The notes under the pieces are model-generated. The model saw only the letters and a list, made by a program, of their open reading frames with translations. It did not search any database and was not told where the DNA came from. The position numbers and the translations under genes were made by a program. From NCBI GenBank assembly GCA_038841535.1, contig JAWBTQ010000003.1, forward strand, positions 32,001 to 96,000: a stretch of DNA of 64,000 bases, given 5' to 3'. Every line of letters starts with the position of its first letter. Position 1 is the first letter of the stretch. The DNA is from Sulfolobales archaeon (GTDB lineage Archaea > Thermoproteota > Thermoprotei_A > Sulfolobales > NBVN01). Below, piece by piece: positions 1 to 64,000 of the stretch.

Positions 1-763
1 CTTCACTTAGGTAGTCTATTAATCCTGCCATCACTCTATTAGTAGCTGATAGCTCCTCTACATACCGCTTAACGAGTAGAGAACCGGCACTGAGGTGCTT
101 CAAGACCTCATCAATACCGCGTACTTCTACGACTTCGAGACCGAGAGCTCTACCGAAATCCACTAAGCTTACTGCTGTTCCATTTATCACTACAGAGACC
201 AAGTTACCAGCGGGAACGAAGACCTTCTTAACTAGAGACGATAACGCTATAATTTTCTCAGCCAGATACCCAACAGGACCTATGCTTCCATCCGGCATTA
301 AAATGCCTGTAACTGCGATAGGCTCTCTTACGTTGACCCCTAGGATCGCTAGTGCGAAACCTACTCCAAGCGCTGCACTAAGCGATGGACCTTGCGCTCT
401 AGCAGCAAGCGATCTGACTTGCACGAAGTAGTTGTATTTGCTGAACTCAGTTCCGACTATAGCAGATGCTACTATGGCAGCAACTTTAGCGAAGAGAATG
501 AAGGTTTCGTCAACTAAAGGCTCTGCGTAGATAAAGACGGCTCCACTCCCGCGCGTTACTGCTAGAAGTACTTCAGCGGGGTACCCTGAGACCCTTCCAT
601 CTGTTATAGCAATGCCAGCAGAATATACTGAAACATCAACACACCCCTCCATATCTCCTAGGTATTGGCAGAGCCCGCTACTGAAGCTAGAGAACACTCT
701 GAGGCAGTTAAATACAGAAGAAGCTAGCAACAACACCGCAAAGAAGGCAGTAAGGCGCTTCAA
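1..763 (-). CDS. Archaeal Lon-like S16 serine protease with signal peptide (3'-truncated by window edge; missing from ORF track)
   Basis: Manual translation from TTG at 763: MKRLTAFFAVLLLASS (signal-like) ... QGPSLSAALG (catalytic Ser) ... VTGILMPDGSIGPVGYLAEK (Lon_C motif with Lys). Confidence 0.8.
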   Translation of the reverse strand, partial: MKRLTAFFAVLLLASSVFNCLRVFSSFSSGLCQYLGDMEGCVDVSVYSAGIAITDGRVSGYPAEVLLAVTRGSGAVFIYAEPLVDETFILFAKVAAIVASAIVGTEFSKYNYFVQVRSLAARAQGPSLSAALGVGFALAILGVNVREPIAVTGILMPDGSIGPVGYLAEKIIALSSLVKKVFVPAGNLVSVVINGTAVSLVDFGRALGLEVVEVRGIDEVLKHLSAGSLLVKRYVEELSATNRVMAGLIDYLSE

Positions 764-814
764 TACTTTACCCAACCAGTAGATTTTAAGAAGTAATATA
801 TCCTTTGGGAGAAG

Positions 815-1432
815 TTGAAGGTAGTAGTAGAACACCTAGAAGAATGCCTATCTCCGTGGTTAATGTGTGAGTACAGTTACGTAGTGAAGTTGTTCAAGAA
901 TAGCGTTCTCTTCACTAACGTAAAGTCTTTGCGAGCACAGAGAGCTCTCAAGGAACTAGGAGCGGACGTAGTTGAGGTTAGTGTAGTCGACTTAGTAGCT
1001 AGTAGTAGTTTAAGGCATCCTATAATCTTAGACCCCAAAGCTCGTGAGACCTTAAGCCTCAGTGATCTAGTGAGCGCCGACTCAGTAATTATCGGGGGAA
1101 TAATGGGAGAACACCCACCAAAAGGGCGAACATTCCGTGAAATAACCTCTAGACTTACCTCAAGAGCTAAAGTGAGAAACCTCGGCAAATTTCAGCTGAC
1201 TATCGCTGGTGCCGCCTACGTACTGAAGAGAGTGATGGAAGGCGCTAGGCTGGAATCTCTAGACATAAGGTTCGGACTTGAGTTTACTGTCCCAGTAGGA
1301 AAATACGAGGTAACTATAGAGTTACCATACGCCTTTCCCTACGAGGAAGGGAGGCCGGTACTACCCGAAAATTACTTAGAGACCATAGCAAAGAGGTCAC
1401 TAGCCTACGAGTTAAAACCAAGGTGCTTTTGA
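815..1432 (+). CDS. SPOUT-class SAM-dependent methyltransferase (Sfm1/DUF431-like)
   Basis: EHLE..LSPW...EY, LDP, IIGGIMGEHPPKGRT, LGKFQLTI and LPY motifs. Confidence 0.8.
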   Translation: MKVVVEHLEECLSPWLMCEYSYVVKLFKNSVLFTNVKSLRAQRALKELGADVVEVSVVDLVASSSLRHPIILDPKARETLSLSDLVSADSVIIGGIMGEHPPKGRTFREITSRLTSRAKVRNLGKFQLTIAGAAYVLKRVMEGARLESLDIRFGLEFTVPVGKYEVTIELPYAFPYEEGRPVLPENYLETIAKRSLAYELKPRCF

Positions 1433-1489
1433 CCTACCCTAAAGAGCGCTACTTCAAATACTCAGAAGCTACTACTGAATCGACGCAGA

Positions 1490-2422
1490 CTACTGCTTTA
1501 TAAATTTAACTGCTCGAGTCTCCTTAATTGACTTATACCAGTCTCTAGCGGAAGTATCTACCTCTAAGAACGCTCCTACAGTGTTATAGTAGGGTGGACC
1601 AGTTCGGCTGAAGAGAGTGATCACTTTCCCATTGTGGTTAAGCTTATAGCCTTTAGCACACGGTTCATGACCTCTAATTACTAGCTTTACGTTAAACGTC
1701 TTTACCACCCACTCGGTAATAGGTCGCCCGAAGAGCATTCCAGCACCTCTAGGAGACTCTTGAGCTTCATCGCTGGACTCTATGGGATCGTTCCATAGCA
1801 CCTCAACTACCACGTCACGCGATAGTCCAGCTATAGAGCCTAACAAATACTCCCTCACATTTTGAGTCTTCTTGTACGTCACCGTAGGTAAGCCCCCGTG
1901 AAGTGCTAAGAAGAAGTTCCTAAAGTAAGCTGCTAAGTGGAGCCTCGTAAATATATCATTAACGAAAAACTCGTATATTTTCAACCCCTCACTAATTAAA
2001 TAACGCGATATGAGCTCGTCCGGGAAATCATGTGGTGAAGGCTCGACTATGTCTACTCCTTCGTGGTTTCCTTTGAGCAGAAAGATCGAGTCTGGGTACT
2101 CTCTCTTAAGCTCTAACAAAGTGATAAGCACCTCCAGCTGGCTCTCGCCGCGATCTATATAATCACCTAAAAAGACGATCTTAGTGTTACCACTCTTTAA
2201 GTGCTCCTCATCGTAATTACTCAAAATCGCCTTGAGATCCTCAAGGTTTCCGTGAATATCTCCCACGAAGACGTAGCGTACTTCGTCCTTAAAGGTTACT
2301 ATATCTCCGTATCTCGCCATAGAGTTAGTTAAAACTTCCCGATAATCCTCTAGTCTCGATCTTAGAGACTCTGAGGTTGAAATAATACTGAGAGCTCTAT
2401 CGATGTACTTACTTAGGTCCAT
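1490..2422 (-). CDS. PPP-family Ser/Thr protein phosphatase
   Basis: GDIHG, GDYIDRG, GNHE, HGG, LWNDP, SPRG, RGHE motifs. Confidence 0.9.
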   Translation of the reverse strand: MDLSKYIDRALSIISTSESLRSRLEDYREVLTNSMARYGDIVTFKDEVRYVFVGDIHGNLEDLKAILSNYDEEHLKSGNTKIVFLGDYIDRGESQLEVLITLLELKREYPDSIFLLKGNHEGVDIVEPSPHDFPDELISRYLISEGLKIYEFFVNDIFTRLHLAAYFRNFFLALHGGLPTVTYKKTQNVREYLLGSIAGLSRDVVVEVLWNDPIESSDEAQESPRGAGMLFGRPITEWVVKTFNVKLVIRGHEPCAKGYKLNHNGKVITLFSRTGPPYYNTVGAFLEVDTSARDWYKSIKETRAVKFIKQ

Positions 2423-3860
2423 ATTCTGATAACCTCCTTCTGATTATCTCATTAACGAGCTTGGGGTCGGCCCTACCCCTAGTCTTCCTCATAACTTGAC
2501 CTACAAGGAAATTTATGGCTTTGGGGTCTTTAATAGCGTCTGCTACAGCCTTAGGGTTCTCCTTAAATACTTCATCTACTACTCTCTCTATTTCTTCCTC
2601 TTCTCCGATTGTGGTCAACCCACGTGAAACAAGCTCCTCGGGGTTAATATCTTCAAGCACTGCTAGCCTTACGTAGTCCTTCAGTAGCTTAATGCTTATT
2701 AGTCCATTACTGAAATAGTGAACAAGCTTGCACAGCCTTTCAGTATTTAGTCTACTAATGCCTACAGCTAGCGGTATTCCTGCTTCATCTACCCATCTAA
2801 GGAGGTCATTAACTAAGAGCGACGATATGAGCTTCGGGTTTCCACACACTTTAGAAGAATACTCAAAATGGTCACACAGCTTCTTGTGAAGAACAAGCAC
2901 TGAAGCAACGTAATCACCAACCTCGTACTCCTTCGCAATTCTTCTAGCTCTAGAGTCAGGTAACTCTGGGAGAGACTTTGAAACGAACTCGATAAGATCC
3001 TTACTTATGGGTATAGGAGGTAAGTCAGGGTCGGGGAAGTACCTGTACTCACCCTCAAGTTCTTTAACTCTAGACGTTACGGTTACTCCCTTTTCCTTTA
3101 TCCAATGTCTGGTTTCTCTCTCTATAGTTCCACCAGACTTAATTATGTTGAGCTGGCGAGCGACCTCGTAGTTGAGGGCTTTTTCTAAGTCCTTCGGTGA
3201 GCCGATGTTCTTGATCTCTATCCTAGAACCACCATCTACAGAAACATTCGCATCTGCTCTCATAGCTCCCTCTAGTGACGTATCAGTTATTTCGAGGTGT
3301 TCTAGTATTGAACCCAGCTTCTCTAGAAACACTCTGGCCTCTCTAGGTGAGCGAAAATCCGGTTCTGTGACTATCTCTAGTAGAGCTACCCCAGCTCTAT
3401 TATAGTCTATTAATGAGTATTTACTTCCAAGAACGGACCTCTCTGGGTACACTATTCTACCAGTATCCTCCTCTATATTAACTCTTCTAATTCTGATAGT
3501 CCTAATTTCATTGTCGATCTCTATAGTTACTTCCCCGTTTACTGCTATGGGTGTAAGGCCGTATCTGTCGTATTGAGATATCTGGTAGTTCTTGGGTAAG
3601 TCCGGATAGAAATAGTGCTTTCTTACAAAGAGCAGTTTGTCGTATATCTTACAGTTAAGTGCTAACGATAGTGCGATAGCCTTCTCAAGAGCCGCTTTAT
3701 TGAGAACAGGTAGACTCCCGGGTAAGCCGAGGCACACCGGACACACGTTCGTATTAGGTGGGTTATCTCTGTAGTTACTTGAGCATCTACAAAACAGCTT
3801 AGTCCTTAAGTAAGTTATCTGCGCATGGACCTCGAGTCCTATTACGACACCACTACGCAT
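2409..3860 (-). CDS. gatB: Asp-tRNA(Asn)/Glu-tRNA(Gln) amidotransferase subunit B
   Basis: IGLEVHAQ, KLFC, CPVCLGLPGSLP, HYFYPDLPKNYQISQ, YRYFPDPDLPP. Confidence 0.97.
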   Translation of the reverse strand: MRSGVVIGLEVHAQITYLRTKLFCRCSSNYRDNPPNTNVCPVCLGLPGSLPVLNKAALEKAIALSLALNCKIYDKLLFVRKHYFYPDLPKNYQISQYDRYGLTPIAVNGEVTIEIDNEIRTIRIRRVNIEEDTGRIVYPERSVLGSKYSLIDYNRAGVALLEIVTEPDFRSPREARVFLEKLGSILEHLEITDTSLEGAMRADANVSVDGGSRIEIKNIGSPKDLEKALNYEVARQLNIIKSGGTIERETRHWIKEKGVTVTSRVKELEGEYRYFPDPDLPPIPISKDLIEFVSKSLPELPDSRARRIAKEYEVGDYVASVLVLHKKLCDHFEYSSKVCGNPKLISSLLVNDLLRWVDEAGIPLAVGISRLNTERLCKLVHYFSNGLISIKLLKDYVRLAVLEDINPEELVSRGLTTIGEEEEIERVVDEVFKENPKAVADAIKDPKAINFLVGQVMRKTRGRADPKLVNEIIRRRLSEYGPK

Positions 3861-5304
3861 CTCTTAACACCTCAATGACTCTGGCTAGGTTTAGTATGAA
3901 ACCCTCTGAAAGAGGTGGACCAAATACTTGTATACCAACAGGTAAACCTTCTGAAAAACCTCCTGGAACACTTAGGGCTGGAAGTCCAGCAAGGTTTATT
4001 GGAACAGTGTTTATGTCCAAGCTATAGAGCTTTATGGGATCCGAGATAACCTCACCCACTCGTGGCGGCAGTATGGGAGAAGTCGGAGAGATAGCTAGAT
4101 CGTATACTCCAAACAACTTCATTAACTCTTCATAGAGAAGTCTTCTAACCTTGGCGGCCTTAAGGTAGTATCCTTCATATAGGCCTTCGCTTAAGACATA
4201 TGTTCCGATCAAAATCCTTCTTTTAACTTCGTCGCCAAAACCAAGCATTCTAACTCTCCTATAGACATCTGTCCATAGCTTACCCTCGACCTCGAGTCTG
4301 ACACCGTACTTCAAACCATCGTACCTAGCTAAATTAGAACTGGCTTCCGCCATGGCAATAATGTAGTAGGTTGGTAGCGAGTATTGTAATAGCGGCATCT
4401 TCTTGAACTCTACGCTTAAGCCCCTACTCTCAAGTTTTTCTAGTATCTTGTTAAATACTTTCATAATGCCTTTGTCTACTCCCTCACCAACCATCTCCTC
4501 GATCACTACTATCCTATAGTTTTTCAGAAGGTGATCTACGGCATAGTCCCTGAAACTACCAGTCCTTGCCTTTAAGCTAGTAGAATCACGGGGGTCATGC
4601 CCTGAAATGACGTCAAGCACTACCGCAACATCCTCAACGTATCTAGCCATAGGACCTATTTGGTCTAAACTGCTACCATAAGCTACGAGTCCGTACCTAC
4701 TAACTAACCCATAAGTAGGCTTTATACCGACAGTGCCTGTGTATGCGGCTGGGAGCCTTATTGAACCGCCTGTGTCCGAGCCTAAAGCTACGGTAGCCTC
4801 GCATGCTGCCACAGCTACAGCACTGCCTCCCGAAGAACCTCCCGGCACCCTACTGTAATCCCAAGGATTTAACGTTGGATAAAACGCGCTGTTCTCAGTT
4901 GTAGATCCCATAGCAAACTCATCCATGTTAGTTTTACCTATTACTATGCCTCCAGACTCCTTTATCTTTAATACGACAGTAGCGTCGTAGGGTGGAACAT
5001 AACTTTCAAGCATCTTAGAGCCGCATGTTGTTCTGATACCCTTAGTACTTATGTTGTCTTTTAATGCTACGAGAGCCCCTCCCAAGGGTCCGATTTCTTT
5101 AGACTTTAGCAATCTTTCAGCTTCATTTACTACTTCACTCTTTGGTCTCAAGGTTATGTAAGCTCTGAGTCTATGCTCGTGTCTTTCAATAACTCTGTAA
5201 ACTTCATCAATGTACTTAAAAAGGAAATCCGGGTCTTCAACTACCCTCTCCCTTAAAGTCTTGATCGATATAGATGATACTTGAGTGCATTGAGGCGAGA
5301 ACAT
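3853..5304 (-). CDS. gatA: Amidotransferase subunit A
   Basis: Amidase signature GKTNMDEFAMGS, GGSSGGS, GSDTGGSIR; ASSNLARYDG. Confidence 0.97.
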   Translation of the reverse strand: MFSPQCTQVSSISIKTLRERVVEDPDFLFKYIDEVYRVIERHEHRLRAYITLRPKSEVVNEAERLLKSKEIGPLGGALVALKDNISTKGIRTTCGSKMLESYVPPYDATVVLKIKESGGIVIGKTNMDEFAMGSTTENSAFYPTLNPWDYSRVPGGSSGGSAVAVAACEATVALGSDTGGSIRLPAAYTGTVGIKPTYGLVSRYGLVAYGSSLDQIGPMARYVEDVAVVLDVISGHDPRDSTSLKARTGSFRDYAVDHLLKNYRIVVIEEMVGEGVDKGIMKVFNKILEKLESRGLSVEFKKMPLLQYSLPTYYIIAMAEASSNLARYDGLKYGVRLEVEGKLWTDVYRRVRMLGFGDEVKRRILIGTYVLSEGLYEGYYLKAAKVRRLLYEELMKLFGVYDLAISPTSPILPPRVGEVISDPIKLYSLDINTVPINLAGLPALSVPGGFSEGLPVGIQVFGPPLSEGFILNLARVIEVLRDA

Positions 5305-5308
5305 GCTC

Positions 5309-5602
5309 TCACAGGGTCCTAGGAGATTTTAAGTACCTGTCTTCAAGCCTCTCTCCGACTGGATCTAGTTCTCCGATCCCCATAGACTCAGACTCTAAGT
5401 CGTCCCTCAGGTTGACATCACCGAAAAACGTAGTGTAGAGAGGCTCAACTTCGTCAGGTACACCAAGCTCATTGATCTTGTTGAACATCTCTATTATTCT
5501 CTCTAAGTCACGTGAGAGAGACTCTGCTCTCACCCAGTCTATCTCTATAAGAGCTAGGGCGCTCAGGTGCTTTATCACTTTCTCCCAACTCACCCTACTC
5601 AT
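5309..5602 (-). CDS. gatC: Amidotransferase subunit C
   Basis: 97 aa, HLSALALI..., LRDD, KSPR tail; first gene of the gatCAB cluster. Confidence 0.88.
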   Translation of the reverse strand: MSRVSWEKVIKHLSALALIEIDWVRAESLSRDLERIIEMFNKINELGVPDEVEPLYTTFFGDVNLRDDLESESMGIGELDPVGERLEDRYLKSPRTL

Positions 5603-5932
5603 CCATAATCTATGGTCTTTTCAAGTATTAAGCAAGCATTACGACCGCACTAAGCATGCTAACCAGACCGAACTCGGAAATTCAAACTAGTCGACCCTCA
5701 GCAACATACATAAAATGTTCTTGTCCAAGACAGTGTGGTTCCGAAGTTTATTGAGCTTGAAGCGCCCGCTTTTTGAACTTATTTAGGGAATAAAGGTGGA
5801 GAACTGTATCAAGGCTGATAAGTCTAAGGTCTCAAAACCACCGATACCGCATCAATCTAATTACAATAATCACAGCCTAGAGTATCCGCGTATGCTTATA
5901 ATCTGGGTCGTCGATGTAGTACTGGGAGATGC

Positions 5933-6685
5933 GTGTTTGACGTAGATGAAATGTTTGAGGTGTCTCTCTCACCCGACGACATAGAGTCTATAGCAGAAGC
6001 TCTGAAAGAAATGAAAAACCCGGTCACTCTCTATGTATTTGTAGAGAAAGACAGAAAAAAGTGTAGGTACTGTGATAATACGATCAGGCTAGTCGAGGCT
6101 TTAGCAAGCGCTAGCACTCGCGTCTCAAACCCACCTCTACTTAGTTACGTAATTGCTGAGAGGGGAGTAAACAACGACCTATTTGAAAAATTCGGAGTCT
6201 CGAGAATTCCGTCTATAGCTATGATTGAAGGACATATAAGATACACTGGAATGCCCGCGGGTGAGGAACTGAGGGGGCTTATCGAGACGATCATCAGGTT
6301 AAGCACGGGAGACTCAGGTCTTTCGGAGAGATCAGTGAAGAGGATCTCTGAACTTAAAGCACCTGTGTATGTTGAAGTTATCGTAACACCAACATGTCCT
6401 TACTGCCCCTACGTGGCTTTAATGGCTAATATGATAGCCTACGAAGCTTACAAAGCTGGTAACAAGGCAGTAATATCTGATATAGTGGAAGCTTATGAAA
6501 ACCCCGATATAGCTGACTCATACAACATCATGAGTGTTCCAGCAGTAGCTATAAATAAGCAGATGGCGTTCGTAGGACTACCCTACGAAGAGCAGCTTGT
6601 AGACTTAGTCTACGAGGTATCAATAAAATCTTGGGTAAGAGAGCAGAGGAAGAGGCTTCTAGAGAAAATGCTCAAGGAAGAGTAA
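5933..6685 (+). CDS. Protein disulfide oxidoreductase (two thioredoxin folds)
   Basis: CRYC and CPYC motifs, G.PAG.E, MSVP. Confidence 0.9.
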   Translation: MFDVDEMFEVSLSPDDIESIAEALKEMKNPVTLYVFVEKDRKKCRYCDNTIRLVEALASASTRVSNPPLLSYVIAERGVNNDLFEKFGVSRIPSIAMIEGHIRYTGMPAGEELRGLIETIIRLSTGDSGLSERSVKRISELKAPVYVEVIVTPTCPYCPYVALMANMIAYEAYKAGNKAVISDIVEAYENPDIADSYNIMSVPAVAINKQMAFVGLPYEEQLVDLVYEVSIKSWVREQRKRLLEKMLKEE

Positions 6686-6809
6686 ATGAATTAAACCACA
6701 CATCGTCTGAGATAGAACAGCGAGAGTGGGGGTTCCTCAATATCATTAACCGGTCTTAAAATTTACTCTTTAAATCCGCACACTTCAGTTAACCGCTACC
6801 ACAGCTCCT

Positions 6810-9317
6810 CTAGTACTCACAGGTAGTACAGCCTCCGGTTTCTCCCTCCTTAAGTATGTAAGCTGCTGCTCTAAACTTATCGGGTCTTGCCTCAGCTCTC
6901 TCATCTTTTAGTGTCTCTCTTCTCTCACCAGCAGCTTTTTCCGAAATCTTAACTCCGAAATAGATTACCTGCTTTGACTTAGATTTGTCCCTATATACAG
7001 TAATACCCTTGCAGCCCAACCTCCAAGCTAGTATATACGTCTCCATGACATCTGCCGGAGTAGCCTCGTAGACCATGTTTACAGTTTTACTTACACCAGC
7101 ATCAACCCACTGCTGCCATACTGCTTGGTGATATACGTGGTAATTGGGTGATACGTCGTGAGCTGTTCTAAATAGCTCTCTAAGCTTTCTTGGGAAATAG
7201 GGGTTATGAGCTATAGTTCCAGACTCAGCTACTAACTTCACTAGCTCTTGCTCATCTAGCTCGTACTTCCGTAAAGCATCGAGAAACAGTCTATTCATCT
7301 CGATAAAGGTTCCTACGGTTACTACTCTAGTAAATGCTAGAGCAAATATCGGCTCTATAGAGCTAGACGTCCCAGCTATTATTGATAGTGTACCTGTAGG
7401 TGCTATGGAGAGCAGAGTAGCATTACGCAAGCCGTGAGTGAGCATCATGCTTTCAACTAGACTCCAATCGATGGAGGGCCTACTACGCACTAGCTCCTTT
7501 GCTCGTTCAGATACCTCGCTGAGGTCTAAACCGGCTTTAGCGAACCAGTCATCTATCTTCAACGCTGTCTGCCAGAGAGGCTTGTAGAGCCTCGAATCCC
7601 ATGCCGAAAAAGACCCTTTCTCTTTAGCGAGCTCAATGCTAGCCATGTAAGCACAATAAGCAATGAACTCCGCTATGTGGTACGCTAAGTATATAGCATC
7701 TGGAGAGTCGTATTTTAGCCCCAACTTTATTAGCATGTGGGCCCAGCCCATAACTCCCAGTCCAACCTTTCTCGTTTTCTCAACTGCTAACTGCAACTGC
7801 TTCAGTGGATACTTTGCTACCGATATAACGTTGTCTAAGAACCTAACAGCCGTGTTAACGTCTTCGGCTAGAGACTTCCAGTCAATTACTGGTTTACCTC
7901 TAGAATTCTCTACAACGTACTTCTCTAGGTTTATACTCCCGAGGTTGCAGGACTCCCACTCAAGCAGAGGCTGCTCGCCGCATGGATTCGTGGAGTTAAT
8001 CTTTCCTAGATACCATGTTGGGTGGCGTCTATTTATGGAATCTATGAAGAGAAGACCGGGGTCTCCAGAATCCCATGCCGACTTCACTATAGAATCAAAT
8101 AGTTCTCCGGCATCTACCCACCTAACTATAGCTCCCTCAGCCTCAGCTATCAGAATAGCTTCATCAACAGTTATTAATATGGACTTCTCCAGAGGTACCG
8201 ACCACCCCCACTCTTCAAGCTCCTTCAGTATTATCTCTTGAACCCACTCTTCATTCATGTAGTATCTAGCTTTAACTATAGCGTAGTACCTAGAGTCGTT
8301 TAGTTTCGTCAGGCTAGTCTTCCTTGGGTTTATAAGAGGGACCTTCTGTCCCTTTATAACCGACTCCATAAAGTAGTCATATATTCCCACACTTATATTG
8401 AAGTTCTGTAGGTTTACGTCTTTGAGCTTACCAGACTTTGATAGTATGAATTTCTCGATATCTGGATGCCATACGTGGAGAACGCCCATGTTAGCTCCTC
8501 TTCTTCTGCCTCCCTGCTTTATTATCTCGGTATTGACATCAAACACCTTAATAAAAGAGAGAGGACCGCTCGCCACACCCGCAGTTGAAGCTACCACATC
8601 TCCTTCCGGCCTTAGTTCGCTAAAGTCGAAGCCGCAACCACCACCTTGCTGAAAAATTAGTGATTGAGCTCTGAGAGCATCATAAATACCGTCTCCTTCT
8701 TCAGTTGATATTGCATCACGTACTGGAATAACGAAGCACGCTGAAAGTATCCCGAGCCTGCTGCCTGCGTTCATTAGTGTCGGAGAATTGGGTAAGAACC
8801 TTAGTGATGACATAACCTCATAGAACTTTTTAGCCCAGTGGTCCCTCTGATCCAATCCTTCGACACTTGCTACATAGTTTGCTACCCTCCAGAAAAGCTG
8901 AGACGGTGTTTCTCGCAGTCTTAGAGTAGCAGGATCCTTAACAAGATACCTAGAAACCAGCGTCCTTAAGGAAGCATAGGTTAGAGCTAGGTCTTCGGGA
9001 TTAAGCTCTCTCCATGCGTTTTTGCCATATACATGATTATAGACCCTGGCTAGTAAGTATCTTCTAGCAGCCAGTTCGAATCTTTCATCAACTACTACTC
9101 TCTCTATGAGAGCTTTCTCCACTCTATCCGCTATCTCCTGTGAAGTAATAACTTCTCTTTTCTCGTGTACACCAGATAAAACATCTTTCACTACATCATC
9201 TACGTGCTTTTCGAGCCCTACGGCTTTTAAAGCCTTCTCGATAGACGCTTTAAGCTTCTCTAGACTAAAGGGCTCCACTCTTCCATCAAACTTTGAAACT
9301 GAGACGCCCAGCTCCAC
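6810..9317 (-). CDS. nrdJ: Class II (adenosylcobalamin-dependent) ribonucleotide reductase with ATP cone
   Basis: N-terminal ATP cone, [31 protein letters not shown]-terminal CTTC. Confidence 0.95.
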
Positions 9318-9354
9318 GATCCCACTGTTGCTTGTTACACTACCTATAAAATTG

Positions 9355-10497
9355 CTACAAGGCTTTATACTTCTCGTACCACATCTCGTAGACTTTTATC
9401 ATCTCTCTATTAACGCTGGGCTTTCGATGCTTAACTACCTCAGCAAAATCCTCCATTCTTATTGACCTAGGCTCTCCCTTACCTCCAACTCCGTCAAAAA
9501 GTTCTCGAACAGTCCTCATGTGGGCTGCTGCTACTATTTCCACGATGTCGCTTGAAGTATACCCATCGAGTATCTCAGAGAGCCTCTCTAAGTCTACAGA
9601 CGGATCTAGCTTAAGGCTCTTGGAGTACATCTTAAGCATGGCTAACCTAGCTTCCTTAGGTGGGAGGGGAACGTAAATTCTCTTCTGAAACCTCCTTATG
9701 AAAGCCTCATCCAGCCTCCATGGCTTATTGGTTGCTGCTACAACGAAAACTAGCTGTTTTGGGTCTATCTTACTATCAAGACCGTCCATCTCCTTTAGAA
9801 ACTGGTTTCTAACTCTAACTTCTCCACCTATTTCCGTTTCGAAAATTCCGAATAGAGAGTCGACTTCGTCGATAAATATTATTACAGGCTTTCCATTCTT
9901 AGCAAGCTCTCTTGCTTTAGTGAAAAGTTTAGAGACTCTCTTCTCTGCTTCACCAAGCCACTTAGACATTATGCTAGCAGCATCTACGCTAATGAAGTAA
10001 CCCTCAATTTCTCCAGCTACTGCCGCCGCTACGTATGTTTTACCGCAGCCCGGAGGGCCGAAGAGGAGTATCCCCTTAGGCCACCCTAGGGGAAAGAGGT
10101 CTGGCCTCTTAGATGGGAATACTATAGACTCCCTGACAGCCTCCTTCACGCTTACCATATCGGCTACGTCACTGAAGGTTACACCAGTTTTCTCGACAAC
10201 TTTAAAGAATCCGTCTAGGTCTTCTGAAGCCTCCGGCCCTCCCCCTGCGGAAATCCTCACTTTACCCAGTAGGCTGTCAAGCTCTGATATCCTTCTTCTA
10301 TACTCTCCAATCCACTGCTTGTATATACTATTAAGACTGTGATCCGGATAAAGCTGTAGGATCTTCTCCAGAACCTCTATAGCTCTCTTGTAGTAGTTAA
10401 TGGCATCAGCATAATTTCCCTCCCTATCACTCATGACTGCTCTTACAGCATAGTTACGTGCTAACCCCTCTAAGTATGTTAGAGATGTTGAACTCAC
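9355..10497 (-). CDS. cdvC: Cell division ATPase CdvC (Vps4 homologue)
   Basis: N-terminal MIT domain plus AAA ([18 protein letters not shown]); follows cdvA-cdvB. Confidence 0.95.
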
Positions 10498-10517
10498 AGT
10501 GTTTCACCTAACTCTGG

Positions 10518-11387
10518 TTAAGGTCTTTGGTAAGATATCGAGATCTTACCTTGCTTTTCTAGATCTAGTAAAGTTTGAATCACGTCGTCCTTACTCACTC
10601 CCAGTTTCTCGGCTACATATCCTACCTCTATGAAGCCTCCGCGCTCTCGCACTACATTCAGAACGAAGTCTGCTATCTGCTCTCGCGAGGCTCCGGCCTT
10701 TTTAGCTTTTGGCTTAGCTAGTGGAACGGCTTCACCTTCAATAGTATTTTTACTCTTGAGAGTTTCCTCAATGACGCTCACATTTCTATCCCTGCCTATG
10801 AGGAGTTCTGGAGGTATTTCTGGGAGTTGTGATAGCTTCTCTTCAACAGATTTTTCGACTTTTGTTAATAACTCTCTAGCTTCTGGAGATATGATGAGGG
10901 CATCTTCTACCTTAACCGGGATAGTATCTGACGTGCCCGCCACTATCTCCCTTGTTTTACTTATAGTAAGCTCAAGGCCTATCGCTAAGTTAGGAGCGAT
11001 ATCACTTACGTAGTCTTTTGCTATGTGAAGTAGTGACGATATGCTGGCCAGGGCTTTAGTTATGTCAGCTACTTCACCAAGGGTTTCTAACCTGAGCTTA
11101 ACTTGCTCAACTATCATCTCAGTGATCATAGCTTTCTTTATGTATCTAGACACTTGAGAAGCTTCATTAGCATAAACTAATGCTCTCTCGTTTTTCTTTT
11201 CGGACTTAGCTACTAGGGCTTCTCTAACTAAGTCCTTATACCTGTTTATCAGTCTCTCGGTGACGTCCCTCACCTCCTTTAGTATCATGTCAAGCCTTAC
11301 TACAAGTTCTGAGAGCTCTACCTGCTTCCCCTTTTTATCACCTGACAACCTCTTCATCAAGAAGCTCATGAAATTAAAAACACTCAA
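10518..11387 (-). CDS. cdvB: ESCRT-III cell division protein CdvB with C-terminal winged helix
   Basis: Snf7-like helices (YANE, EQVKLRLET), MIM2-like LPEIP, C-terminal wH. Confidence 0.9.
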   Translation of the reverse strand: MSVFNFMSFLMKRLSGDKKGKQVELSELVVRLDMILKEVRDVTERLINRYKDLVREALVAKSEKKNERALVYANEASQVSRYIKKAMITEMIVEQVKLRLETLGEVADITKALASISSLLHIAKDYVSDIAPNLAIGLELTISKTREIVAGTSDTIPVKVEDALIISPEARELLTKVEKSVEEKLSQLPEIPPELLIGRDRNVSVIEETLKSKNTIEGEAVPLAKPKAKKAGASREQIADFVLNVVRERGGFIEVGYVAEKLGVSKDDVIQTLLDLEKQGKISISYQRP

Positions 11388-11403
11388 CTTAAGGCACCTC
11401 AGA

Positions 11404-12111
11404 CTAATGCTGAGATTCTTCCACGATCACTACGGGTATAGGTACTTGAGACTGTGCTGGAACCTGTGCTTGAGGTGGTGTAGCCTTTATCTGCGGCTCC
11501 ACTGGTTCTGCTTCTAGCTTTGACAGCAACTCTAGGTGCTTCTCAACGTCTTTCCTCTCATCTAAACACTTGTTCTTAGCGTTTCTCATGAAGTCCATTG
11601 ATGCTTTGTATGACTGCTCACTAATCTCGTTGCTCATATACAGTACGTAAACGTTAGCTATGGCTCTCTCATACCTAATAACTTGGTCATCAAGCTCGTT
11701 TATCTTACCCTTAAGTACTTCCCTCAGCTTACCTGATTCGTCCTTTATCTTCTTGAACTCCGCTTCAAGCCTCTTTCTCATTTCTTCATACGCGTGCGTG
11801 GGTATCATGCCCTTCCTATTTAGCTCCTCAAGGGACCTTATTCTCTTTTTAACTCTATCTAACCTGTTTTCAACGTCTATAGCGACAACCTTCCACTCAG
11901 GAAGTACTATCAGTGCGTCTGGGGCCCTCATTATCCTATTCGCTTCAACTTTGACGAGCTCGTAGTCGTTGATAGCTATCTCTACCGCCTCAACATTCCC
12001 AGATACATCAGCAAATACGGCAATCAACTTACCCAAGCTTCTACCGTACTCATCCCTAACTACTTGACCTAGGAACTTCTCTACTTGATCTAGGGTGACC
12101 ATTCCCAGCAC
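11404..12111 (-). CDS. cdvA: Cell division protein CdvA
   Basis: PRC-barrel start (GQVVRDEYGR), PEWK, coiled coil, C-terminal PIPVVIV strand. Confidence 0.93.
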   Translation of the reverse strand: MLGMVTLDQVEKFLGQVVRDEYGRSLGKLIAVFADVSGNVEAVEIAINDYELVKVEANRIMRAPDALIVLPEWKVVAIDVENRLDRVKKRIRSLEELNRKGMIPTHAYEEMRKRLEAEFKKIKDESGKLREVLKGKINELDDQVIRYERAIANVYVLYMSNEISEQSYKASMDFMRNAKNKCLDERKDVEKHLELLSKLEAEPVEPQIKATPPQAQVPAQSQVPIPVVIVEESQH

Positions 12112-12181
12112 CGCAAAGCTATTCTCAAAGGCTACGTTATTTAAAAAACCGAGGCTTCTTTATGTCTATCTACTGCTGGTG

Positions 12182-13360
12182 CTATAAAGCCTGAGGCTCT
12201 GGAATCTCTTTAAGTTGGTTGAGAACGTAGTTCCGAATCTCGGATGGGGTGGGGTAGTCCCTGACTAACACTCCGTTTTCTAGCCACTTCAGTAGAATGT
12301 CTTCTAAGCACCTTGAAGGTCTTTCATCCCATAGAGTGACCTCGTAGTCTAAAACTCCACATCTATAAACCTTCTTAGCACCTGGCATTTTGCCTCTCTT
12401 AGCTATTGGTCTCCAAGCGCCATCGCGATAAACTTCAACTATGTCCATGCTAATATCAACCGGTTGTGGGAAAGCAATAGAGGTGCCGACACCAAATATG
12501 TCCACCGTATCTCTTAGTTCAACTATAGATCTCTCGTTTACACCACCACTAACAACTATTTTTATGCTAGGATGCCCTAAAGCCTTGAGAGTCCATCTGA
12601 TCTCCTCCACTATTTCCCTCATATCTCCGCGCCTACTTCTCGGAGTATCAAGCCTGACACCATATAAACGGTTGCCTAAGGCCTCAATAGCTTGAAGAGT
12701 TTCGACCCTTTCATCATTGAACGTGTCGACGAGCATTATCCTCGGTACTTCTGGTTCAATAACTTCATCGAAGGCCTTCCAAGACGCAACGTTATCTCCA
12801 AAAACTACTACGAGGGCGTGCGGCATCGTCCCAACAGGGTTCACCCCTAGGTACTCACGACTAAAGTCCCCAGATACGGCGTCAGCCCCACCTACGAATA
12901 CAGCTCTATCTACAGCGGGAGCTATTGCTGGGTGAAGAGCTCTTAAACCAAAGAAAACGACTCTTTTATCTGAAGCTAGTTTTTTCACCCTGGCTGCTTT
13001 AGTGGCTATGGAAGTGGTGTGCCTTAAAACCCCAAGAACGGCTGTTTCATACAGACACATATCAGCGTAAGAACCCTCTATGAGCATTACCGGGGTGTTT
13101 GATCTAACTAGAGTTCCTTCGGGAATAGAGTAAACGTTTAAGGGCTTACCCTGCAATATCTTCAGAGCCTCCTCTAGGCCTGAGTAAACAGCCCACTCGT
13201 AGCCTCTAGGAAGATCAGAGACGTGAACCTCCATTCTGACCCTAACCTTATCTAACCCCTTAGCCTCCAAGATCCTCTTAGTCCTAGTGAAGTATACGTC
13301 CGTAATCTTACCGCTGATGATCTCGTCTTCGCTAGCTACATATAGCCTCGGTCTATTCAT
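12182..13360 (-). CDS. pncB: Nicotinate phosphoribosyltransferase
   Basis: TDVYF, FGLR, GTMPH, VRLDTP, SGG, GVGT. Confidence 0.93.
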   Translation of the reverse strand: MNRPRLYVASEDEIISGKITDVYFTRTKRILEAKGLDKVRVRMEVHVSDLPRGYEWAVYSGLEEALKILQGKPLNVYSIPEGTLVRSNTPVMLIEGSYADMCLYETAVLGVLRHTTSIATKAARVKKLASDKRVVFFGLRALHPAIAPAVDRAVFVGGADAVSGDFSREYLGVNPVGTMPHALVVVFGDNVASWKAFDEVIEPEVPRIMLVDTFNDERVETLQAIEALGNRLYGVRLDTPRSRRGDMREIVEEIRWTLKALGHPSIKIVVSGGVNERSIVELRDTVDIFGVGTSIAFPQPVDISMDIVEVYRDGAWRPIAKRGKMPGAKKVYRCGVLDYEVTLWDERPSRCLEDILLKWLENGVLVRDYPTPSEIRNYVLNQLKEIPEPQAL

Positions 13361-13457
13361 ACGTCTGCCGCCATTAACTAGAGGAAACGATTGTTTATAA
13401 CCTAAAATCGTTAGTTGTTGACGCTAATTCTCGAGCATCGACAACGAATTTAGAGCT

Positions 13458-14372
13458 TTAACGTTCATGTGCTACCCCAACTAAATCTTGTAGAGATCGT
13501 CCCCCTATATTTCTTAGCCATACATTAAGTCCTCTTACAATGTTTCTTACCGCATCCGGTCCCCGATACACTAACGCAGTACCCACTTGGATAGCTCGTG
13601 AGCCAGCGAGTATTAGTTCTGCCGCATCTTTCCACGTAAATACCCCACCAACACCTATGATATCAGCTAGAGTCTCCTTGTAAACCGAGTAAACCGCCCA
13701 GACGGCAATTGGGTGAATAGATTTGCCGGAGAGCCCTCCGTATACGTTCGTTAGAAGAGGTTTAAAAGAGTGTACATCAATAGCCATCCCCCTGACCGTA
13801 TTTATAAGCGTGAGAGCTCTAGCTCCTGCTTCAAGAGCCTTGACTGACGCATCTACGATTCTATCGGACAGCCCTAGCTTTACTATAACTGGGATTCTGA
13901 TCGCCGAGGATACTTCTCTAACTGTATTGAACACTGCTACAGGGTCTCTACCTAGCTCCAAACCACCTCCCTTGAAGTGGGGACAGCTCATGTTTAGCTC
14001 AACAGCACTAGAACCTACCTCTTCAGCTGTAATAGCTACGTCAATGAAATCGTTGACACTAACACCACCAACACTCACAATTACTGGAACCCCGTGCTTC
14101 TTAGCTGACTCAACAAAAGGCCTTAAACCAGCTCTACCCGGGTTAGATAGACCTACAGCGTTGAGAAGGCTTCCACAGCGCAACCTAACTATTATAGGAG
14201 GGTTATAGCCCTCTCTAGGCTCTCTAGTGAAAGTCTTCGAAACAATAGCGGACACCCCCCAAGATGCCATGAGATCCGCGTGCTCAGGTAAGTACCCTAG
14301 TATACCGCTAGCATTCATTACCGGGTGTACTAGCTGTAAGCCAGCTACTCTCGTCTCTAACTTTTCAATCAA
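13458..14372 (-). CDS. pyrD: Dihydroorotate dehydrogenase, catalytic subunit (1B)
   Basis: MNASG, NAVGLSNPG, ELNMSCP, GGLSG. Confidence 0.95.
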   Translation of the reverse strand: MIEKLETRVAGLQLVHPVMNASGILGYLPEHADLMASWGVSAIVSKTFTREPREGYNPPIIVRLRCGSLLNAVGLSNPGRAGLRPFVESAKKHGVPVIVSVGGVSVNDFIDVAITAEEVGSSAVELNMSCPHFKGGGLELGRDPVAVFNTVREVSSAIRIPVIVKLGLSDRIVDASVKALEAGARALTLINTVRGMAIDVHSFKPLLTNVYGGLSGKSIHPIAVWAVYSVYKETLADIIGVGGVFTWKDAAELILAGSRAIQVGTALVYRGPDAVRNIVRGLNVWLRNIGGRSLQDLVGVAHER

Positions 14373-15085
14373 AATGCTTCACACCCTACGACAGGACCGT
14401 CTCTACAGAGCAGAAGCCCGCCGATCACGCAACTGCCGCAAACCCCTAAACCACACTTCACTAGTGTTTCAGCTATAACGAGCCCCGACCTAACGCTGCG
14501 ACCTTTTAACCAACTACACACTCTTTTAACCATCTCCGTAGGTCCGGATACGAGAACTAACTCGTTGCTGTTTAAGTTCAACTTGTCTAAGTAGTCTGTG
14601 AGCTTACCGCAGAAACCGAAAGTGCAGTCCTCACTAGCAACTGCTAAAACCTTTAGCTTTGGAAACCTCGTGATTAGAGCCTCAGCTAGCTCTCCATGCT
14701 TAACACCCCATATTCCACTAAAACTCTCGAGGTATTTAGTATAGTAGAGCACTGGTGCTATGCCTGAGCCACCCACTAAGAACGCAGGCTTCTCGATCTC
14801 TATAAAGCTCTGCCCTACAGGCTCTGAAATAGCAATAACATCTCCCGGCTTCCTGAGAGATAGGCTCTTAGTGCCCTCACCAACAACCTTGTAGAAGAAC
14901 TTAACTAATCCGTTCTCGTAGTAGGCATAGCTCAGTGGTATCAAGTCTACTCCTGGAACCCAAACCATCGAGAACTGCGGCGGTAGTGGCGTCTTTCTGA
15001 GCTTGCGAAGAGTTTTGACAACCAGAATATAATAATTTCCATAAACTTGCTCGTTGGATACCACTTTCGACGGTACGTAGCTCAA
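14369..15085 (-). CDS. pyrK: Dihydroorotate dehydrogenase electron-transfer subunit
   Basis: GGSGIAP; CGLGVCGSC...CRDGPV 2Fe-2S motif. Confidence 0.92.
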   Translation of the reverse strand: MSYVPSKVVSNEQVYGNYYILVVKTLRKLRKTPLPPQFSMVWVPGVDLIPLSYAYYENGLVKFFYKVVGEGTKSLSLRKPGDVIAISEPVGQSFIEIEKPAFLVGGSGIAPVLYYTKYLESFSGIWGVKHGELAEALITRFPKLKVLAVASEDCTFGFCGKLTDYLDKLNLNSNELVLVSGPTEMVKRVCSWLKGRSVRSGLVIAETLVKCGLGVCGSCVIGGLLLCRDGPVVGCEAF

Positions 15086-15669
15086 TCTTCAACTACCTGA
15101 GACATTATTAAGTCGTATTGCTCTTTAATGATTAAATTCCTCTTTAGTGCCTCACTAGCTAAACTAGCTATATCACAAAGAGATACCAGCTTTAACCCTA
15201 AGTTTTTCACGAGCTTTCCACCGCCCTGTTGCCTATTAAAGGCTACAGCAGCTAGCACCGGGATGGCTCCAGAGCTTGTGAGGGCTTCATACGCTCTCCT
15301 TATAGTGCCTCCAGTAGTTAAGACATCGTCAACTATAGCGACTCTCAAATTTCTTACATCTCCCTCAACCTCTCTCCCTAAACCATGGTTTTTCGGCTCA
15401 CTTCTAACGAAAGTTACCGGCATATCGAATAGGGCTCCCACGTACGAGGCTATTAGTGCTCCAGCTACAGCAACTCCAACGAGTGCGTCAACGTTTTCTT
15501 TTCGCACCATTAACCCTATTTCGTATGCTGCTCTCTTAATGTAGCTTGGTACCATAGTGGCTTCCTTAAAGTTTATGTAGTAATAGGACTCTATACCCGA
15601 CGACAACTTGAACTTACCGAACTTCACTAACCCTAATTTCACAGCCTCTAGACAGAGCTCGTGCGGCAA
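15082..15669 (-). CDS. pyrE: Orotate phosphoribosyltransferase
   Basis: FKLSSG.ES.YY; VDDVLTTGGT PRPP loop. Confidence 0.95.
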   Translation of the reverse strand: MPHELCLEAVKLGLVKFGKFKLSSGIESYYYINFKEATMVPSYIKRAAYEIGLMVRKENVDALVGVAVAGALIASYVGALFDMPVTFVRSEPKNHGLGREVEGDVRNLRVAIVDDVLTTGGTIRRAYEALTSSGAIPVLAAVAFNRQQGGGKLVKNLGLKLVSLCDIASLASEALKRNLIIKEQYDLIMSQVVED

Positions 15670-16343
15670 GATCTCACCTCTTTCTCTACTTCGCTTATAA
15701 CTTCTCTGGCAACTCTGAGTGGATCGGGAGCTCTAACTACAGACCTACCAACTATTTCGTAGTTTGCCCCATGACATATGGCGGTCCCGTATTTAGCTCC
15801 TTGAGCACCGACACCAGGTGAAAGAATCTTAGTAGAGCTTCCGAGTGCGGCTCTTGCTTCACTTACGAGGCGCGGTCTAGTTGCTGGAACGACGACGCCC
15901 CAAACATTGAGCTCTCTAGCTATCTTCAGGAACTCACTAAAGTGTTTATCGTAAAACTCCTTAGATCCTTCGTGGCTCATCGAAATTAGGAGAGCTACGT
16001 TAACACCCAGCTTCGACGCCTTATCTACTAAGGCTTCTAAACCACCTCGAACACCTACAAATGCGTGAACTATAGCTATACTATAACCTAGTTCCGCTAT
16101 TGCTTCAATGGAGCTGCTCATAACATCCCCAATATCAGCAAGCTTAAAGTCGGCAACTCCCAGAACGTCGGCTCTCCGAGCTAGCTTAGCTATGTCTCTT
16201 AGTAGCTCTGTTCCTTTCTTGAGAAGTAAGGGTAGACCTACTTTAACTCCATCAAACATCGAAATTAGTCTACCTAAACACTCTAGTTCTCTACATGCGT
16301 CAGGTAGACCATCTAGGGCTAGTACTACTCCCGTATGCCCAAC
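15648..16343 (-). CDS. pyrF: Orotidine-5'-phosphate decarboxylase (frame extends upstream of the track's ATG at 16259; start uncertain)
   Basis: VKVG, DFKLADI, SPGVGAQG, VGRS; conserved VVLALD strand lies in frame upstream of the annotated ATG. Confidence 0.93.
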   Translation of the reverse strand, partial: VGHTGVVLALDGLPDACRELECLGRLISMFDGVKVGLPLLLKKGTELLRDIAKLARRADVLGVADFKLADIGDVMSSSIEAIAELGYSIAIVHAFVGVRGGLEALVDKASKLGVNVALLISMSHEGSKEFYDKHFSEFLKIARELNVWGVVVPATRPRLVSEARAALGSSTKILSPGVGAQGAKYGTAICHGANYEIVGRSVVRAPDPLRVAREVISEVEKEVRSCRTSSV

Positions 16344-16584
16344 CCATTTATACTGTTGAGCTTAAAAGCACGTAGAACTTAAAACCATATCGAGTTGAAC
16401 CTCGCTGAGCAATAGAGACTTCCTACAACCACTGTTTAATGCTTTAATACTCATAGTGTATTAAGGGCACTAGCTAGAGTCTGTCCATGCGATACATTAG
16501 TAGACCCCTTCGCTAAATAGCATAATAATTCTGATACTGTGGACCTTACTAAGCAATTTAAATCTATCCACAACAGTATTAGGG

Positions 16585-16661
<77 letters not shown>

Positions 16662-16857
16662 CTTTTCTAGCCCGAATATGACACCTAGAGCTAAAACTGG
16701 GTAGCGTTACGAGAAAATATCGTGATGAACTAAGGTTAGCATACTTAACTACTCAACCTAGAAAGCTCTTAACTCCTCCCTAAAGTAGCGTCTAGGGCTA
16801 CCGTCTCTCAGCCCCACATAGAGTTGTGGTTTTAATACTTTACGTAGTGAGTATTAC

Positions 16858-18495
16858 TTGATGTATATATCTGAAGTGATAACTGCGGTCGCTATAGTGG
16901 TTCTAAACATAGTTATTGGAGTATCCTTTAGTGCCCCTGGTTTAATCACGACCCACTACTTACCTCTGGTACCGTTTATAGTCGCAGTGTGCGGTTTTCT
17001 TGCTAGTAAGTTGAGGAACGCTCTGATAGTCCTCATCGAGGCTTTACTCATTGTAGTAGTCGTAGCGATGTACTCTCGCTTTGAGCTCCTTGTATCGTAC
17101 CTGTTTTCGTATGTTCTCGGCTTCGCTATAGGCTTATTAAGAAGAAAGAGTCCTCTAGATTTCAGGTTGTGGACTCCAGCTAACTATTACCACACCGTGT
17201 TCTCGCTAGGGTTCTCTCTAGTAGGTGCCGGTATTGTCGGACTATCAGGGATCCCTCTCGAAACTCCTGCAGGCGCCCTCATCAGGAGGGGGGCATCAGC
17301 CGAGACCCTAGTTTTTACTATCGCAGTCTACGTAGTTCAAGCTTACGTATCCTCAGCAGCACCTAGTGCTAGCTTGATGGTGTTGGCTTTACTATCGCTG
17401 CTTTCACCATATACTCTTCCGATATTAGCCGTTCTCCCTTATTTAGGTGGTGCTACCCGAGTATATCTCAAAAACCGCTTCTTGAAGGTGGGTAAGGTAG
17501 TTGAAGTCGTCAAGGGAGTTAGAGCTAGAGAGCTTCTAATCCCATTTGAGAGAGGACTTAATAGGAATATTGTTATCGTTGGTGCTACTGGCACAGGCAA
17601 ATCCACTCTAGCGAAGCATTTAGTTAACCAGGTTAGGGCTCTGGGTATACCTGTCGTCGTCTTCGACGTGCACGGCGAGCACTGCAGTGAATGTGAAGAA
17701 TGTGAGTGTGTTGATGCTACTGAGCTATCTGTAGACATATTCCGAATATACGAAGAGGATCCTAAGACTCGGGCAGAGTTTGTAGCTGACGCTATATCGG
17801 AAATATACTCTCTTGGAAACCTTCAGAGGATAGCTCTCTCTAAGGCTTTATCGCATGTGTATGGAATCGCTCATGGAGGTTTAGGATTCGACTACCTTCT
17901 CGAATACCTTTGGAGGGCTTCTTACGGAGAGGTAGACCTCGGAGTCCCTCAAACCGTTGTTCGCTCTCTCATACCCTATTTAGAGAAATTGAAGAGCGTC
18001 TTTAAAACCAGTGGTAAAAGCATAGTAGAATTCGTGAATACTGTAACAATAGTCGACTACTCAAAATTGAGTAGCGGAGTAGCTACGATAATATCTGAGA
18101 TAGCTACCGACGAACTCTACCATACATTCAAAGACCTTAATAGAGAGTTCGTTCTAGTTGTGGATGAGGCACACAGATTCTTGAGAAAGGGAAGGGCTCT
18201 ATCGAGGTTATTCAGAGAAGGTAGAAAGTACGGTATATCATCGATCCTGATAACACAGGATGTTATCAGCATCCCGAGAGAACTACTCCTAAATACTGCG
18301 GCACTAATCTCGTTTTCTGTACCTGAGGTCTCTACAGCACGATACATAGCAAAAATAATCTCTCCTGGTGACACAAATCTTTACGAAAAAATCCTCAGCA
18401 AGCTTACATCCCTACCTCAATTCTACGCTCTTACATCAATACCCGGTATGGGGTCTTACATCATTGAGACTCAAAAACCGTACTTTACGCAATAG
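16858..18495 (+). CDS. Multi-TM membrane-anchored HerA/FtsK/VirD4-like ATPase (possible CedD-like DNA transfer ATPase)
   Basis: About 200-aa hydrophobic N-terminus; GATGTGKS, FDVHGE, LVVDEAH, REGRKYG, ITQ. Confidence 0.75.
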   Translation: MMYISEVITAVAIVVLNIVIGVSFSAPGLITTHYLPLVPFIVAVCGFLASKLRNALIVLIEALLIVVVVAMYSRFELLVSYLFSYVLGFAIGLLRRKSPLDFRLWTPANYYHTVFSLGFSLVGAGIVGLSGIPLETPAGALIRRGASAETLVFTIAVYVVQAYVSSAAPSASLMVLALLSLLSPYTLPILAVLPYLGGATRVYLKNRFLKVGKVVEVVKGVRARELLIPFERGLNRNIVIVGATGTGKSTLAKHLVNQVRALGIPVVVFDVHGEHCSECEECECVDATELSVDIFRIYEEDPKTRAEFVADAISEIYSLGNLQRIALSKALSHVYGIAHGGLGFDYLLEYLWRASYGEVDLGVPQTVVRSLIPYLEKLKSVFKTSGKSIVEFVNTVTIVDYSKLSSGVATIISEIATDELYHTFKDLNREFVLVVDEAHRFLRKGRALSRLFREGRKYGISSILITQDVISIPRELLLNTAALISFSVPEVSTARYIAKIISPGDTNLYEKILSKLTSLPQFYALTSIPGMGSYIIETQKPYFTQ

Positions 18496-18509
18496 AGAAA
18501 ATAATAGCA

Positions 18510-18775
18510 CTCCTCTCGTTTCCAGTTTTGACCCTTACTTCTAGAGCCCAAGATGCTGAGGTAAGCTAGAATACGGCAACAAAACACCTCACCGCCTAAG
18601 ATGAAGGTCTGTAGGACATAGTGACAGGTATAAACTCCTCTTAAAGAGTACAGGATGTGGGGTCTCAGGGTACCTTAGAACACCTACGAGGACGACGTCG
18701 ACCCAAGTTCGATGTAAGAGGAGGGATGAGGCGATAACCGATAACGTTAAGTAATATAAGTCATCATGAGAGTGG
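18510..18775 (+). pseudogene. tnpB: IS200/IS605 tnpB 3'-end remnant (A)
   Basis: Broken PRC*GKLEY Zn-finger piece, DIVTGIN, RMWG; nucleotide similarity to the remnant at 32.4-32.6 kb (caRgatgtggRgt ... gacccRag ... gatgaggcRat). Confidence 0.65.
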
Positions 18776-18842
18776 ACTCCCGCGAACTAGAGCCGCTAAC
18801 GTAGGAGCACCTAATGCTTTTAAATCTCTGTGCTATCTTGTT

Positions 18843-19142
18843 GTGGTGCGTCTCTTGCCAAAAAAGCGTGAAAGTAGAGGTAGAAGGAAGGGTAGTAAGG
18901 GATCTGTTGAGACTGTACAGTGTGACCAGTGCGGTAGGCTCATACCAGAGGATAAAGCCATATGTGTAACTAAGTGGTACTCTCCAGTAGATCCTCAACT
19001 AGCTGATGAACTAGAGAAGAAGGGATCGATCATAGCTAAGTACCCGGTTACGAGGTGCTACTGTGTTAGCTGCGCAGTGTTCATGGGGATAGTTAAGGTT
19101 AGACCTGAGGAGGAAAGAAAGAGGAGAGATATCCTCAAGTAG
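18843..19142 (+). CDS. rps26e: 30S ribosomal protein S26e
   Basis: PKKRESRGRRKG, CDQCGR.IPEDKA, YCVSCA. Confidence 0.97.
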   Translation: MVRLLPKKRESRGRRKGSKGSVETVQCDQCGRLIPEDKAICVTKWYSPVDPQLADELEKKGSIIAKYPVTRCYCVSCAVFMGIVKVRPEEERKRRDILK

Positions 19143-19170
19143 TAATAAAACCAGGACACGTCATAATTTA

Positions 19171-19221
19171 AGTGATGAAAGCTGGTATTTCTGATGTGTG
19201 ATGTGTGATACCAGAACTGAT
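19171..19221 (+). ncRNA. Box C/D 2'-O-methylation guide sRNA (double guide, 16S helix 18)
   Basis: C GTGATGA 19172-78; guide AAGCTGGTATTT; D' CTGA 19191-94; C' GTGATGT; guide GTGATACCAGAA; D CTGA 19217-20. Confidence 0.85.
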
Positions 19222-19341
19222 TTGTGAAGTACTCTACCTATCGTGGTCAATATCGAGAACCTCATTAACGCAGAACTTGTTTACTGCAGTCCGCTTGCCT
19301 TCACCAAAGAGCATCTATCTTTCACGATAGTAGCACGAGAG

Positions 19342-20316
19342 ATGCGTAAGGGGAGGTACTACAAAGCGTTGAAGCTAAAGTAGGGGTTGTTGGCGAGAAC
19401 CATAGCCAGCTACTATAAGATTTAATACTGATTAGACGCGCTCTCTAAAAGTCTTTTGACTCTCTGCAGGAGCTCGATAAATTACCGAAGAAAAGACGGC
19501 CCCGCCAGCTACTCTACCCAGATCTCAAGAAGTGCGGCTTCAGAGCACGTGTAGCTAGAAACGTGTGCGATACAGACCTTCGTTAGTGAAGTTAGCAAAG
19601 AGAAACACAGCTCAAAGCCTATTATCGAGAGGACGCACACTCCGATGGGTGTGCTAGCACTAGACATCAACCTCAAGCAAATAACGGTATTGATGGGTGT
19701 GATGTGAGAAGGTAAATGACGAGGTTCATGAACGTGCTCAGCAAGAAGGCTAGAGCAAAAGAAATAGAAGGAAGTACATGGAGAGATGGAGATGCAACAA
19801 GAGGGTTCTGAGCAGAGTTAGGGCTCCACATAGAAAAGCAAGAAACATCATACCAGGCTTGTCTGAGAAATTCACTAAGGAGTTAGTACTAAAGGCAAGA
19901 AAACGTAGATACGCAATCGCAGTAGAGGACTTAACCTATTGAGGAACATTATCAACACGAGTTAATCTCGTTGCCTGAAAGCTACCGTTATTCGCATACA
20001 GGAAAACAATTGAAACAATTGTTTGCAAAGCAGCAGAGTATAACATACCGGTAGTGCCCTGGACCCGAGGAATGCACCACCCACTTGCTCTAATAGCAGG
20101 TTACTCTGAAATACGCTAGCAGGTTATCTACCTGAAAATGCGGCTTCGTAGGGGATAGGAATGTTGTTGGAGTCGTGAACGTGTGGCTAAGGGCTCTCTA
20201 CGAGTATGTAGGGGGCTGGGGTCTCTTACGAGAGCTCCGCTGTGAAAAATGAAACAAGACAGAGTGAGGAAACCACACATGAAGAGATTACCGTAACCGC
20301 AGTTATTCAGAAGTAA
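19342..20316 (+). pseudogene. tnpB: Degraded IS200/IS605 (IS1341-type) tnpB (B)
   Basis: Frameshifted pieces: MRKGRYYKALKL, VLALDIN (RuvC-I, ~19651), AIAVEDL (RuvC-II, ~19922), KAAEYNIPVV, DPRN, KCGFVGDRNVVGVVNVW. Confidence 0.88.
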
Positions 20317-20397
20317 TAAAAGTGTCAACATGACCTAAACCCTAGAGTAAAAGCTAGAGTTACAGCTGAGTGCTTTGCCCTCTAAAGAGACGGGAGA

Positions 20398-20688
20398 TCA
20401 GCCCGACTTCTTTTTCTTTCTTACCGCTTTCCTTTCTTTAACAACTTTTCTTTCTCTCTTTTTTCTCTCTTTTGCTGTCGATGTACTACTTAGCTTACCC
20501 ATCTCCTCGATGTATCTAGCTGGCTCACTAGAGCGGGATGCTTCGTAGAGTAGGTCGCTAATCTTAATCATAATCTCAAGTCCTCCAACATCGACGACGA
20601 AATCGGGTGGTGCTTCTTCTAGTGCCTCTGGCGCCTCTTCCACTTCCTCCGCTCTTTCCTCTATATCCGCTTTTTCCTCCTCACTCAC
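20398..20688 (-). CDS. rpo13: RNA polymerase subunit Rpo13-like protein
   Basis: 96 aa; acidic N-terminus, central helical pair (LEIMIKISDLL), Lys/Arg-rich tail, matching the Rpo13 architecture. Confidence 0.6.
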   Translation of the reverse strand: MSEEEKADIEERAEEVEEAPEALEEAPPDFVVDVGGLEIMIKISDLLYEASRSSEPARYIEEMGKLSSTSTAKERKKRERKVVKERKAVRKKKKSG

Positions 20689-20824
20689 ACTGATGCCCCT
20701 AATCTTTTAGAAAGGAGTTTAAGAATTTAAAGGATAGCGTGCGTGGAGTGACTGATGGTTTTACTGTGCAATAGCTAATAAATTCTTGAAGAAGCTACTT
20801 CGTGGAGTAAGCAAGGTATGAAAT

Positions 20825-21355
20825 ATGAGTATTAAGCTGTTTGTTTTAAGGTGTGGGTCCGATGACCCTCGGAAGTCTACAGCCCTTAAGCTAGTTAGAA
20901 AAGGAATTGCCCAAAAAGCTCAGATCAGTGAGCTACCGAAATGCTGTGTGTTGCTTACGGTATATTCAAGTAAGGTGCTCTCACCGCAAGATAGAGAGCT
21001 AGTAAGGAAATGTGGCATAGCCGTCATAGACTCCTCTTGGAGAAGCGATATGGGCATTATCGAAAACATCAGCAAGAACTGGGCGGGACCTAAGAGAGTT
21101 CTACCCGCACTCGTCGCTGGCAACCCCATAAATTACGGACACGTCTCATTACTCAGCTCGGCAGAAGCTCTCGCCGCAGCTCTATACATAACCGGGTTTC
21201 TAGAAGAGTCATTAAACGTGCTCTCTCAGTTTAAGTGGGGTCAGACATTCTTGTACCTAAACCGAGAGTTACTAGAGTCGTACAGAAAAGCTTCTACCGT
21301 CGAAGAGCTCCTGGACGTGCAAGCAGAGTTTCTAAAATCAAGAAACTTAGTATAA
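20825..21355 (+). CDS. tsr3: 16S rRNA aminocarboxypropyltransferase Tsr3
   Basis: DDPRKST..KL, DSSW, LPALVAGNPINYG, LSSAEALAA, FKWG.TF. Confidence 0.93.
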   Translation: MSIKLFVLRCGSDDPRKSTALKLVRKGIAQKAQISELPKCCVLLTVYSSKVLSPQDRELVRKCGIAVIDSSWRSDMGIIENISKNWAGPKRVLPALVAGNPINYGHVSLLSSAEALAAALYITGFLEESLNVLSQFKWGQTFLYLNRELLESYRKASTVEELLDVQAEFLKSRNLV

Positions 21356-21469
21356 AATACCTGCCACATTAAACTCCACCTTTCCACGAATGCAAATACT
21401 CTCACTAATATCTAAGCTCAACCAGGGGACGGCATTGAGATATTCGATTCTAGAGCCAGATCGGTGCAT

Positions 21470-21510
21470 TATTAAACAAATTTGTTTAATAGTAGACAGA
21501 TGTTGTCTAC
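21470..21510. repeat. Two adjacent palindromes between convergent tsr3 and trmI
   Basis: Perfect 22-bp TATTAAACAAATTTGTTTAATA (21470-91), then GTAGACA-n5-TGTCTAC (21492-510). Confidence 0.6.
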
Positions 21511-21512
21511 CA

Positions 21513-22337
21513 CTAGATTAACCTGAGGAAGACTATGTAACCTGTGTGTGCTATGTATAGCGTCCTGGGCCTCAAGGCTTTCGCTGTAGGCTCGAACTCC
21601 CTCATTAGAGTCTCGAAAACTCTCACGTCAACGCAAAAGCTCGAAGACTCCACATATTCCAGTAGCCTAATCACTTGGTTAACTGTAGGGAGGAAATTTA
21701 TTATGGGAGCCGATGGACGCACGGCGTTTCTAAGATGCTGGTAAACGTTCCATGGGTCCGGGATGTCTATAAAAACAGCGTCAAACTCTCTATCACCAGC
21801 TTTCTCGATTCCCAAGCGCGCATCAGCTACTTTTATGATGACGTTTTTGTCTAGACCAAGATTTGATAGGTTTCTCAAAGCAGCTTTTGCGTACTCCGGT
21901 CTCATTTCGTAACCTACAACTATGCCTCCAGGTCTAACTACGTTAGCTATGAAGGAGGTTAAGTAACCCGTTCCAACACCTATCTCAAGTACGTAGCTAC
22001 CGGGACCTATACCCGAGAGGAGTATCATGAGTCCCGCATCTTTCGGGTATATGACTTGCGTAACTCTTCTAAATTTTGATACAAGATCGAAATGTAGGGG
22101 TTTGAGAATGTAGGCCTTAATTCCGGTACTTAATGGAACCTGAGACCCGTAGCGAAGACCTATGACATTCCCCATGTCTAGACAACCTTTATCACTCTCA
22201 AACCTGGTTTCTCGAGAAACCTTAACGACTTTATGTCTCCTACTATCTACATAGACTAGTACATAGTCTCCTTCACTGATAACATCAGAGCTCACCTCTG
22301 ACACCAGCGACAGAACCGTATGATACAATAAATGCAT
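21513..22337 (-). CDS. trmI: tRNA (adenine-N1)-methyltransferase (true start probably GTG at 22304 or 22295)
   Basis: RVTQVIYPKD, EIGVGTG, DIPDPW, LRP...AHTGY. Confidence 0.93.
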   Translation of the reverse strand: MHLLYHTVLSLVSEVSSDVISEGDYVLVYVDSRRHKVVKVSRETRFESDKGCLDMGNVIGLRYGSQVPLSTGIKAYILKPLHFDLVSKFRRVTQVIYPKDAGLMILLSGIGPGSYVLEIGVGTGYLTSFIANVVRPGGIVVGYEMRPEYAKAALRNLSNLGLDKNVIIKVADARLGIEKAGDREFDAVFIDIPDPWNVYQHLRNAVRPSAPIINFLPTVNQVIRLLEYVESSSFCVDVRVFETLMREFEPTAKALRPRTLYIAHTGYIVFLRLI

Positions 22338-22484
22338 GTTCGTAGATCTCTTACATCTACCCTAGGGATAGGGATTGAGCAGGAACACTGCTGTTACCAC
22401 ATAACTCTTGGTCGCATCGGTGTGGAGGAAGTATTGTAAATAATTTCGAATTCCTCCTTACTTTATGCCCCCACCATTCACATC

Positions 22485-23153
22485 TTAAGTTATCGGTGGT
22501 ACTTTCTCTAGCTTATACCAAGTGATCTCGTCACGCTTCAGTAGGGACTCTAAGTAACTTGAGTCTATATCTCCCTCAATTAGTAGGTAGTAAAAGCCGT
22601 CTACTACCGAGCTTTCAGCGATTTTGATAACTTCATACTTTTCAGTTATCGCCTTAATTATTTCTGACGCTAGATCTTTGAAGTAAGTAGTGAAGTACAC
22701 TGCTAGCTTAGGGGTGTTCTTCGGCACCATATAGACCCACCTAACTACCTCTTTTAGGGCTTTAAATTCGTTGGAAAACACTTTCTCGATCTCGTCACCA
22801 CTTAGTCCTCTAGATATCTCCCCCATGTTTTCGTAGACCCACGGACACATTAGGGATGTTGATACCTCAAGTGATGTTAGATTTACAAGCATCGGGAACA
22901 TCCTACATGAAAGAGGTTTCTCCCTTTGTATTCGACACGCTCTGCCAGGGATATCGTAGAAAGGGCAGTAACCGTCTATGATAAACCGATAAAACCCTTG
23001 ACCCAGGTTTTTAATGCTTAGCTTAAGATTCGTGAGCTCGCCTATCTTAACTAAGTACAGAACTTCGTGCCATAAGAGTATGGGGTTCTCTCTTTCTTCA
23101 GTAAAGAAGCAGCAGTGTATACACCTGTAACACTTAAATTCTATCGTCAACAC
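22485..23153 (-). CDS. YkgJ/FliB-type Cys-cluster (Zn/Fe-chelating) protein with extra C-terminal domain
   Basis: FKCYRCIHCC, CPFY...C.I...KP.SCRMFP, C.W. Confidence 0.8.
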   Translation of the reverse strand: MLTIEFKCYRCIHCCFFTEERENPILLWHEVLYLVKIGELTNLKLSIKNLGQGFYRFIIDGYCPFYDIPGRACRIQREKPLSCRMFPMLVNLTSLEVSTSLMCPWVYENMGEISRGLSGDEIEKVFSNEFKALKEVVRWVYMVPKNTPKLAVYFTTYFKDLASEIIKAITEKYEVIKIAESSVVDGFYYLLIEGDIDSSYLESLLKRDEITWYKLEKVPPIT

Positions 23154-23524
23154 CTCAGATCTACGTATACGTAGTCACCGTCTTCAAGACCTAAGAGCCC
23201 CCTGAGGTACTTTGAGGATACGACTTCGAGAACGTTTGAACCGTGCCTAGATAGGTTCGGTCTTAACACAAGCACGTCGATAGAGCCTGTAGTGTCTGTA
23301 CTTATTTTACCTAGCCAATACTTAAACCCTCCGAATATGTTACTACCCGATATAACGCTCTTTATATATTGGGGTAAACAGTAAGTCTCTATCTCTGCAA
23401 CCGAGAGACTAGTTTCAATGTTTAACGTCCCTGGGTATGGCTCTTCACCTAGTATTTCTGTTAAAACTATATAGTACACGTGTTTGTTAACAAATATCCG
23501 CCCAAGACCTAACCCACTCATCAC
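23147..23524 (-). CDS. ribK: CTP-dependent riboflavin kinase (no HTH; may start at CTG 23542)
   Basis: SGLGLG, PYPGTLN, LEVVS..YLR..LGL.DGD.V. Confidence 0.88.
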   Translation of the reverse strand: MMSGLGLGRIFVNKHVYYIVLTEILGEEPYPGTLNIETSLSVAEIETYCLPQYIKSVISGSNIFGGFKYWLGKISTDTTGSIDVLVLRPNLSRHGSNVLEVVSSKYLRGLLGLEDGDYVYVDLRC

Positions 23525-23525
23525 C

Positions 23526-24167
23526 TTACCTCTTAGCCGCAGAAGCCCTCACCTCTTTAGATATTTTATCTGCTAAATATGTCGGTTCCGGTAGTTCATG
23601 GTGTTTAAAAAGAGTTTTAGAAAGAACACGCAAGCTGTTTAAGTCCACTCTGTGGCCAATACTGATGTAAAGCTCCTTTTTACCTTTACTCAACACTAAA
23701 CCTCCTGCGAAGTCCCCAACGAATACGAGCTTTTCATTACCTAAGCTCTCTACCCTCCCATAGAGTAAGCTCTTAGCTACTCCCACGGAGGGCTTATCTA
23801 AGACGACGCCTACATGTGATGCTATTCCAAACCTCCTCGGGTGAGTAATGCCGTGTCCGTCTACAACGAGTAAATCTGGTTCTTGGTCTAGGAGCTCGCA
23901 GGCCTTGATCAGTAAGGGAGCCTCTCTAAATGCCAGCAAGCCGGGTATGTAAGGTACTCTAACTTCTCCCCCAACTACTACGTATTCTACGAGATCGAGG
24001 TGAGGGTAGTTTAGTAGGGCTGCTACAGCTATTCCCTTATCCCTAGAGTAGCTTACATCAAGACCAGCTACATACTTAACTCTAGACAGATCTATCTCGG
24101 ATATGACTAAGTTTAAAGATAGCTTTTGTTGGAGCCTCTTCGCTACTTCAGTATCAAACCTCATCAA
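23526..24167 (-). CDS. nfi: Endonuclease V
   Basis: AGLDVSY, PYIPGLLAFRE, VDGHGITHPRRFGIASH, GVAK, LPEPT.LAD. Confidence 0.96.
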   Translation of the reverse strand: MMRFDTEVAKRLQQKLSLNLVISEIDLSRVKYVAGLDVSYSRDKGIAVAALLNYPHLDLVEYVVVGGEVRVPYIPGLLAFREAPLLIKACELLDQEPDLLVVDGHGITHPRRFGIASHVGVVLDKPSVGVAKSLLYGRVESLGNEKLVFVGDFAGGLVLSKGKKELYISIGHRVDLNSLRVLSKTLFKHHELPEPTYLADKISKEVRASAAKR

Positions 24168-24785
24168 TTAGGCTACCGGGTAGAATTTCTCATACGACTT
24201 ATCGCGAGCTACGACGGCAACGTCAACTCCATCTCCTGAGACAGCGTCTCTACTTATTGCCGCTCTTACGGCGTTAAAGACCAGCTTTTCTGCTTCACTA
24301 ACCTCTAGGTCTTCCCTGTAGCCTCCCTCTATTATACCTATAGCTATTGGTGCACCAGTTCCTATAGCTGCATAGCTATCTTCTATTAAAGACCCTAAAG
24401 GATCCATGACGAATAAATGCGGACCTGTTTCATCTATTCCACCGAATATTATCTCCGAAAGGAATGGGTAGTACTTGTACTGATATAGCAATGTTGAAAG
24501 AAGCTTTGCTGCCCCTTTAACACTTATTGGATAGCCCAGCTGGATCTCGTACGACCTAATCTCAACTGCTAACCACCTACTGATGGTCTGTATATCAGCA
24601 AAAAGTCCTGCTAATGCCATCCCAAACCTGTCTGCTAGCAAGTAAACCTTCTTACCAACCTTACTGACTACGAAACCACCATACGAAACTCTCTTCTCAG
24701 CAGCAAGAACAACAGCATCTCGCAGTTTCAAACCTACCGCCGTCGCTCCAGTACCTAACCTATCGTAACCCATGCACTTCCCCAA
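24168..24785 (-). CDS. psmB: Proteasome beta subunit (Thr1 replaced by Ala)
   Basis: GATAVG, AAEKR, GGID, GTGAP.A.G, RDAVSGDG. Confidence 0.93.
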   Translation of the reverse strand: MGKCMGYDRLGTGATAVGLKLRDAVVLAAEKRVSYGGFVVSKVGKKVYLLADRFGMALAGLFADIQTISRWLAVEIRSYEIQLGYPISVKGAAKLLSTLLYQYKYYPFLSEIIFGGIDETGPHLFVMDPLGSLIEDSYAAIGTGAPIAIGIIEGGYREDLEVSEAEKLVFNAVRAAISRDAVSGDGVDVAVVARDKSYEKFYPVA

Positions 24786-24822
24786 CGAATAGAGGGTCGA
24801 GCATTATAAGTAGAACAAGCAG

Positions 24823-24912
24823 TGGGCCCGCGGGGATTTGAACCCCGGACCACCCGGTCTCCCATCACGCTTAATATGAGCCGGGCGCTCTGCCTGGCTG
24901 AGCTACGGGCCC
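24823..24912 (-). tRNA. tRNA-Ile2(CAT) with 16-nt intron at 37/38 (24859-24874)
   Basis: GGGCCCG acceptor and discriminator A (Ile-type); CCCGG-CT-CAT-A[intron]A-CCGGG; BHB-like CTCA/TGGG with AGA bulge. Confidence 0.85.
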
Positions 24913-24987
24913 CAAAATCATTTTTATCTCGGTTTTTAAGCGTTAGCTAAATAAAGCTTATTTCACCCTCCACACAGTACTACTTCG

Positions 24988-25064
<77 letters not shown>

Positions 25065-25677
25065 ACGTTTCCACAGCCCGCACGTTATAGCCCTGCAGAA
25101 CTGTTGCACTTAATATTCTGGGTACTACGGAACCTCTAGTCGCTTTCTACTTCCATAGCTACACTTGGGAGAGTCTCTACTTTGTGTATCTCAGTGAACT
25201 CCTTTCTCACGGCAGGGTAGCCCATGTTAAACCAGTTGAGGTATGGTTACGGGTCTACGCTGATTAGTTTAACTACTTATTCTGCTGTTTTCGTTGCGTC
25301 TTTTACTTGTGTGGGGTGCTTTAAATCTACACCTAATCAAACATACTCGATGAGGGGTATATCCAGTGTATCCTACTACTAATAGATTGTGCCAATAATT
25401 AGGTTATTTTCTCAGCAACAAGCCTTAAGCTAGTTTAGCCATTAAGTACACTTGCAGTTCTCCTCGATAACGAACCAATAACCACTGGAGATGGAAGAAT
25501 GTGCGTAGCTTTCCCAGGCAGGCTTGGTGGTGCTGCCCTTGTGACCTCAGCAACTCAGTGAGTAGATGTTTAGGGAAAGCTCGTCTCAGCAAAACAACAA
25601 TAATCTAGAATATCTAAAGTGACTAAACCGATGGATACAGACAAATACCGTAGCAACATAAATTCAACTTAGTAGCT

Positions 25678-25720
25678 GTTTTATGGTGTAAAACTTTATA
25701 AGAGTTTTATTACATAAAAC
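25678..25720. promoter_or_regulatory. Two 17-bp palindromic boxes flanking the TATA box of the metal ABC operon (putative operator)
   Basis: GTTTTATGGTGTAAAAC (25678-94), TTTATAA, GTTTTATTACATAAAAC (25704-20). Confidence 0.65.
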
Positions 25721-25725
25721 TGGGG

Positions 25726-26763
25726 GTGAATATAGGAGATAGCTCCGCTAGAGATCTACTGCTAGTGTTACTACTTATTACAGTCATTTTACTATCGTGT
25801 CAACCTAATCATGCTTACAGTAGTTCGGTGGTTGTAGCTGTAGCGCATCCATCTCTAGAGGCTGTAGTTAGTGCCATTGGTGGAGAAAGAGTACGCACTT
25901 TGTTACTAGTTCCACTCGGTGTAGATCCTCATCACTACGAACCACCCGCTCTAGAGTTAGTAACGCTCCTTCGAGATGCGAGGGTGGTTCTAATGACGGG
26001 TCCTTCGCATTTACCTATAGAGGAGAGGATCGAGGAGATCTATAAATATGGGGCATTCGATTGGACCCTACTAACTTACCGTAACTACATAGAGAATGGG
26101 CTACAGATGTTAACTAACCCAGCTACGGGTCAGGTTAATCCTCATGGGTACTTTCTATCAATTAATGGACTTAAATCCATAGCATTATCGCTATATAAAG
26201 CTCTAGTAGAAGTGGACCCAGAAGGCAAGGACTATTATGAGTCCCGACTTAATGTCTATCTCAACTACCTTGAAAGACTTAATAGCACTCTAAAGTACTT
26301 AATCAAACATGTGAAGACGGTTAGAGTGGGGTTAGTTACTCCCGCTCTTCAGTACGCGTGTGCCGATGCCGGACTTGAAGTAACGTACCTACTATTGCGC
26401 GAGCACGATGTTCCCCTAGAAGCTAAAGACCTTCTCGATGCAGTTAATAAATATGGGAAGATATACGATGTTTTAGTTATGTCTGACTTGGACTTCACCT
26501 TGTACTCTGAGATGGTTAAAGAGTTAGTCAAGCGGGGAGTCCACTTAGTCGTGGTACCCTTATCTAATTTCTTAACTGTTGCTCCAGAGCTTACGCCTCT
26601 TACCATAGCTGTCGAAATAGGGTCTCCTTCGATAACAATAGAGCGTTGGAATGAGGCTATGGGCCCGTACATAGTAATAGCTATTACATTACCTCTAGTA
26701 ACTACAATCGTACTAATCATTTACGTGCTTAGAGTGAGGATCTATGGAGCTTCTAGAAAGTAG
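25726..26763 (+). CDS. Zn/Mn ABC transporter substrate-binding protein with C-terminal membrane anchor
   Basis: Signal peptide, GVDPHHYEP, NPHGY, C-terminal TM helix. Confidence 0.88.
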   Translation: MNIGDSSARDLLLVLLLITVILLSCQPNHAYSSSVVVAVAHPSLEAVVSAIGGERVRTLLLVPLGVDPHHYEPPALELVTLLRDARVVLMTGPSHLPIEERIEEIYKYGAFDWTLLTYRNYIENGLQMLTNPATGQVNPHGYFLSINGLKSIALSLYKALVEVDPEGKDYYESRLNVYLNYLERLNSTLKYLIKHVKTVRVGLVTPALQYACADAGLEVTYLLLREHDVPLEAKDLLDAVNKYGKIYDVLVMSDLDFTLYSEMVKELVKRGVHLVVVPLSNFLTVAPELTPLTIAVEIGSPSITIERWNEAMGPYIVIAITLPLVTTIVLIIYVLRVRIYGASRK

Positions 26764-27529
26764 CATTGAAGTTCTCGACGTTTATGCTAAATACGACAGT
26801 TTTTACGCTATAGAGGCCGTAACAATTCACCTTAACTCACCTTTCTACACTCTTCTACTGGGACCTAATGGTGCTGGGAAGACTACCTTAATCAAGGTGT
26901 TAGTAGGTCTTCTAAAGCCAGTGCGGGGTCGAGTAAGAATATATGGATTCGACCCCTTTAAGGACAGAGCAAATCTCTCAAAGCTGGTTGGGTACTTACC
27001 TCAACCGGGATCGACTAGACCAGCTCCCTTTATGAGAGTTAGAGACCTTGTCGCTGTGGGTTATCTCTCACATAGGCGACCGCCGAGATATGTCGATAAA
27101 GAAGTTGAGCATGCTATTGCCGCCTCCCTTAGAGTTATTGGGATAGAGAACCTAGCAGATAAGTATCTGACTGACCTAAGTGGTGGGGAGCTTCAGAGAG
27201 CCTCAATTGCAAGTGTTATCGTTAGAAAGCCTAAGCTGTTAGTGCTTGACGAACCTTTAGCGTCTTTAGATATGAAAGCCAAATGTGAACTAATTGAACT
27301 ACTGCTGGAACTCCATAGAAGTTTTGGGATGGATATTATCATGAGTACGCATGAGCTTACACCGTGTACGTACTTTGAGCCAACTGTAGTATTAATAAAC
27401 AGGACGGTACTGTCTTACGGACCTGCCCGAAAGGTGTTGACTTCAGAGAACCTTAAGATGGCTTACCCAAGTATGGTTGAAGTAGCTGGGTTAACTATCC
27501 TTACCGAGGATCACGCTGTAAGAGGGTGA
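26744..27529 (+). CDS. Zn/Mn ABC transporter ATPase
   Basis: GPNGAGKT, LSGGE, LDEP, STH. Confidence 0.92.
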   Translation: MELLESSIEVLDVYAKYDSFYAIEAVTIHLNSPFYTLLLGPNGAGKTTLIKVLVGLLKPVRGRVRIYGFDPFKDRANLSKLVGYLPQPGSTRPAPFMRVRDLVAVGYLSHRRPPRYVDKEVEHAIAASLRVIGIENLADKYLTDLSGGELQRASIASVIVRKPKLLVLDEPLASLDMKAKCELIELLLELHRSFGMDIIMSTHELTPCTYFEPTVVLINRTVLSYGPARKVLTSENLKMAYPSMVEVAGLTILTEDHAVRG

Positions 27530-27536
27530 TTGTTCA

Positions 27537-28355
27537 ATGCCATTACTTGATGCCATCACTCTCGGGGGTTTAGTCGCAGTTGCGCTAGGAGGCCTGGCTT
27601 TCAGCTCTATCGGGTACGCACTCACGATTTCTCAGATGTTAGTGCTCGCACATGAGTTACTACACTCACTGCTTGCTGCCTCCCTTCTAGGGACACTTAT
27701 CGAGAGCGTTACTGGATTCATACCTATGCAACTAACTATATTCCTTTACTCAATGGCCATGTCAGCCTTGGTTGCTGAGTTAGTTAAGCTAAAGATACCT
27801 AGAGACATCGTAGTTGCGGTTGTCCCTTCAGTGTCTGCTATTATCGCTATAGGGTCACTTTGGGGACTCGTGCACGCATCTCCTTTGGGAGTTTCCAGGG
27901 CTCTAAGCATTCTCTGGGGTTCTATACTACTAATTACACCAACAGACCTAGTTTACTTAGCAATAGCAGCAGTTGTAGTAGTGTCCATAGTCTATCTCTT
28001 CGACCTAGAGCTTAAGTACATAAGCTACGACCCCGATCTAGCCTATGTCTCGGGTCTTAACGTTAGAGCTTACTACTATTTGATTTATGCTTCAACGTCA
28101 TTATCTTTATCTGCGACTATTAAAGTCTTTGGTACAGTGATAGCAACCACGCTAATAGTATTACCCAGCGTGTTTTCTCTGCGTGTGGCTAGACGTGTTA
28201 ACCTGAAGGTCTTTCTCGTCTTAGGGTTGTTGATATCTATCCCAGGCTATCTGATGTCGTTACTACTCAATCTTCAGACCTCTTTCTCTATAGGAATTAT
28301 AAGCTTAACCGTAACGCTTTTAGGGGGAATCCTGAGGTGGTCGCTTGACCGATAA
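27537..28355 (+). CDS. Zn/Mn ABC transporter permease
   Basis: Multi-TM; H..L, LWGSIL, SYDPDLA..SG. Confidence 0.88.
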   Translation: MPLLDAITLGGLVAVALGGLAFSSIGYALTISQMLVLAHELLHSLLAASLLGTLIESVTGFIPMQLTIFLYSMAMSALVAELVKLKIPRDIVVAVVPSVSAIIAIGSLWGLVHASPLGVSRALSILWGSILLITPTDLVYLAIAAVVVVSIVYLFDLELKYISYDPDLAYVSGLNVRAYYYLIYASTSLSLSATIKVFGTVIATTLIVLPSVFSLRVARRVNLKVFLVLGLLISIPGYLMSLLLNLQTSFSIGIISLTVTLLGGILRWSLDR

Positions 28356-28782
28356 TCTAACACCAGAGTTAGTAGACTACTTACTCGCTGTAGTACACCT
28401 AACTGCAAAACGAGGAGGTCAGTGCTGTATTAAGCTTATCGAGGTCTCGAAAATTCTGGGTGTTGCGAAGCCGACAACTTCCCTAATGTTGAAAAAGTTG
28501 TTGCGTATGGGGTTAATAACGAAGAGCACTCAAGGAATAGCTATTAGTGAGCTCGGTCTTGAGGTATCTAAAACCATTACAAAGAAGCATGAAGTACTAG
28601 AAAACATGTTAATACAACACGGCCTAGACCACGATAGAGCCTGCGAGGTAGCTAGGGTACTTGAGTTAGTCGTTGATGACTCAGACGTAACAAAAATATC
28701 GAGAACCCTTAAAGATTCACAAAGTGAGTGCGATAAACTACAGTGCCGGCTTAACTCAGCAGTAAGATCTCGAAAAAGGTAA
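28345..28782 (+). CDS. DtxR/MntR-family metal-dependent repressor
   Basis: DYL, LGVAKPTTS.ML.KL HTH, KHEVLE, A..LE. Confidence 0.88.
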   Translation: MTDNLTPELVDYLLAVVHLTAKRGGQCCIKLIEVSKILGVAKPTTSLMLKKLLRMGLITKSTQGIAISELGLEVSKTITKKHEVLENMLIQHGLDHDRACEVARVLELVVDDSDVTKISRTLKDSQSECDKLQCRLNSAVRSRKR

Positions 28783-29012
28783 GTAAATACTCTAGCTTAA
28801 TACCTCAATTATTACCGCTCATACTTCTTAGTGTTCATTGTTGTCGATTAATGATGTTTGCGTTCAGAGGGTACTGGAGTACTGCCTTCTACAAGTTCAA
28901 ACTCGACTACCTCGAAGGCACACTAGCTAGAGAAACGGAAACAGTCAATGAGTGGCGCGAAATAGCTACTAAATCTATAACGTTTTAAAGTGTTAGACTC
29001 TTAAGAAATTTG

Positions 29013-29086
29013 GGGGCCGTAGTTTAGCTTGGTAGAATGCGGGGCTTGGGCCCCCGTGGTCCGGGGTTCAAATCCCCGCGGCCCCA
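29013..29086 (+). tRNA. tRNA-Pro(TGG)
   Basis: GGGGCCG/CGGCCCC; CGGGG-CT-TGG-GC-CCCCG. Confidence 0.96.
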
Positions 29087-29198
29087 CTGTTAATTGGGGT
29101 TACAGTAGAAGGGTTCGCTAACTTGAGTCACTATCGTGGATATGGGTGGAAGGAAGGTGTTATAAGAGCAAGTGAAATCTTCATAAGAAGACACCTCA

Positions 29199-29234
29199 CG
29201 CTGAGTCATGAGTACGCGTACTCATGACTCAGCG
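29199..29234. repeat. Perfect 36-bp spacer-less palindrome
   Basis: CGCTGAGTCATGAGTACG|CGTACTCATGACTCAGCG equals its own reverse complement. Confidence 0.95.
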
Positions 29235-29484
29235 GCATTAAGAGGCTATTAGAGGCCACTATAAGGCTGGTAGTACCGAAGTGCATTGAGTCATAAATTC
29301 ACAGTAGTGGGAGAGCTATAGCTAACGCTAGGGTAGTCGGTGCCAATTATAATAAGGTTTACTAGCCCATAGATGAGGATGCTAAACTCGATGGATTTAG
29401 CGGTATCGACGAGATTATCAACGCACTTACAAGAGTGTGTGGAAACATAGGCGGTGACAGTGGTGTGCCGATAATTAAACTAGT

Positions 29485-29790
29485 GATAGACTAAAAGTTG
29501 ATGACTTGGGAAACTGCGGCCCCCATTGAGATCTTGACCCACCAGACATAGCTAGAACCGGGTTAAGATGTCTGAAGAACGGGCTTAGTAATGAGGAGAA
29601 AAGAGTGCTGGAATTATCGAGCAGAGGTCTATCGATAAACAGAACTGCTGTTAAACATTCCGGTTTTCTAGATAGGAGACTGAGAATCAGGAGGATCGTT
29701 AGAAGAGTTCTATGAGAGCTTAGAGGTAGGGGCATAATCTGGGTCTTAGAAAACCTTGAGGAGCGGATAGCGGTGAGCAACTCTCCATAG
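29485..29790 (+). pseudogene. Interrupted frame with an HTH-like segment (relic downstream of tRNA-Pro)
   Basis: LSNEEKRVLELSSRGLSINR...; in-frame TGA at 29527 and 29713; no intact start. Confidence 0.4.
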
Positions 29791-29845
29791 GCTCTCTACT
29801 ACTAGCACCTAGGCACAGAGTTTCTGAACTCAAATTCAGGTCGTA

Positions 29846-30268
29846 GTGGCTGTTTATGCTTATTTTCCTATTTTTCACTCTTCACTCGGTGTGACGGTGC
29901 AGAGGCTACCACCTGAAGTAGAGAAAACGCTAGCAAAGTACCAAGAAGTTGAGGCACAACTAGCTTCGGTTATGACCCAAAAGGGTACGGTGATATCCTA
30001 TATAAAGGAGATAGAGAGGGCTTTAGGGATACTCAAGGACTTACCTAGCGACGCAGTTGTTTATAGAAGTACGGGTCACGTACTCGTTAAGGTAAGTAAA
30101 GACGATGCTGTAAAGGATTTAGAGGGAAAGAAGGAAGAGCTAGAGATAAGACTAACTAGCCTCGAGAGAATGGAGAGTATCTTGAAGAAACAGCTTGAAG
30201 AGTTGAGGAGCGCTCTCAGTAAGTACATGAAGACGGCAACAGAGCCTCGTAAAGAGGAGGAAGAATGA
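29846..30268 (+). CDS. pfdB: Prefoldin beta subunit (true start probably GTG 29891 or 29897)
   Basis: LPPEV, VYRSTGHVLV hairpin between coiled coils. Confidence 0.92.
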   Translation: MAVYAYFPIFHSSLGVTVQRLPPEVEKTLAKYQEVEAQLASVMTQKGTVISYIKEIERALGILKDLPSDAVVYRSTGHVLVKVSKDDAVKDLEGKKEELEIRLTSLERMESILKKQLEELRSALSKYMKTATEPRKEEEE

Positions 30269-30378
30269 CCGATAGAGCGATAGCGGGAGCGTATAGATTA
30301 ATGTCTATCTCTAGATTCTGCTTGCCATCTACTAAAACCCCTAAGTTGTCTGTGTGCCCTAAATGAGTGTAGAAACTG

Positions 30379-31221
30379 GTGTGTTTTTCTGTGTGGAAGG
30401 GCTTTAGTAACACAAAATATTTTCACCTAGTAGTACTACTAAGTGCTCTCGGTGGTTTCTTTAAGATCGTTAGTGGGGTGTTCTTTGGATCAAAAGCCGC
30501 TTTAGTTGACGCACTAACGAGTATAGTAAACGTTGTTGCTGCGTTTTTAGTCGCTAGGTATGAAGACCTGAGTTTACGACCTCCTGACACGGACCACCAT
30601 TACGGGCATAAGAGAATGTCTGTGGGCGGTAGCATGTTTTCCATCAGTCTCTACTCTATGGTTGGAGGAGCTATGCTAGTAGACATTGTTCATAGCGGTA
30701 CCGGAAGGTACGAAGTCCACATACTCGCAACTTTGTTCGCGACTTTGGGAGCGTTACCGTACTTGACAGCTATACTCATTTCCAAGAAAATGGGGGGGTC
30801 TTATGGAACGTACGCTAAATTCACTGTAGTTGAGGTTATCGAGTGCGTAGTAGTCATAACTTCATCACTTGGAGGTGCTTTAGTTAACTACCTAGTAGAT
30901 CTTACTGGAGCCGCCATCCTCCTCCTTTATCTATACATCGAGATCGTTAGAGAAGTGCGGGGATTACTGCACGTAATAAGCGATAAGGCACCTGTCTTCC
31001 TAACTGAGAGGATTAGAAAGATATCGGAAGACCTCAATGTGGAGATCAGGAGTATAAGAATCAGGGAGGTGGTCCCAGGAAAGTACCATGGAGATATGGT
31101 TATAGCTTTACCGGCAGAGACAACGATAAAGAAAGCCCATGAAGTCGCTCATACAATAGAACAGTCCCTTAAGGCCCTTGGAATAGACGTAGACTTAATA
31201 GTCCACGTCGAACCCGCTTGA
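30379..31221 (+). CDS. Cation diffusion facilitator transporter
   Basis: S.A.LVDA, PPD.DHHYGH.R, C-terminal AH..A..IE, VHVEP. Confidence 0.9.
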   Translation: MCFSVWKGFSNTKYFHLVVLLSALGGFFKIVSGVFFGSKAALVDALTSIVNVVAAFLVARYEDLSLRPPDTDHHYGHKRMSVGGSMFSISLYSMVGGAMLVDIVHSGTGRYEVHILATLFATLGALPYLTAILISKKMGGSYGTYAKFTVVEVIECVVVITSSLGGALVNYLVDLTGAAILLLYLYIEIVREVRGLLHVISDKAPVFLTERIRKISEDLNVEIRSIRIREVVPGKYHGDMVIALPAETTIKKAHEVAHTIEQSLKALGIDVDLIVHVEPA

Positions 31222-31345
31222 CGTAGCTGTATTCGGTTCTGCCGTTTCCAGTATTCTAGTCGCTCTGTGACTAAGTCCGCAGTTACGATGACAGCTAGGT
31301 TAGGTACCGTTACGCTTAAAACTTCTCGAAGTTTAGAGTTTTGGA

Positions 31346-31471
31346 GGGCCCGTAGCTCAGCCAGGCAGAGCGGCGGACCAAGGGCCGAGGCTCCAGTCCG
31401 GGTCTTAGGACCGTATGGGATGACTTGGAGAGACCCGTAGGTCGGGGGTTCAAGTCCCCCCGGGCCCACCA
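31346..31471 (+). tRNA. tRNA-Trp(CCA) with two introns: 13 nt at 30/31 (31377-31389) and 36 nt at 37/38 (31397-31432)
   Basis: Removing both yields GCGGG-CT-CCA-GA-CCCGT; GGGCCCG/CGGGCCC acceptor, ACCA end; BHB-type motifs at both junctions. Confidence 0.88.
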
Positions 31472-31540
31472 CACGAGTGAGACCGGGGCTCCTAAAACAA
31501 CATTACCAATGCTATAACCTGCGGAAAGAATTCGGAGCTG

Positions 31541-31719
31541 TTTCCCCGTTCTAGGTTTCTGTAGGTTTCTCCGGATCACCTTATAATGATTATAGGTATC
31601 TTATGCTTGTAAATAGTCGGTGGCTCCGGGTTTCCGAGACCCGCTACTAACCGTGGGGAAGAAACTCAGAGAAGCCGTAGTGAACCACTCAGGAAAACTA
31701 AAAACCTAGAACGGGAAAA
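31541..31719. repeat. 18-bp inverted repeat (1 mismatch) enclosing about 140 bp non-coding DNA; MITE-like
   Basis: TTTCCCCGTTCTAGGTTT (31541-58) versus AAACCTAGAACGGGAAAA (31702-19). Confidence 0.5.
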
Positions 31720-32067
31720 GGTTTGAGTCTAGTCGATATTTGTGGTTACCTCTAGATACCTGCTGGCATCTTCATCCTTCATAGTAGAGACGTTTGGTGA
31801 GAACCTGTGTCTCCCCACATGCGCATACAGAGCTCTAAACTACGTGTCTACTGCTCTAACAGTACTTCTACTAACTATGTAGCTATAGCTTGGAGATTTA
31901 GCTAACTTGTTAGCTTACTGTAGATTGCTATAGCGTCTTCGGCACTTGAGGAGACGTATTTGTCTATCAATATTTTAAATGAATCTAATGAATTCATGAA
32001 GGAATCCCACTTAGAGATGGGATTAAATAGGTTAATAACTACGCTTAGCTTCTATAGGGGGTAGTAC

Positions 32068-32262
32068 ATGAGAAAGGAATTTCGAGAAGTGTTAGAGAGG
32101 GGAGGTGTGAAAGTACTTGATGTCTATAGGCATAAAGATAGGGATTCCATCAGGTTTCTATATAGAGGTAAAGTGTATCTAGCGAGTCTTAAAGGTTTCT
32201 ACGACGCTATGAAACCTGAAGAGCTTCTCAACATTCTGCTGTCTCAAGTTGAGGGAAAGTAA
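32068..32262 (+). CDS. Small hypothetical protein (64 aa)
   Basis: ATG with GGGGGT Shine-Dalgarno-like motif; compact alpha/beta pattern. Confidence 0.7.
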   Translation: MRKEFREVLERGGVKVLDVYRHKDRDSIRFLYRGKVYLASLKGFYDAMKPEELLNILLSQVEGK

Positions 32263-32409
32263 AGCTGGCAACTAGTGATAACATCCTAGAACTTTAACCT
32301 ACTGCTCAATACTTTCAATAGCTGGTGCCGCACAAAACTAGCGAGTTACTAATAAGAGAGCATGTCGTGAGTAGTGAATTAGTTTTATGACTTGCGAAGG
32401 GAGGCTGTT

Positions 32410-32620
32410 TGAGGGGTTCAGCTCTGATGTAAGTTCACATAGGTTGGTTTCATTGCCTCATCTCTGTTCCCCCGTACTCCGCTCGGGTCTTCATCGGGCT
32501 TAGGGGCGTTCGGGGCGACCTCAGGCACTCCACATCTTGAGTAACTCGGGGAGAGTCGATCTACAGAGCTCTAAACCCCTTATCGAGCTACTTCCACATA
32601 TCACCACACAAGCGTCTCCA
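32410..32620 (-). pseudogene. tnpB: IS200/IS605 tnpB 3'-end remnant (C)
   Basis: LLKMW then GC-rich CCGAACGCCCCTAAGCCCGATGAAGACCCGAGCGG...GATGAGGCAATG, as recalled for crenarchaeal tnpB 3' ends; similar to remnants A and F. Confidence 0.7.
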
Positions 32621-32696
32621 TCCACATAAACAAAGTATGGAAAGATGTGAAACCTGAAACAGCTACTCAAGGCAAATGACGTTGATCAGTTTGCTG

Positions 32697-32984
32697 CTAT
32701 TTTACCCTTAGTTCAACCAGCTTTCTTCCTATTAGTTTAACTACTTCATACTTGCTAATGCCGTTCGGTACTTTTAATACTATTAGTGCTGAAGGCTTGA
32801 ACCACGCTCTCGGATACCTTCCTTCTTTTACTTCAAACTTGTAGCCTAAAATCTCACACGCCTTGAGTACTTCAGCTAGCTTAGGCTCAGGTACAGTAAG
32901 TGCTTTAGAGAGCTTTCTTCCGTATTTACGGCTTAGGTTTTGATCGAAGTAGTTAATCCATATTCTTACTTCCTTATCTACCAT
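32697..32984 (-). CDS. srp19: Signal recognition particle protein SRP19
   Basis: IW..YFD..LSR..GRK, YPRAW. Confidence 0.93.
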   Translation of the reverse strand: MVDKEVRIWINYFDQNLSRKYGRKLSKALTVPEPKLAEVLKACEILGYKFEVKEGRYPRAWFKPSALIVLKVPNGISKYEVVKLIGRKLVELRVK

Positions 32985-32989
32985 CAGAG

Positions 32990-33382
32990 CTACCGGTTGG
33001 TCTTGATTAGAACAGCATTTACTACTCCGTCTCTAGAAGGCCTTGACGTAACTTGAGCAAGACCTGCTTCAGTCTCAATTACCGATCCTTTAGTTATTAT
33101 CCCTAACCTCACGTATTCTCTGTTAGCTCTGTTTTCGACGACCTTAGTTATCTTTACTTTTCTACAGGTCTTTGCTTCCGGGTCATATACGTTGGCATAC
33201 GAAACTAGCTTAGCCCTCACAAGAATGCGGCCCCCCATGACCCTCTCCTTTATCCTAACGTCCTTACTCCCGGTTTTCGTCAGTAGTGGATAACCACCTA
33301 ACTCATACTTCCTCTTCTTCCTACTAGGTCTCCTCACACCACCCGATATCTTTCTGGAGTCATTTCCTTGGTATATAGCCAT
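32990..33382 (-). CDS. rps8e: 30S ribosomal protein S8e
   Basis: YQGND.RKISGG, KRKYELG, ITKG.VIET, VTSRP..DGVVNA. Confidence 0.97.
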   Translation of the reverse strand: MAIYQGNDSRKISGGVRRPSRKKRKYELGGYPLLTKTGSKDVRIKERVMGGRILVRAKLVSYANVYDPEAKTCRKVKITKVVENRANREYVRLGIITKGSVIETEAGLAQVTSRPSRDGVVNAVLIKTNR

Positions 33383-33483
33383 ATACTGTTGCCCACTACT
33401 TAAGATAGTGCTTGCTTATTAAGCTTGTGAAATTACTGAAAAGTTTTTAGGATTGACTAATGCCCCTATAATGGGGGAAGAGA

Positions 33484-33750
33484 GTGGTGAGACCAGCCCT
33501 CAGATCGAGGTCTCCAAAGAGGGTATCCAGAAGGACCCCAAGTGGTAAGTCTAAGGTATTTTATGGGAGAAGAGATTCATATAATGCTTACTGCCCATTA
33601 TGCGGCAAGCCTTTAGGAGGAGTTCCAAAGAGCCTTAAAGAAGTAAGACTCGGATTCAAGTCGCGTAAGAGACCTGAGAGACCCTATGCTGGGATGCTTT
33701 GTCCCTTGTGTCTAGCACTAGCATACAAGGTAGCGGTACGTAGTATGTAA
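33484..33750 (+). CDS. rpl34e: 50S ribosomal protein L34e
   Basis: RP.LRSRS, RTPSG, CPLCG.PL.GVP, RPERPY.G.LC..C. Confidence 0.96.
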   Translation: MVRPALRSRSPKRVSRRTPSGKSKVFYGRRDSYNAYCPLCGKPLGGVPKSLKEVRLGFKSRKRPERPYAGMLCPLCLALAYKVAVRSM

Positions 33751-33758
33751 GCTAGGCG

Positions 33759-34346
33759 GTGGTTTTGGTAGATCTTTGCGAAGCTGGTTTTGTTGTTGCT
33801 ATTAGTGGAAAACCAGGAAGTGGAAAGACTACACTAGCTAAAAACATAGCTAGAGAGCTTAACCTAAGATACGTCTCCATGGGGCAGATCTTTAGGAATA
33901 TAGCTGCTGAGAGGATGATCAGCTTAGAAGAGCTTAGTAAAGTAGCTGAGGAGGATCCAAGCATAGACTACCTCATCGACAGTACGGCTATAGAAGAAGC
34001 TAAAAGAGGTTGTGTCGTCCTAGACGGACATTTAACGGGATGGATCCTTAAGGATATAGCGCACATAAAGATACTTACATACGCCCCACTTCAAGTCAGG
34101 GCAGAGAGATTAGCAAAACGAGATGGAAAAACTGTTGAGGAAGCTCTACACGAAATTAAAGTGAGGGAAAACTCCGAAGTTCGGAGGTACAAGAAGTACT
34201 ATGAAATCGATGTAAGCAACTTAGACGTGTTTGACATTATACTCAACACGTCTTTGTTAAGTGAGGAAGAAGCAGCTAGAGTGGCTACTGAAGTAATTAA
34301 GATTCTAGCCCCATTAAAATTTAAGAAAGAAGAGAAGAAGATATAA
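33759..34346 (+). CDS. cmk: Cytidylate kinase (archaeal type)
   Basis: ISGKPGSGKTT, G.IFR, DGHL.GW, RY...Y.ID; follows L34e. Confidence 0.93.
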   Translation: MVLVDLCEAGFVVAISGKPGSGKTTLAKNIARELNLRYVSMGQIFRNIAAERMISLEELSKVAEEDPSIDYLIDSTAIEEAKRGCVVLDGHLTGWILKDIAHIKILTYAPLQVRAERLAKRDGKTVEEALHEIKVRENSEVRRYKKYYEIDVSNLDVFDIILNTSLLSEEEAARVATEVIKILAPLKFKKEEKKI

Positions 34347-34354
34347 AGGAAGTA

Positions 34355-34439
34355 GCCGGGGTGCCCGAGCGGTCTAAGGGGCCGGCCTTGAGAGCCGGTG
34401 GGTTAGGCGCCCGCGCGGGTTCGAATCCCGCCCCCGGCG
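34355..34439 (+). tRNA. tRNA-Ser(TGA)
   Basis: GCCGGGG/CCCCGGC; CCGGC-CT-TGA-GA-GCCGG; long variable arm. Confidence 0.96.
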
Positions 34440-34838
34440 CCTCGCAGAACTGTTTTGGGTTTTATACTGGTTCATAGTGTTTGTTGCTATTCTTCTGCTA
34501 TTATTACGTATAGCGGAGTCTTATCCTCTCCTTGTCTTTCCTGTGCGTGTGAAACTGGACTAAACACGTGTGGAGACGATATTAGCTGCTTAAGAGAGCG
34601 TTAAAAGATGACGATATCTTAATAAGCTACTAGGGTATGAGACTTGTGGTATGGTACTTTTCCAAAAGCATGGAGTTCCTGTTCGCCGTCTTTGTCTGTT
34701 TTACTCCTGAAATAAGATAGGGAGCGTAGTCTTCTGGAGAGTGAGGGATGTCCGTATTTGGATTAGTTCTTATAAACATCTTTCAGCTCAAGTAAAAAGT
34801 GCGGTGGGAGTATTAAGAAGGGTAGGCTCGTTGTTTTC

Positions 34839-35045
34839 GTGAGTTACGGTCCCAGGTCTCAGCAGAATATTAGAAAGCTTAGTCTGATGATGGAGAAACT
34901 TAAGGAGTACTTCGAGATATCCTTAATTCACGTACCAGATGATGTGGCTGATGATTTGCCTTATATTAGAATAGAGCCACTCGATGGTGCAGAGATTCCG
35001 CTTAGAGAAGTAGATTTAATGCGCGAGCTTGAGAGTAAAGTTTAA
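34839..35045 (+). CDS. Small hypothetical protein (may start at ATT 34812)
   Basis: ORF abutting the Lrp gene; GGTGGG motif upstream of ATT. Confidence 0.5.
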   Translation: MSYGPRSQQNIRKLSLMMEKLKEYFEISLIHVPDDVADDLPYIRIEPLDGAEIPLREVDLMRELESKV

Positions 35046-35342
35046 ATGCTTACCTCTCCCTTTGTATTTGGTGCTAGAATGTCTGAAGGTTCGGCTACAG
35101 CAATAGTGCTACTGAATACCGATATAGGGTCGGAGGATGAAGTACTAGAGCAGCTATCAAGAATAGATGGGGTTATAGAAGCTAGTGTAGTTTATGGAGT
35201 CTACGACGTTGTAGTTAAGGTTAGAGCAAAAACGATCGAAGAACTTAAAGAAATAATTACAAATAGAATCAGAAAGCTATCGAAGGTTAAGTCTACTTTA
35301 ACTATGATCGTTGTAGAGGGTAAAACCTTCGAGAAGAAGTAG
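35046..35342 (+). CDS. Stand-alone Lrp/AsnC ligand-binding (RAM) domain protein
   Basis: V.E..VVYG.YD.VVKV, IR....V.ST.T. Confidence 0.9.
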   Translation: MLTSPFVFGARMSEGSATAIVLLNTDIGSEDEVLEQLSRIDGVIEASVVYGVYDVVVKVRAKTIEELKEIITNRIRKLSKVKSTLTMIVVEGKTFEKK

Positions 35343-35344
35343 GA

Positions 35345-36679
35345 TTGAAGATATCTATTGGAATAGATAGTGTTGACTCTCAATACGGTGGATGCACTAC
35401 TCATGTTCTATACCGCATTTTTAAAAGACTCGTTGATAAAAGATATATTAAGAGTATAGTTGATTACCCATACTTAGTTAGGCTAAACCCATCAATACCG
35501 TATAAGACTCGCGGAAACGGTGCCGTAGCAATAAATCTCGAGCTTAGAGTGAGTGAATCCCTTAATGCCCTGATAGACGAGGTAGCTAATGTAGTAGTAG
35601 AGTACATCAACGATGTTCAAGGTGAACTATCGAGGGCCTGTGTCGCAATAGTGCCCTACGAGCTTAGTGAGCACTTTAACGAAATCTATGTGAAGGCGCT
35701 GACAGATTTCGTGCACCTAGATTATGTCAGCAACTTCATTAAGCCTATAAGGGACGAGGTTATCTTGCCCTTCGGGTTAAACAAGGGATGTGTAGGTGCT
35801 TTAGCTGCGCTAGGATGGGATAAGTCAACGTGTAGTTACGAACTCCTAATATACAGGTCTGTGTTTGATAAGGAGAAAAGTAGAGAGGTAGTTGACAGTA
35901 GGGTTTTAGCTGAGCTAGACTCTTTAGAAGAGTACGGAACGTTCTGTAATTATGACTATGAAAGCGGTAGAGCGGTATCAGTACCTCGCGGACCTGATCC
36001 TGTGCTCTTAGGGATACGAGGGCTAGACCCGGATAAATTAGTTAAAGCTCTCAGCTTTCTTAGGTTAAGTGAAGCAGTTGAGGGGTGGTTCATCTTCAAA
36101 ACAAATCAAGCCACTGGCGCACATATGGTCCCGAGGACTTCACTCGAGTTAAAGCCCTTCAGAACAGGCTGCCTTACTGGGGTAGTTAATTACGTATCTA
36201 TATACCCTGGTGGAGACGTTGTTCTAAGTCTAACAGACGGACTTGGGAAAATTGACGCAGCTGTGTTTAAGGAAAGCGGTTTAACGAGATACGCTCGCAA
36301 GTTAATAGCGGGCGATGTTGTGAAAGTATGTGGGTCGGTGAAACTATGGGACAACTTAAGACCGGTCCTACACGTAGAGTTCTTGGAAATCATAGACCTC
36401 GCAGACAAGTACTTAAGGCTTAACCCGAGGTGCCCTAAGTGTGGCGCGCGGATGAAATCCTCTGGAAGAAATAAGGGTTATAAGTGCTTAAAGTGCGGCT
36501 TCAAAGCAAGTGACCTACGGTCGGAGATCTTGAAGTTACGTAGAGATATAGACATTGGAGTATACCTACCTACGTGCAGATCCGTTAAGCACCTCAGTAT
36601 TCCAGCTCCTCTTCTAAACATGTCTCTAGACTGCTGCGAAAAGCCTCCTACAGTGGTTTCAGACTTCTATTACCAGTAG
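35345..36679 (+). CDS. tiaS: tRNA(Ile2) agmatidine synthetase
   Basis: IGIDSVD...GGCTT, LVRLNP.IPYKTRGNGA, PRGPDPVLLGIRG, TNQAT, CPKCG..MKSSG. Confidence 0.95.
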   Translation: MKISIGIDSVDSQYGGCTTHVLYRIFKRLVDKRYIKSIVDYPYLVRLNPSIPYKTRGNGAVAINLELRVSESLNALIDEVANVVVEYINDVQGELSRACVAIVPYELSEHFNEIYVKALTDFVHLDYVSNFIKPIRDEVILPFGLNKGCVGALAALGWDKSTCSYELLIYRSVFDKEKSREVVDSRVLAELDSLEEYGTFCNYDYESGRAVSVPRGPDPVLLGIRGLDPDKLVKALSFLRLSEAVEGWFIFKTNQATGAHMVPRTSLELKPFRTGCLTGVVNYVSIYPGGDVVLSLTDGLGKIDAAVFKESGLTRYARKLIAGDVVKVCGSVKLWDNLRPVLHVEFLEIIDLADKYLRLNPRCPKCGARMKSSGRNKGYKCLKCGFKASDLRSEILKLRRDIDIGVYLPTCRSVKHLSIPAPLLNMSLDCCEKPPTVVSDFYYQ

Positions 36680-36811
36680 TGCGGTCATAAACTTACCGTC
36701 ACAAACTATGAACTAGCTAAGGTTTGAACTGCCCGTACGTATAAGTAAGTTTAAGTAAACGTTATAACTATTTAAAAGCCAAAAAGCTAGCTTAGTAGTG
36801 GTGCACACTTA

Positions 36812-37387
36812 GTGGGATTAGTTCTTAATAAAGATACAGTAGAAGTGAGATTTCACGGTCGCGGAGGGCAGGGAGCCGTAACAGCAGCTCACATCCTAGT
36901 AGACGCAGCAATGAGGGCAGGTCTTTGGGGAACAGCTTTTCCGTTCTTCGGTGCAGAAAGAAGGGGAGCACCAGTAACAGCATATGCTAGAATAAGTCAT
37001 AGTAAAGTTCTGACGAAGTCTATGATCAGGAGACCGGATGCTGTCGTTGTTTTGGATCCAGCCATAATGAAGTACGTAAACGTGTTCGATGGGTTAAAGG
37101 AGGGTGGGGTTGCCGTTATTAACTCTATAGAGCCGCCGACACTCCCCATTAAGATCAAGCTCTACGTTGTTGACGCAACTAGAATAGCCCTTGACTTAGG
37201 TCTCGTTCTTGCGGGCTGGCCGTTAGTTAACGTGGCGATGGTCGGAGCTCTTTCCCGTATTATCGGTATAAAACCAAACTACGTTCTTGAGGCAGTAACT
37301 AATATTCTCACTGGGAGATCTGCGGAACTCAACGCTAGGGCTGCTGAAAGGGCCTATTATGAGGTGAGTGAAGTTGGAGCAAACTGA
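36812..37387 (+). CDS. porG: Pyruvate/2-oxoacid:ferredoxin oxidoreductase gamma subunit
   Basis: RFHGRGGQGAVTA, FGAERRGAP. Confidence 0.93.
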   Translation: MGLVLNKDTVEVRFHGRGGQGAVTAAHILVDAAMRAGLWGTAFPFFGAERRGAPVTAYARISHSKVLTKSMIRRPDAVVVLDPAIMKYVNVFDGLKEGGVAVINSIEPPTLPIKIKLYVVDATRIALDLGLVLAGWPLVNVAMVGALSRIIGIKPNYVLEAVTNILTGRSAELNARAAERAYYEVSEVGAN

Positions 37388-37646
37388 GTACCTCCTACCT
37401 CTATCAAGACCTAAGATTGGAGTTCAGGGAGTTACCGGTAGCTGGAGGATTAGAAAGCCTGCTATAAATTACGGCAAGTGTGTTGGGTGTGGGTTGTGCT
37501 GGCTCTATTGCCCTGACAGTGTAATCGATATTGAAAATAATGGAGCACGATTCAGAGTAGCTATAGACTATACTTACTGCAAGGGATGTGGAATCTGTGC
37601 GTCTATTTGCCCCGTAAAGGCTATTGAGATGGTGAAGGAGGTGTAG
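37368..37646 (+). CDS. porD: 2-oxoacid:ferredoxin oxidoreductase delta subunit
   Basis: TGSWR; two 4Fe-4S motifs. Confidence 0.93.
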   Translation: MKLEQTEYLLPLSRPKIGVQGVTGSWRIRKPAINYGKCVGCGLCWLYCPDSVIDIENNGARFRVAIDYTYCKGCGICASICPVKAIEMVKEV

Positions 37647-37650
37647 TTTA

Positions 37651-38829
37651 ATGGCTAAGCTTACTCTAACCGGTAACTACTGTGTAGCGTATGCCGTAAA
37701 ACTCTCGAAAGTCAGAGTAGTATCCGCCTACCCTATCACACCCCAGACAACAATAGTTGAAAAGATTAGTGAATTTGTTGACTTAGGTGACGCCGATATA
37801 AGAATGATAAGAGTAGAGTCAGAGCATTCCGCATTAGCAGCAGTATACGGTGCGGCTACAGCTGGTGTTAGAGCGTTTACTGCGACTTCATCTCACGGTC
37901 TTCTCTACATGCACGAGATGGTTTGGTGGGTGGCTCAAGCCAGAGTGCCCCTAGTTATGGCAGTTGTTACGAGAACTATCGGACCCCCTTGGAACATATG
38001 GACCGACCACCACGATATCATGGACCAGAGAGATACCGGTTGGTTAATAATGATGGCGGAAAGCAACCAGGAGGTACTTGATGAAACCATAAAGCTCTTC
38101 AAGATAACTGAAGATCCCGAAGTCTACTTACCGGGTATAGTGGGTTTAGATGCATTCATTTTAAGTCATACTGTTGAACCGGTTGAGATACCTGAGCAAG
38201 AATTGGTTGATTCGTTCCTTCCTGAGAGGCGGCAACCTTATGTGATAAAGTCTGGTGAAGCGTTAATTATGGGCAATGTCCCGTCGGATCTGCTCGCTAA
38301 CTCTCGGATGAGGTGGGATGTTCATATAGGGTTAAGAAAAGCTGAAAAAGTGATCGACAGAGTAGACCTAGAATGGGGAAAACTCACCGGTAGGCATTAT
38401 GGAGGTTTGATTGAGTGTTATAAGTGTGAAGACGCTGACTACCTTTTCGTAGGTACTGGAGCTTGGGTTGGTGATATGAGATTAGCTGCTGATAGACTTA
38501 GGGCTACTGGTGTAAGATTCGGTGTTCTTAAGATTAGATACGTGCGGCCATTCCCGCATCTGAGGGTGTTGGATTCTATTAGAGGTAAGAAGGGTGCTCT
38601 AGTCTTTGATAGGTCGGTGTCAGCTGGTTCCGCTGGACCATTATTCTTAGACTTAGTATCGCATCTGTATCCACATAGATTGAGCATCCCAATAAAGAAT
38701 GTGGTAGCTGGTCTGGCTGGCTACGAAGTCAACTACGAGGACTTCTTCAAGATAGGTGAGTCGTTCGTAAGAGAAGTATCGGAAACTGGCTGGACTTCGA
38801 GCTTCCTTGAGTTTTATCCCGGTAGGTGA
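37651..38829 (+). CDS. porA: 2-oxoacid:ferredoxin oxidoreductase alpha subunit
   Basis: AYPITPQT, ESEHSA, TATSSHGL. Confidence 0.93.
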   Translation: MAKLTLTGNYCVAYAVKLSKVRVVSAYPITPQTTIVEKISEFVDLGDADIRMIRVESEHSALAAVYGAATAGVRAFTATSSHGLLYMHEMVWWVAQARVPLVMAVVTRTIGPPWNIWTDHHDIMDQRDTGWLIMMAESNQEVLDETIKLFKITEDPEVYLPGIVGLDAFILSHTVEPVEIPEQELVDSFLPERRQPYVIKSGEALIMGNVPSDLLANSRMRWDVHIGLRKAEKVIDRVDLEWGKLTGRHYGGLIECYKCEDADYLFVGTGAWVGDMRLAADRLRATGVRFGVLKIRYVRPFPHLRVLDSIRGKKGALVFDRSVSAGSAGPLFLDLVSHLYPHRLSIPIKNVVAGLAGYEVNYEDFFKIGESFVREVSETGWTSSFLEFYPGR

Positions 38830-38835
38830 TATGGG

Positions 38836-39729
38836 ATGCCTTTAACCATCAGAGATCTACCTAAAGAGAAGTATGTGTTACCTGGTAACGCTGCCTGCCC
38901 TGGCTGCCCTGAGGCCATGGGTTTAAGGTATGTTGGTATGGCTTTAGGTAGTAAAGCCATCCTAGTTATACCCGCTGGTTGTACGTCGATAATTCAGGGG
39001 TTAATGCCTGGTTCTGGACTATCATTTCCGATAGTGAATGTAGCGTTTAGTTCAGCTGATGCTGTAGCTTCTGGGGTCTCGGCTGCTAAAGAACTAATTG
39101 CTGAAGAATCCGTAGTCGTTGTGTGGGCTGGCGATGGAGCTACTGCTGATATAGGATTTGCTACACTGTCTGGAGCAGCAGAAAGAAACGATAATATCAT
39201 ACACATATGCGTCGATAACGAAGCTTACATGAATACTGGCATTCAAAGGTCATCACTTACACCACTTGGAGCATGGACAACTACGACTTGGAAAGGGAAG
39301 ACGGAGCCTAAGAAGAACATGCCGCTGATAATGATTTCGCATGGAGTTCCATACGTTGCTACAGCTAGTGTCGCCTACCCAATGGACTTCATCGAGAAGC
39401 TGAGGAAGGCGGCATCGATTAAAGGATTTAAGTATGTTCACCTGCATGCACCATGCCCAGTTGGTTGGAGATTTGATCCCTCTGAGACCGTTGAAATAGC
39501 TAGACTCGCCATTGAAACCGGGTTGTGGGTATTGATGGAGGCTGAAAACGGAAAAATAAGTATATCACCACCTAGCAGACCCTATATTGATAAAAACAGG
39601 AGAAAGCCTCTGAGAGAGTATCTGGGGAGGCAAGGAAGGTTTAGAGATCTATCCGATGAATTAGTTAAAGAAGTAGAGAAAGAAGTAGATGAATACTGGA
39701 AATTGCTAGTAAAACTATCTGGCCAGTAG
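38836..39729 (+). CDS. porB: 2-oxoacid:ferredoxin oxidoreductase beta subunit
   Basis: ACPGC, GDG, DNEAYMNTGIQRS, PCP.GW. Confidence 0.93.
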   Translation: MPLTIRDLPKEKYVLPGNAACPGCPEAMGLRYVGMALGSKAILVIPAGCTSIIQGLMPGSGLSFPIVNVAFSSADAVASGVSAAKELIAEESVVVVWAGDGATADIGFATLSGAAERNDNIIHICVDNEAYMNTGIQRSSLTPLGAWTTTTWKGKTEPKKNMPLIMISHGVPYVATASVAYPMDFIEKLRKAASIKGFKYVHLHAPCPVGWRFDPSETVEIARLAIETGLWVLMEAENGKISISPPSRPYIDKNRRKPLREYLGRQGRFRDLSDELVKEVEKEVDEYWKLLVKLSGQ

Positions 39730-39897
39730 ATTCAGTAAGGCTATTGAAACTACGAAGACTAATGAAATAATTATTAGCTGTTTAGGAGTTATTTCGAAAA
39801 CGGACTCTACTTCCTCAAAAAATCTAACAAGACCAGCTCCAGGTGATACTGGTGCCTCCTTACGCTTTCTTCTAGTAGCAGACATCTTCTTTACCAT
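39715..39897 (-). CDS. secG: Preprotein translocase Sec61beta
   Basis: Basic N-terminus, GAGLVRFFEE, P then C-terminal TM helix. Confidence 0.9.
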   Translation of the reverse strand: MVKKMSATRRKRKEAPVSPGAGLVRFFEEVESVFEITPKQLIIISLVFVVSIALLNLLAR

Positions 39898-39953
39898 AAT
39901 ACTTTAGCACTTAAGAGATATAAGCGTTCAGAGTCCAACCCTTTGGATCCAGT

Positions 39954-40220
39954 ATGCTGACCATTAAAGAAGTTCAAAAAATAATGAAATCTATGTTTTA
40001 TGAAAGAGACTACTCTAGAGGGGTGTATGCGACATTTACGTGGTTAGTTGAAGAGGTGGGTGAGCTAGCAGATGCGATTCTCAATAACAATAGAAAAAGT
40101 ATTCAAGAAGAAATAGCTGATGTAGTAGCGTGGACACTATCGCTGGCAAACCTTTTGGATATAGATGTAGAGGAAGCTATCAAGGAAAAATACTACCAGA
40201 CTAGAGCTTGTGGGACATAA
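39954..40220 (+). CDS. MazG-like nucleotide pyrophosphohydrolase
   Basis: WLVEEVGELA, EEIADV.AW..S.AN. Confidence 0.9.
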   Translation: MLTIKEVQKIMKSMFYERDYSRGVYATFTWLVEEVGELADAILNNNRKSIQEEIADVVAWTLSLANLLDIDVEEAIKEKYYQTRACGT

Positions 40221-40226
40221 TTCCCA

Positions 40227-40502
40227 CTCCAGAGGAAAAGAAGGGGAGGGTTGAGAAATAGCCGCCTAGACACCCCACTTTATCTACTGGAAATTTCCAG
40301 ACGATAGAACAAAGCTCTGAATTTGATTGTAATTTATTCTAATTTAGTTTGTATAAAATTACGTTTAAGAATGATTAACACGGCATATACGTAATCAATA
40401 AATCTCACAGAATCATTTACCATATTTTGGAGTGGAAATGATGGGGTGTGTGTAGCTACTCTTTAGTGGGAATTTTGTGGGATTCAGTAGAAAAGATGGG
40501 GT
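40227..40502. other. Probable chromosomal replication origin (ORB cluster plus AT-rich unwinding element)
   Basis: ORB-like: CTCCAGAGGAAAAGAAGGGG (40227,+), TTCCAGTAGATAAAGTGGGGT (40292,-), TTGGAGTGGAAATGATGGGGT (40427,+), ATTCAGTAGAAAAGATGGGGT (40482,+); AT-rich core about 40320-40425. Confidence 0.8.
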
Positions 40503-40527
40503 ATTGATAGGTGAATTAGGACTCAGC

Positions 40528-41385
40528 TTATTCGGTATTGGCCGAGGATCTACCGATGCTGTTAAGAACATTGAATAGGTTGTTTACCATTACATCAAAT
40601 GACTTCGAGATTGGAGAATCAGGTTTATCTATGATCAGAATTCTCCCAGTTTTCACATACTCCGGTAGTTCTAGGTCTACGGGAATCTTTGCTAGTATTG
40701 GTATCTTATACTTCGATGATAGTGCTTCAACCACTGAGTCGCCGAAGATATTGTACTTAGTGCTTGTCCCGGGACAGTAGAAGTAGCTCATATTCTCGAT
40801 GAGTCCAATAGGCTTAATCCCAACTAGTTTAGCAAAGTTAATTGCTCTTGTTACAACGTTTTTAGCTATATCAGATGGTATCGTAACGATCAATGAGCCA
40901 TCTATGTACTTGACTGTTTGTGCTAAAGTTAAAGCTTCATCACCTGTTCCGGGAGGCATATCTATTACTAAAAAGTCTAAATTACCCCAACTTACTTCTG
41001 TTAATAGTTGAATAATCGCGCTAGACTTTAGAGGACCTCTCCAAATAACTGGAGTTTCATCGTCTGGAGCCAGAAACGCTAAGGACATTACCTTAATTCC
41101 TAGAGGTCCTTCAACAGGTTCTATTCCTCCAAGAGTTAAGCTAGGTCGCTTATTTCTTAAACCAAGAAATAAGTGAGAAGATGGACCATGAAAATCCAGG
41201 TCTAACAAACCCACTTTCAAACCATTTTTAGCTAGAGCTACGGCCATGTAAGAAGCTATCAAGGACTTTCCAACACCACCTTTACCACTCATTACTGAGA
41301 TCTTATAATTTATTTGTTCAAGGACCTCCCGAACTTTCTTATCTATGATATCTCGTGGGTTTAGTGTTGGTAAGTTAACTCTTAT
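40528..41385 (-). CDS. Mrp/NBP35 Fe-S cluster carrier ATPase (inferred ATA start)
   Basis: SGKGGVGKS, DLDFHGPS, WRGP, DMPPGTGD, ENMS; in-frame beta-1 strand YKISV lies upstream of the track's ATG. Confidence 0.92.
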   Translation of the reverse strand: MRVNLPTLNPRDIIDKKVREVLEQINYKISVMSGKGGVGKSLIASYMAVALAKNGLKVGLLDLDFHGPSSHLFLGLRNKRPSLTLGGIEPVEGPLGIKVMSLAFLAPDDETPVIWRGPLKSSAIIQLLTEVSWGNLDFLVIDMPPGTGDEALTLAQTVKYIDGSLIVTIPSDIAKNVVTRAINFAKLVGIKPIGLIENMSYFYCPGTSTKYNIFGDSVVEALSSKYKIPILAKIPVDLELPEYVKTGRILIIDKPDSPISKSFDVMVNNLFNVLNSIGRSSANTE

Positions 41386-41386
41386 T

Positions 41387-42100
41387 TCAACTCACCTTTC
41401 TAATATCAACTAATTCTAAAGAGAATCTATAGTTGTTAATAGTTACATCAGCTTGCACGGGGATGTAGCCAAAGTCTATTAACCTCAGTGCCGCTACCTC
41501 AATATACTTAGTTTCACCATCTATAGCTCTATAGTACCTATACACCTGAGAAACAGTTTTCACTTCACCAAGAGCTTTTGAGCTTATTACTCTCTCCTCG
41601 AGGCTCGACACAGTTAAATTAGTCCATGTAGTCCTTATCTGAGAATTAAAGAAGACGTCATCTATATTCTCAGACTTGAAGGCCAGGCCAAGTACTTCGG
41701 CTACAGCATATAGCGGACCCTGATTGGCGTATATAATCGATGTGAACATAGTTCTACGCGATTCATTCGATGTCGTGACCTCCTTACTTATGTAGATATA
41801 GACATAGTCAAGTGTACCTAATACAAAGGTGCTAGATGGAATATTTCCTCTAACCTTATAGACCAGGATTATAGACTCATTAATAGCTCTATTTTCACTA
41901 ACAAAGTTCCTTAACACTCCCAATGGGTCTTCTTTTTTGGTTTCAGCACCTGGTGGAGGCTGAGCAGCCATGATGATGTTATACACTAAAATACCAGAGA
42001 CTATTAGGATTATCCCTAGGACTATCAGGTCATATCTTATCTTTCTGTACTTCCTCCTAGTTATCTGCTTACCTACTTGCTTTCTCTTCCTCTGGCTCAC
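41387..42100 (-). CDS. Hypothetical single-pass membrane protein (start GTG 42100)
   Basis: GGAGGT SD; basic N-terminus, one TM helix, extracellular part with N-X-S/T sequons. Confidence 0.7.
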   Translation of the reverse strand: MSQRKRKQVGKQITRRKYRKIRYDLIVLGIILIVSGILVYNIIMAAQPPPGAETKKEDPLGVLRNFVSENRAINESIILVYKVRGNIPSSTFVLGTLDYVYIYISKEVTTSNESRRTMFTSIIYANQGPLYAVAEVLGLAFKSENIDDVFFNSQIRTTWTNLTVSSLEERVISSKALGEVKTVSQVYRYYRAIDGETKYIEVAALRLIDFGYIPVQADVTINNYRFSLELVDIRKVS

Positions 42101-42169
42101 CGCATACCTCCAACAGATATCCTGTCTCGTAAAATAAGTTCCGATTAGAATATGCAAAGATGAATGTGA

Positions 42170-43564
42170 TCATACAGATACTCTTCTGATTCTAATGACT
42201 TCCTCATACTCCTCTACTAGACCGTAAACTAAGACTGCTATATCTCCAGCCCTAAGCATACCGCCTGAGATCAAGAATTCATAGAGCTTCTCAAGTCCCT
42301 CAGAATATGAGCTAGCTTCAATTACGTATGTAGAAAGTCCCCACATTATCGAGAGCTTTCTAGCGACTTCAGGTTTAGGTACACCAACGTATACAGGTAC
42401 TCTAGGCCTCATAATGGAAGCTCTTTTTGCTGTAACACCTCTCATGCTATAGATGGCTATGGCGGCACCAAGATCTTCAGCGAGCTCAATGACACCTCTA
42501 ACGAACCTAGTCCGAAGGTCTATGGCTGGCCTTTCTTGAGTTAGAGACAACCCGGCTTCAGCAACTTTTATTATCTTATTCAACCACCGGATTACCTCTA
42601 CCGGGTATTTACCGACGGCCGTTTCTCCAGTTACCATTAACGCATCTACACCGCTCTGAACGGCCTCGTAGACGTCGACAACTTCAGCTCTCGTGGGAAC
42701 CGGGTTATCTATCATAGACTCTAGAAGCTGTGTAGCAACTATAACAGGTTTTCCATACTCTCTGCTTTTCCTTACTATCCTTTTTTGTAGGGAAGGGACT
42801 TCTTCGAGACCCAAATTCATACCAAGGTCTCCGCGAGCTACTACGACTCCATCAGACTCATCGATGATCGAATCTAGATTCTTTAAGGCACTGAGGGTTT
42901 CTATCTTTACGAGGACGCTGGATCCGCAGTTTAGCTTTTCAAGTAATTTTCTGACGTATAAAACATCTGTAGAACTTCTAACGTAGCTTAGTCCGACATA
43001 ATCAAATCCCTCTGAACACGCGAACTTCAAGTCGTCCATGTCTTTTTTGCTTAGAATAGGTAAATCGAATTCTTTGCCCTTCACAATAAGTGCCTTCCTA
43101 GACGATAGTACAGAGTCTGTTTGAGCAACTGCGTTGAAGTAGCTATCACCGACTTCTATAACACTAAACGATACTCTCCCATCGTTCATAAGCACGACAT
43201 CACCCTCCGAGACCTCTTCAATTACCTTCTTAGGTACGTCTATTGGTACTTCGATTACTTCCCTACTTTTTAGCATAGAGGAGCTCACCATCGAGAACCT
43301 AACGATAGACCCTTTTTTGACATCAATATTCTCACTGAGTTTACCTAATCTAAGTGAAGGACCCATTAAGTCCCCCACTAGCGCGATATACCTACCACTA
43401 CCTAACTCCGCCTCTCTAACTATGTCAACATAATTAGACCAAGAATCCCTATCTCCATGCGCAAAGTTTACTCTAAACCCGCTAATTCCGAGAGACACCA
43501 TCCTACCGACTATGTCGCTATCACTAGACGCAGGGCCTAGGGATGCCACTATCTTAACATTCAA
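42170..43564 (-). CDS. pyk: Pyruvate kinase
   Basis: KIVASLGP, RVNFAHG, KIE, ARGDLG, ATQLLESM, PTRAE, GETA.G. Confidence 0.97.
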   Translation of the reverse strand: MNVKIVASLGPASSDSDIVGRMVSLGISGFRVNFAHGDRDSWSNYVDIVREAELGSGRYIALVGDLMGPSLRLGKLSENIDVKKGSIVRFSMVSSSMLKSREVIEVPIDVPKKVIEEVSEGDVVLMNDGRVSFSVIEVGDSYFNAVAQTDSVLSSRKALIVKGKEFDLPILSKKDMDDLKFACSEGFDYVGLSYVRSSTDVLYVRKLLEKLNCGSSVLVKIETLSALKNLDSIIDESDGVVVARGDLGMNLGLEEVPSLQKRIVRKSREYGKPVIVATQLLESMIDNPVPTRAEVVDVYEAVQSGVDALMVTGETAVGKYPVEVIRWLNKIIKVAEAGLSLTQERPAIDLRTRFVRGVIELAEDLGAAIAIYSMRGVTAKRASIMRPRVPVYVGVPKPEVARKLSIMWGLSTYVIEASSYSEGLEKLYEFLISGGMLRAGDIAVLVYGLVEEYEEVIRIRRVSV

Positions 43565-43820
43565 GCTACCACCAAGCTTTATTGCATATTACTGTTAAGA
43601 GCAAACTCTCCTACTCTCGAAAACCTGTTTCAACTTTGGTAGAGCAAGGTAAGGAGGTGAAGGTACAAAGATATTCACAAGTACTTAGGTATCCATTAGA
43701 CCCAAACTCACTGTGTAGGTCCACTTATTACCTAACTCCGAGATCTACAGAATATTGAAGTTCAATTGCCCGAAGTAACGTAGTGATTCTCACTAACCAT
43801 AGCAGTAAGTTAAGCGGTGA

Positions 43821-44136
43821 CCGGTGCCGGCTATAACCCGCCTTCCGTACTACGGTAGCATTAGACTATGCGGCCTACCCGCACCTCGCACGGCAATTCA
43901 TCGGTGCTGCTCGGCCTTGCTCCCGGAGGGGCGGCCGTTTCAGCGCATCCACCCCCATACTCAGCGGGTTGCTGGCACCCCGTTACCGGAGTGCCCTCAC
44001 CACCTCATAGACATCTGGAGGCGGCCGTACCGTTTCTGTGCCGTTGCCGCGGGTCTCCCCGCGCTCCTTGCGGAGCCTCCGTGCCGTGTGGAGGGCGGTG
44101 TTTCCTCAGTTCCCCGTAGCTACCAGCCGGCTCCGG
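43821..44136 (-). ncRNA. rnpB: Ribonuclease P RNA
   Basis: Minus strand: GAGGAAACACCGCCC (CR I), GCAACGGCACAGAAAC, GCTGAAACGGC, GGAGCAAG, GAAGGCGGGTTAT (CR V); GC-rich, P1 ends pair. Confidence 0.92.
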
Positions 44137-44310
44137 CCACCGCTTAACTTACTGTTACAGAAGCTAAATACGTTGTTGTACTAATGCTCTCAAGGTTTAA
44201 AGTCTAGTAACAGGCTATAGCGTCGCGCCTAGAAAGACCGCAGGTCAGCTTCTTAGTGGGATCTTTATAGACCTTTATATAGCGCTCAGAAAGTTTCTTA
44301 GGTAGTAGCT

Positions 44311-45036
44311 GTGGCTCTCCCGTTGGTGTATTTACCTATAGCTAGAATAAACAACCCGGTTGTAATAGCTAGAGTAGATGGTATGAGCTTAGACCTGAGG
44401 GCAGAGATCATCCCCTTTAGAGGGGTTGATATAGTAGAACTTCCAGAACCGGTAGCTAAGTACGTCATCGAGTTTAAGAAGGAGTTGGAGAGAGTAGTTA
44501 ACCTCAGTTTTAAACTCGTTTGCAAGGGCCGCACTGACTACGATGCTCTTGCTTACGTTACTATAACCAACCAGATTCTACGCACTCTACTTTCCCATTT
44601 GAGAGAGGACGACTATGAAATAGCTTACTCTATAGACTACAGACTAGGTCTTTTGGACCACGTATTGGCACTTAGGCTTACCGACATAGTAAATTCACAT
44701 TACGCTTGGAGACGTGGAGAACCTCTAGTGGAGCTAGGAGATAAAATAGCGTTCAGAGTTAGAGCCATTAGAAAGGTAGCTAAACCCAATGAGCCGTTTC
44801 TAGAGGTAGACAGAGAGGCCTTAGTTCATGTAATCGGTAAATCCGCTATAGCTCTTGCTAAAGCTATCGTAGAGGGAGACTTCAGAAGGATCAGGAGAGT
44901 CATGGAGTTTATAAATGGGCTGTGGTACTCTATCTACAGTCTTAAAACCCCATGCGGAGAAGTCTTCTCTACGTACATACCGGGACTTGAGGAAGTGTAC
45001 TGCGTTGAGCTAGACTTCAATCCCAAAACCTCCTAG
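44311..45036 (+). CDS. Conserved-looking hypothetical protein (possibly divergent GHMP-kinase-like fold)
   Basis: 241-aa ORF with upstream TTTATAT box; no intact catalytic motif recognised. Confidence 0.6.
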   Translation: MALPLVYLPIARINNPVVIARVDGMSLDLRAEIIPFRGVDIVELPEPVAKYVIEFKKELERVVNLSFKLVCKGRTDYDALAYVTITNQILRTLLSHLREDDYEIAYSIDYRLGLLDHVLALRLTDIVNSHYAWRRGEPLVELGDKIAFRVRAIRKVAKPNEPFLEVDREALVHVIGKSAIALAKAIVEGDFRRIRRVMEFINGLWYSIYSLKTPCGEVFSTYIPGLEEVYCVELDFNPKTS

Positions 45037-47779
45037 TTCTGACAAATAGCTTCTCAAGCTCATAGAGCTTAACGTAAAAATCCTCACCCTCGTAGTGGAG
45101 AGCTTTCTTAGCTGTTTCTGGGCCAACACCGTGTGCTGCTAGAGCCTCAATGGCCTTTCTACCGTAATCTAAAACTAGGACGGCGCTATCCATGAGCTTC
45201 TCGAAGATCTCAATTTCCTCACTATTTAATTTGAACTTGTAAGCTTTACCTAGCTTAATGGCCTTTCTAGCAACTTTAACTATGTCTTCTGAAACAACCT
45301 TGCTTACCCCAATAAGCCCGTATCCACAAGTGCTACAGTTAATCTTACTCTCAAGGTCCCCTATCTTAGCTACCCAGCTGTGTCCGCAGTGCAAGCAGAC
45401 GAGTAAAACTTCCTTACCCAATATACGCCTCCGGACGATTTCCGCTATAATCTTCCTAGGAATAAAGCCTCCTCTGACTCTATCGTAGACCTTAGCGTCT
45501 TTAAGTCCCTCCGCGGCTAAGGGGGACAGCTTAGGCCCGGCTCTAAGTTCAACACGAGCTCTACCACTACTGATGTCCTTGATGAGCTCTACCACAACTC
45601 GAGCATCTACATACCGCATTAATCCTTCTCTCAACGCCTCCGAGCTAACTACTTCATCATTACGAAGCCCGGATATTATGGCCTTAGCGACCTTCGGATC
45701 GGCGTCATCAGGTATGAGGTTAAGTCTGCGACCAACGTTAAATAGCAGAAAATCAAAGAGTTTCGACTTCCTCATGCTATCAACCAACGCCTCCAGGGGT
45801 CTATCTACTTTTAGAGCTCCTAAGATGTTCCTAAAGACGCCATTTGAAGGCAGTCTATACGGTAGTTCAATGATTACCCGGTAAGGATCCACCTTGAACG
45901 CTGGATTAATTCCATACACGCGCTCGAGCTCTGAGAGAATAAGGTAGGCTAGACCACGGTTGCCCTTAGTGCCTAGACAGCTTACTACTACAAGGAGAGG
46001 TCTCTCACTATCAAGATACTCTACGACTACGCTTCTATCGGATGGTAGGGGGAAACCTCCGCGCTTGTGCTCTTCTATAACCCTCTCCACATAGCTTATT
46101 GCCTCCTTATTCATAAACGACGAGTACTGAGAAGGCAATTTGGCGGCTGTGACGGCAGTTCTTATAGCCCCACAAACTTCTCTAGCGACCTTGTAGTCTA
46201 CTGGTATGGTTTCTCCAGTCCAGGATGGTATCAGCGCTTCTTCTCCTACCACCTCCTCGACATAAACCTTGTGTGCGTCGGGATCTATAGCAATAACTTC
46301 CCACAGTCTTCCTCCAAGTACCAGCTTAGTTCTCTCTACTAAATCTACTACGAACTCTTCATCTAGGCTTCCCAAGTTTTTCCTAGATAGTGAGTCTACT
46401 ACGTCGTAAGAAGAAGTATCAACTATAGTTGTCGTAGTCATGTAGAATATCTTGCCTTTCGTTGTCGCACTGAGAACACCGCTCTCCTGGACTCTGAGGT
46501 AGCCGAATTCTACCGCCTTATCTACGACCTTCTTGAGCTCATCTAGTGTGAGCTCTGAATAGGGGTAAGACCTAGATAGAACTCTATAGGCCCTATCAAT
46601 ACTGTAGCCTCCCTCTAGTCCCATGCCTACGAGGGTGTGTATTAGGACATCGTAGGGTTTTTCGTAAGGCCTAGCTCTCTCGAAATCCCCAGATAGCGCT
46701 CTCCTAATTATGACTGCCGATTCTAGTATGTCATCTATGGTATCGTCACACACTATATAGCCTAGAGCCCTCCTTCCAGGGCCGTGGCAAGCCCTCCCAA
46801 CTCTCTGAACGAGTTTGAGGACCTGCCTAGGTGATGAAACCTGAATAACAGCTTCAACCGAACCTATATCTACTCCAAGCTCGAGGCTCGACGTGGCAAC
46901 AACGCAAGACAGCATTCCCTCTTTTAAAAGCTTCTCTGTTTCCTCACGCTCCTCTCTAGACAGACTACCGTGATGTACTTTGACCCCTAGGTTTAGTTCA
47001 CTCAGCTTTCTACCGATTAACTCAGCATCATCTCTAGTATTAGTAAAGACGATAGATGTTCTGTGCCCCTTGACTATATCTGCGATAGTTCTAACTTTTT
47101 CTGACTTGTCTACGGAGTAGTACCCAGAAAGCAAGTATATCTCCATCTCACGCACGCCCTCGACTATAGCTTCATCCACCTGCTTTCCATAAGCAAGAAA
47201 CTTCTTGGCGGTCTCGATGTCTCCTATGCTAGCAGAGATACCTATTCTCTGGAAGTTACCGGCTATTTCTGCGAGTCTCTCGAGATTTGCCGATACCTGG
47301 GAACCTCTCTTACTTTCAAGTAGCTCATGTAGCTCGTCTACTACAACCCATCTAACGCTCTTTAATGCATCCCGAAGCTTGCGGTTCACCAGTATATAGG
47401 AAAAAGTTTCAGGTGTTGTAACCAATATGTGCGGTGGTCTTAGGGCTATAAGCCTCCTCACTGAGGACGATGTATCGCCGTGTCTTACTGATACTTCTAT
47501 GCCTAGCTTAAGAGAAATGTTTCTTACTCTCTTCATGATATCTCTATTAAGGGCTCTGAGTGGGGTAATGTAGAGTACGGCTGTTCGCTTAAGGTACTCT
47601 CTTCTAAGTATCTCTGATAGAATTGGAAAGAGCGCTGCCTCGGTTTTTCCCGAGCCTGTGGGGGCCACTATAAGTACATGCCTTCCCGACAGGATTTTAG
47701 GGATAGCGAGTTCTTGTATTGGAGTTAAAATGGTGTAGCCTTCGCTAAGCACTACGTTCCTCACTCTCTCATCGAGCAT
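45017..47779 (-). CDS. lhr: Lhr-family SF2 DNA helicase
   Basis: APTGSGKT, TPLRALNRD, RHGDT, DELHEL, TSSLELGVD, QRVGR, PSW.GE, C-terminal Zn finger. Confidence 0.95.
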   Translation of the reverse strand: MLDERVRNVVLSEGYTILTPIQELAIPKILSGRHVLIVAPTGSGKTEAALFPILSEILRREYLKRTAVLYITPLRALNRDIMKRVRNISLKLGIEVSVRHGDTSSSVRRLIALRPPHILVTTPETFSYILVNRKLRDALKSVRWVVVDELHELLESKRGSQVSANLERLAEIAGNFQRIGISASIGDIETAKKFLAYGKQVDEAIVEGVREMEIYLLSGYYSVDKSEKVRTIADIVKGHRTSIVFTNTRDDAELIGRKLSELNLGVKVHHGSLSREEREETEKLLKEGMLSCVVATSSLELGVDIGSVEAVIQVSSPRQVLKLVQRVGRACHGPGRRALGYIVCDDTIDDILESAVIIRRALSGDFERARPYEKPYDVLIHTLVGMGLEGGYSIDRAYRVLSRSYPYSELTLDELKKVVDKAVEFGYLRVQESGVLSATTKGKIFYMTTTTIVDTSSYDVVDSLSRKNLGSLDEEFVVDLVERTKLVLGGRLWEVIAIDPDAHKVYVEEVVGEEALIPSWTGETIPVDYKVAREVCGAIRTAVTAAKLPSQYSSFMNKEAISYVERVIEEHKRGGFPLPSDRSVVVEYLDSERPLLVVVSCLGTKGNRGLAYLILSELERVYGINPAFKVDPYRVIIELPYRLPSNGVFRNILGALKVDRPLEALVDSMRKSKLFDFLLFNVGRRLNLIPDDADPKVAKAIISGLRNDEVVSSEALREGLMRYVDARVVVELIKDISSGRARVELRAGPKLSPLAAEGLKDAKVYDRVRGGFIPRKIIAEIVRRRILGKEVLLVCLHCGHSWVAKIGDLESKINCSTCGYGLIGVSKVVSEDIVKVARKAIKLGKAYKFKLNSEEIEIFEKLMDSAVLVLDYGRKAIEALAAHGVGPETAKKALHYEGEDFYVKLYELEKLFVRTRRFWD

Positions 47780-47893
47780 ATTTATAGGTTCCGTACTCGT
47801 GTCACCTTCCCATAACTAAGTATAGAGCGCGTACAGTAACTATAAACGTTATACTGCTCGGTAGATATAGAGTTTGGTGAAGTAGCTCTATGT

Positions 47894-49189
47894 TTATGGA
47901 ATGAGCCTCCTCTTGTCCCTTGGGAAAGCAGTAAGCTCTCTAACGTTTTTAGCACCAGTCAGCATGAGGCCGAGCCTTGCCAGCCCCATACCCCACCCTG
48001 CGTGAGGAGGCATCCCGAAGTCAAACCACCTTAAGAAGAAATCGAAGTTCTCAGGGTTTAGTCCACGCTCTTCTAACCTCTTAACTAATAGGTCTCTTTC
48101 ATGCACTCTAGTGCTCCCAGACGCTATTTCAAGGTAATTCCAGACGAAGTCGAAGGACTCGCTAAACACACCGTCGTTTTTGGGCATAGTGTAGAATGGC
48201 CTAGTCTTGTCCGGCCAATCCACTATGAAGTATACGTCTTCCTCTATTAACTCAGATAATTTTCTCAGTTGAGGCGTAGATAGGTCTTCACCTAGACTCA
48301 CTTTTTCTCCACTTTCAGCCAGGATCCTTAGTGCGTCTATATAAGAGATTCTCTTAACCGGCAATTTAAGCTCCGGGGGTTCGTAGCCAAGCACCTGGAG
48401 TTCCCTAGTAGCAACCTCCCTAACCTCCTTAACCACTCTTGCTACAACTCTTTCAAGAACGTTCATAGCGCCCTCGTAGTTCGTAAAGGCCATCTCCATA
48501 TCTACCGACACGAACTCTGAAAGATGGTAGGGAGTATCTGACTCCTCAGCTCTCCACGCTGGGGCGATTTCGAAAACCCTCTCAAAAGCTCCTGCTAGTA
48601 GCTCTTTATACAACTGCGGACTTTGTGCTAAGTATGCTTCACGACCAAAGTAGGCAACTGGAAAGAGTGACGCACCTCCCTCTGTAGCAGCTGCCACTAT
48701 CTTAGGGGTAAAAACCTCTATGAAACCCATACTGTAGAGCTCCTCTCTAATGGCTCTTAATGCTACAGACAGTACCTTGAATATGGCCCTACCCTCATCT
48801 CTCCTTAAATCGAGAATTCTCTCTCTAAACCTGGTGTCGATGTCTGCTGGAACTTTACCGCTAACGTCCAGTGGTAGGGGGGCCTTAGCTACGCTGTGTA
48901 CTACTATACTACTCGGTACTATCTCGTATCCACCAGGTGCTCTGGGATCTGCTCTCACTCTACCCGCAACCGATATAGTTGACTCCAGCGTGAGCTTGTA
49001 GAACATTTCTGCTAGTTCTCTCTGCTCTTTACTTATGACTACCTGTATAACGCCATCCTTATCTCTTACTAGTAGAAACTTCTTACCCCCCAGATCCCTC
49101 TTTGCGTGAACCCATCCGGCAATAACGACGCCGGCTTCGTTTAACTGGGGGCTGAGTTCGGAGGAAAGATGTGTCCTATACCTACTCAG
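47894..49189 (-). CDS. aspS: Aspartyl-tRNA synthetase, non-discriminating type (inferred CTG start)
   Basis: OB fold YRTH...AGWVH..RDLGG in frame upstream of the track's ATG; LAQSPQLYK, PPHAGWGMG; His in GWVH and Pro in RAPGG are the non-discriminating determinants. Confidence 0.95.
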   Translation of the reverse strand: MSRYRTHLSSELSPQLNEAGVVIAGWVHAKRDLGGKKFLLVRDKDGVIQVVISKEQRELAEMFYKLTLESTISVAGRVRADPRAPGGYEIVPSSIVVHSVAKAPLPLDVSGKVPADIDTRFRERILDLRRDEGRAIFKVLSVALRAIREELYSMGFIEVFTPKIVAAATEGGASLFPVAYFGREAYLAQSPQLYKELLAGAFERVFEIAPAWRAEESDTPYHLSEFVSVDMEMAFTNYEGAMNVLERVVARVVKEVREVATRELQVLGYEPPELKLPVKRISYIDALRILAESGEKVSLGEDLSTPQLRKLSELIEEDVYFIVDWPDKTRPFYTMPKNDGVFSESFDFVWNYLEIASGSTRVHERDLLVKRLEERGLNPENFDFFLRWFDFGMPPHAGWGMGLARLGLMLTGAKNVRELTAFPRDKRRLIP

Positions 49190-49707
49190 CTCTCCATCAC
49201 CCTAATTCTCACGTTTGCCCCAACTATTTGCGATAAAAGGTGCTCTACGTCTTCTTGGGACGCAGGTAGGTGCTTTAAATCAGACCTAGGTATCCTTACT
49301 ACGTACTCCATTGAGCCATCTGGAAGCCAGAGTGTGTTAACACCCAATACCCTAGCTGGCTGTATGATACTTCTCACTAAGTCTTTAGTATTAGTGCTTT
49401 TAGTGTCTATTATCCTCACTCGAGTTTTGAACTGGCTCTCTAAATGCTTTGCTAACTTTAGGAGGGATCTGTAGTCTATATTAGCAGGCGGTATGCTGAG
49501 CTGTACTACTAGAATATTCCCAAGGTTTACGGATTTAACGTATTCAGAATCCCGCAGAAATCTATAGTCCGGAGAAGCCTCTGCTTTAAGAAGAGACTTC
49601 ATTACCTCCAGATCCAGCTCCGTAACAGCACCACTTCTAACTAGCGCCTCACATCTAGGACACAGCACTCCAGACCTTACGCAGAGCTGGTCTAAAGGTA
49701 TTTTCAA
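49186..49707 (-). CDS. NusA-like KH-domain transcription factor (second archaeal paralogue)
   Basis: KIPLD..CV.SG.LCPRC, PARVLGVN..WLPDG. Confidence 0.85.
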   Translation of the reverse strand: MKIPLDQLCVRSGVLCPRCEALVRSGAVTELDLEVMKSLLKAEASPDYRFLRDSEYVKSVNLGNILVVQLSIPPANIDYRSLLKLAKHLESQFKTRVRIIDTKSTNTKDLVRSIIQPARVLGVNTLWLPDGSMEYVVRIPRSDLKHLPASQEDVEHLLSQIVGANVRIRVMES

Positions 49708-49790
49708 TTTCTACCATCTCTGCGATTTTATCCGTTACATATTCTGACTTAAACTTTTAAGTGTAATCTCTCCAATAGCTGGGGTAGTCA

Positions 49791-49958
49791 ATGCCGATCA
49801 CAGATCCAGCACTGCTCAAGATAGTTGAAAGCAGGGTACTGAACAAATTAGTGTGTAGAAAGTGTGGAGCCAAAAACCCAGTTGGGGCAACTAAGTGTAG
49901 GAAATGCAGGAGTCGAAACCTTAGACCCAAGAAGAAGAAGATCGGAGTAAAGAAGTAA
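49791..49958 (+). CDS. rpl40e: 50S ribosomal protein L40e (55 aa; below ORF-track cutoff)
   Basis: MPITDP...[27 protein letters not shown]. Confidence 0.96.
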
Positions 49959-50205
49959 TAAGTCAATCTCAGTACTGCTTTTAGTTACTCACTAAAGTTA
50001 TCGCAAAGGCGATGGTATATGTCCTCTACTTACTCCGAAGCATAACTTAGTTAAAACTAGGAAGCTCTCCCTGCGAGTGATAGGTATAGCTGTGTTGTGT
50101 TTCTGTGCGGGGTGGAGTGAGTAGTTAAACTAGCTTTGTGTGGGTATATGCATGAGTTGAGCTCCTCTTATAAGCTCTACGTTTAAAGTACACCTAGGTG
50201 AGAAC

Positions 50206-50760
50206 GTGTTTTCAAATAGGGCGTTAAGTAAGATGATTAGCGTGCTGCGGACTAAAGGAGTTGATGGTGTTATAATTGGTAGTACCTCGATAGAGCTAGC
50301 TCTCAGGAGAGATAGTTTTGAGGGAGATATAGATCTGCTCGTGACTTCAGCGTCCGTGCTAGTAAATTATGGGGTACTGGAGGAATTGGCTAGAAGTCAT
50401 GGCTGTACGCTGGGGTCTACATGGCTCGGCACTCCAAGTATTACTTGCTTTATTGATGGTGAGGAAGTCACGGCAGACCTTTACGAAAATCTGCATGACT
50501 TCTACATACCTGACGAAATAGTGGAGAATGCTGTAGAGTACCAGGTTCTTGGAATTAAGGTAAGAGCTATAAAGCCAGAGGACTATGTAGTCCTTAAAGC
50601 TGTTGCTGGAAGGAACGAGGATCTAGAAGCATTAAGAAAGATCGGGGAGGCTATAAGAAGGCGGGAACTCAAGATAGATAGAAGGCTTGTAGAACTAAGG
50701 GTGGAACTCTTTAGTGAGAGGCGGTCTATACTTAGGAGGTTAAGCGAATACCTGTGGTAG
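50206..50760 (+). CDS. Pol-beta-superfamily nucleotidyltransferase
   Basis: VIIGS...GDIDL, LKA.AGR.ED. Confidence 0.8.
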   Translation: MFSNRALSKMISVLRTKGVDGVIIGSTSIELALRRDSFEGDIDLLVTSASVLVNYGVLEELARSHGCTLGSTWLGTPSITCFIDGEEVTADLYENLHDFYIPDEIVENAVEYQVLGIKVRAIKPEDYVVLKAVAGRNEDLEALRKIGEAIRRRELKIDRRLVELRVELFSERRSILRRLSEYLW

Positions 50761-51144
50761 ATATCTCTCTAGTGTTTACGGATTGCATCACTATAAAGCG
50801 CCGACGAATGCCTTTAGTAGGGAGGTAACTGCTAGTGCCTAATGATGGAAAACTTTTAGAGGATTTTCTCGAAATAGTAATCTGGGGTGGGAGGCTTCTC
50901 AAATGCTATTACACTGGGTGATCGACATAAAGGATCTATATTCCTTACTTCCTTCAGTTTTTTCAATAAATGAAGCAACTAGCTTCGGACGGTAGAGGCT
51001 AACTTAATATATGTCCCTTAACTTCTTTGATACAATATTTCATTTAATCTTTGATATAAAATTCAAATAACTCCCTAATCTTGATCTGAAGTAATTATGT
51101 AAAGTTTAATAATGTCGTAGGTCATTCGACAACGGTGAAAATAC

Positions 51145-51324
51145 ATGACCAAAAAGCCCCCAGTTAAGGTTAAGGATCCACACACAGGACAAGAGCTGGA
51201 GTTAGTTCCTGAAAAGATATGGACACTAGCTCCCAAAGGGAGAAAAGGAGTTAAAATAGGACTCTTCAAGAGCCCGACAGGGAAGTACTTTAGAGCAAAA
51301 GTTCCGGAGGACTATCCGGCGTAA
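51145..51324 (+). CDS. cren7: Chromatin protein Cren7 (59 aa; below ORF-track cutoff)
   Basis: [49 protein letters not shown]. Confidence 0.97.
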
Positions 51325-51394
51325 CAACACGTAACAACAAATAGCTAAATCTTAAACCCCAATCTCTTTTACTTCTAATTTGTTCGTTTTCAAC

Positions 51395-51510
51395 ACTCTT
51401 TCTCGTAATGCTTAAGCCTAGTTCTAGCGCTTACTCGGGCTTCATCGAGTTCGGGATGTCCGGAGTTACTTAACAAGTCTTAAGTACTTCGTAGAAAGAT
51501 TCTAAACCTT
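51395..51510 (-). pseudogene. tnpB: IS200/IS605 tnpB 3'-end remnant (F)
   Basis: CTCGGG-CTTCATCGAG-TTCGGGATGTCCGG (from 51434) aligns with CTCGGGTCTTCATCGGGCTTAGGGGCGTTCGG (from 32482). Confidence 0.55.
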
Positions 51511-51671
51511 TAACCCGGTAGGAGAACCTCACGGACTCTTACTTGCTAGAGAAATGGCAGTGTAGTGTTGCAGCAAAGAATGTAAGAATGATAGAGGCTA
51601 GTGTGAACTATTATGCGGAATGAAACAGCTTCGGAAAGTTATTTGAAGGAACTTCTACTTCTTGACCTAGG

Positions 51672-51748
51672 TGGCGCCGGGGGGAGGACTCGAACCTCCG
51701 ACCACCGGGTTAACAGCCCGGCGCTCTACCTGGCTGAGCTACCCCGGC
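51672..51748 (-). tRNA. tRNA-Asn(GTT), CCA encoded
   Basis: GCCGGGG/CCCCGGC; CCGGG-CT-GTT-AA-CCCGG. Confidence 0.97.
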
Positions 51749-51811
51749 ACCAGAAATTAGAGTTGCTGAGCACTTATAACTTTTATCTCACACATCTTGC
51801 GATACTTGAGT

Positions 51812-53530
51812 TTAGTGCTCTAGCTTAATTAGTAAGGCCCTAGGATCTGGGGCTATTCTCACTATGGCATAGCCTCTACCAAGAGCTCTTGCTTTTTCAA
51901 TGCGTTCGCTACTGGCTTTGAGTAGCTTACTAATCTCTTCCCAGTACTCAGTGCTTGTTGATGGCAGAACTACGAGTAGGCCTAGGTTGTCTATTAGAGG
52001 TCCCAAAGTTCTGGTAAAGTCTCTTGCTGTTTGAGTAGCTAAAGCTACTACAGTCCCGAAACTCCTTCCCACTCTTATTAATTCCTCTACTAATTCTAGT
52101 GAACTCTCTCTAAGTATAGTCCACGCTTCGTCGACTACGATTACCCTACTGTAATCGGTTCTCTCAGGATGACTTATTGACGCGGTTTTCATCGCAACTG
52201 ATATGACCTTAAGTAGTAAGGGCATGAGTGATGGATCAATAGATAAGATAGATGAAACGTCTAATACGTTTACCCCAGCAGGCTCTTTAAGTAAGCTAAT
52301 CAATCCACGCCCACTACCAGAAACGGCGGCAAGTACGGATAGAACCTTACTAATGACGAATTCTGGGTATTCCTCTGAGCAGTACCTAGAGAATCTTCTT
52401 AGGGAGTTTACGAGCTCTATGTCTCCTCCTTCAGGAATTGCAGTGAGGTTGCTTAAGGCTACGTGAAGACACGAAAAAACATCCCTTCTGTTGAGTTCTC
52501 GGTGAGATGACATTACGTCTAGTAGCACTTCTGCTAAGTCTCTATTGAGGTTTTTGCGAACTGCTTTAAGTAATTCTACCAGCCCTATTGAAACATTTCT
52601 TCCTAGAGTATAGTATGCGACCTTTTTACCGTGAGACTCAAAGATCTTTTTATACTCGTTTTTCGGATCGAGTACGAGTATTCCAAGACCGACCCTATTT
52701 AGAGATAGAGCTAGTCCAGCAAGGAAAGTGGTCTTTCCGATACCAGTTGGCCCTACTACAAGTACGTGTGGAGATGCTGCTTCATTAAGGTTCCAGTAGA
52801 CTTCTTCTCCACTATCAAGATCTACTCCTAGCTTTATTCCGGAAGACCTTAGGGAAGGTTTTGCCCTCCCCAACAAAGGAATAAACGTAAACACCGGGAT
52901 AGAGATCAAGTCTGCTACTATGGTCTTCCTCCTAAGTCTGTCTGCAACCCTATAGAGCAGGCCGCGCTTTTGCCTGGATAGTCCGGCAAGTAGCATTCTA
53001 GAAAAAGCTTTCTCAGCATCAACTTCTTCTATGTCTACGCCCAACGTGTTCAGCGTACTCCTTAAGACCCTCATCCTAGTTTTTAATACCTCGAGGGAGC
53101 TTTGGAAGTCTTCACCGCAAGCCGAGACCGCAACATAGACTTCGGTCTCAAATGGCTGTAGAGAGTCCTTGAGAATCCTGCTTCTTATATACTTAGCTCT
53201 CTCAGCCTTTATCCTGCTATCAGCTTTAAGTGGATTGACTTCGTAAGCAACGGTGTTCTCAGCTATAATTCTTTCGAGGTTCTTTGCGAAAGCGAGTCTA
53301 TCAACGGGTTTAATGAAGGTGTGAAACTCTAAGGGAAAACCTAGGTTGAACGCATTAACGTAAGCCTTTATGTACTTTACTGAGGTGAAGTCGTCGAGAT
53401 CCTGTATAGCTGTACTTACGTTTGTTACTTTAGTAACTCTCTTAACACACACTCCTGAACTCTCACTATAGACCAAAAGTCCGTCTCTAAGCTCGTAAGT
53501 CTCGTGCTCCATAAGCTGTTTCCCCCACAT
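51812..53530 (-). CDS. VirB4-like ATPase (CedB-like, no N-terminal TM helix)
   Basis: VirB4-type N-terminal domain (DLDD...P...PFETEVYVAV...L..LGV); GPTGIGKT, LDPKNEY, VVDEAW, R.GRSFG, ATQ. Confidence 0.78.
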   Translation of the reverse strand: MWGKQLMEHETYELRDGLLVYSESSGVCVKRVTKVTNVSTAIQDLDDFTSVKYIKAYVNAFNLGFPLEFHTFIKPVDRLAFAKNLERIIAENTVAYEVNPLKADSRIKAERAKYIRSRILKDSLQPFETEVYVAVSACGEDFQSSLEVLKTRMRVLRSTLNTLGVDIEEVDAEKAFSRMLLAGLSRQKRGLLYRVADRLRRKTIVADLISIPVFTFIPLLGRAKPSLRSSGIKLGVDLDSGEEVYWNLNEAASPHVLVVGPTGIGKTTFLAGLALSLNRVGLGILVLDPKNEYKKIFESHGKKVAYYTLGRNVSIGLVELLKAVRKNLNRDLAEVLLDVMSSHRELNRRDVFSCLHVALSNLTAIPEGGDIELVNSLRRFSRYCSEEYPEFVISKVLSVLAAVSGSGRGLISLLKEPAGVNVLDVSSILSIDPSLMPLLLKVISVAMKTASISHPERTDYSRVIVVDEAWTILRESSLELVEELIRVGRSFGTVVALATQTARDFTRTLGPLIDNLGLLVVLPSTSTEYWEEISKLLKASSERIEKARALGRGYAIVRIAPDPRALLIKLEH

Positions 53531-55568
53531 GATATCCCACTGACAAAGCCGCCTTTAGTGCTAACCAGACCACGTCTCTCCAGTCTAGGGCAACTCTACT
53601 AGTACCCAAGCTGACCGAGAACCCAGTCACTAAGTATATTGGCTCAAGCTTTTGTTCAAATACTTTTCTGCCATCCAAATAAATCGCGAGCACGTAATCA
53701 CCTTCGTGCTCAATTTTCACATACAACCTCTTGCTTGTAGCTACTTCGTACTTTATACAATCAGCGTAGAATCCTCCACTAGCTGCCCTATCTGAGTAAG
53801 CACCATAGAAACACTTTCGAATAGAGTCTCTAAATACTTTAGATGAATTTAACTCGAAGCTTTCATCATCTACTCTTATTACCTTAGTGAGCTCTAGCAG
53901 AGCTGGTTCCTCACAGTTTTCTACGAGAAGATAGTCGTATCCTTCAAACACGTTTCTGTTCAAGCAGAGCAACTTTAAGGAATGTCCTGGTGCCTTAATT
54001 ACACTTTTAGACTTGGTTTCAAACACTTCTATTCTCTCACTGTAGTCTCTTTCAACATCCTTAAACTCCCGAGGGTCTAGGTATACAGTAGCTATTTCTT
54101 CGGGATCAAATAACTCCGAGTTAACTACCAGCTTAACGAGTACTTCGTTCTTCTCCGAACACTTCCCAGAGAACTTTATGGAGACATCGTTTAAGCCGGG
54201 TTTAATGGTGTTGCTGCTGAGAACAACACTGCTTTCACTAACTCCAGATACTTCCGCCTTAATCGGTACCGGTATCGGAACACGACTAGTAATTTTTAGA
54301 TTAATTCGGCCAAGGCAATTATGGTTTACGTTACTCAGAAGTTTCCCGGACTTAGCTATAGCAAGAGATTTACTGACTACGTTATCTAACTCGAGCTTAC
54401 CGAACTTGACGTATTCTTCGACAGCCCTGTAGTACGTTGGGCACTCTACTGTGACTTTTAAGTATCCTTCCCACCCCAGGGTCTTCGGATATATCAATGC
54501 GCGAAGAACTCCGGCGACAACGCTCTGTTCCCAAACCGCGGTGAATCTTGGTGAAACAGAGAAGCGACACCCATCGAACCAGGGCTTGACAACGAGTTCA
54601 GCCAATCCCTCTCCACTACCTTCATTGCGAACTTTGACCTCCACCTCAGCAGGAGCTAGAGGATCTAGAAAAGTAACTAAGTCTTCAGTGAGGCAAGCAA
54701 CACCACTAGTGGTAGATACGCACGACCTAAGCAGGGGTGAGTCAAGTGCGAAGGAGACTCTATCATTCAAGATCTTAACGAGACCAGCACGGTTTACTAT
54801 CGAGACTACGTCCTTAAAGGAAGACACCTCCTTAACTGCCTCCTTTAAGACCGTAGTGTACGCACCGTACTTCACGACCTTAAGTCCCTCTCGGTCAGCA
54901 AGGACAATTCCGTCACTAACACATGCTGCTGAGACGACCTCACTCACCTTCCCGAGAACGTCGAGAACGCCGTTTCTCACTCTAACTAAAAACCCGTCGC
55001 GGTCAATTAGGTAATCACCAGTTGGACAGCTCACGATGAACCTGAAAAACCCAGGTATTAGCTCAATACCGTTGATCGATACTGAAAGTGTCAGCGACTT
55101 ATTACTAACGGAGAACCCCCCGAAGCCCGCGTTTATACCTAGACTTCGTATCTCGCGAGGATCTAGCCTCACTGAGTCTATTCCGTATATTCTAGTTACA
55201 CCGTCTACTACATCTAGTATTCCAGTTAAGCACTTACTCCTTTTACACGCTACTAAGTATATCATCGTTCCTAGCGTTCTAATGAAACCACTGCCCCGAA
55301 ATACTCTACCTCCAGCACTCAGTACCAGCTCCGAGTTTTCACGCTTGATCACTATATCTCTCAGCTTAAGTTCCGAAGCAGAGACGTCTAGAGATGCCGC
55401 TCGAATAGGTTCTCGACTTAGAACATAGAGATAGTAGTTATTGCCACTAAGAATCTTTAGTACTGGTTTACCTAGAGTGCTCCTAGTTAACTCTACTTCA
55501 TTTACGTCACTTAGTTCATCGAAGACTTTGTTTAGTCTTATTACACCGGTTACTGAAGGAACTATCAC
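53487..55568 (-). CDS. 693-aa beta-rich protein of unknown function in the pilus operon
   Basis: Long ORF overlapping both neighbours; short beta-strand repeats then Ig-like segments; no signal peptide seen. Confidence 0.75.
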   Translation of the reverse strand: MIVPSVTGVIRLNKVFDELSDVNEVELTRSTLGKPVLKILSGNNYYLYVLSREPIRAASLDVSASELKLRDIVIKRENSELVLSAGGRVFRGSGFIRTLGTMIYLVACKRSKCLTGILDVVDGVTRIYGIDSVRLDPREIRSLGINAGFGGFSVSNKSLTLSVSINGIELIPGFFRFIVSCPTGDYLIDRDGFLVRVRNGVLDVLGKVSEVVSAACVSDGIVLADREGLKVVKYGAYTTVLKEAVKEVSSFKDVVSIVNRAGLVKILNDRVSFALDSPLLRSCVSTTSGVACLTEDLVTFLDPLAPAEVEVKVRNEGSGEGLAELVVKPWFDGCRFSVSPRFTAVWEQSVVAGVLRALIYPKTLGWEGYLKVTVECPTYYRAVEEYVKFGKLELDNVVSKSLAIAKSGKLLSNVNHNCLGRINLKITSRVPIPVPIKAEVSGVSESSVVLSSNTIKPGLNDVSIKFSGKCSEKNEVLVKLVVNSELFDPEEIATVYLDPREFKDVERDYSERIEVFETKSKSVIKAPGHSLKLLCLNRNVFEGYDYLLVENCEEPALLELTKVIRVDDESFELNSSKVFRDSIRKCFYGAYSDRAASGGFYADCIKYEVATSKRLYVKIEHEGDYVLAIYLDGRKVFEQKLEPIYLVTGFSVSLGTSRVALDWRDVVWLALKAALSVGYHVGETAYGARDLRA

Positions 55569-56995
55569 GGCGTAACACCTAGCGCGTAGAGCTCTAGTAG
55601 TACTAACCCCACTAGAGCGGTATTTTCCAGGGTGCCAAATGTAGTAAGAGTAGCGATAACACTATAGAAAAGTGATGATATAAAGCAGTAGGTCCTTATT
55701 TCACCACTTGCTAGACCTGTTGCTGCCACTAGAGAGGTTGAGAAGCTCAAAATAAGTGGTAGAAAGAGTGCTGTAGCTATCACTAGGAGTCTAACAGCAA
55801 TACTCTGCTTAACGAGAGAGAATAGTTCCTCGACTATGTCCTTAAATGCTATTATTCTAGTTGTATCTACACTTCCGTGCCTGATGGACCTTAAAAGCAT
55901 GTAGTAGCAGAGTGAGGTAAAGACGCTGCGGCTACGTAGATCGCCCAGACTCTTTTCTACTAGCTCTATAGGGCGGTGAGCATAAGGCACTCTATCTGCT
56001 AAGCTGATAAGCTGAGATGGTATAGATACGACTGATAGATAGGTAGCAACAAACCTTTGAGTTGCTACAGCCCCTAGAGCGAGGAACGTTGCTCCTGAAA
56101 ATACTAGTGAAGTCTTCACTCCAATCATCGGGGATAGTAAAAAGGGTAAAAATGCGGTAGTAAGTAAGTACCTAAGTTTTTTAGTTTCTACAGATATCTT
56201 CAATAGCCTGGGTGTTGCACTCTCAGATATGGCTAACGCAATTGCGGGTGCGGCCATAGTAATATAGGTGTACTGTACTTCGGAGCCAGTTAAAGCAATG
56301 ACTAGAGCTATCAGTGGGGGAGTCAAGCCGTTAAATACAGCAGCAGTCAAACTCAGGATAGTCTTAAGCTCTAGAGAGTTTTTTGCTGAAGTTTTAAGCT
56401 CGCGGAGAGACTCCTGAAACTTACTGTATATCCATGTACCAAAGTCGGCACTTTCGCGAGTCACTATGTACTCTAGCAGCAGCTTCCTCATCGGTTTCGG
56501 GGCTCTAAGCACGTACTCCTTGATACCCTTTATCCCGGGAAAGAACTTGAAGAATAGCTTGAGTCTCATGTACTCGTTACACATCGATGGCAGGAACCCG
56601 CAGGCATGCTCCGATTCTTCTTCTAGATCCCTCACTAAGTCATCACCGGGGCTCGCACCCTCCAGTACCATGAAGTAAGCTATGTCTTCCCGCAGGCTTT
56701 TCACGTAAGTAGCGTAGTACAGAAGCTCTACGGCTAGAGGTAGTAGAAAGAGCATAGACGCCGCAACGGGGATAGTAAAGAAGAAAAAGTAGGGGTTGTT
56801 TGAATGTTTTGAGGCAATATACGAGGCCAGCGCCAATCCAAGTGTGGGTACCGCAGATACTTTGAGTATATATAGAACTGCCTTATCAGCCTCAGCTTTG
56901 GGTTTTCCTCTAGCTATTCTCACTTTGTTTAGTAGCTCTAAGTATTCACCTAGAGCTCGACTAATATGAAGGATGGGCGAGCTACTTAAACCCAT
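55565..56995 (-). CDS. Type IV pilus membrane platform protein (TadC/ArlJ/UpsF-like)
   Basis: Alternating TM clusters and cytoplasmic helical domains; directly follows the assembly ATPase. Confidence 0.72.
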   Translation of the reverse strand: MGLSSSPILHISRALGEYLELLNKVRIARGKPKAEADKAVLYILKVSAVPTLGLALASYIASKHSNNPYFFFFTIPVAASMLFLLPLAVELLYYATYVKSLREDIAYFMVLEGASPGDDLVRDLEEESEHACGFLPSMCNEYMRLKLFFKFFPGIKGIKEYVLRAPKPMRKLLLEYIVTRESADFGTWIYSKFQESLRELKTSAKNSLELKTILSLTAAVFNGLTPPLIALVIALTGSEVQYTYITMAAPAIALAISESATPRLLKISVETKKLRYLLTTAFLPFLLSPMIGVKTSLVFSGATFLALGAVATQRFVATYLSVVSIPSQLISLADRVPYAHRPIELVEKSLGDLRSRSVFTSLCYYMLLRSIRHGSVDTTRIIAFKDIVEELFSLVKQSIAVRLLVIATALFLPLILSFSTSLVAATGLASGEIRTYCFISSLFYSVIATLTTFGTLENTALVGLVLLELYALGVTP

Positions 56996-59499
56996 AGGTC
57001 TCTCGCTCTATTAAACCTCGTAAGAAGAGTCTCTAAGTCTAGGTCTTCCCCATATCTATAGACGGTATTAAGGACTAGAGAATTTGACCTCAGTACAGGT
57101 TCGTCGACTCTAACAACCACCCTCCTCAAGCCGCCGTCCTCTAGAAAACTTAGAGTGATAAACAACCAGATCATGGCAAGCTGTTGAGGTGCTAACTCTA
57201 TGGGGGGTGAAGTAAGTCTTACGATGGCTTCCTCGGGTGAGCCGGCATGGAACGTCGTATTATGGGTCAGTATCAAAGACCCGGAGATAGCGTAAAGGTG
57301 GGTTCCAGGTACTTCAACATCGTATAATAGGCTCTGTTTTTCGATGAAGTCCACTCTTTTAACTTTGAGCATACTCAGCTCGCTTTCCTTGCGACTTACT
57401 GTAGCCGGGAAGAGGTTCTCGTAGCTGTAGTGCTTTAATCCTAGTACTCTGAGAAGATTTTCTCTATCTTTCTCCTCTACAATGCAGATTTCGTATTTTT
57501 CTTCAGTACCTGGCTTGGGTGGCTCAATATACGATCGCACACCGAGAGTCTTAAGTACTAGGACTAGAGACTCAGCAAACTTTCTGCTCGGTGCGTACAT
57601 CTTAAAGGTTGCGTAACTCTCGTAGTCTAAACTTACTTTATCGCTTAAACCGTCGCAGTACCCTTCAATTAGGCCTACTCTGAACTCATTTCCGGACTCA
57701 AGGGCTATACCTAAAGGCACGTGCTTCATCTCAGCCTTTGAACTACCTGAAACGCCGACAAGCAGGACAGCTAGTGGCCGGTATTCTACGGTGACGTGAG
57801 TAACGCCCTTAGGCAAAGATCTAACGGTATTTACGACCTCGGAAGGAATACCTAGACTTGCTAGAGCCTCAAGTAGCTTAGTCAGCTTAGTTGATTCAAC
57901 ATCGAGGTGCACTAGCCAGGTGTTTCTTGTGAGATCTTTCTCCACGTAACCGGTCGCTAAGTATAGCCCAAGAACGTAACCCAGATTTCTATCTAGTTTA
58001 AACCGTTTAGATAGCTCCAATGATCCGGGCAACCGATTCACGCGTCTATCAGTCAGCTCAGATCTTCCTTCTGTGAACAACCCCGGATGGTGAAGGCCTT
58101 CAGTCACGTTTAGATCTTCATCTACAATTTCTGGCACCTCTATGAAGTCCCTTTCTTGAGTTGGCTTAGGGGGGTGAGGAAGAGATACGAGTAGATCTCC
58201 GGGGTTAAGGTCCTTAGCTTTCTTGAGAGTTAGACCTAAGTCGGTATCTGCTGCTACTACTAAATGATCTTCATGAACTTCATGTGTTACTCCATTCTCG
58301 ACTTCTATTCTGACGAACTTGTTGCTACCTCTCTTTGCGACTACTGCCGATACTGGCTGCCAGGTAGGTTCTAGATCGGCTCCGAGAGACACTACCTCGA
58401 CTCTCTTATGGCTACCCTTTAGTACCCCGTTCACTACCTCCCTGATCTCGTAAAGGCCGATCTTTCCGTCGATTTTAGCCAGCACTAGTTGATCTCCTGG
58501 AAGGCAGAGACCTCCTAGACCCATGTTCATTGCTTGAACTAGGACTCTAGCTTCAGCTCCTCTGGTTTCACCTATAACTAAGAATCTGCTGACAGACGCT
58601 CTTAACGCAGCTTTAGCTAAAGCCATCTGGTCTATCCCTCTAGTAGAACCCCAGACGTCAGTTGGAACAGCATACCTAACCCAGCTGGAGCCCTTAGGTA
58701 CGTCTACCTCTGGGGTGTCCTCGATTATCGCTATTTTCCAATACCTAGGAATAGCTGAGTAAAGTATGGCCTTAAGTAAGGTAGTCTTACCAGAACCCGG
58801 TGGTCCAAGAATAACTATAGATCCTCCCTTTCTAACGACGAGCTTTATTAGCTCAGCTACAGAGCTCGGCATTACTTTGGCCTTAACTAGGGCATCGAGG
58901 TCTACAAAGCCGTGATAAAGCTTTTTCCTAATGACTAGTTCTCCGGTTGAATGAGCAACATCAGGTAGAACCAAGTGTACTCTATGACCACCGTCTTCCT
59001 CAGGTAAAGTAAAGTCCATTATTGGTATTCTCCTGTTGACTACCCTCCCAGAACGCTCAGCAGCAAGCTCCATATAGCTCACTAGTTCTTCGTAAGTAGC
59101 TACAACTATGTTGGTTTCAATGTAATCTGCTGATGGATCCTTCTCAAGTACGTACTTGTGTCTAACCCATACAGGACCCGTGCCAACGATCGATACGTCC
59201 TCTACGTAGGGGTCGTCTAAGAGCACCTGAAGCTTCTTATACTTGAGCTCCCGACTTACTACGTATGTAACGAGTTCTGGGTCGTAGTCCTTGAGGTATG
59301 TGAGTACTGCTTTAGCGACATCATAAATACTTACACTTTTCTGAGGGCCTACGAACTCTAGAGCTTTACCTACTAGTCTGGCTATAGTTTCATATTTTTC
59401 TGGGTCGATATCGTTAACTAGGTAGTAGTAGTTTCCGGAAAGGTCTTTGACTATACTAATAGAAGAAAGTCCTACGTTATAGCTAAGTAAAACCTCCAA
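56986..59499 (-). CDS. Type IV pilus assembly ATPase (VirB11/TadA family) containing an intein
   Basis: DDPYVEDVS, IRK, GPPGSGKTT, IEDTPE, IGETRG.EA, TFHA; 416-aa insert. Confidence 0.92.
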   Translation of the reverse strand: MEVLLSYNVGLSSISIVKDLSGNYYYLVNDIDPEKYETIARLVGKALEFVGPQKSVSIYDVAKAVLTYLKDYDPELVTYVVSRELKYKKLQVLLDDPYVEDVSIVGTGPVWVRHKYVLEKDPSADYIETNIVVATYEELVSYMELAAERSGRVVNRRIPIMDFTLPEEDGGHRVHLVLPDVAHSTGELVIRKKLYHGFVDLDALVKAKVMPSSVAELIKLVVRKGGSIVILGPPGSGKTTLLKAILYSAIPRYWKIAIIEDTPEVDVPKGSSWVRYAVPTDVWGSTRGIDQMALAKAALRASVSRFLVIGETRGAEARVLVQAMNMGLGGLCLPGDQLVLAKIDGKIGLYEIREVVNGVLKGSHKRVEVVSLGADLEPTWQPVSAVVAKRGSNKFVRIEVENGVTHEVHEDHLVVAADTDLGLTLKKAKDLNPGDLLVSLPHPPKPTQERDFIEVPEIVDEDLNVTEGLHHPGLFTEGRSELTDRRVNRLPGSLELSKRFKLDRNLGYVLGLYLATGYVEKDLTRNTWLVHLDVESTKLTKLLEALASLGIPSEVVNTVRSLPKGVTHVTVEYRPLAVLLVGVSGSSKAEMKHVPLGIALESGNEFRVGLIEGYCDGLSDKVSLDYESYATFKMYAPSRKFAESLVLVLKTLGVRSYIEPPKPGTEEKYEICIVEEKDRENLLRVLGLKHYSYENLFPATVSRKESELSMLKVKRVDFIEKQSLLYDVEVPGTHLYAISGSLILTHNTTFHAGSPEEAIVRLTSPPIELAPQQLAMIWLFITLSFLEDGGLRRVVVRVDEPVLRSNSLVLNTVYRYGEDLDLETLLTRFNRARDLWV
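57259..58506 (-). mobile_element. Intein (residues 332-747, 416 aa) with degenerate LAGLIDADG domain
   Basis: GGL|CLPGD start, block B His (VHEDH), block F LYDVEV, end THN|T; LGLYLATG and IEGYCDGL motifs. Confidence 0.93.
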
Positions 59500-59537
59500 T
59501 GAAAAACACCTTGAGTATTTCGAGTTAGAGAACTTGT

Positions 59538-59987
59538 TTACCCTAAGTTTATCGGTATTTCTATCTGTTTATTAGTGGCTACCTCACTCGCTACTACTAT
59601 AAGACCCCTGACTCTAGTAGTCCCACTAGAAACAGCTATAACGAAGATCTTTTCACTACCTGGCTCTAGGGTCACCTGCTCATTACTTAACGCATTGCGT
59701 GCCTCGACTACGGTTCCATTTGTTAATATAGCCTTAAACTCAGTCACTTTGTATGATGTCTGACCTTGGTTTCGTAGACCGACCGTGATAACTTCTTCAC
59801 CGTTAGTGTAGGTTCTGCTGACTAGATACCCACTAAGAGGCTGAACTATGTTCATGTTTTCAAGACTTCCCGCTCTACTGGACAACCAGCCTTGGACCAC
59901 CATTACTATAGGGATCACTATAGCAACCAAGGCTAGTATAATCACCAACTCACTTATTCCCCTCCTCAACTTTTTACGTACCAACAT
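59538..59987 (-). CDS. Type IV pilin with class III signal peptide (probable start ATG 59987)
   Basis: MLVRKKLRRG|ISELVIILALVAIVIPIV; Ig-like C domain (LRNQG, LEPG.E); TTTTTAAG box about 25 nt upstream. Confidence 0.85.
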   Translation of the reverse strand: MLVRKKLRRGISELVIILALVAIVIPIVMVVQGWLSSRAGSLENMNIVQPLSGYLVSRTYTNGEEVITVGLRNQGQTSYKVTEFKAILTNGTVVEARNALSNEQVTLEPGSEKIFVIAVSSGTTRVRGLIVVASEVATNKQIEIPINLG

Positions 59988-60259
59988 GTCGGCTCCCAAT
60001 AGGAAACCTCCTTAAAAAGTGTCTCAGCACCGATCAGTATTAGCCTTCGTCTATAATATCCTAATAATAGGGCGGTACTAACAGGGCCTGTAACCAGGTT
60101 GATTCACATAGACAATCAAGAGGTAGATATTGACATAAATACTGATTCCCCCTATTCTATTATTCTCCATAGATTAGATTGTCTCGACGGTAGATGCGAT
60201 ACCTGATTGATCTTACTACTTAAAAGTATGCCGTATTTAAAGGTAACTAAGGGTCTGAC

Positions 60260-60568
60260 ATGAATAGGGTTAAAAAACTGTTAGATAGCATGTACGCAAA
60301 GCTTTTCACTCCTGGAGATATAGTGGCAGCTACAGGATTACCTAGGTACGAAGTTCTTGCTGCTTTACACGTCCTAGAAGAACTCGGAATTATAGAGCTC
60401 GTGATATCTAAAGGAAACTATAAGGTGTATCGGCTAACTAAACTCGGTGAGAAGCTGTATAAAGCTCTTGAGTTAAGCGAAAGCCCCCTACTGAGTGTAG
60501 AGCTTAGTGCAGGAGCTCCTCAAGGAGAAAACAGCTCCGCGAGCTTAGTAACAGAAAGTAGTAGCTGA
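60260..60568 (+). CDS. Winged helix-turn-helix protein, divergent from the pilus operon
   Basis: TPGDIVAATGLPRYEV...L..LEE.G.I...KVYRLT..G. Confidence 0.85.
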   Translation: MNRVKKLLDSMYAKLFTPGDIVAATGLPRYEVLAALHVLEELGIIELVISKGNYKVYRLTKLGEKLYKALELSESPLLSVELSAGAPQGENSSASLVTESSS

Positions 60569-60711
60569 TTCCACGCTTAACTAATTCACAATACAGGAGA
60601 GTTCACAAAGCAGCACATACTCATACACCACGTCTAAGACACACTTATATCGATTTCACGCACGCTGTGAAATAAACCACGAGGTTCTAAATCCAGTGCT
60701 CCCCTATTTTA

Positions 60712-60790
60712 GTGACCTCCTCCCAGCCCTAAGAGACGAGGGCTTCCTTCAACCGGTTCACTGGTCTACGGCTCACTGTCATTGTCCTCA
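60712..60790 (-). mobile_element. IS200/IS605 right-end remnant (D)
   Basis: Minus strand GAACCGGTTGAAGGAAGCCCTCGTCTCTTAGGGCTGGGAGGAGGTCAC, a degenerate form of the recalled CCCTCGCCCTTYAGGGCGGGGAGGAGGTCA subterminal hairpin. Confidence 0.7.
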
Positions 60791-60959
60791 CTACTTCAGT
60801 GCTATTGAACGCAACATGAGCTTACTCCTCTATGTTAGCAGACACTGTCTATAGGACAAAGTGGATTGTTTTCTTCCCGACCTCTCTGTGGAATGTTCGT
60901 AGGCTTTCTACTCACTTGCTTGTGTTAGCGTACTCAGTTTGCTGCGTGATTCTGAGTGG

Positions 60960-61090
60960 TGATCTAAGCTACCCGGAGTATGAGTCGATCGACCTAGATG
61001 GGGCCTCGTTCCATCGGGCTCGAAAGCCACTCACGAACTCACGTGGATATAGAGGTCTGAGTGAGTAGTGTGGAAGTCTCTAAACACTAA
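60960..61090 (+). mobile_element. tnpB 3'-end remnant of a different subfamily (E)
   Basis: GATGGGGCCTCGTTCCATCGGGCTCGAAAGCCACTCACGAAC...GTGGAAGTCTCTA resembles recalled crenarchaeal tnpB termini. Confidence 0.5.
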
Positions 61091-61136
61091 AGAACACCAA
61101 AATAGCGAATACCCGAGGACAAACGGTTGCTCGCTA

Positions 61137-61355
61137 CTAGGACTTGACTAGAAGTTCTTGAAGTATTCTGATATTCCACTCATGACAGGACCTCCTCCTC
61201 ACATCTATCGGAATTCCCATAGACTTGGCTTTCTCGATATTGAGACCAGCTTTCTTAATCTCACTCACACTAAAACCACGACCGTAGCGGAGATTCTTGC
61301 TTATTCCTCTATTTTTTAGTAGGATAGGAGGTTTAACGTAGGGTTCTACCTTCAC
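61137..61355 (-). CDS. rpl13e: 50S ribosomal protein L13e
   Basis: R.GRGFS..E.K.AGL....A...GIP.D.RRRS.H..N. Confidence 0.95.
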   Translation of the reverse strand: MKVEPYVKPPILLKNRGISKNLRYGRGFSVSEIKKAGLNIEKAKSMGIPIDVRRRSCHEWNIRILQELLVKS

Positions 61356-61444
61356 GTTGCGTCCCTACATATGCCTTACAGTCTAGATAAAAGCTTTAGT
61401 TGACTGCTTAAATCATTCGAAAAAGGTATTTTGAGGGAACTTCG

Positions 61445-62407
61445 ATCAGGCAGTGCGATATATGTGGTGAGACTGGAGCCAGAATTGTACAGAAACATAC
61501 CAGAAGGGCTTTTTGCGACAAGTGCTTTAGAGAGGACTTACTCAAAAGACTCAAAGACGAGGTACTTAGGTATAACATGTTTACTCCCGGCGAGAGTGTA
61601 CTTCTAGCTCTCTCGGGGGGAAAGGATAGTTACGTACTCTTAGACCTCATCAGAGAAGTACATGACGTGAGTAAAATAGGTGTGGTAACGATAGTAGAGG
61701 GAGTAGAGGGGTATAATAGAGTAGATGACGTGGCTTGGATAGTGGACATCACCAGAAGCTACGGTATAGACCTACATCTAACGTCTTTTAAAGAGTTCGT
61801 AGGGCTCAGTCTCGATGAGCTAGTCTCGCTAGATAGGTCTAGAGAAGTGAGGGCTAGTCCCTGCACTTACTGTGGTGTACTAAGAAGAAGGATAATCAAT
61901 TATTACGCTAGAACCTTAGGCTACGATAAGGTGCTAACAGCACATAACCTAGATGACGAAGTTCAGACTTACATAATGAATCTACTCAGAGGCGATAGAG
62001 GAAGACTGGTCCAGAACCATCCTATGAGTTCTACTCTAAGTAGATACTTCGTTAAAAGAGTTAAGCCCCTTAGAAAGATATATGAATGGGAGACAGCAAC
62101 TTACGCCTTTATGAGAGGATACAAGTTTCAGGTAACGGAGTGTCCATATATAAGATTCAGACCGACCTTGAGAGCTATAATACGTGACTACCTTTACGAA
62201 GTCGAGCAACTGAAACCGGGTTCTCTCATTAAAATACTTGAGGCAGTAGATAGGTATATTGAGACGGAGCTACTGAGGTGGGTATCGCAACTAAGTGAGT
62301 TGCCGCAATGCTCGATATGTGGATCTCCTACAGCTTATGGTAGAAGCATGTGTGTAATATGTGACTTACTAAGAAAGATCGGGGTCACCACTCGACTACC
62401 TTTTTAA
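61445..62407 (+). CDS. ncsA: tRNA 2-thiolation protein (NcsA/TtuA/Ctu1 family; inferred ATC start)
   Basis: N-terminal CDIC...FCDKC Zn finger in frame upstream of the track's ATG; SGGKDS, CTYCG..RR, HNLDDE, CPY, C-terminal Zn finger. Confidence 0.92.
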   Translation: MRQCDICGETGARIVQKHTRRAFCDKCFREDLLKRLKDEVLRYNMFTPGESVLLALSGGKDSYVLLDLIREVHDVSKIGVVTIVEGVEGYNRVDDVAWIVDITRSYGIDLHLTSFKEFVGLSLDELVSLDRSREVRASPCTYCGVLRRRIINYYARTLGYDKVLTAHNLDDEVQTYIMNLLRGDRGRLVQNHPMSSTLSRYFVKRVKPLRKIYEWETATYAFMRGYKFQVTECPYIRFRPTLRAIIRDYLYEVEQLKPGSLIKILEAVDRYIETELLRWVSQLSELPQCSICGSPTAYGRSMCVICDLLRKIGVTTRLPF

Positions 62408-62466
62408 TGCGGGCATAGCTCGTACCGCACTACTTCACTAGTAATGAGCAGAAGCCACGACATTCC

Positions 62467-64000
62467 CTACGACTCCCTCTCATCCTCAGCGGGCTTAGTG
62501 TAGTAGTACTCCCCAACGCTCTTGAGGTACCTGTCTAGGTAGGAATCAGGCTTGTTGACCCTTGGTCTCCCGGTTTTTACGTCTCGCCTAAAGGTTACTT
62601 CGAGCTCTTTAAGAAGCATATTCATTCCTTTTCTCACGTCTACAGGTCCGATGCTCTGCCCACTAATTCCCGGCTCGCCCGAGAAGACTATAAGTCTGTC
62701 GGATATGTAGTCTATTAACATGAGGTCGTGGTCTATGACTAAGCACGCAGTTTTCCTTCCCTCGATTATCTTCCTAATAGCTTTTGCTACAGCCAGCCTC
62801 TCATCTACATCAAGAAAGGCTGAAGGCTCGTCGAGAACGTAGAGCTCCGAGTCTCTAGCTAGAGCTATAGCTATCGAGAACTTCTGTAACTCACCACCAC
62901 TTAGCTCCTTTATCCTCTTTTCTTTAAGCTTATGTAGCTTGAACTTTCTAATCACCTCCTCCGTAAACCACTCGCTTGAAGCTATTCCGTCTTTTGCCAC
63001 GCTCTCTAGAGCATCACCTACGTACTCCCATGGAAATGTCTCTCCCTTAATGTACTGAGGCTTATAGGATATTCTTAACCCTCTGAACGGGACGTAACCG
63101 TAGTCTGGCTCGATTTCACCGACTATTAGGCGGGCAAAGGTGGTTTTACCTATTCCGTTAGGACCTACGACTCCTACAACCTCTCCTACTCTCATCTCTC
63201 CCTGACCAGCGCGTAAAGTAAAGCTGTCTAGTACTTTAATCATATCTGACCACGTTAAGTATATCTGCTTGTAACCTAACTCCACTACACGCTGTTCAGG
63301 TTTCGTATTGAAGACTACAGGCTCCGGACGTATCCTCATGTTCTCTGCAGGCAAATATCCATTAAGGAAGTGATTAACTCCTGAACCTACGGAATATACT
63401 CTAGAGTATATTCCGTAAACTCCGGGCTCACCGTATACGACAGAGACGAGGTCTGCGATGTAGTCTACCATGGCCAGGTCGTGCTCGACAACAATAGTGT
63501 ATGCCTTACTCGGTACGTACCTTCTTATAGCTCTACTTACCCTTAGCCTCTCTCTAACATCTAGGTAACTAGCGGGCTCGTCGAATACATAGACATCAGC
63601 ATCCCGAAGAAGTGCAGCTATTACTGCTACTTTCTGCAGCTCTCCACCACTTAGTGTGGATATCTTCTTTTCCATCAGGGGCTCGGCATCAAGAACCTTC
63701 ATAAGCTCCCCCAAAATACCTCTCTCATCTATTCTCTCAAGCACCTCTTTAGCGTACCCTTTGATGTAAGCTCTTATCATATCGACATGCTGTATCTTGT
63801 GTACAACCCTAATTCTCCTATTTACTAGTTTTGAAAGGTAATTATGGAGTTCTGAACCCCTAAAAAACCTGAGAGCCTCTTCCCAGCTAGGCTTGGAGTC
63901 GACCATGCCTAAGTTCGGAACGAGTTCACCAGCGAGTATCCTAAGTGCCGTCGTCTTGCCTATGCCGTTTCTGCCAATAACTCCGACTACTTTACCCTCG
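62467..64000 (-). CDS. rli: Ribosome recycling ATPase ABCE1/RLI (5' end outside window)
   Basis: Two ABC domains (GRNGIGKT, GPNGIGKT, LSGGELQ twice), TFRRD..TGRPRVNK. Confidence 0.96.
   Translation of the reverse strand, partial: EGKVVGVIGRNGIGKTTALRILAGELVPNLGMVDSKPSWEEALRFFRGSELHNYLSKLVNRRIRVVHKIQHVDMIRAYIKGYAKEVLERIDERGILGELMKVLDAEPLMEKKISTLSGGELQKVAVIAALLRDADVYVFDEPASYLDVRERLRVSRAIRRYVPSKAYTIVVEHDLAMVDYIADLVSVVYGEPGVYGIYSRVYSVGSGVNHFLNGYLPAENMRIRPEPVVFNTKPEQRVVELGYKQIYLTWSDMIKVLDSFTLRAGQGEMRVGEVVGVVGPNGIGKTTFARLIVGEIEPDYGYVPFRGLRISYKPQYIKGETFPWEYVGDALESVAKDGIASSEWFTEEVIRKFKLHKLKEKRIKELSGGELQKFSIAIALARDSELYVLDEPSAFLDVDERLAVAKAIRKIIEGRKTACLVIDHDLMLIDYISDRLIVFSGEPGISGQSIGPVDVRKGMNMLLKELEVTFRRDVKTGRPRVNKPDSYLDRYLKSVGEYYYTKPAEDERES

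What the first reader, a model, noticed from the sequence alone, without database searches (positions are those of the whole stretch)
51812..59999. Single operon fusing a type IV pilus with a VirB4/CedB-like ATPase: candidate combined adhesion and DNA-transfer system
Seen: five co-oriented genes (38-bp gap, then overlaps of 10, 4 and up to 44 bp): class III pilin, VirB11/TadA ATPase, membrane platform, 693-aa unknown, VirB4-type ATPase. No relaxase, integrase or att duplication is visible, so it looks resident. Known: in Sulfolobales, UV-inducible Ups pili (upsX, E, F, A, B) aggregate cells, and the separately encoded Ced system (CedA, CedB) imports DNA; ordinary T4P operons lack VirB4. Inference: this is an Ups-like module with an UpsX-sized gene hard-wired to a CedB-like motor. 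The CedB resemblance (DLDD...P...PF.E.Y) is from memory. The ATPase lacks a TM anchor and no cedA or VirB2-like pilin is in the window, so it may dock on the pilus platform or on the ATPase at 16.9 kb.
Basis: partly seen in the sequence, partly recalled or inferred. Interest (0 to 1): 0.85.

Follow-up and report, generated by a model that had tools for sequence, protein, structure and literature searches.

The report
Ups-like pilus operon carrying cedB
A hot-spring archaeon keeps the motor of its DNA-import (Ced) system in one operon with a type IV pilus machine and a relative of the enigmatic UpsX protein, an arrangement conserved across a whole family, which points to how pilus contact and DNA uptake may be coupled.

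Summary
Five co-oriented, overlapping genes lie at 51812-59999 on the minus strand: pilin, FlaI/TadA-type ATPase, platform, a 693-aa protein and a CedB-type ATPase.

The order is kept in 33 of 45 related loci. The CedB-type gene was found in 22 of 24 genomes of the same family.

- **Last gene.** It is a true CedB relative. NCBIfam CedB gives E 6.6e-51, below the cut-off. In the tree it falls in a 100/98 clade with Sulfolobaceae CedB. It has no membrane anchor.
- **693-aa protein.** It is a cytoplasmic beta-propeller protein, remotely homologous to UpsX (hhalign 91%).
- **Platform.** It aligns with UpsF (90.6%).
- **Rest of Ced.** The genome encodes cedA1-cedA on another contig with no cedB beside them. 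A CedD-like ATPase lies at 16.9 kb.

The locus is resident, not mobile. Its suggestion that cedA is missing does not hold for the genome.

Function is inferred: a DNA-exchange machine in which the UpsX-like protein may dock the anchor-less CedB. I rate it a new variant of known systems. None of the four searches or the papers I read described this linkage.

The parts
60260..60568 (+). Divergently transcribed small winged-helix-like protein (102 aa) of the SSO5209 family. It is a conserved neighbour of the operon and a candidate regulator.
   Evidence: NCBIfam NF053658 SSO5209_fam, E 7.6e-23, 80 bits, below the cut-off of 140. A homologue with the same '...TPGDVV..TGLPRYEVLA...' stretch lies next to, and on the opposite strand from, the pilin gene in L034, L039, L041 and L043; in L040 the same gene lies at the equivalent place although the pilin ORF was masked in the listing. 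It also lies beside the large-protein/CedB pair of Ignisphaera.
60011..60018 (-). TATA-like box TTTTTAAG, about 24-31 nt upstream of the ATG at 59987. This would give a leaderless or short-leader transcript.
   Evidence: Read by eye. Not tested.
59538..59999 (-). Type IV pilin-like protein with a class III signal peptide. The likely start is the ATG at 59987, and the predicted cleavage is RRG|ISELV.
   Evidence: the pattern basic stretch-G-[VIL]S[DE]L-hydrophobic helix is conserved in 13 of 13 aligned orthologues. hhalign against the genome's other T4P pilin gives 88.9%, and against Stygiolobus UpsA 57.7%. A Peptidase_A24 gene is present in the genome.
56986..59499 (-). FlaI/TadA/VirB11-type assembly ATPase (837 aa) interrupted by an intein.
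   Evidence: Pfam T2SSE 47.4 bits against a cut-off of 24.9; Intein_splicing and LAGLIDADG_3 also match. NCBIfam FlaI E 2e-37 and BasE E 1.9e-28, both below their cut-offs. An intein-free orthologue aligns to residues 1-332 and 748-831.
57259..58506 (-). Intein (residues 332-747 of the ATPase, CLPGDQ...LILTHN, with Thr at +1) carrying a LAGLIDADG endonuclease domain. It is inserted just before the TTFHAG box.
55565..56995 (-). Divergent PilC/TadC/FlaJ-type platform protein (476 aa), UpsF-like.
   Evidence: No Pfam T2SSF match by HMMER. hhalign against Stygiolobus UpsF: Prob 90.6%, E 1.3e-6, 383 columns. The family HMM hits a genuine T2SSF protein at 2e-8. The AF2 model has pLDDT 81.9; its cytoplasmic domain 96-203 matches the PilC N-domain 2whn_B with Z 8.1, rmsd 3.0, 100 of 103 residues.
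53487..55568 (-). UpsX-like cytoplasmic protein (693 aa): an N-terminal seven-bladed beta-propeller (residues 1-309), beta-sandwich domains and a C-terminal helix.
   Evidence: AF2 pLDDT 87.2. VIA Z about 12 to WD40, integrin and RCC1 propellers over residues 1-309. No signal peptide or TM segment in 29 of 29 orthologues. hhalign against the UpsX alignment: Prob 91.2%, E 9.8e-7; controls 0.08% and 0.15%.
51812..53530 (-). CedB-type (VirB4/HerA-superfamily) ATPase without the N-terminal membrane anchor.
   Evidence: NCBIfam CedB E 6.6e-51, full-length, below cut-off. Walker A GPTGIGKT and Walker B VVDEAW are conserved. It is the only strong CedB match in the genome. Canonical CedBs have 1-2 predicted N-terminal TM segments where checked; the operon-linked ones have none.
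16858..18495 (+). CedD-like membrane-anchored ATPase (545 aa, roughly 200 residues of TM helices followed by an ATPase domain). It is a probable partner component of the same Ced system, 34 kb away.
   Evidence: Best NCBIfam match CedD NF053655, E 2.3e-20, 72.8 bits, below the cut-off of 600. Sequence.

Best explanation
This is a resident chromosomal operon of an uncultured hot-spring archaeon of the Desulfurococcales/Sulfolobales lineage. It unites a type IV pilus assembly set (class III pilin, intein-bearing FlaI/TadA-type ATPase, UpsF-like platform) with a homologue of UpsX and with the organism's only CedB, the VirB4-type motor of the Ced DNA-import system.

The rest of Ced is encoded elsewhere. 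The cedA1 conjugative-type pilin and the cedA channel are on contig C4. A CedD-like ATPase lies 34 kb upstream in the window.

**Shown**
- The gene identities, at the levels stated.
- The strict adjacency of the genes across a whole family.
- The loss of CedB's membrane anchor in this lineage.
- The separation of cedB from cedA.

**Inferred**
- One transcript yields the pilus machine, the UpsX-like protein and CedB together.
- The pilus makes cell-cell contact, as Ups pili do in Sulfolobus.
- The cytoplasmic UpsX-like propeller protein brings the anchor-less CedB hexamer to the membrane, either to the CedA/CedD channel or to the pilus platform.
- CedB then powers Ced pilus assembly and DNA import for recombinational repair.
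For: 1. **Operon.** The five genes are co-oriented, with a 38-bp gap and then overlaps of 10, 4 and 44 bp.
2. **Conservation.** All five genes in order occur in 33 of 45 loci.
3. **Phyletic pattern among 41 genomes.**
   - The CedB-like gene is in 22 of 24 same-family genomes.
   - The 693-aa family is in 25 of 41. That is 22 of 24 for f1, 1 of 1 for f3 and 1 of 2 for f6, with none found in the other families.
   - Wherever a full-length match was found, it lies beside the CedB-like gene. Compare the places.
4. **CedB identity.**. The careful tree separates the CedB family from CedD/VirB4 rows at 97/96. P0005 lies in a 100/98 clade that also holds Sulfolobaceae CedB.
5. **The rest of Ced exists.**
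   - cedA1 is found at E 1.9e-36 and cedA at E 1.2e-44 on contig C4.
   - No cedB follows them.
   - The cedA1 profile matches PDB 8dfu_B at E 1.9e-30. 8DFU is the A. pernix CedA1 pilus (PMC9905601, data-availability passage).
   - In the 22 f1 genomes that have both genes, cedA and the CedB-like gene are never adjacent.
   - In families f2, f5, f7, f9 and f12, cedA and cedB are adjacent, as cedA1-cedA-cedA2-cedB in f2, f5 and f7, and no 693-aa homologue was found.
6. **Co-absence.** Genome G019 (99% complete) has no match for cedA, the CedB-like gene or the 693-aa gene.
7. **Ups likeness.**, with negative controls.
8. **Fit with experiment.** In passages of PMC3892339, UpsX is predicted cytoplasmic. 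The upsX deletion keeps pili and aggregation but gives about half the UV-induced DNA transfer. About 35% of UpsX moves to the membrane after UV.
9. **Resident locus.** Flanks are housekeeping genes, including Cren7, which recurs beside the operon in other genera. GC content is even and there is no att-like repeat.
Against: - The CedB score (173.6 bits) is far below NCBIfam's cut-off of 700, so equivalence of function is not certified.
- The homologies to UpsX and UpsF rest on pairwise profile comparisons at about 91% probability. HMMER with the 693-aa profile found nothing in two Sulfolobaceae genomes. The single-sequence comparison gave only 23%.
- The operon's ATPases form their own clade. 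UpsE joins the other T4P ATPases at 84, so Ups orthology of the motor is not shown.
- The pilin is no closer to UpsA (57.7%) than to the genome's other pilin (88.9%).
- The gene order differs from ups.
- The A(N)TTTC element of UV-inducible Sulfolobus promoters (PMC5817253, passages) is not visible at the expected place upstream of the pilin gene. This was read by eye.
- Co-transcription is not shown. RNA contigs of one metatranscriptome touch four of the five genes at depth 4-11, but none bridges two genes, and DNA carry-over cannot be excluded.
- No direct evidence exists that the UpsX-like protein binds CedB.
- In Ignisphaera a large protein plus a split CedB stand without pilus genes. That large protein could not be shown to be UpsX-like (9%).
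Confidence: 0.6

Rival explanations
1. Co-regulation only. The operon simply co-expresses an adhesion or aggregation pilus with CedB. CedB works solely with CedA, CedA1 and CedD encoded elsewhere. The UpsX-like protein has some other role, such as handling DNA, and is not a CedB adaptor.
For: A complete-looking Ced set exists elsewhere in the genome. [quoted passage not shown] No interaction evidence was obtained here.
Against: It leaves unexplained why loss of the CedB membrane anchor, separation from cedA and adjacency to the UpsX-like gene coincide in the same lineages. It also leaves unexplained why the two genes overlap in nearly all loci.
Confidence: 0.25
2. Co-option. The CedB-type ATPase has been recruited as a second motor of the type IV pilus itself, for example for pilin extraction or retraction, since archaea lack PilT. 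It no longer serves DNA transfer.
For: It is encoded inside a pilus operon and lacks the anchor that ties canonical CedB to the membrane. VirB4 ATPases drive pilus biogenesis in bacterial conjugation systems; this is established knowledge, also stated in PMC11868833.
Against: The genome keeps cedA1 and cedA but has no other CedB. These would then lack their motor. cedA, the CedB-like gene and the 693-aa gene are all unmatched together in G019, which still has the ATPase and platform genes. The protein sits in one 100/98 clade with the Sulfolobaceae CedBs; the DNA-import role of Sulfolobus CedB is known from the literature.
Confidence: 0.1
3. Adhesion or secretion pilus of the described subsystem 4A. 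The 693-aa protein would be the PilY-like adhesin reported downstream of the platform gene, and the ATPase an incidental neighbour.
For: PMC13705601, section 14, describes 4A loci in Thermoproteota with accessory genes downstream of the platform and a propeller-type adhesin. PMC4858521 (passages) notes 3-4 untraceable extra components in Desulfurococcales.
Against: No signal peptide or TM segment in 29 of 29 orthologues, so an extracellular adhesin is unlikely. The ATPase adjacency is conserved, not incidental. arCOG membership could not be tested here, and the supplements showing those loci were closed.
Confidence: 0.04
4. Remnant of an integrated conjugative element inserted next to tRNA-Asn.
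For: tRNA-Asn lies 63 bp downstream of the last gene, and VirB4-type ATPases are typical of conjugative elements.
Against: No att-like repeat. No integrase or relaxase in the flanks. GC content is even. Cren7 and the SSO5209-family gene recur beside the operon in other genera. The gene tree broadly follows the genus and family grouping.
Confidence: 0.01

Closest known systems
Ced system of Sulfolobales and Aeropyrum (CedA, CedA1, CedA2, CedB, CedD)
   Same: The last gene is a CedB-family ATPase, with a full-length match to the CedB profile and a place in the CedB clade. The genome also has cedA1, cedA and a CedD-like gene.
   Different: cedB is not beside cedA, unlike the cedA1-cedA-cedA2-cedB operons of families f2, f5 and f7 and the cedA-cedB pairs of f9 and f12. 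It has no N-terminal TM anchor. It is the last gene of a type IV pilus operon. No cedA2 was identified. Its score is below the NCBIfam cut-off.
Ups operon of Sulfolobales (upsX-upsE-upsF-upsA-upsB)
   Same: The component set matches: pilin with a class III signal, secretion ATPase, platform (UpsF-like, 90.6%), and a large cytoplasmic protein homologous to UpsX (91.2%).
   Different: The gene order is pilin-ATPase-platform-X, with one pilin gene instead of two. cedB is appended. The ATPase is not shown to be the sister of UpsE. The host lies outside the Sulfolobaceae. UV induction is unknown, and no A(N)TTTC element was seen.
Archaeal T4F subsystem 4A (Makarova 2016; Sivabalasarma and Albers 2026)
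   Same: A Thermoproteota pilus locus with accessory genes downstream of the platform gene.
   Different: Those descriptions name an adhesin and minor pilins. The main text of PMC13705601 does not contain 'CedB', 'VirB4' or 'HerA' (0 occurrences each). Here the accessory genes are a cytoplasmic UpsX-like protein and CedB.
Ted system of Thermoproteales and bacterial VirB-type T4SS
   Same: A VirB4-superfamily ATPase associated with DNA transfer.
   Different: P0005 scores only 38 bits on the VirB4_CagE model against 173.6 on CedB. In the tree, the CedB family that holds P0005 is separated at 97/96 from the VirB4/VirD4-like rows of L104. No VirB2/TedC-type gene lies in the operon.

Membership tests
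CedB (NCBIfam NF041017, DNA import protein CedB) | Score at or above the curated cut-off (700 bits) | tested here: not met
   173.6 bits, E 6.6e-51. In the same search of control genomes, only 1 of 4 matches passed the cut-off.
CedB (NCBIfam NF041017, DNA import protein CedB) | Full-length architecture: VirB4-like N-domain plus HerA/VirB4 ATPase domain with intact Walker A and B | tested here: met
   Residues 10-571 align to profile positions 59-587 of 590. GPTGIGKT and VVDEAW are conserved in 17 of 17 aligned orthologues.
CedB (NCBIfam NF041017, DNA import protein CedB) | N-terminal transmembrane anchor | tested here: not met
   No N-terminal hydrophobic segment, and profile positions 1-58 are unmatched. 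PMC11823120 (passage) implies, citing earlier work, that CedB lacks the TM domain in some organisms, so this feature is not universal.
CedB (NCBIfam NF041017, DNA import protein CedB) | Phylogenetic placement inside the CedB clade, apart from CedD and VirB4 | tested here: met
   The CedB family is separated at 97/96. P0005 is in a 100/98 clade with Sulfolobaceae CedB (36 rows, long branches flagged by the tool).
CedB (NCBIfam NF041017, DNA import protein CedB) | Co-occurrence with cedA and cedA1 in the genome | tested here: met
   cedA1 E 1.9e-36 and cedA E 1.2e-44 on contig C4. cedA was found in 23 of 24 f1 genomes.
CedB (NCBIfam NF041017, DNA import protein CedB) | Required for DNA import | not testable with these tools
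   Needs genetics in a cultured member.
Ups pilus system | UpsX homologue present | tested here: met
   hhalign of the 29-row alignment against a 5-row UpsX alignment: Prob 91.2%, E 9.8e-7, 475 columns. Controls gave 0.08% and 0.15%. HMMER alone found no match.
Ups pilus system | UpsF-type platform | tested here: met
   hhalign Prob 90.6%, E 1.3e-6, 383 columns, against 13% for the genome's other platform.
Ups pilus system | ATPase orthologous to UpsE | tested here: inconclusive
   In the quick tree of 21 rows, the operon's ATPases form one clade (93) and UpsE joins the remaining T4P ATPases (84). Only one UpsE was included.
Ups pilus system | Gene order upsX-E-F-A-B with two pilins | tested here: not met
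   The order here is pilin-ATPase-platform-X-cedB with one pilin. The Stygiolobus ups locus is shown for comparison.
Ups pilus system | Induction by UV or DNA damage | not testable with these tools
   No culture or time-course data. The A(N)TTTC element was not seen by eye.
Archaeal type IV filament core machinery | Secretion ATPase of the T2SSE family | tested here: met
   Pfam PF00437, 47.4 bits against a cut-off of 24.9.
Archaeal type IV filament core machinery | Platform protein of the T2SSF/TadC/FlaJ type | tested here: inconclusive
   No Pfam T2SSF hit in 21 of 21 members, and no Foldseek hit at E <= 0.001. Remote signals agree with each other: the family HMM against a true T2SSF protein gives 2e-8, UpsF gives 90.6%, and the PilC N-domain gives Z 8.1.
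Archaeal type IV filament core machinery | Pilin with class III signal peptide, and a prepilin peptidase in the genome | tested here: met
   Signal pattern. Peptidase_A24 scores 34.2 bits against a cut-off of 26.5 on contig C6.
Integrated conjugative element | Integrase or relaxase, att repeats, and atypical composition | tested here: not met
   Synteny with housekeeping genes holds across genera.
T4F subsystem 4A with PilY-like adhesin (arCOG03511) | Secreted adhesin downstream of the platform; arCOG assignment | not testable with these tools
   No arCOG library was available here, and the papers' supplements were closed. The absence of a signal peptide in 29 of 29 orthologues argues against a secreted adhesin.

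The most novel reading that the evidence does not exclude
The Ups pilus and the Ced importer began as one machine. In this lineage the UpsX-like propeller protein physically couples the anchor-less CedB hexamer to the type IV pilus platform. Pilus contact and DNA translocation would then be run from a single membrane complex. Sulfolobaceae would have split this ancestral ups-cedB operon into separately encoded, co-induced systems. This would give UpsX, a protein of unknown function since 2013, its role as the CedB docking factor.
Probability: 0.25. Interest if true: 0.85.

Novelty: new variant of a known kind. Interest (0 to 1): 0.64.

Why it matters
In Sulfolobus, pilus-mediated aggregation (Ups) and DNA import (Ced) are needed together but are encoded apart. 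How they are coupled is open, and the role of UpsX is unknown.

Here a whole family of uncultured hot-spring archaea writes the link into one operon. An UpsX homologue overlaps a CedB that has lost its membrane anchor, while cedA1 and cedA stay elsewhere.

- This gives a concrete, testable hypothesis: UpsX-type proteins recruit CedB.
- It extends Ups-like systems and UpsX beyond the Sulfolobaceae.
- It offers a natural series of arrangements for tracing how a domesticated conjugation system and a type IV pilus came to work together. The series runs from cedA-linked, to pilus-linked, to split, to stand-alone cedB.

Tried and rejected
**Complex prediction.** The full 693-aa protein was run with CedB residues 1-230. 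The result was no answer (score 0.00), so it is neither for nor against binding.

**ESM Atlas.** The 693-aa protein gave no usable hit and has no model.

**Fold searches**
- Foldseek with the 693-aa model gave only generic WD40/DDB1-type propellers with TM about 0.2.
- Foldseek with the platform model gave no match at E <= 0.001.
- In the VIA-wide list for the platform, unrelated helical bundles rank above PilC and EpsF. The fold evidence alone is therefore weak.

**Family and profile searches**
- A PDB sequence search with the platform profile found nothing relevant.
- Pfam on 21 platform members found nothing relevant.
- I guessed neighbouring NCBIfam accession numbers to find a CedA model: NF041016, NF041018 and NF053654. 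They are unrelated families, so I stopped. I took CedA and CedA1 from canonical loci instead.
- The 693-aa profile found no UpsX by HMMER in two Sulfolobaceae genomes or in Ignisphaera.
- hhalign against the Ignisphaera 831-aa neighbour of CedB gave 9%. I do not claim it is UpsX-like.

**Trees.** The ATPase tree did not show the operon's ATPase and UpsE as sisters.

**Sequencing runs**
- One metatranscriptome (X13) has short contigs on the pilin, ATPase, platform and CedB genes and on the wHTH gene. None bridges a gene boundary, and the 693-aa gene has next to no cover. Co-transcription is therefore not shown.
- DNA of the stretch occurs in hot-spring metagenomes of seven studies, several of which may be the source.

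**Promoter.** I looked by eye for the A(N)TTTC element at -39 to -44 and did not see it.

**Mobile-element reading.** Rejected.

**Tools and texts not available**
- PMC4780597 (van Wolferen 2016) is not held. What I say of it comes from other papers' passages.
Three of them may already show these neighbourhoods and I could not see them: Supplementary Figure S6 and Table S4 of PMC4858521, S3 Fig of PMC13705601, and Table S1 of PMC11823120. Figures themselves are not held either, so Figure 4B of PMC11868833 was also unseen.

**Claim of 'not in print'.** It rests on searches. It also rests on passages or sections of PMC4858521, PMC13705601, PMC9905601, PMC11868833, PMC11823120 and PMC3892339, not on whole texts.

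Full report
**1. What is there**

The minus strand of 51812-59999 carries five ORFs: 153, 837, 476, 693 and 572 aa.

A TATA-like TTTTTAAG lies about 24-31 nt upstream of the ATG at 59987 (read by eye). A 102-aa gene of the SSO5209 family is transcribed divergently.

tRNA-Asn lies 63 bp beyond the last gene. The flanks are housekeeping genes: an aspartyl-tRNA-synthetase-like gene, an Lhr-type helicase, L40e, Cren7 and ABCE1. I read these identities from the translations and did not test them further.

GC content is even. No repeat pairs the two ends of the cluster.

The window is part of a 1.56-Mb, 40-contig, 84%-complete genome. Relatives are uncultured 'Desulfurococcaceae/Desulfurococcales/Sulfolobales archaeon' genomes, plus Zestosphaera tikiterensis. 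DNA of the stretch occurs in hot-spring metagenomes.

**2. The genes**

*Gene 1 (pilin).*
- It has the class III pattern: a basic stretch, G, then [VIL]S[DE]L and a hydrophobic helix.
- It aligns with the genome's other type IV pilin at 88.9%.
- A prepilin peptidase gene is present in the genome.

*Gene 2 (ATPase).*
- It is a T2SSE-family ATPase.
- It is interrupted at residues 332-747 by an intein with a LAGLIDADG domain. An intein-free orthologue aligns on both sides of the insert.

*Gene 3 (platform).*
- It has no Pfam family.
- Its profile aligns with the UpsF-position protein of a Stygiolobus ups locus over 383 columns (Prob 90.6%).
- Its HMM hits a genuine T2SSF protein at 2e-8.
- The cytoplasmic domain of its AF2 model (pLDDT 81.9) superposes on the PilC N-domain (Z 8.1, rmsd 3.0, 100 of 103 residues).
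- I take it to be a divergent platform protein.

*Gene 4 (693 aa).*
- It has no family. A word-index search found only 10 close relatives, all 'hypothetical' where named.
- Its AF2 model (pLDDT 87.2) is all-beta. Residues 1-309 form a seven-bladed propeller (Z about 12). Beta-sandwiches and a C-terminal helix follow.
- None of 29 orthologues has a signal peptide or TM segment, so it is predicted cytoplasmic.

*Gene 5 (CedB-type ATPase).*
- It matches the NCBIfam CedB model over its full length (E 6.6e-51, 173.6 bits) but lies below the 700-bit cut-off.
- Profile positions 1-58 are unmatched. In canonical CedBs this region carries the predicted TM helices.

**3. Conservation**

- The CedB-like gene was found in 38 of 41 genomes searched, and in 22 of 24 of the same family.
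- In 20 fetched loci, BLAST recovered all five genes in order in 16. Three of the other four loci are cut by a contig end. In the fourth (L042), the platform and the large gene are in place but were missed by BLAST.
- With family HMMs, 33 of 45 loci found in genome contigs hold all five genes in order. The other 12 are:
  - four truncated contigs that still show the 693-aa gene next to cedB;
  - three contigs under 3 kb;
  - two Sulfolobaceae loci and one Vulcanisaeta locus;
  - two loci (Ignisphaera sp. and a Thermoprotei MAG) without the pilus genes.
- The two sets overlap heavily, since many are the same contigs. They are not independent, and relatives share ancestry.
- In a more distant group (Desulfurococcaceae archaeon AG1 and kin), the same operon exists with cedB split into an N-domain gene and an ATPase gene. 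Its large protein aligns with the 693-aa family at 97.8%.

**4. Relation to Ced**

Other families of the order show canonical operons next to ribosomal protein genes:
- a roughly 90-aa two-helix protein;
- a roughly 485-aa polytopic protein;
- in most of them a roughly 60-aa protein;
- an anchored CedB.

The small-protein alignment matches PDB 8dfu_B at E 1.9e-30. 8DFU is the A. pernix CedA1 pilus (PMC9905601, data-availability passage). These proteins are therefore cedA1 and cedA.

With these profiles the window's genome shows cedA1 (E 1.9e-36) and cedA (E 1.2e-44) adjacent on contig C4. No cedB follows them. They lie about 6 kb from a second, simple pilus locus of ATPase, T2SSF platform and pilin.

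Across 41 genomes:
- cedA was found in 38.
- The 693-aa family was found in 25, only in families f1, f3 and f6.
- Comparing places, every full-length match of the 693-aa gene lies beside the CedB-like gene.
- In the 22 f1 genomes that have both genes, cedA is never beside cedB.
- cedA and cedB are adjacent in f2, f5, f7, f9 and f12, where no 693-aa homologue was found.

One 99%-complete f1 genome (G019) gave no match for any of the three genes. It keeps a related ATPase and platform.

The window also encodes a 545-aa ATPase with a polytopic N-terminus at 16858-18495. Its best family is CedD, at E 2.3e-20 and below the cut-off. [quoted passage not shown]

A careful ML tree of 36 rows shows:
- the CedB family apart from CedD/VirB4-like rows (97/96);
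- a cedA-linked clade (95/89);
- a 100/98 clade holding the pilus-linked CedBs of f1 and f3, the Ignisphaera type, and the split AG1 type joined to the Sulfolobaceae stand-alone CedBs (94/91).

The tool flags many long branches, so deep joins deserve caution. Even so, P0005 is bracketed by accepted CedBs.

**5. Relation to Ups**

A Stygiolobus locus has the order 676-470-508-143-139 aa. This matches upsX-E-F-A-B as described in PMC11868833 (passage). Its 676-aa protein is 55% identical to a protein that NCBI names UpsX.

- The 693-aa family profile aligns with a five-row UpsX alignment at Prob 91.2%, E 9.8e-7. The alignment covers 475 collinear columns running to the C-terminal helix.
- The single UpsX sequence gave 23%.
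- Negative controls: UpsX against the CedB alignment gave 0.08%. The 693-aa family against a 591-aa protein of the same genome gave 0.15%. I take that protein to contain a propeller, as an S9-peptidase-like protein. That label is my reading and was not tested.

Weaker or contrary points:
- HMMER alone did not link the two families.
- The ATPase tree does not make UpsE the sister of the operon's ATPase.
- The pilin is not specifically UpsA-like.
- The gene order differs.

**6. How it most likely works**

*Shown.*
- A conserved, overlapping operon links a pilus assembly set, an UpsX homologue and the genome's only CedB.
- That CedB lacks its membrane anchor.
- The Ced channel and pilin genes are elsewhere.

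*From the literature (passages read).*
- In Sulfolobus, Ups pili aggregate cells and Ced imports DNA (PMC9905601, PMC11823120).
- UpsX is predicted cytoplasmic.
- It is dispensable for pili and aggregation.
- It is needed for full DNA transfer.
- It moves partly to the membrane after UV (PMC3892339).

*Inferred.*
- The operon co-produces the contact pilus and the import motor.
- The UpsX-like propeller protein recruits the anchor-less CedB to the membrane machinery.

The coincidence of three events in the same lineages is the main argument for a direct UpsX-CedB relation: anchor loss, separation from cedA, and adjacency to the UpsX-like gene. No interaction evidence was obtained.

**7. Novelty**

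- The main text of PMC13705601 (2026 census of archaeal type IV filaments) has 0 occurrences of CedB, VirB4 or HerA. It states that subsystem 4I, which holds the Ups pili, is exclusive to Sulfolobales.
- PMC4858521 mentions 3-4 untraceable extra components in Desulfurococcales loci.
- The Discussion passage of PMC11868833 assumes that Ups-coding genes are absent from other Crenarchaea.
- Searches found no description of a cedB-carrying pilus operon or of UpsX homologues outside the Sulfolobaceae.

I therefore rate it a new variant of known systems, not a new kind.

**8. Verdict**

Confidence that the operon is real, resident and conserved is about 0.97. Confidence that gene 5 is a CedB orthologue is about 0.9. 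Confidence that genes 3 and 4 are UpsF-like and UpsX-like is about 0.75. Confidence in the full mechanistic statement is 0.6 as coded, of which the adaptor role of the UpsX-like protein is the least certain step.

Noticed in passing
window 57259-58506 (-): The pilus ATPase carries a 416-residue intein with a LAGLIDADG domain, inserted just before the conserved TTFHAG box. ATPases of 826-842 aa occur in seven of the eight same-genus loci; in the eighth (L026) the ORF called is 753 aa. An 887-aa one occurs in G015 (L038). Other genera have 421-450 aa.
   Followed up: partly
window 16858-18495 (+): A 545-aa ATPase with about 200 residues of TM helices. Its best family is CedD, below the cut-off. 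It lies directly after tRNA-Thr (16585-16661). Orthologues sit at a similar distance from the operon in G002 and G007.
   Followed up: partly
G000 contig C4, about 33559-35185 (L112 12560-14186): cedA1 (91 aa) and cedA (448 aa) are adjacent, without cedA2 or cedB. They lie about 6 kb from a second, simple pilus locus of ATPase (538 aa), T2SSF platform (590 aa) and pilin (167 aa), beside RFC and Orc1/Cdc6 genes.
   Followed up: partly
L118 (G019 contig C27, 7.2 kb): In the one near-complete family member with no match for cedA, cedB or the UpsX-like gene, the related ATPase and platform genes are followed by two other genes. One is a 322-aa protein with an IS1-type zinc domain. The other is an 867-aa VirD4/CedD-like ATPase. 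A 99-aa two-helix ORF lies on the other strand. This may be a replacement by another transfer system or by a mobile element.
   Followed up: partly
L085 (Ignisphaera sp.) 7033-11537; L098 (G027) 7541-12036: The SSO5209-family gene, an 806-831-aa protein and a split CedB stand together without pilin, ATPase or platform genes. The large protein could not be shown to be UpsX-like (9%).
   Followed up: partly
L101 (G035) 6829-12616: Another arrangement. A 125-aa and a 608-aa protein with pilin-like N-termini lie directly upstream of a cedA-like gene and an anchored cedB, after a 1322-aa protein.
   Followed up: no
L078, L080, L081: In the AG1-type lineage, CedB is split into a gene of about 116 aa for the N-domain and a gene of about 398 aa for the ATPase. 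Both stay inside the same five-gene pilus operon.
   Followed up: partly
window 51145-51324 (+): A Cren7-like chromatin protein gene (my reading of the translation) is a conserved neighbour of the operon in several genera. It has by far the highest depth in the metatranscriptome laid (188-236, against 0-11 on the operon).
   Followed up: no
window 43822-44135 (-); 24822-24912 (-); 31346-31468 (+): Archaeal RNase P RNA (200 bits). A 91-nt tRNA called Asn(ATT) by ARAGORN and a 123-nt tRNA found only by Rfam are both probably intron-containing.
   Followed up: no
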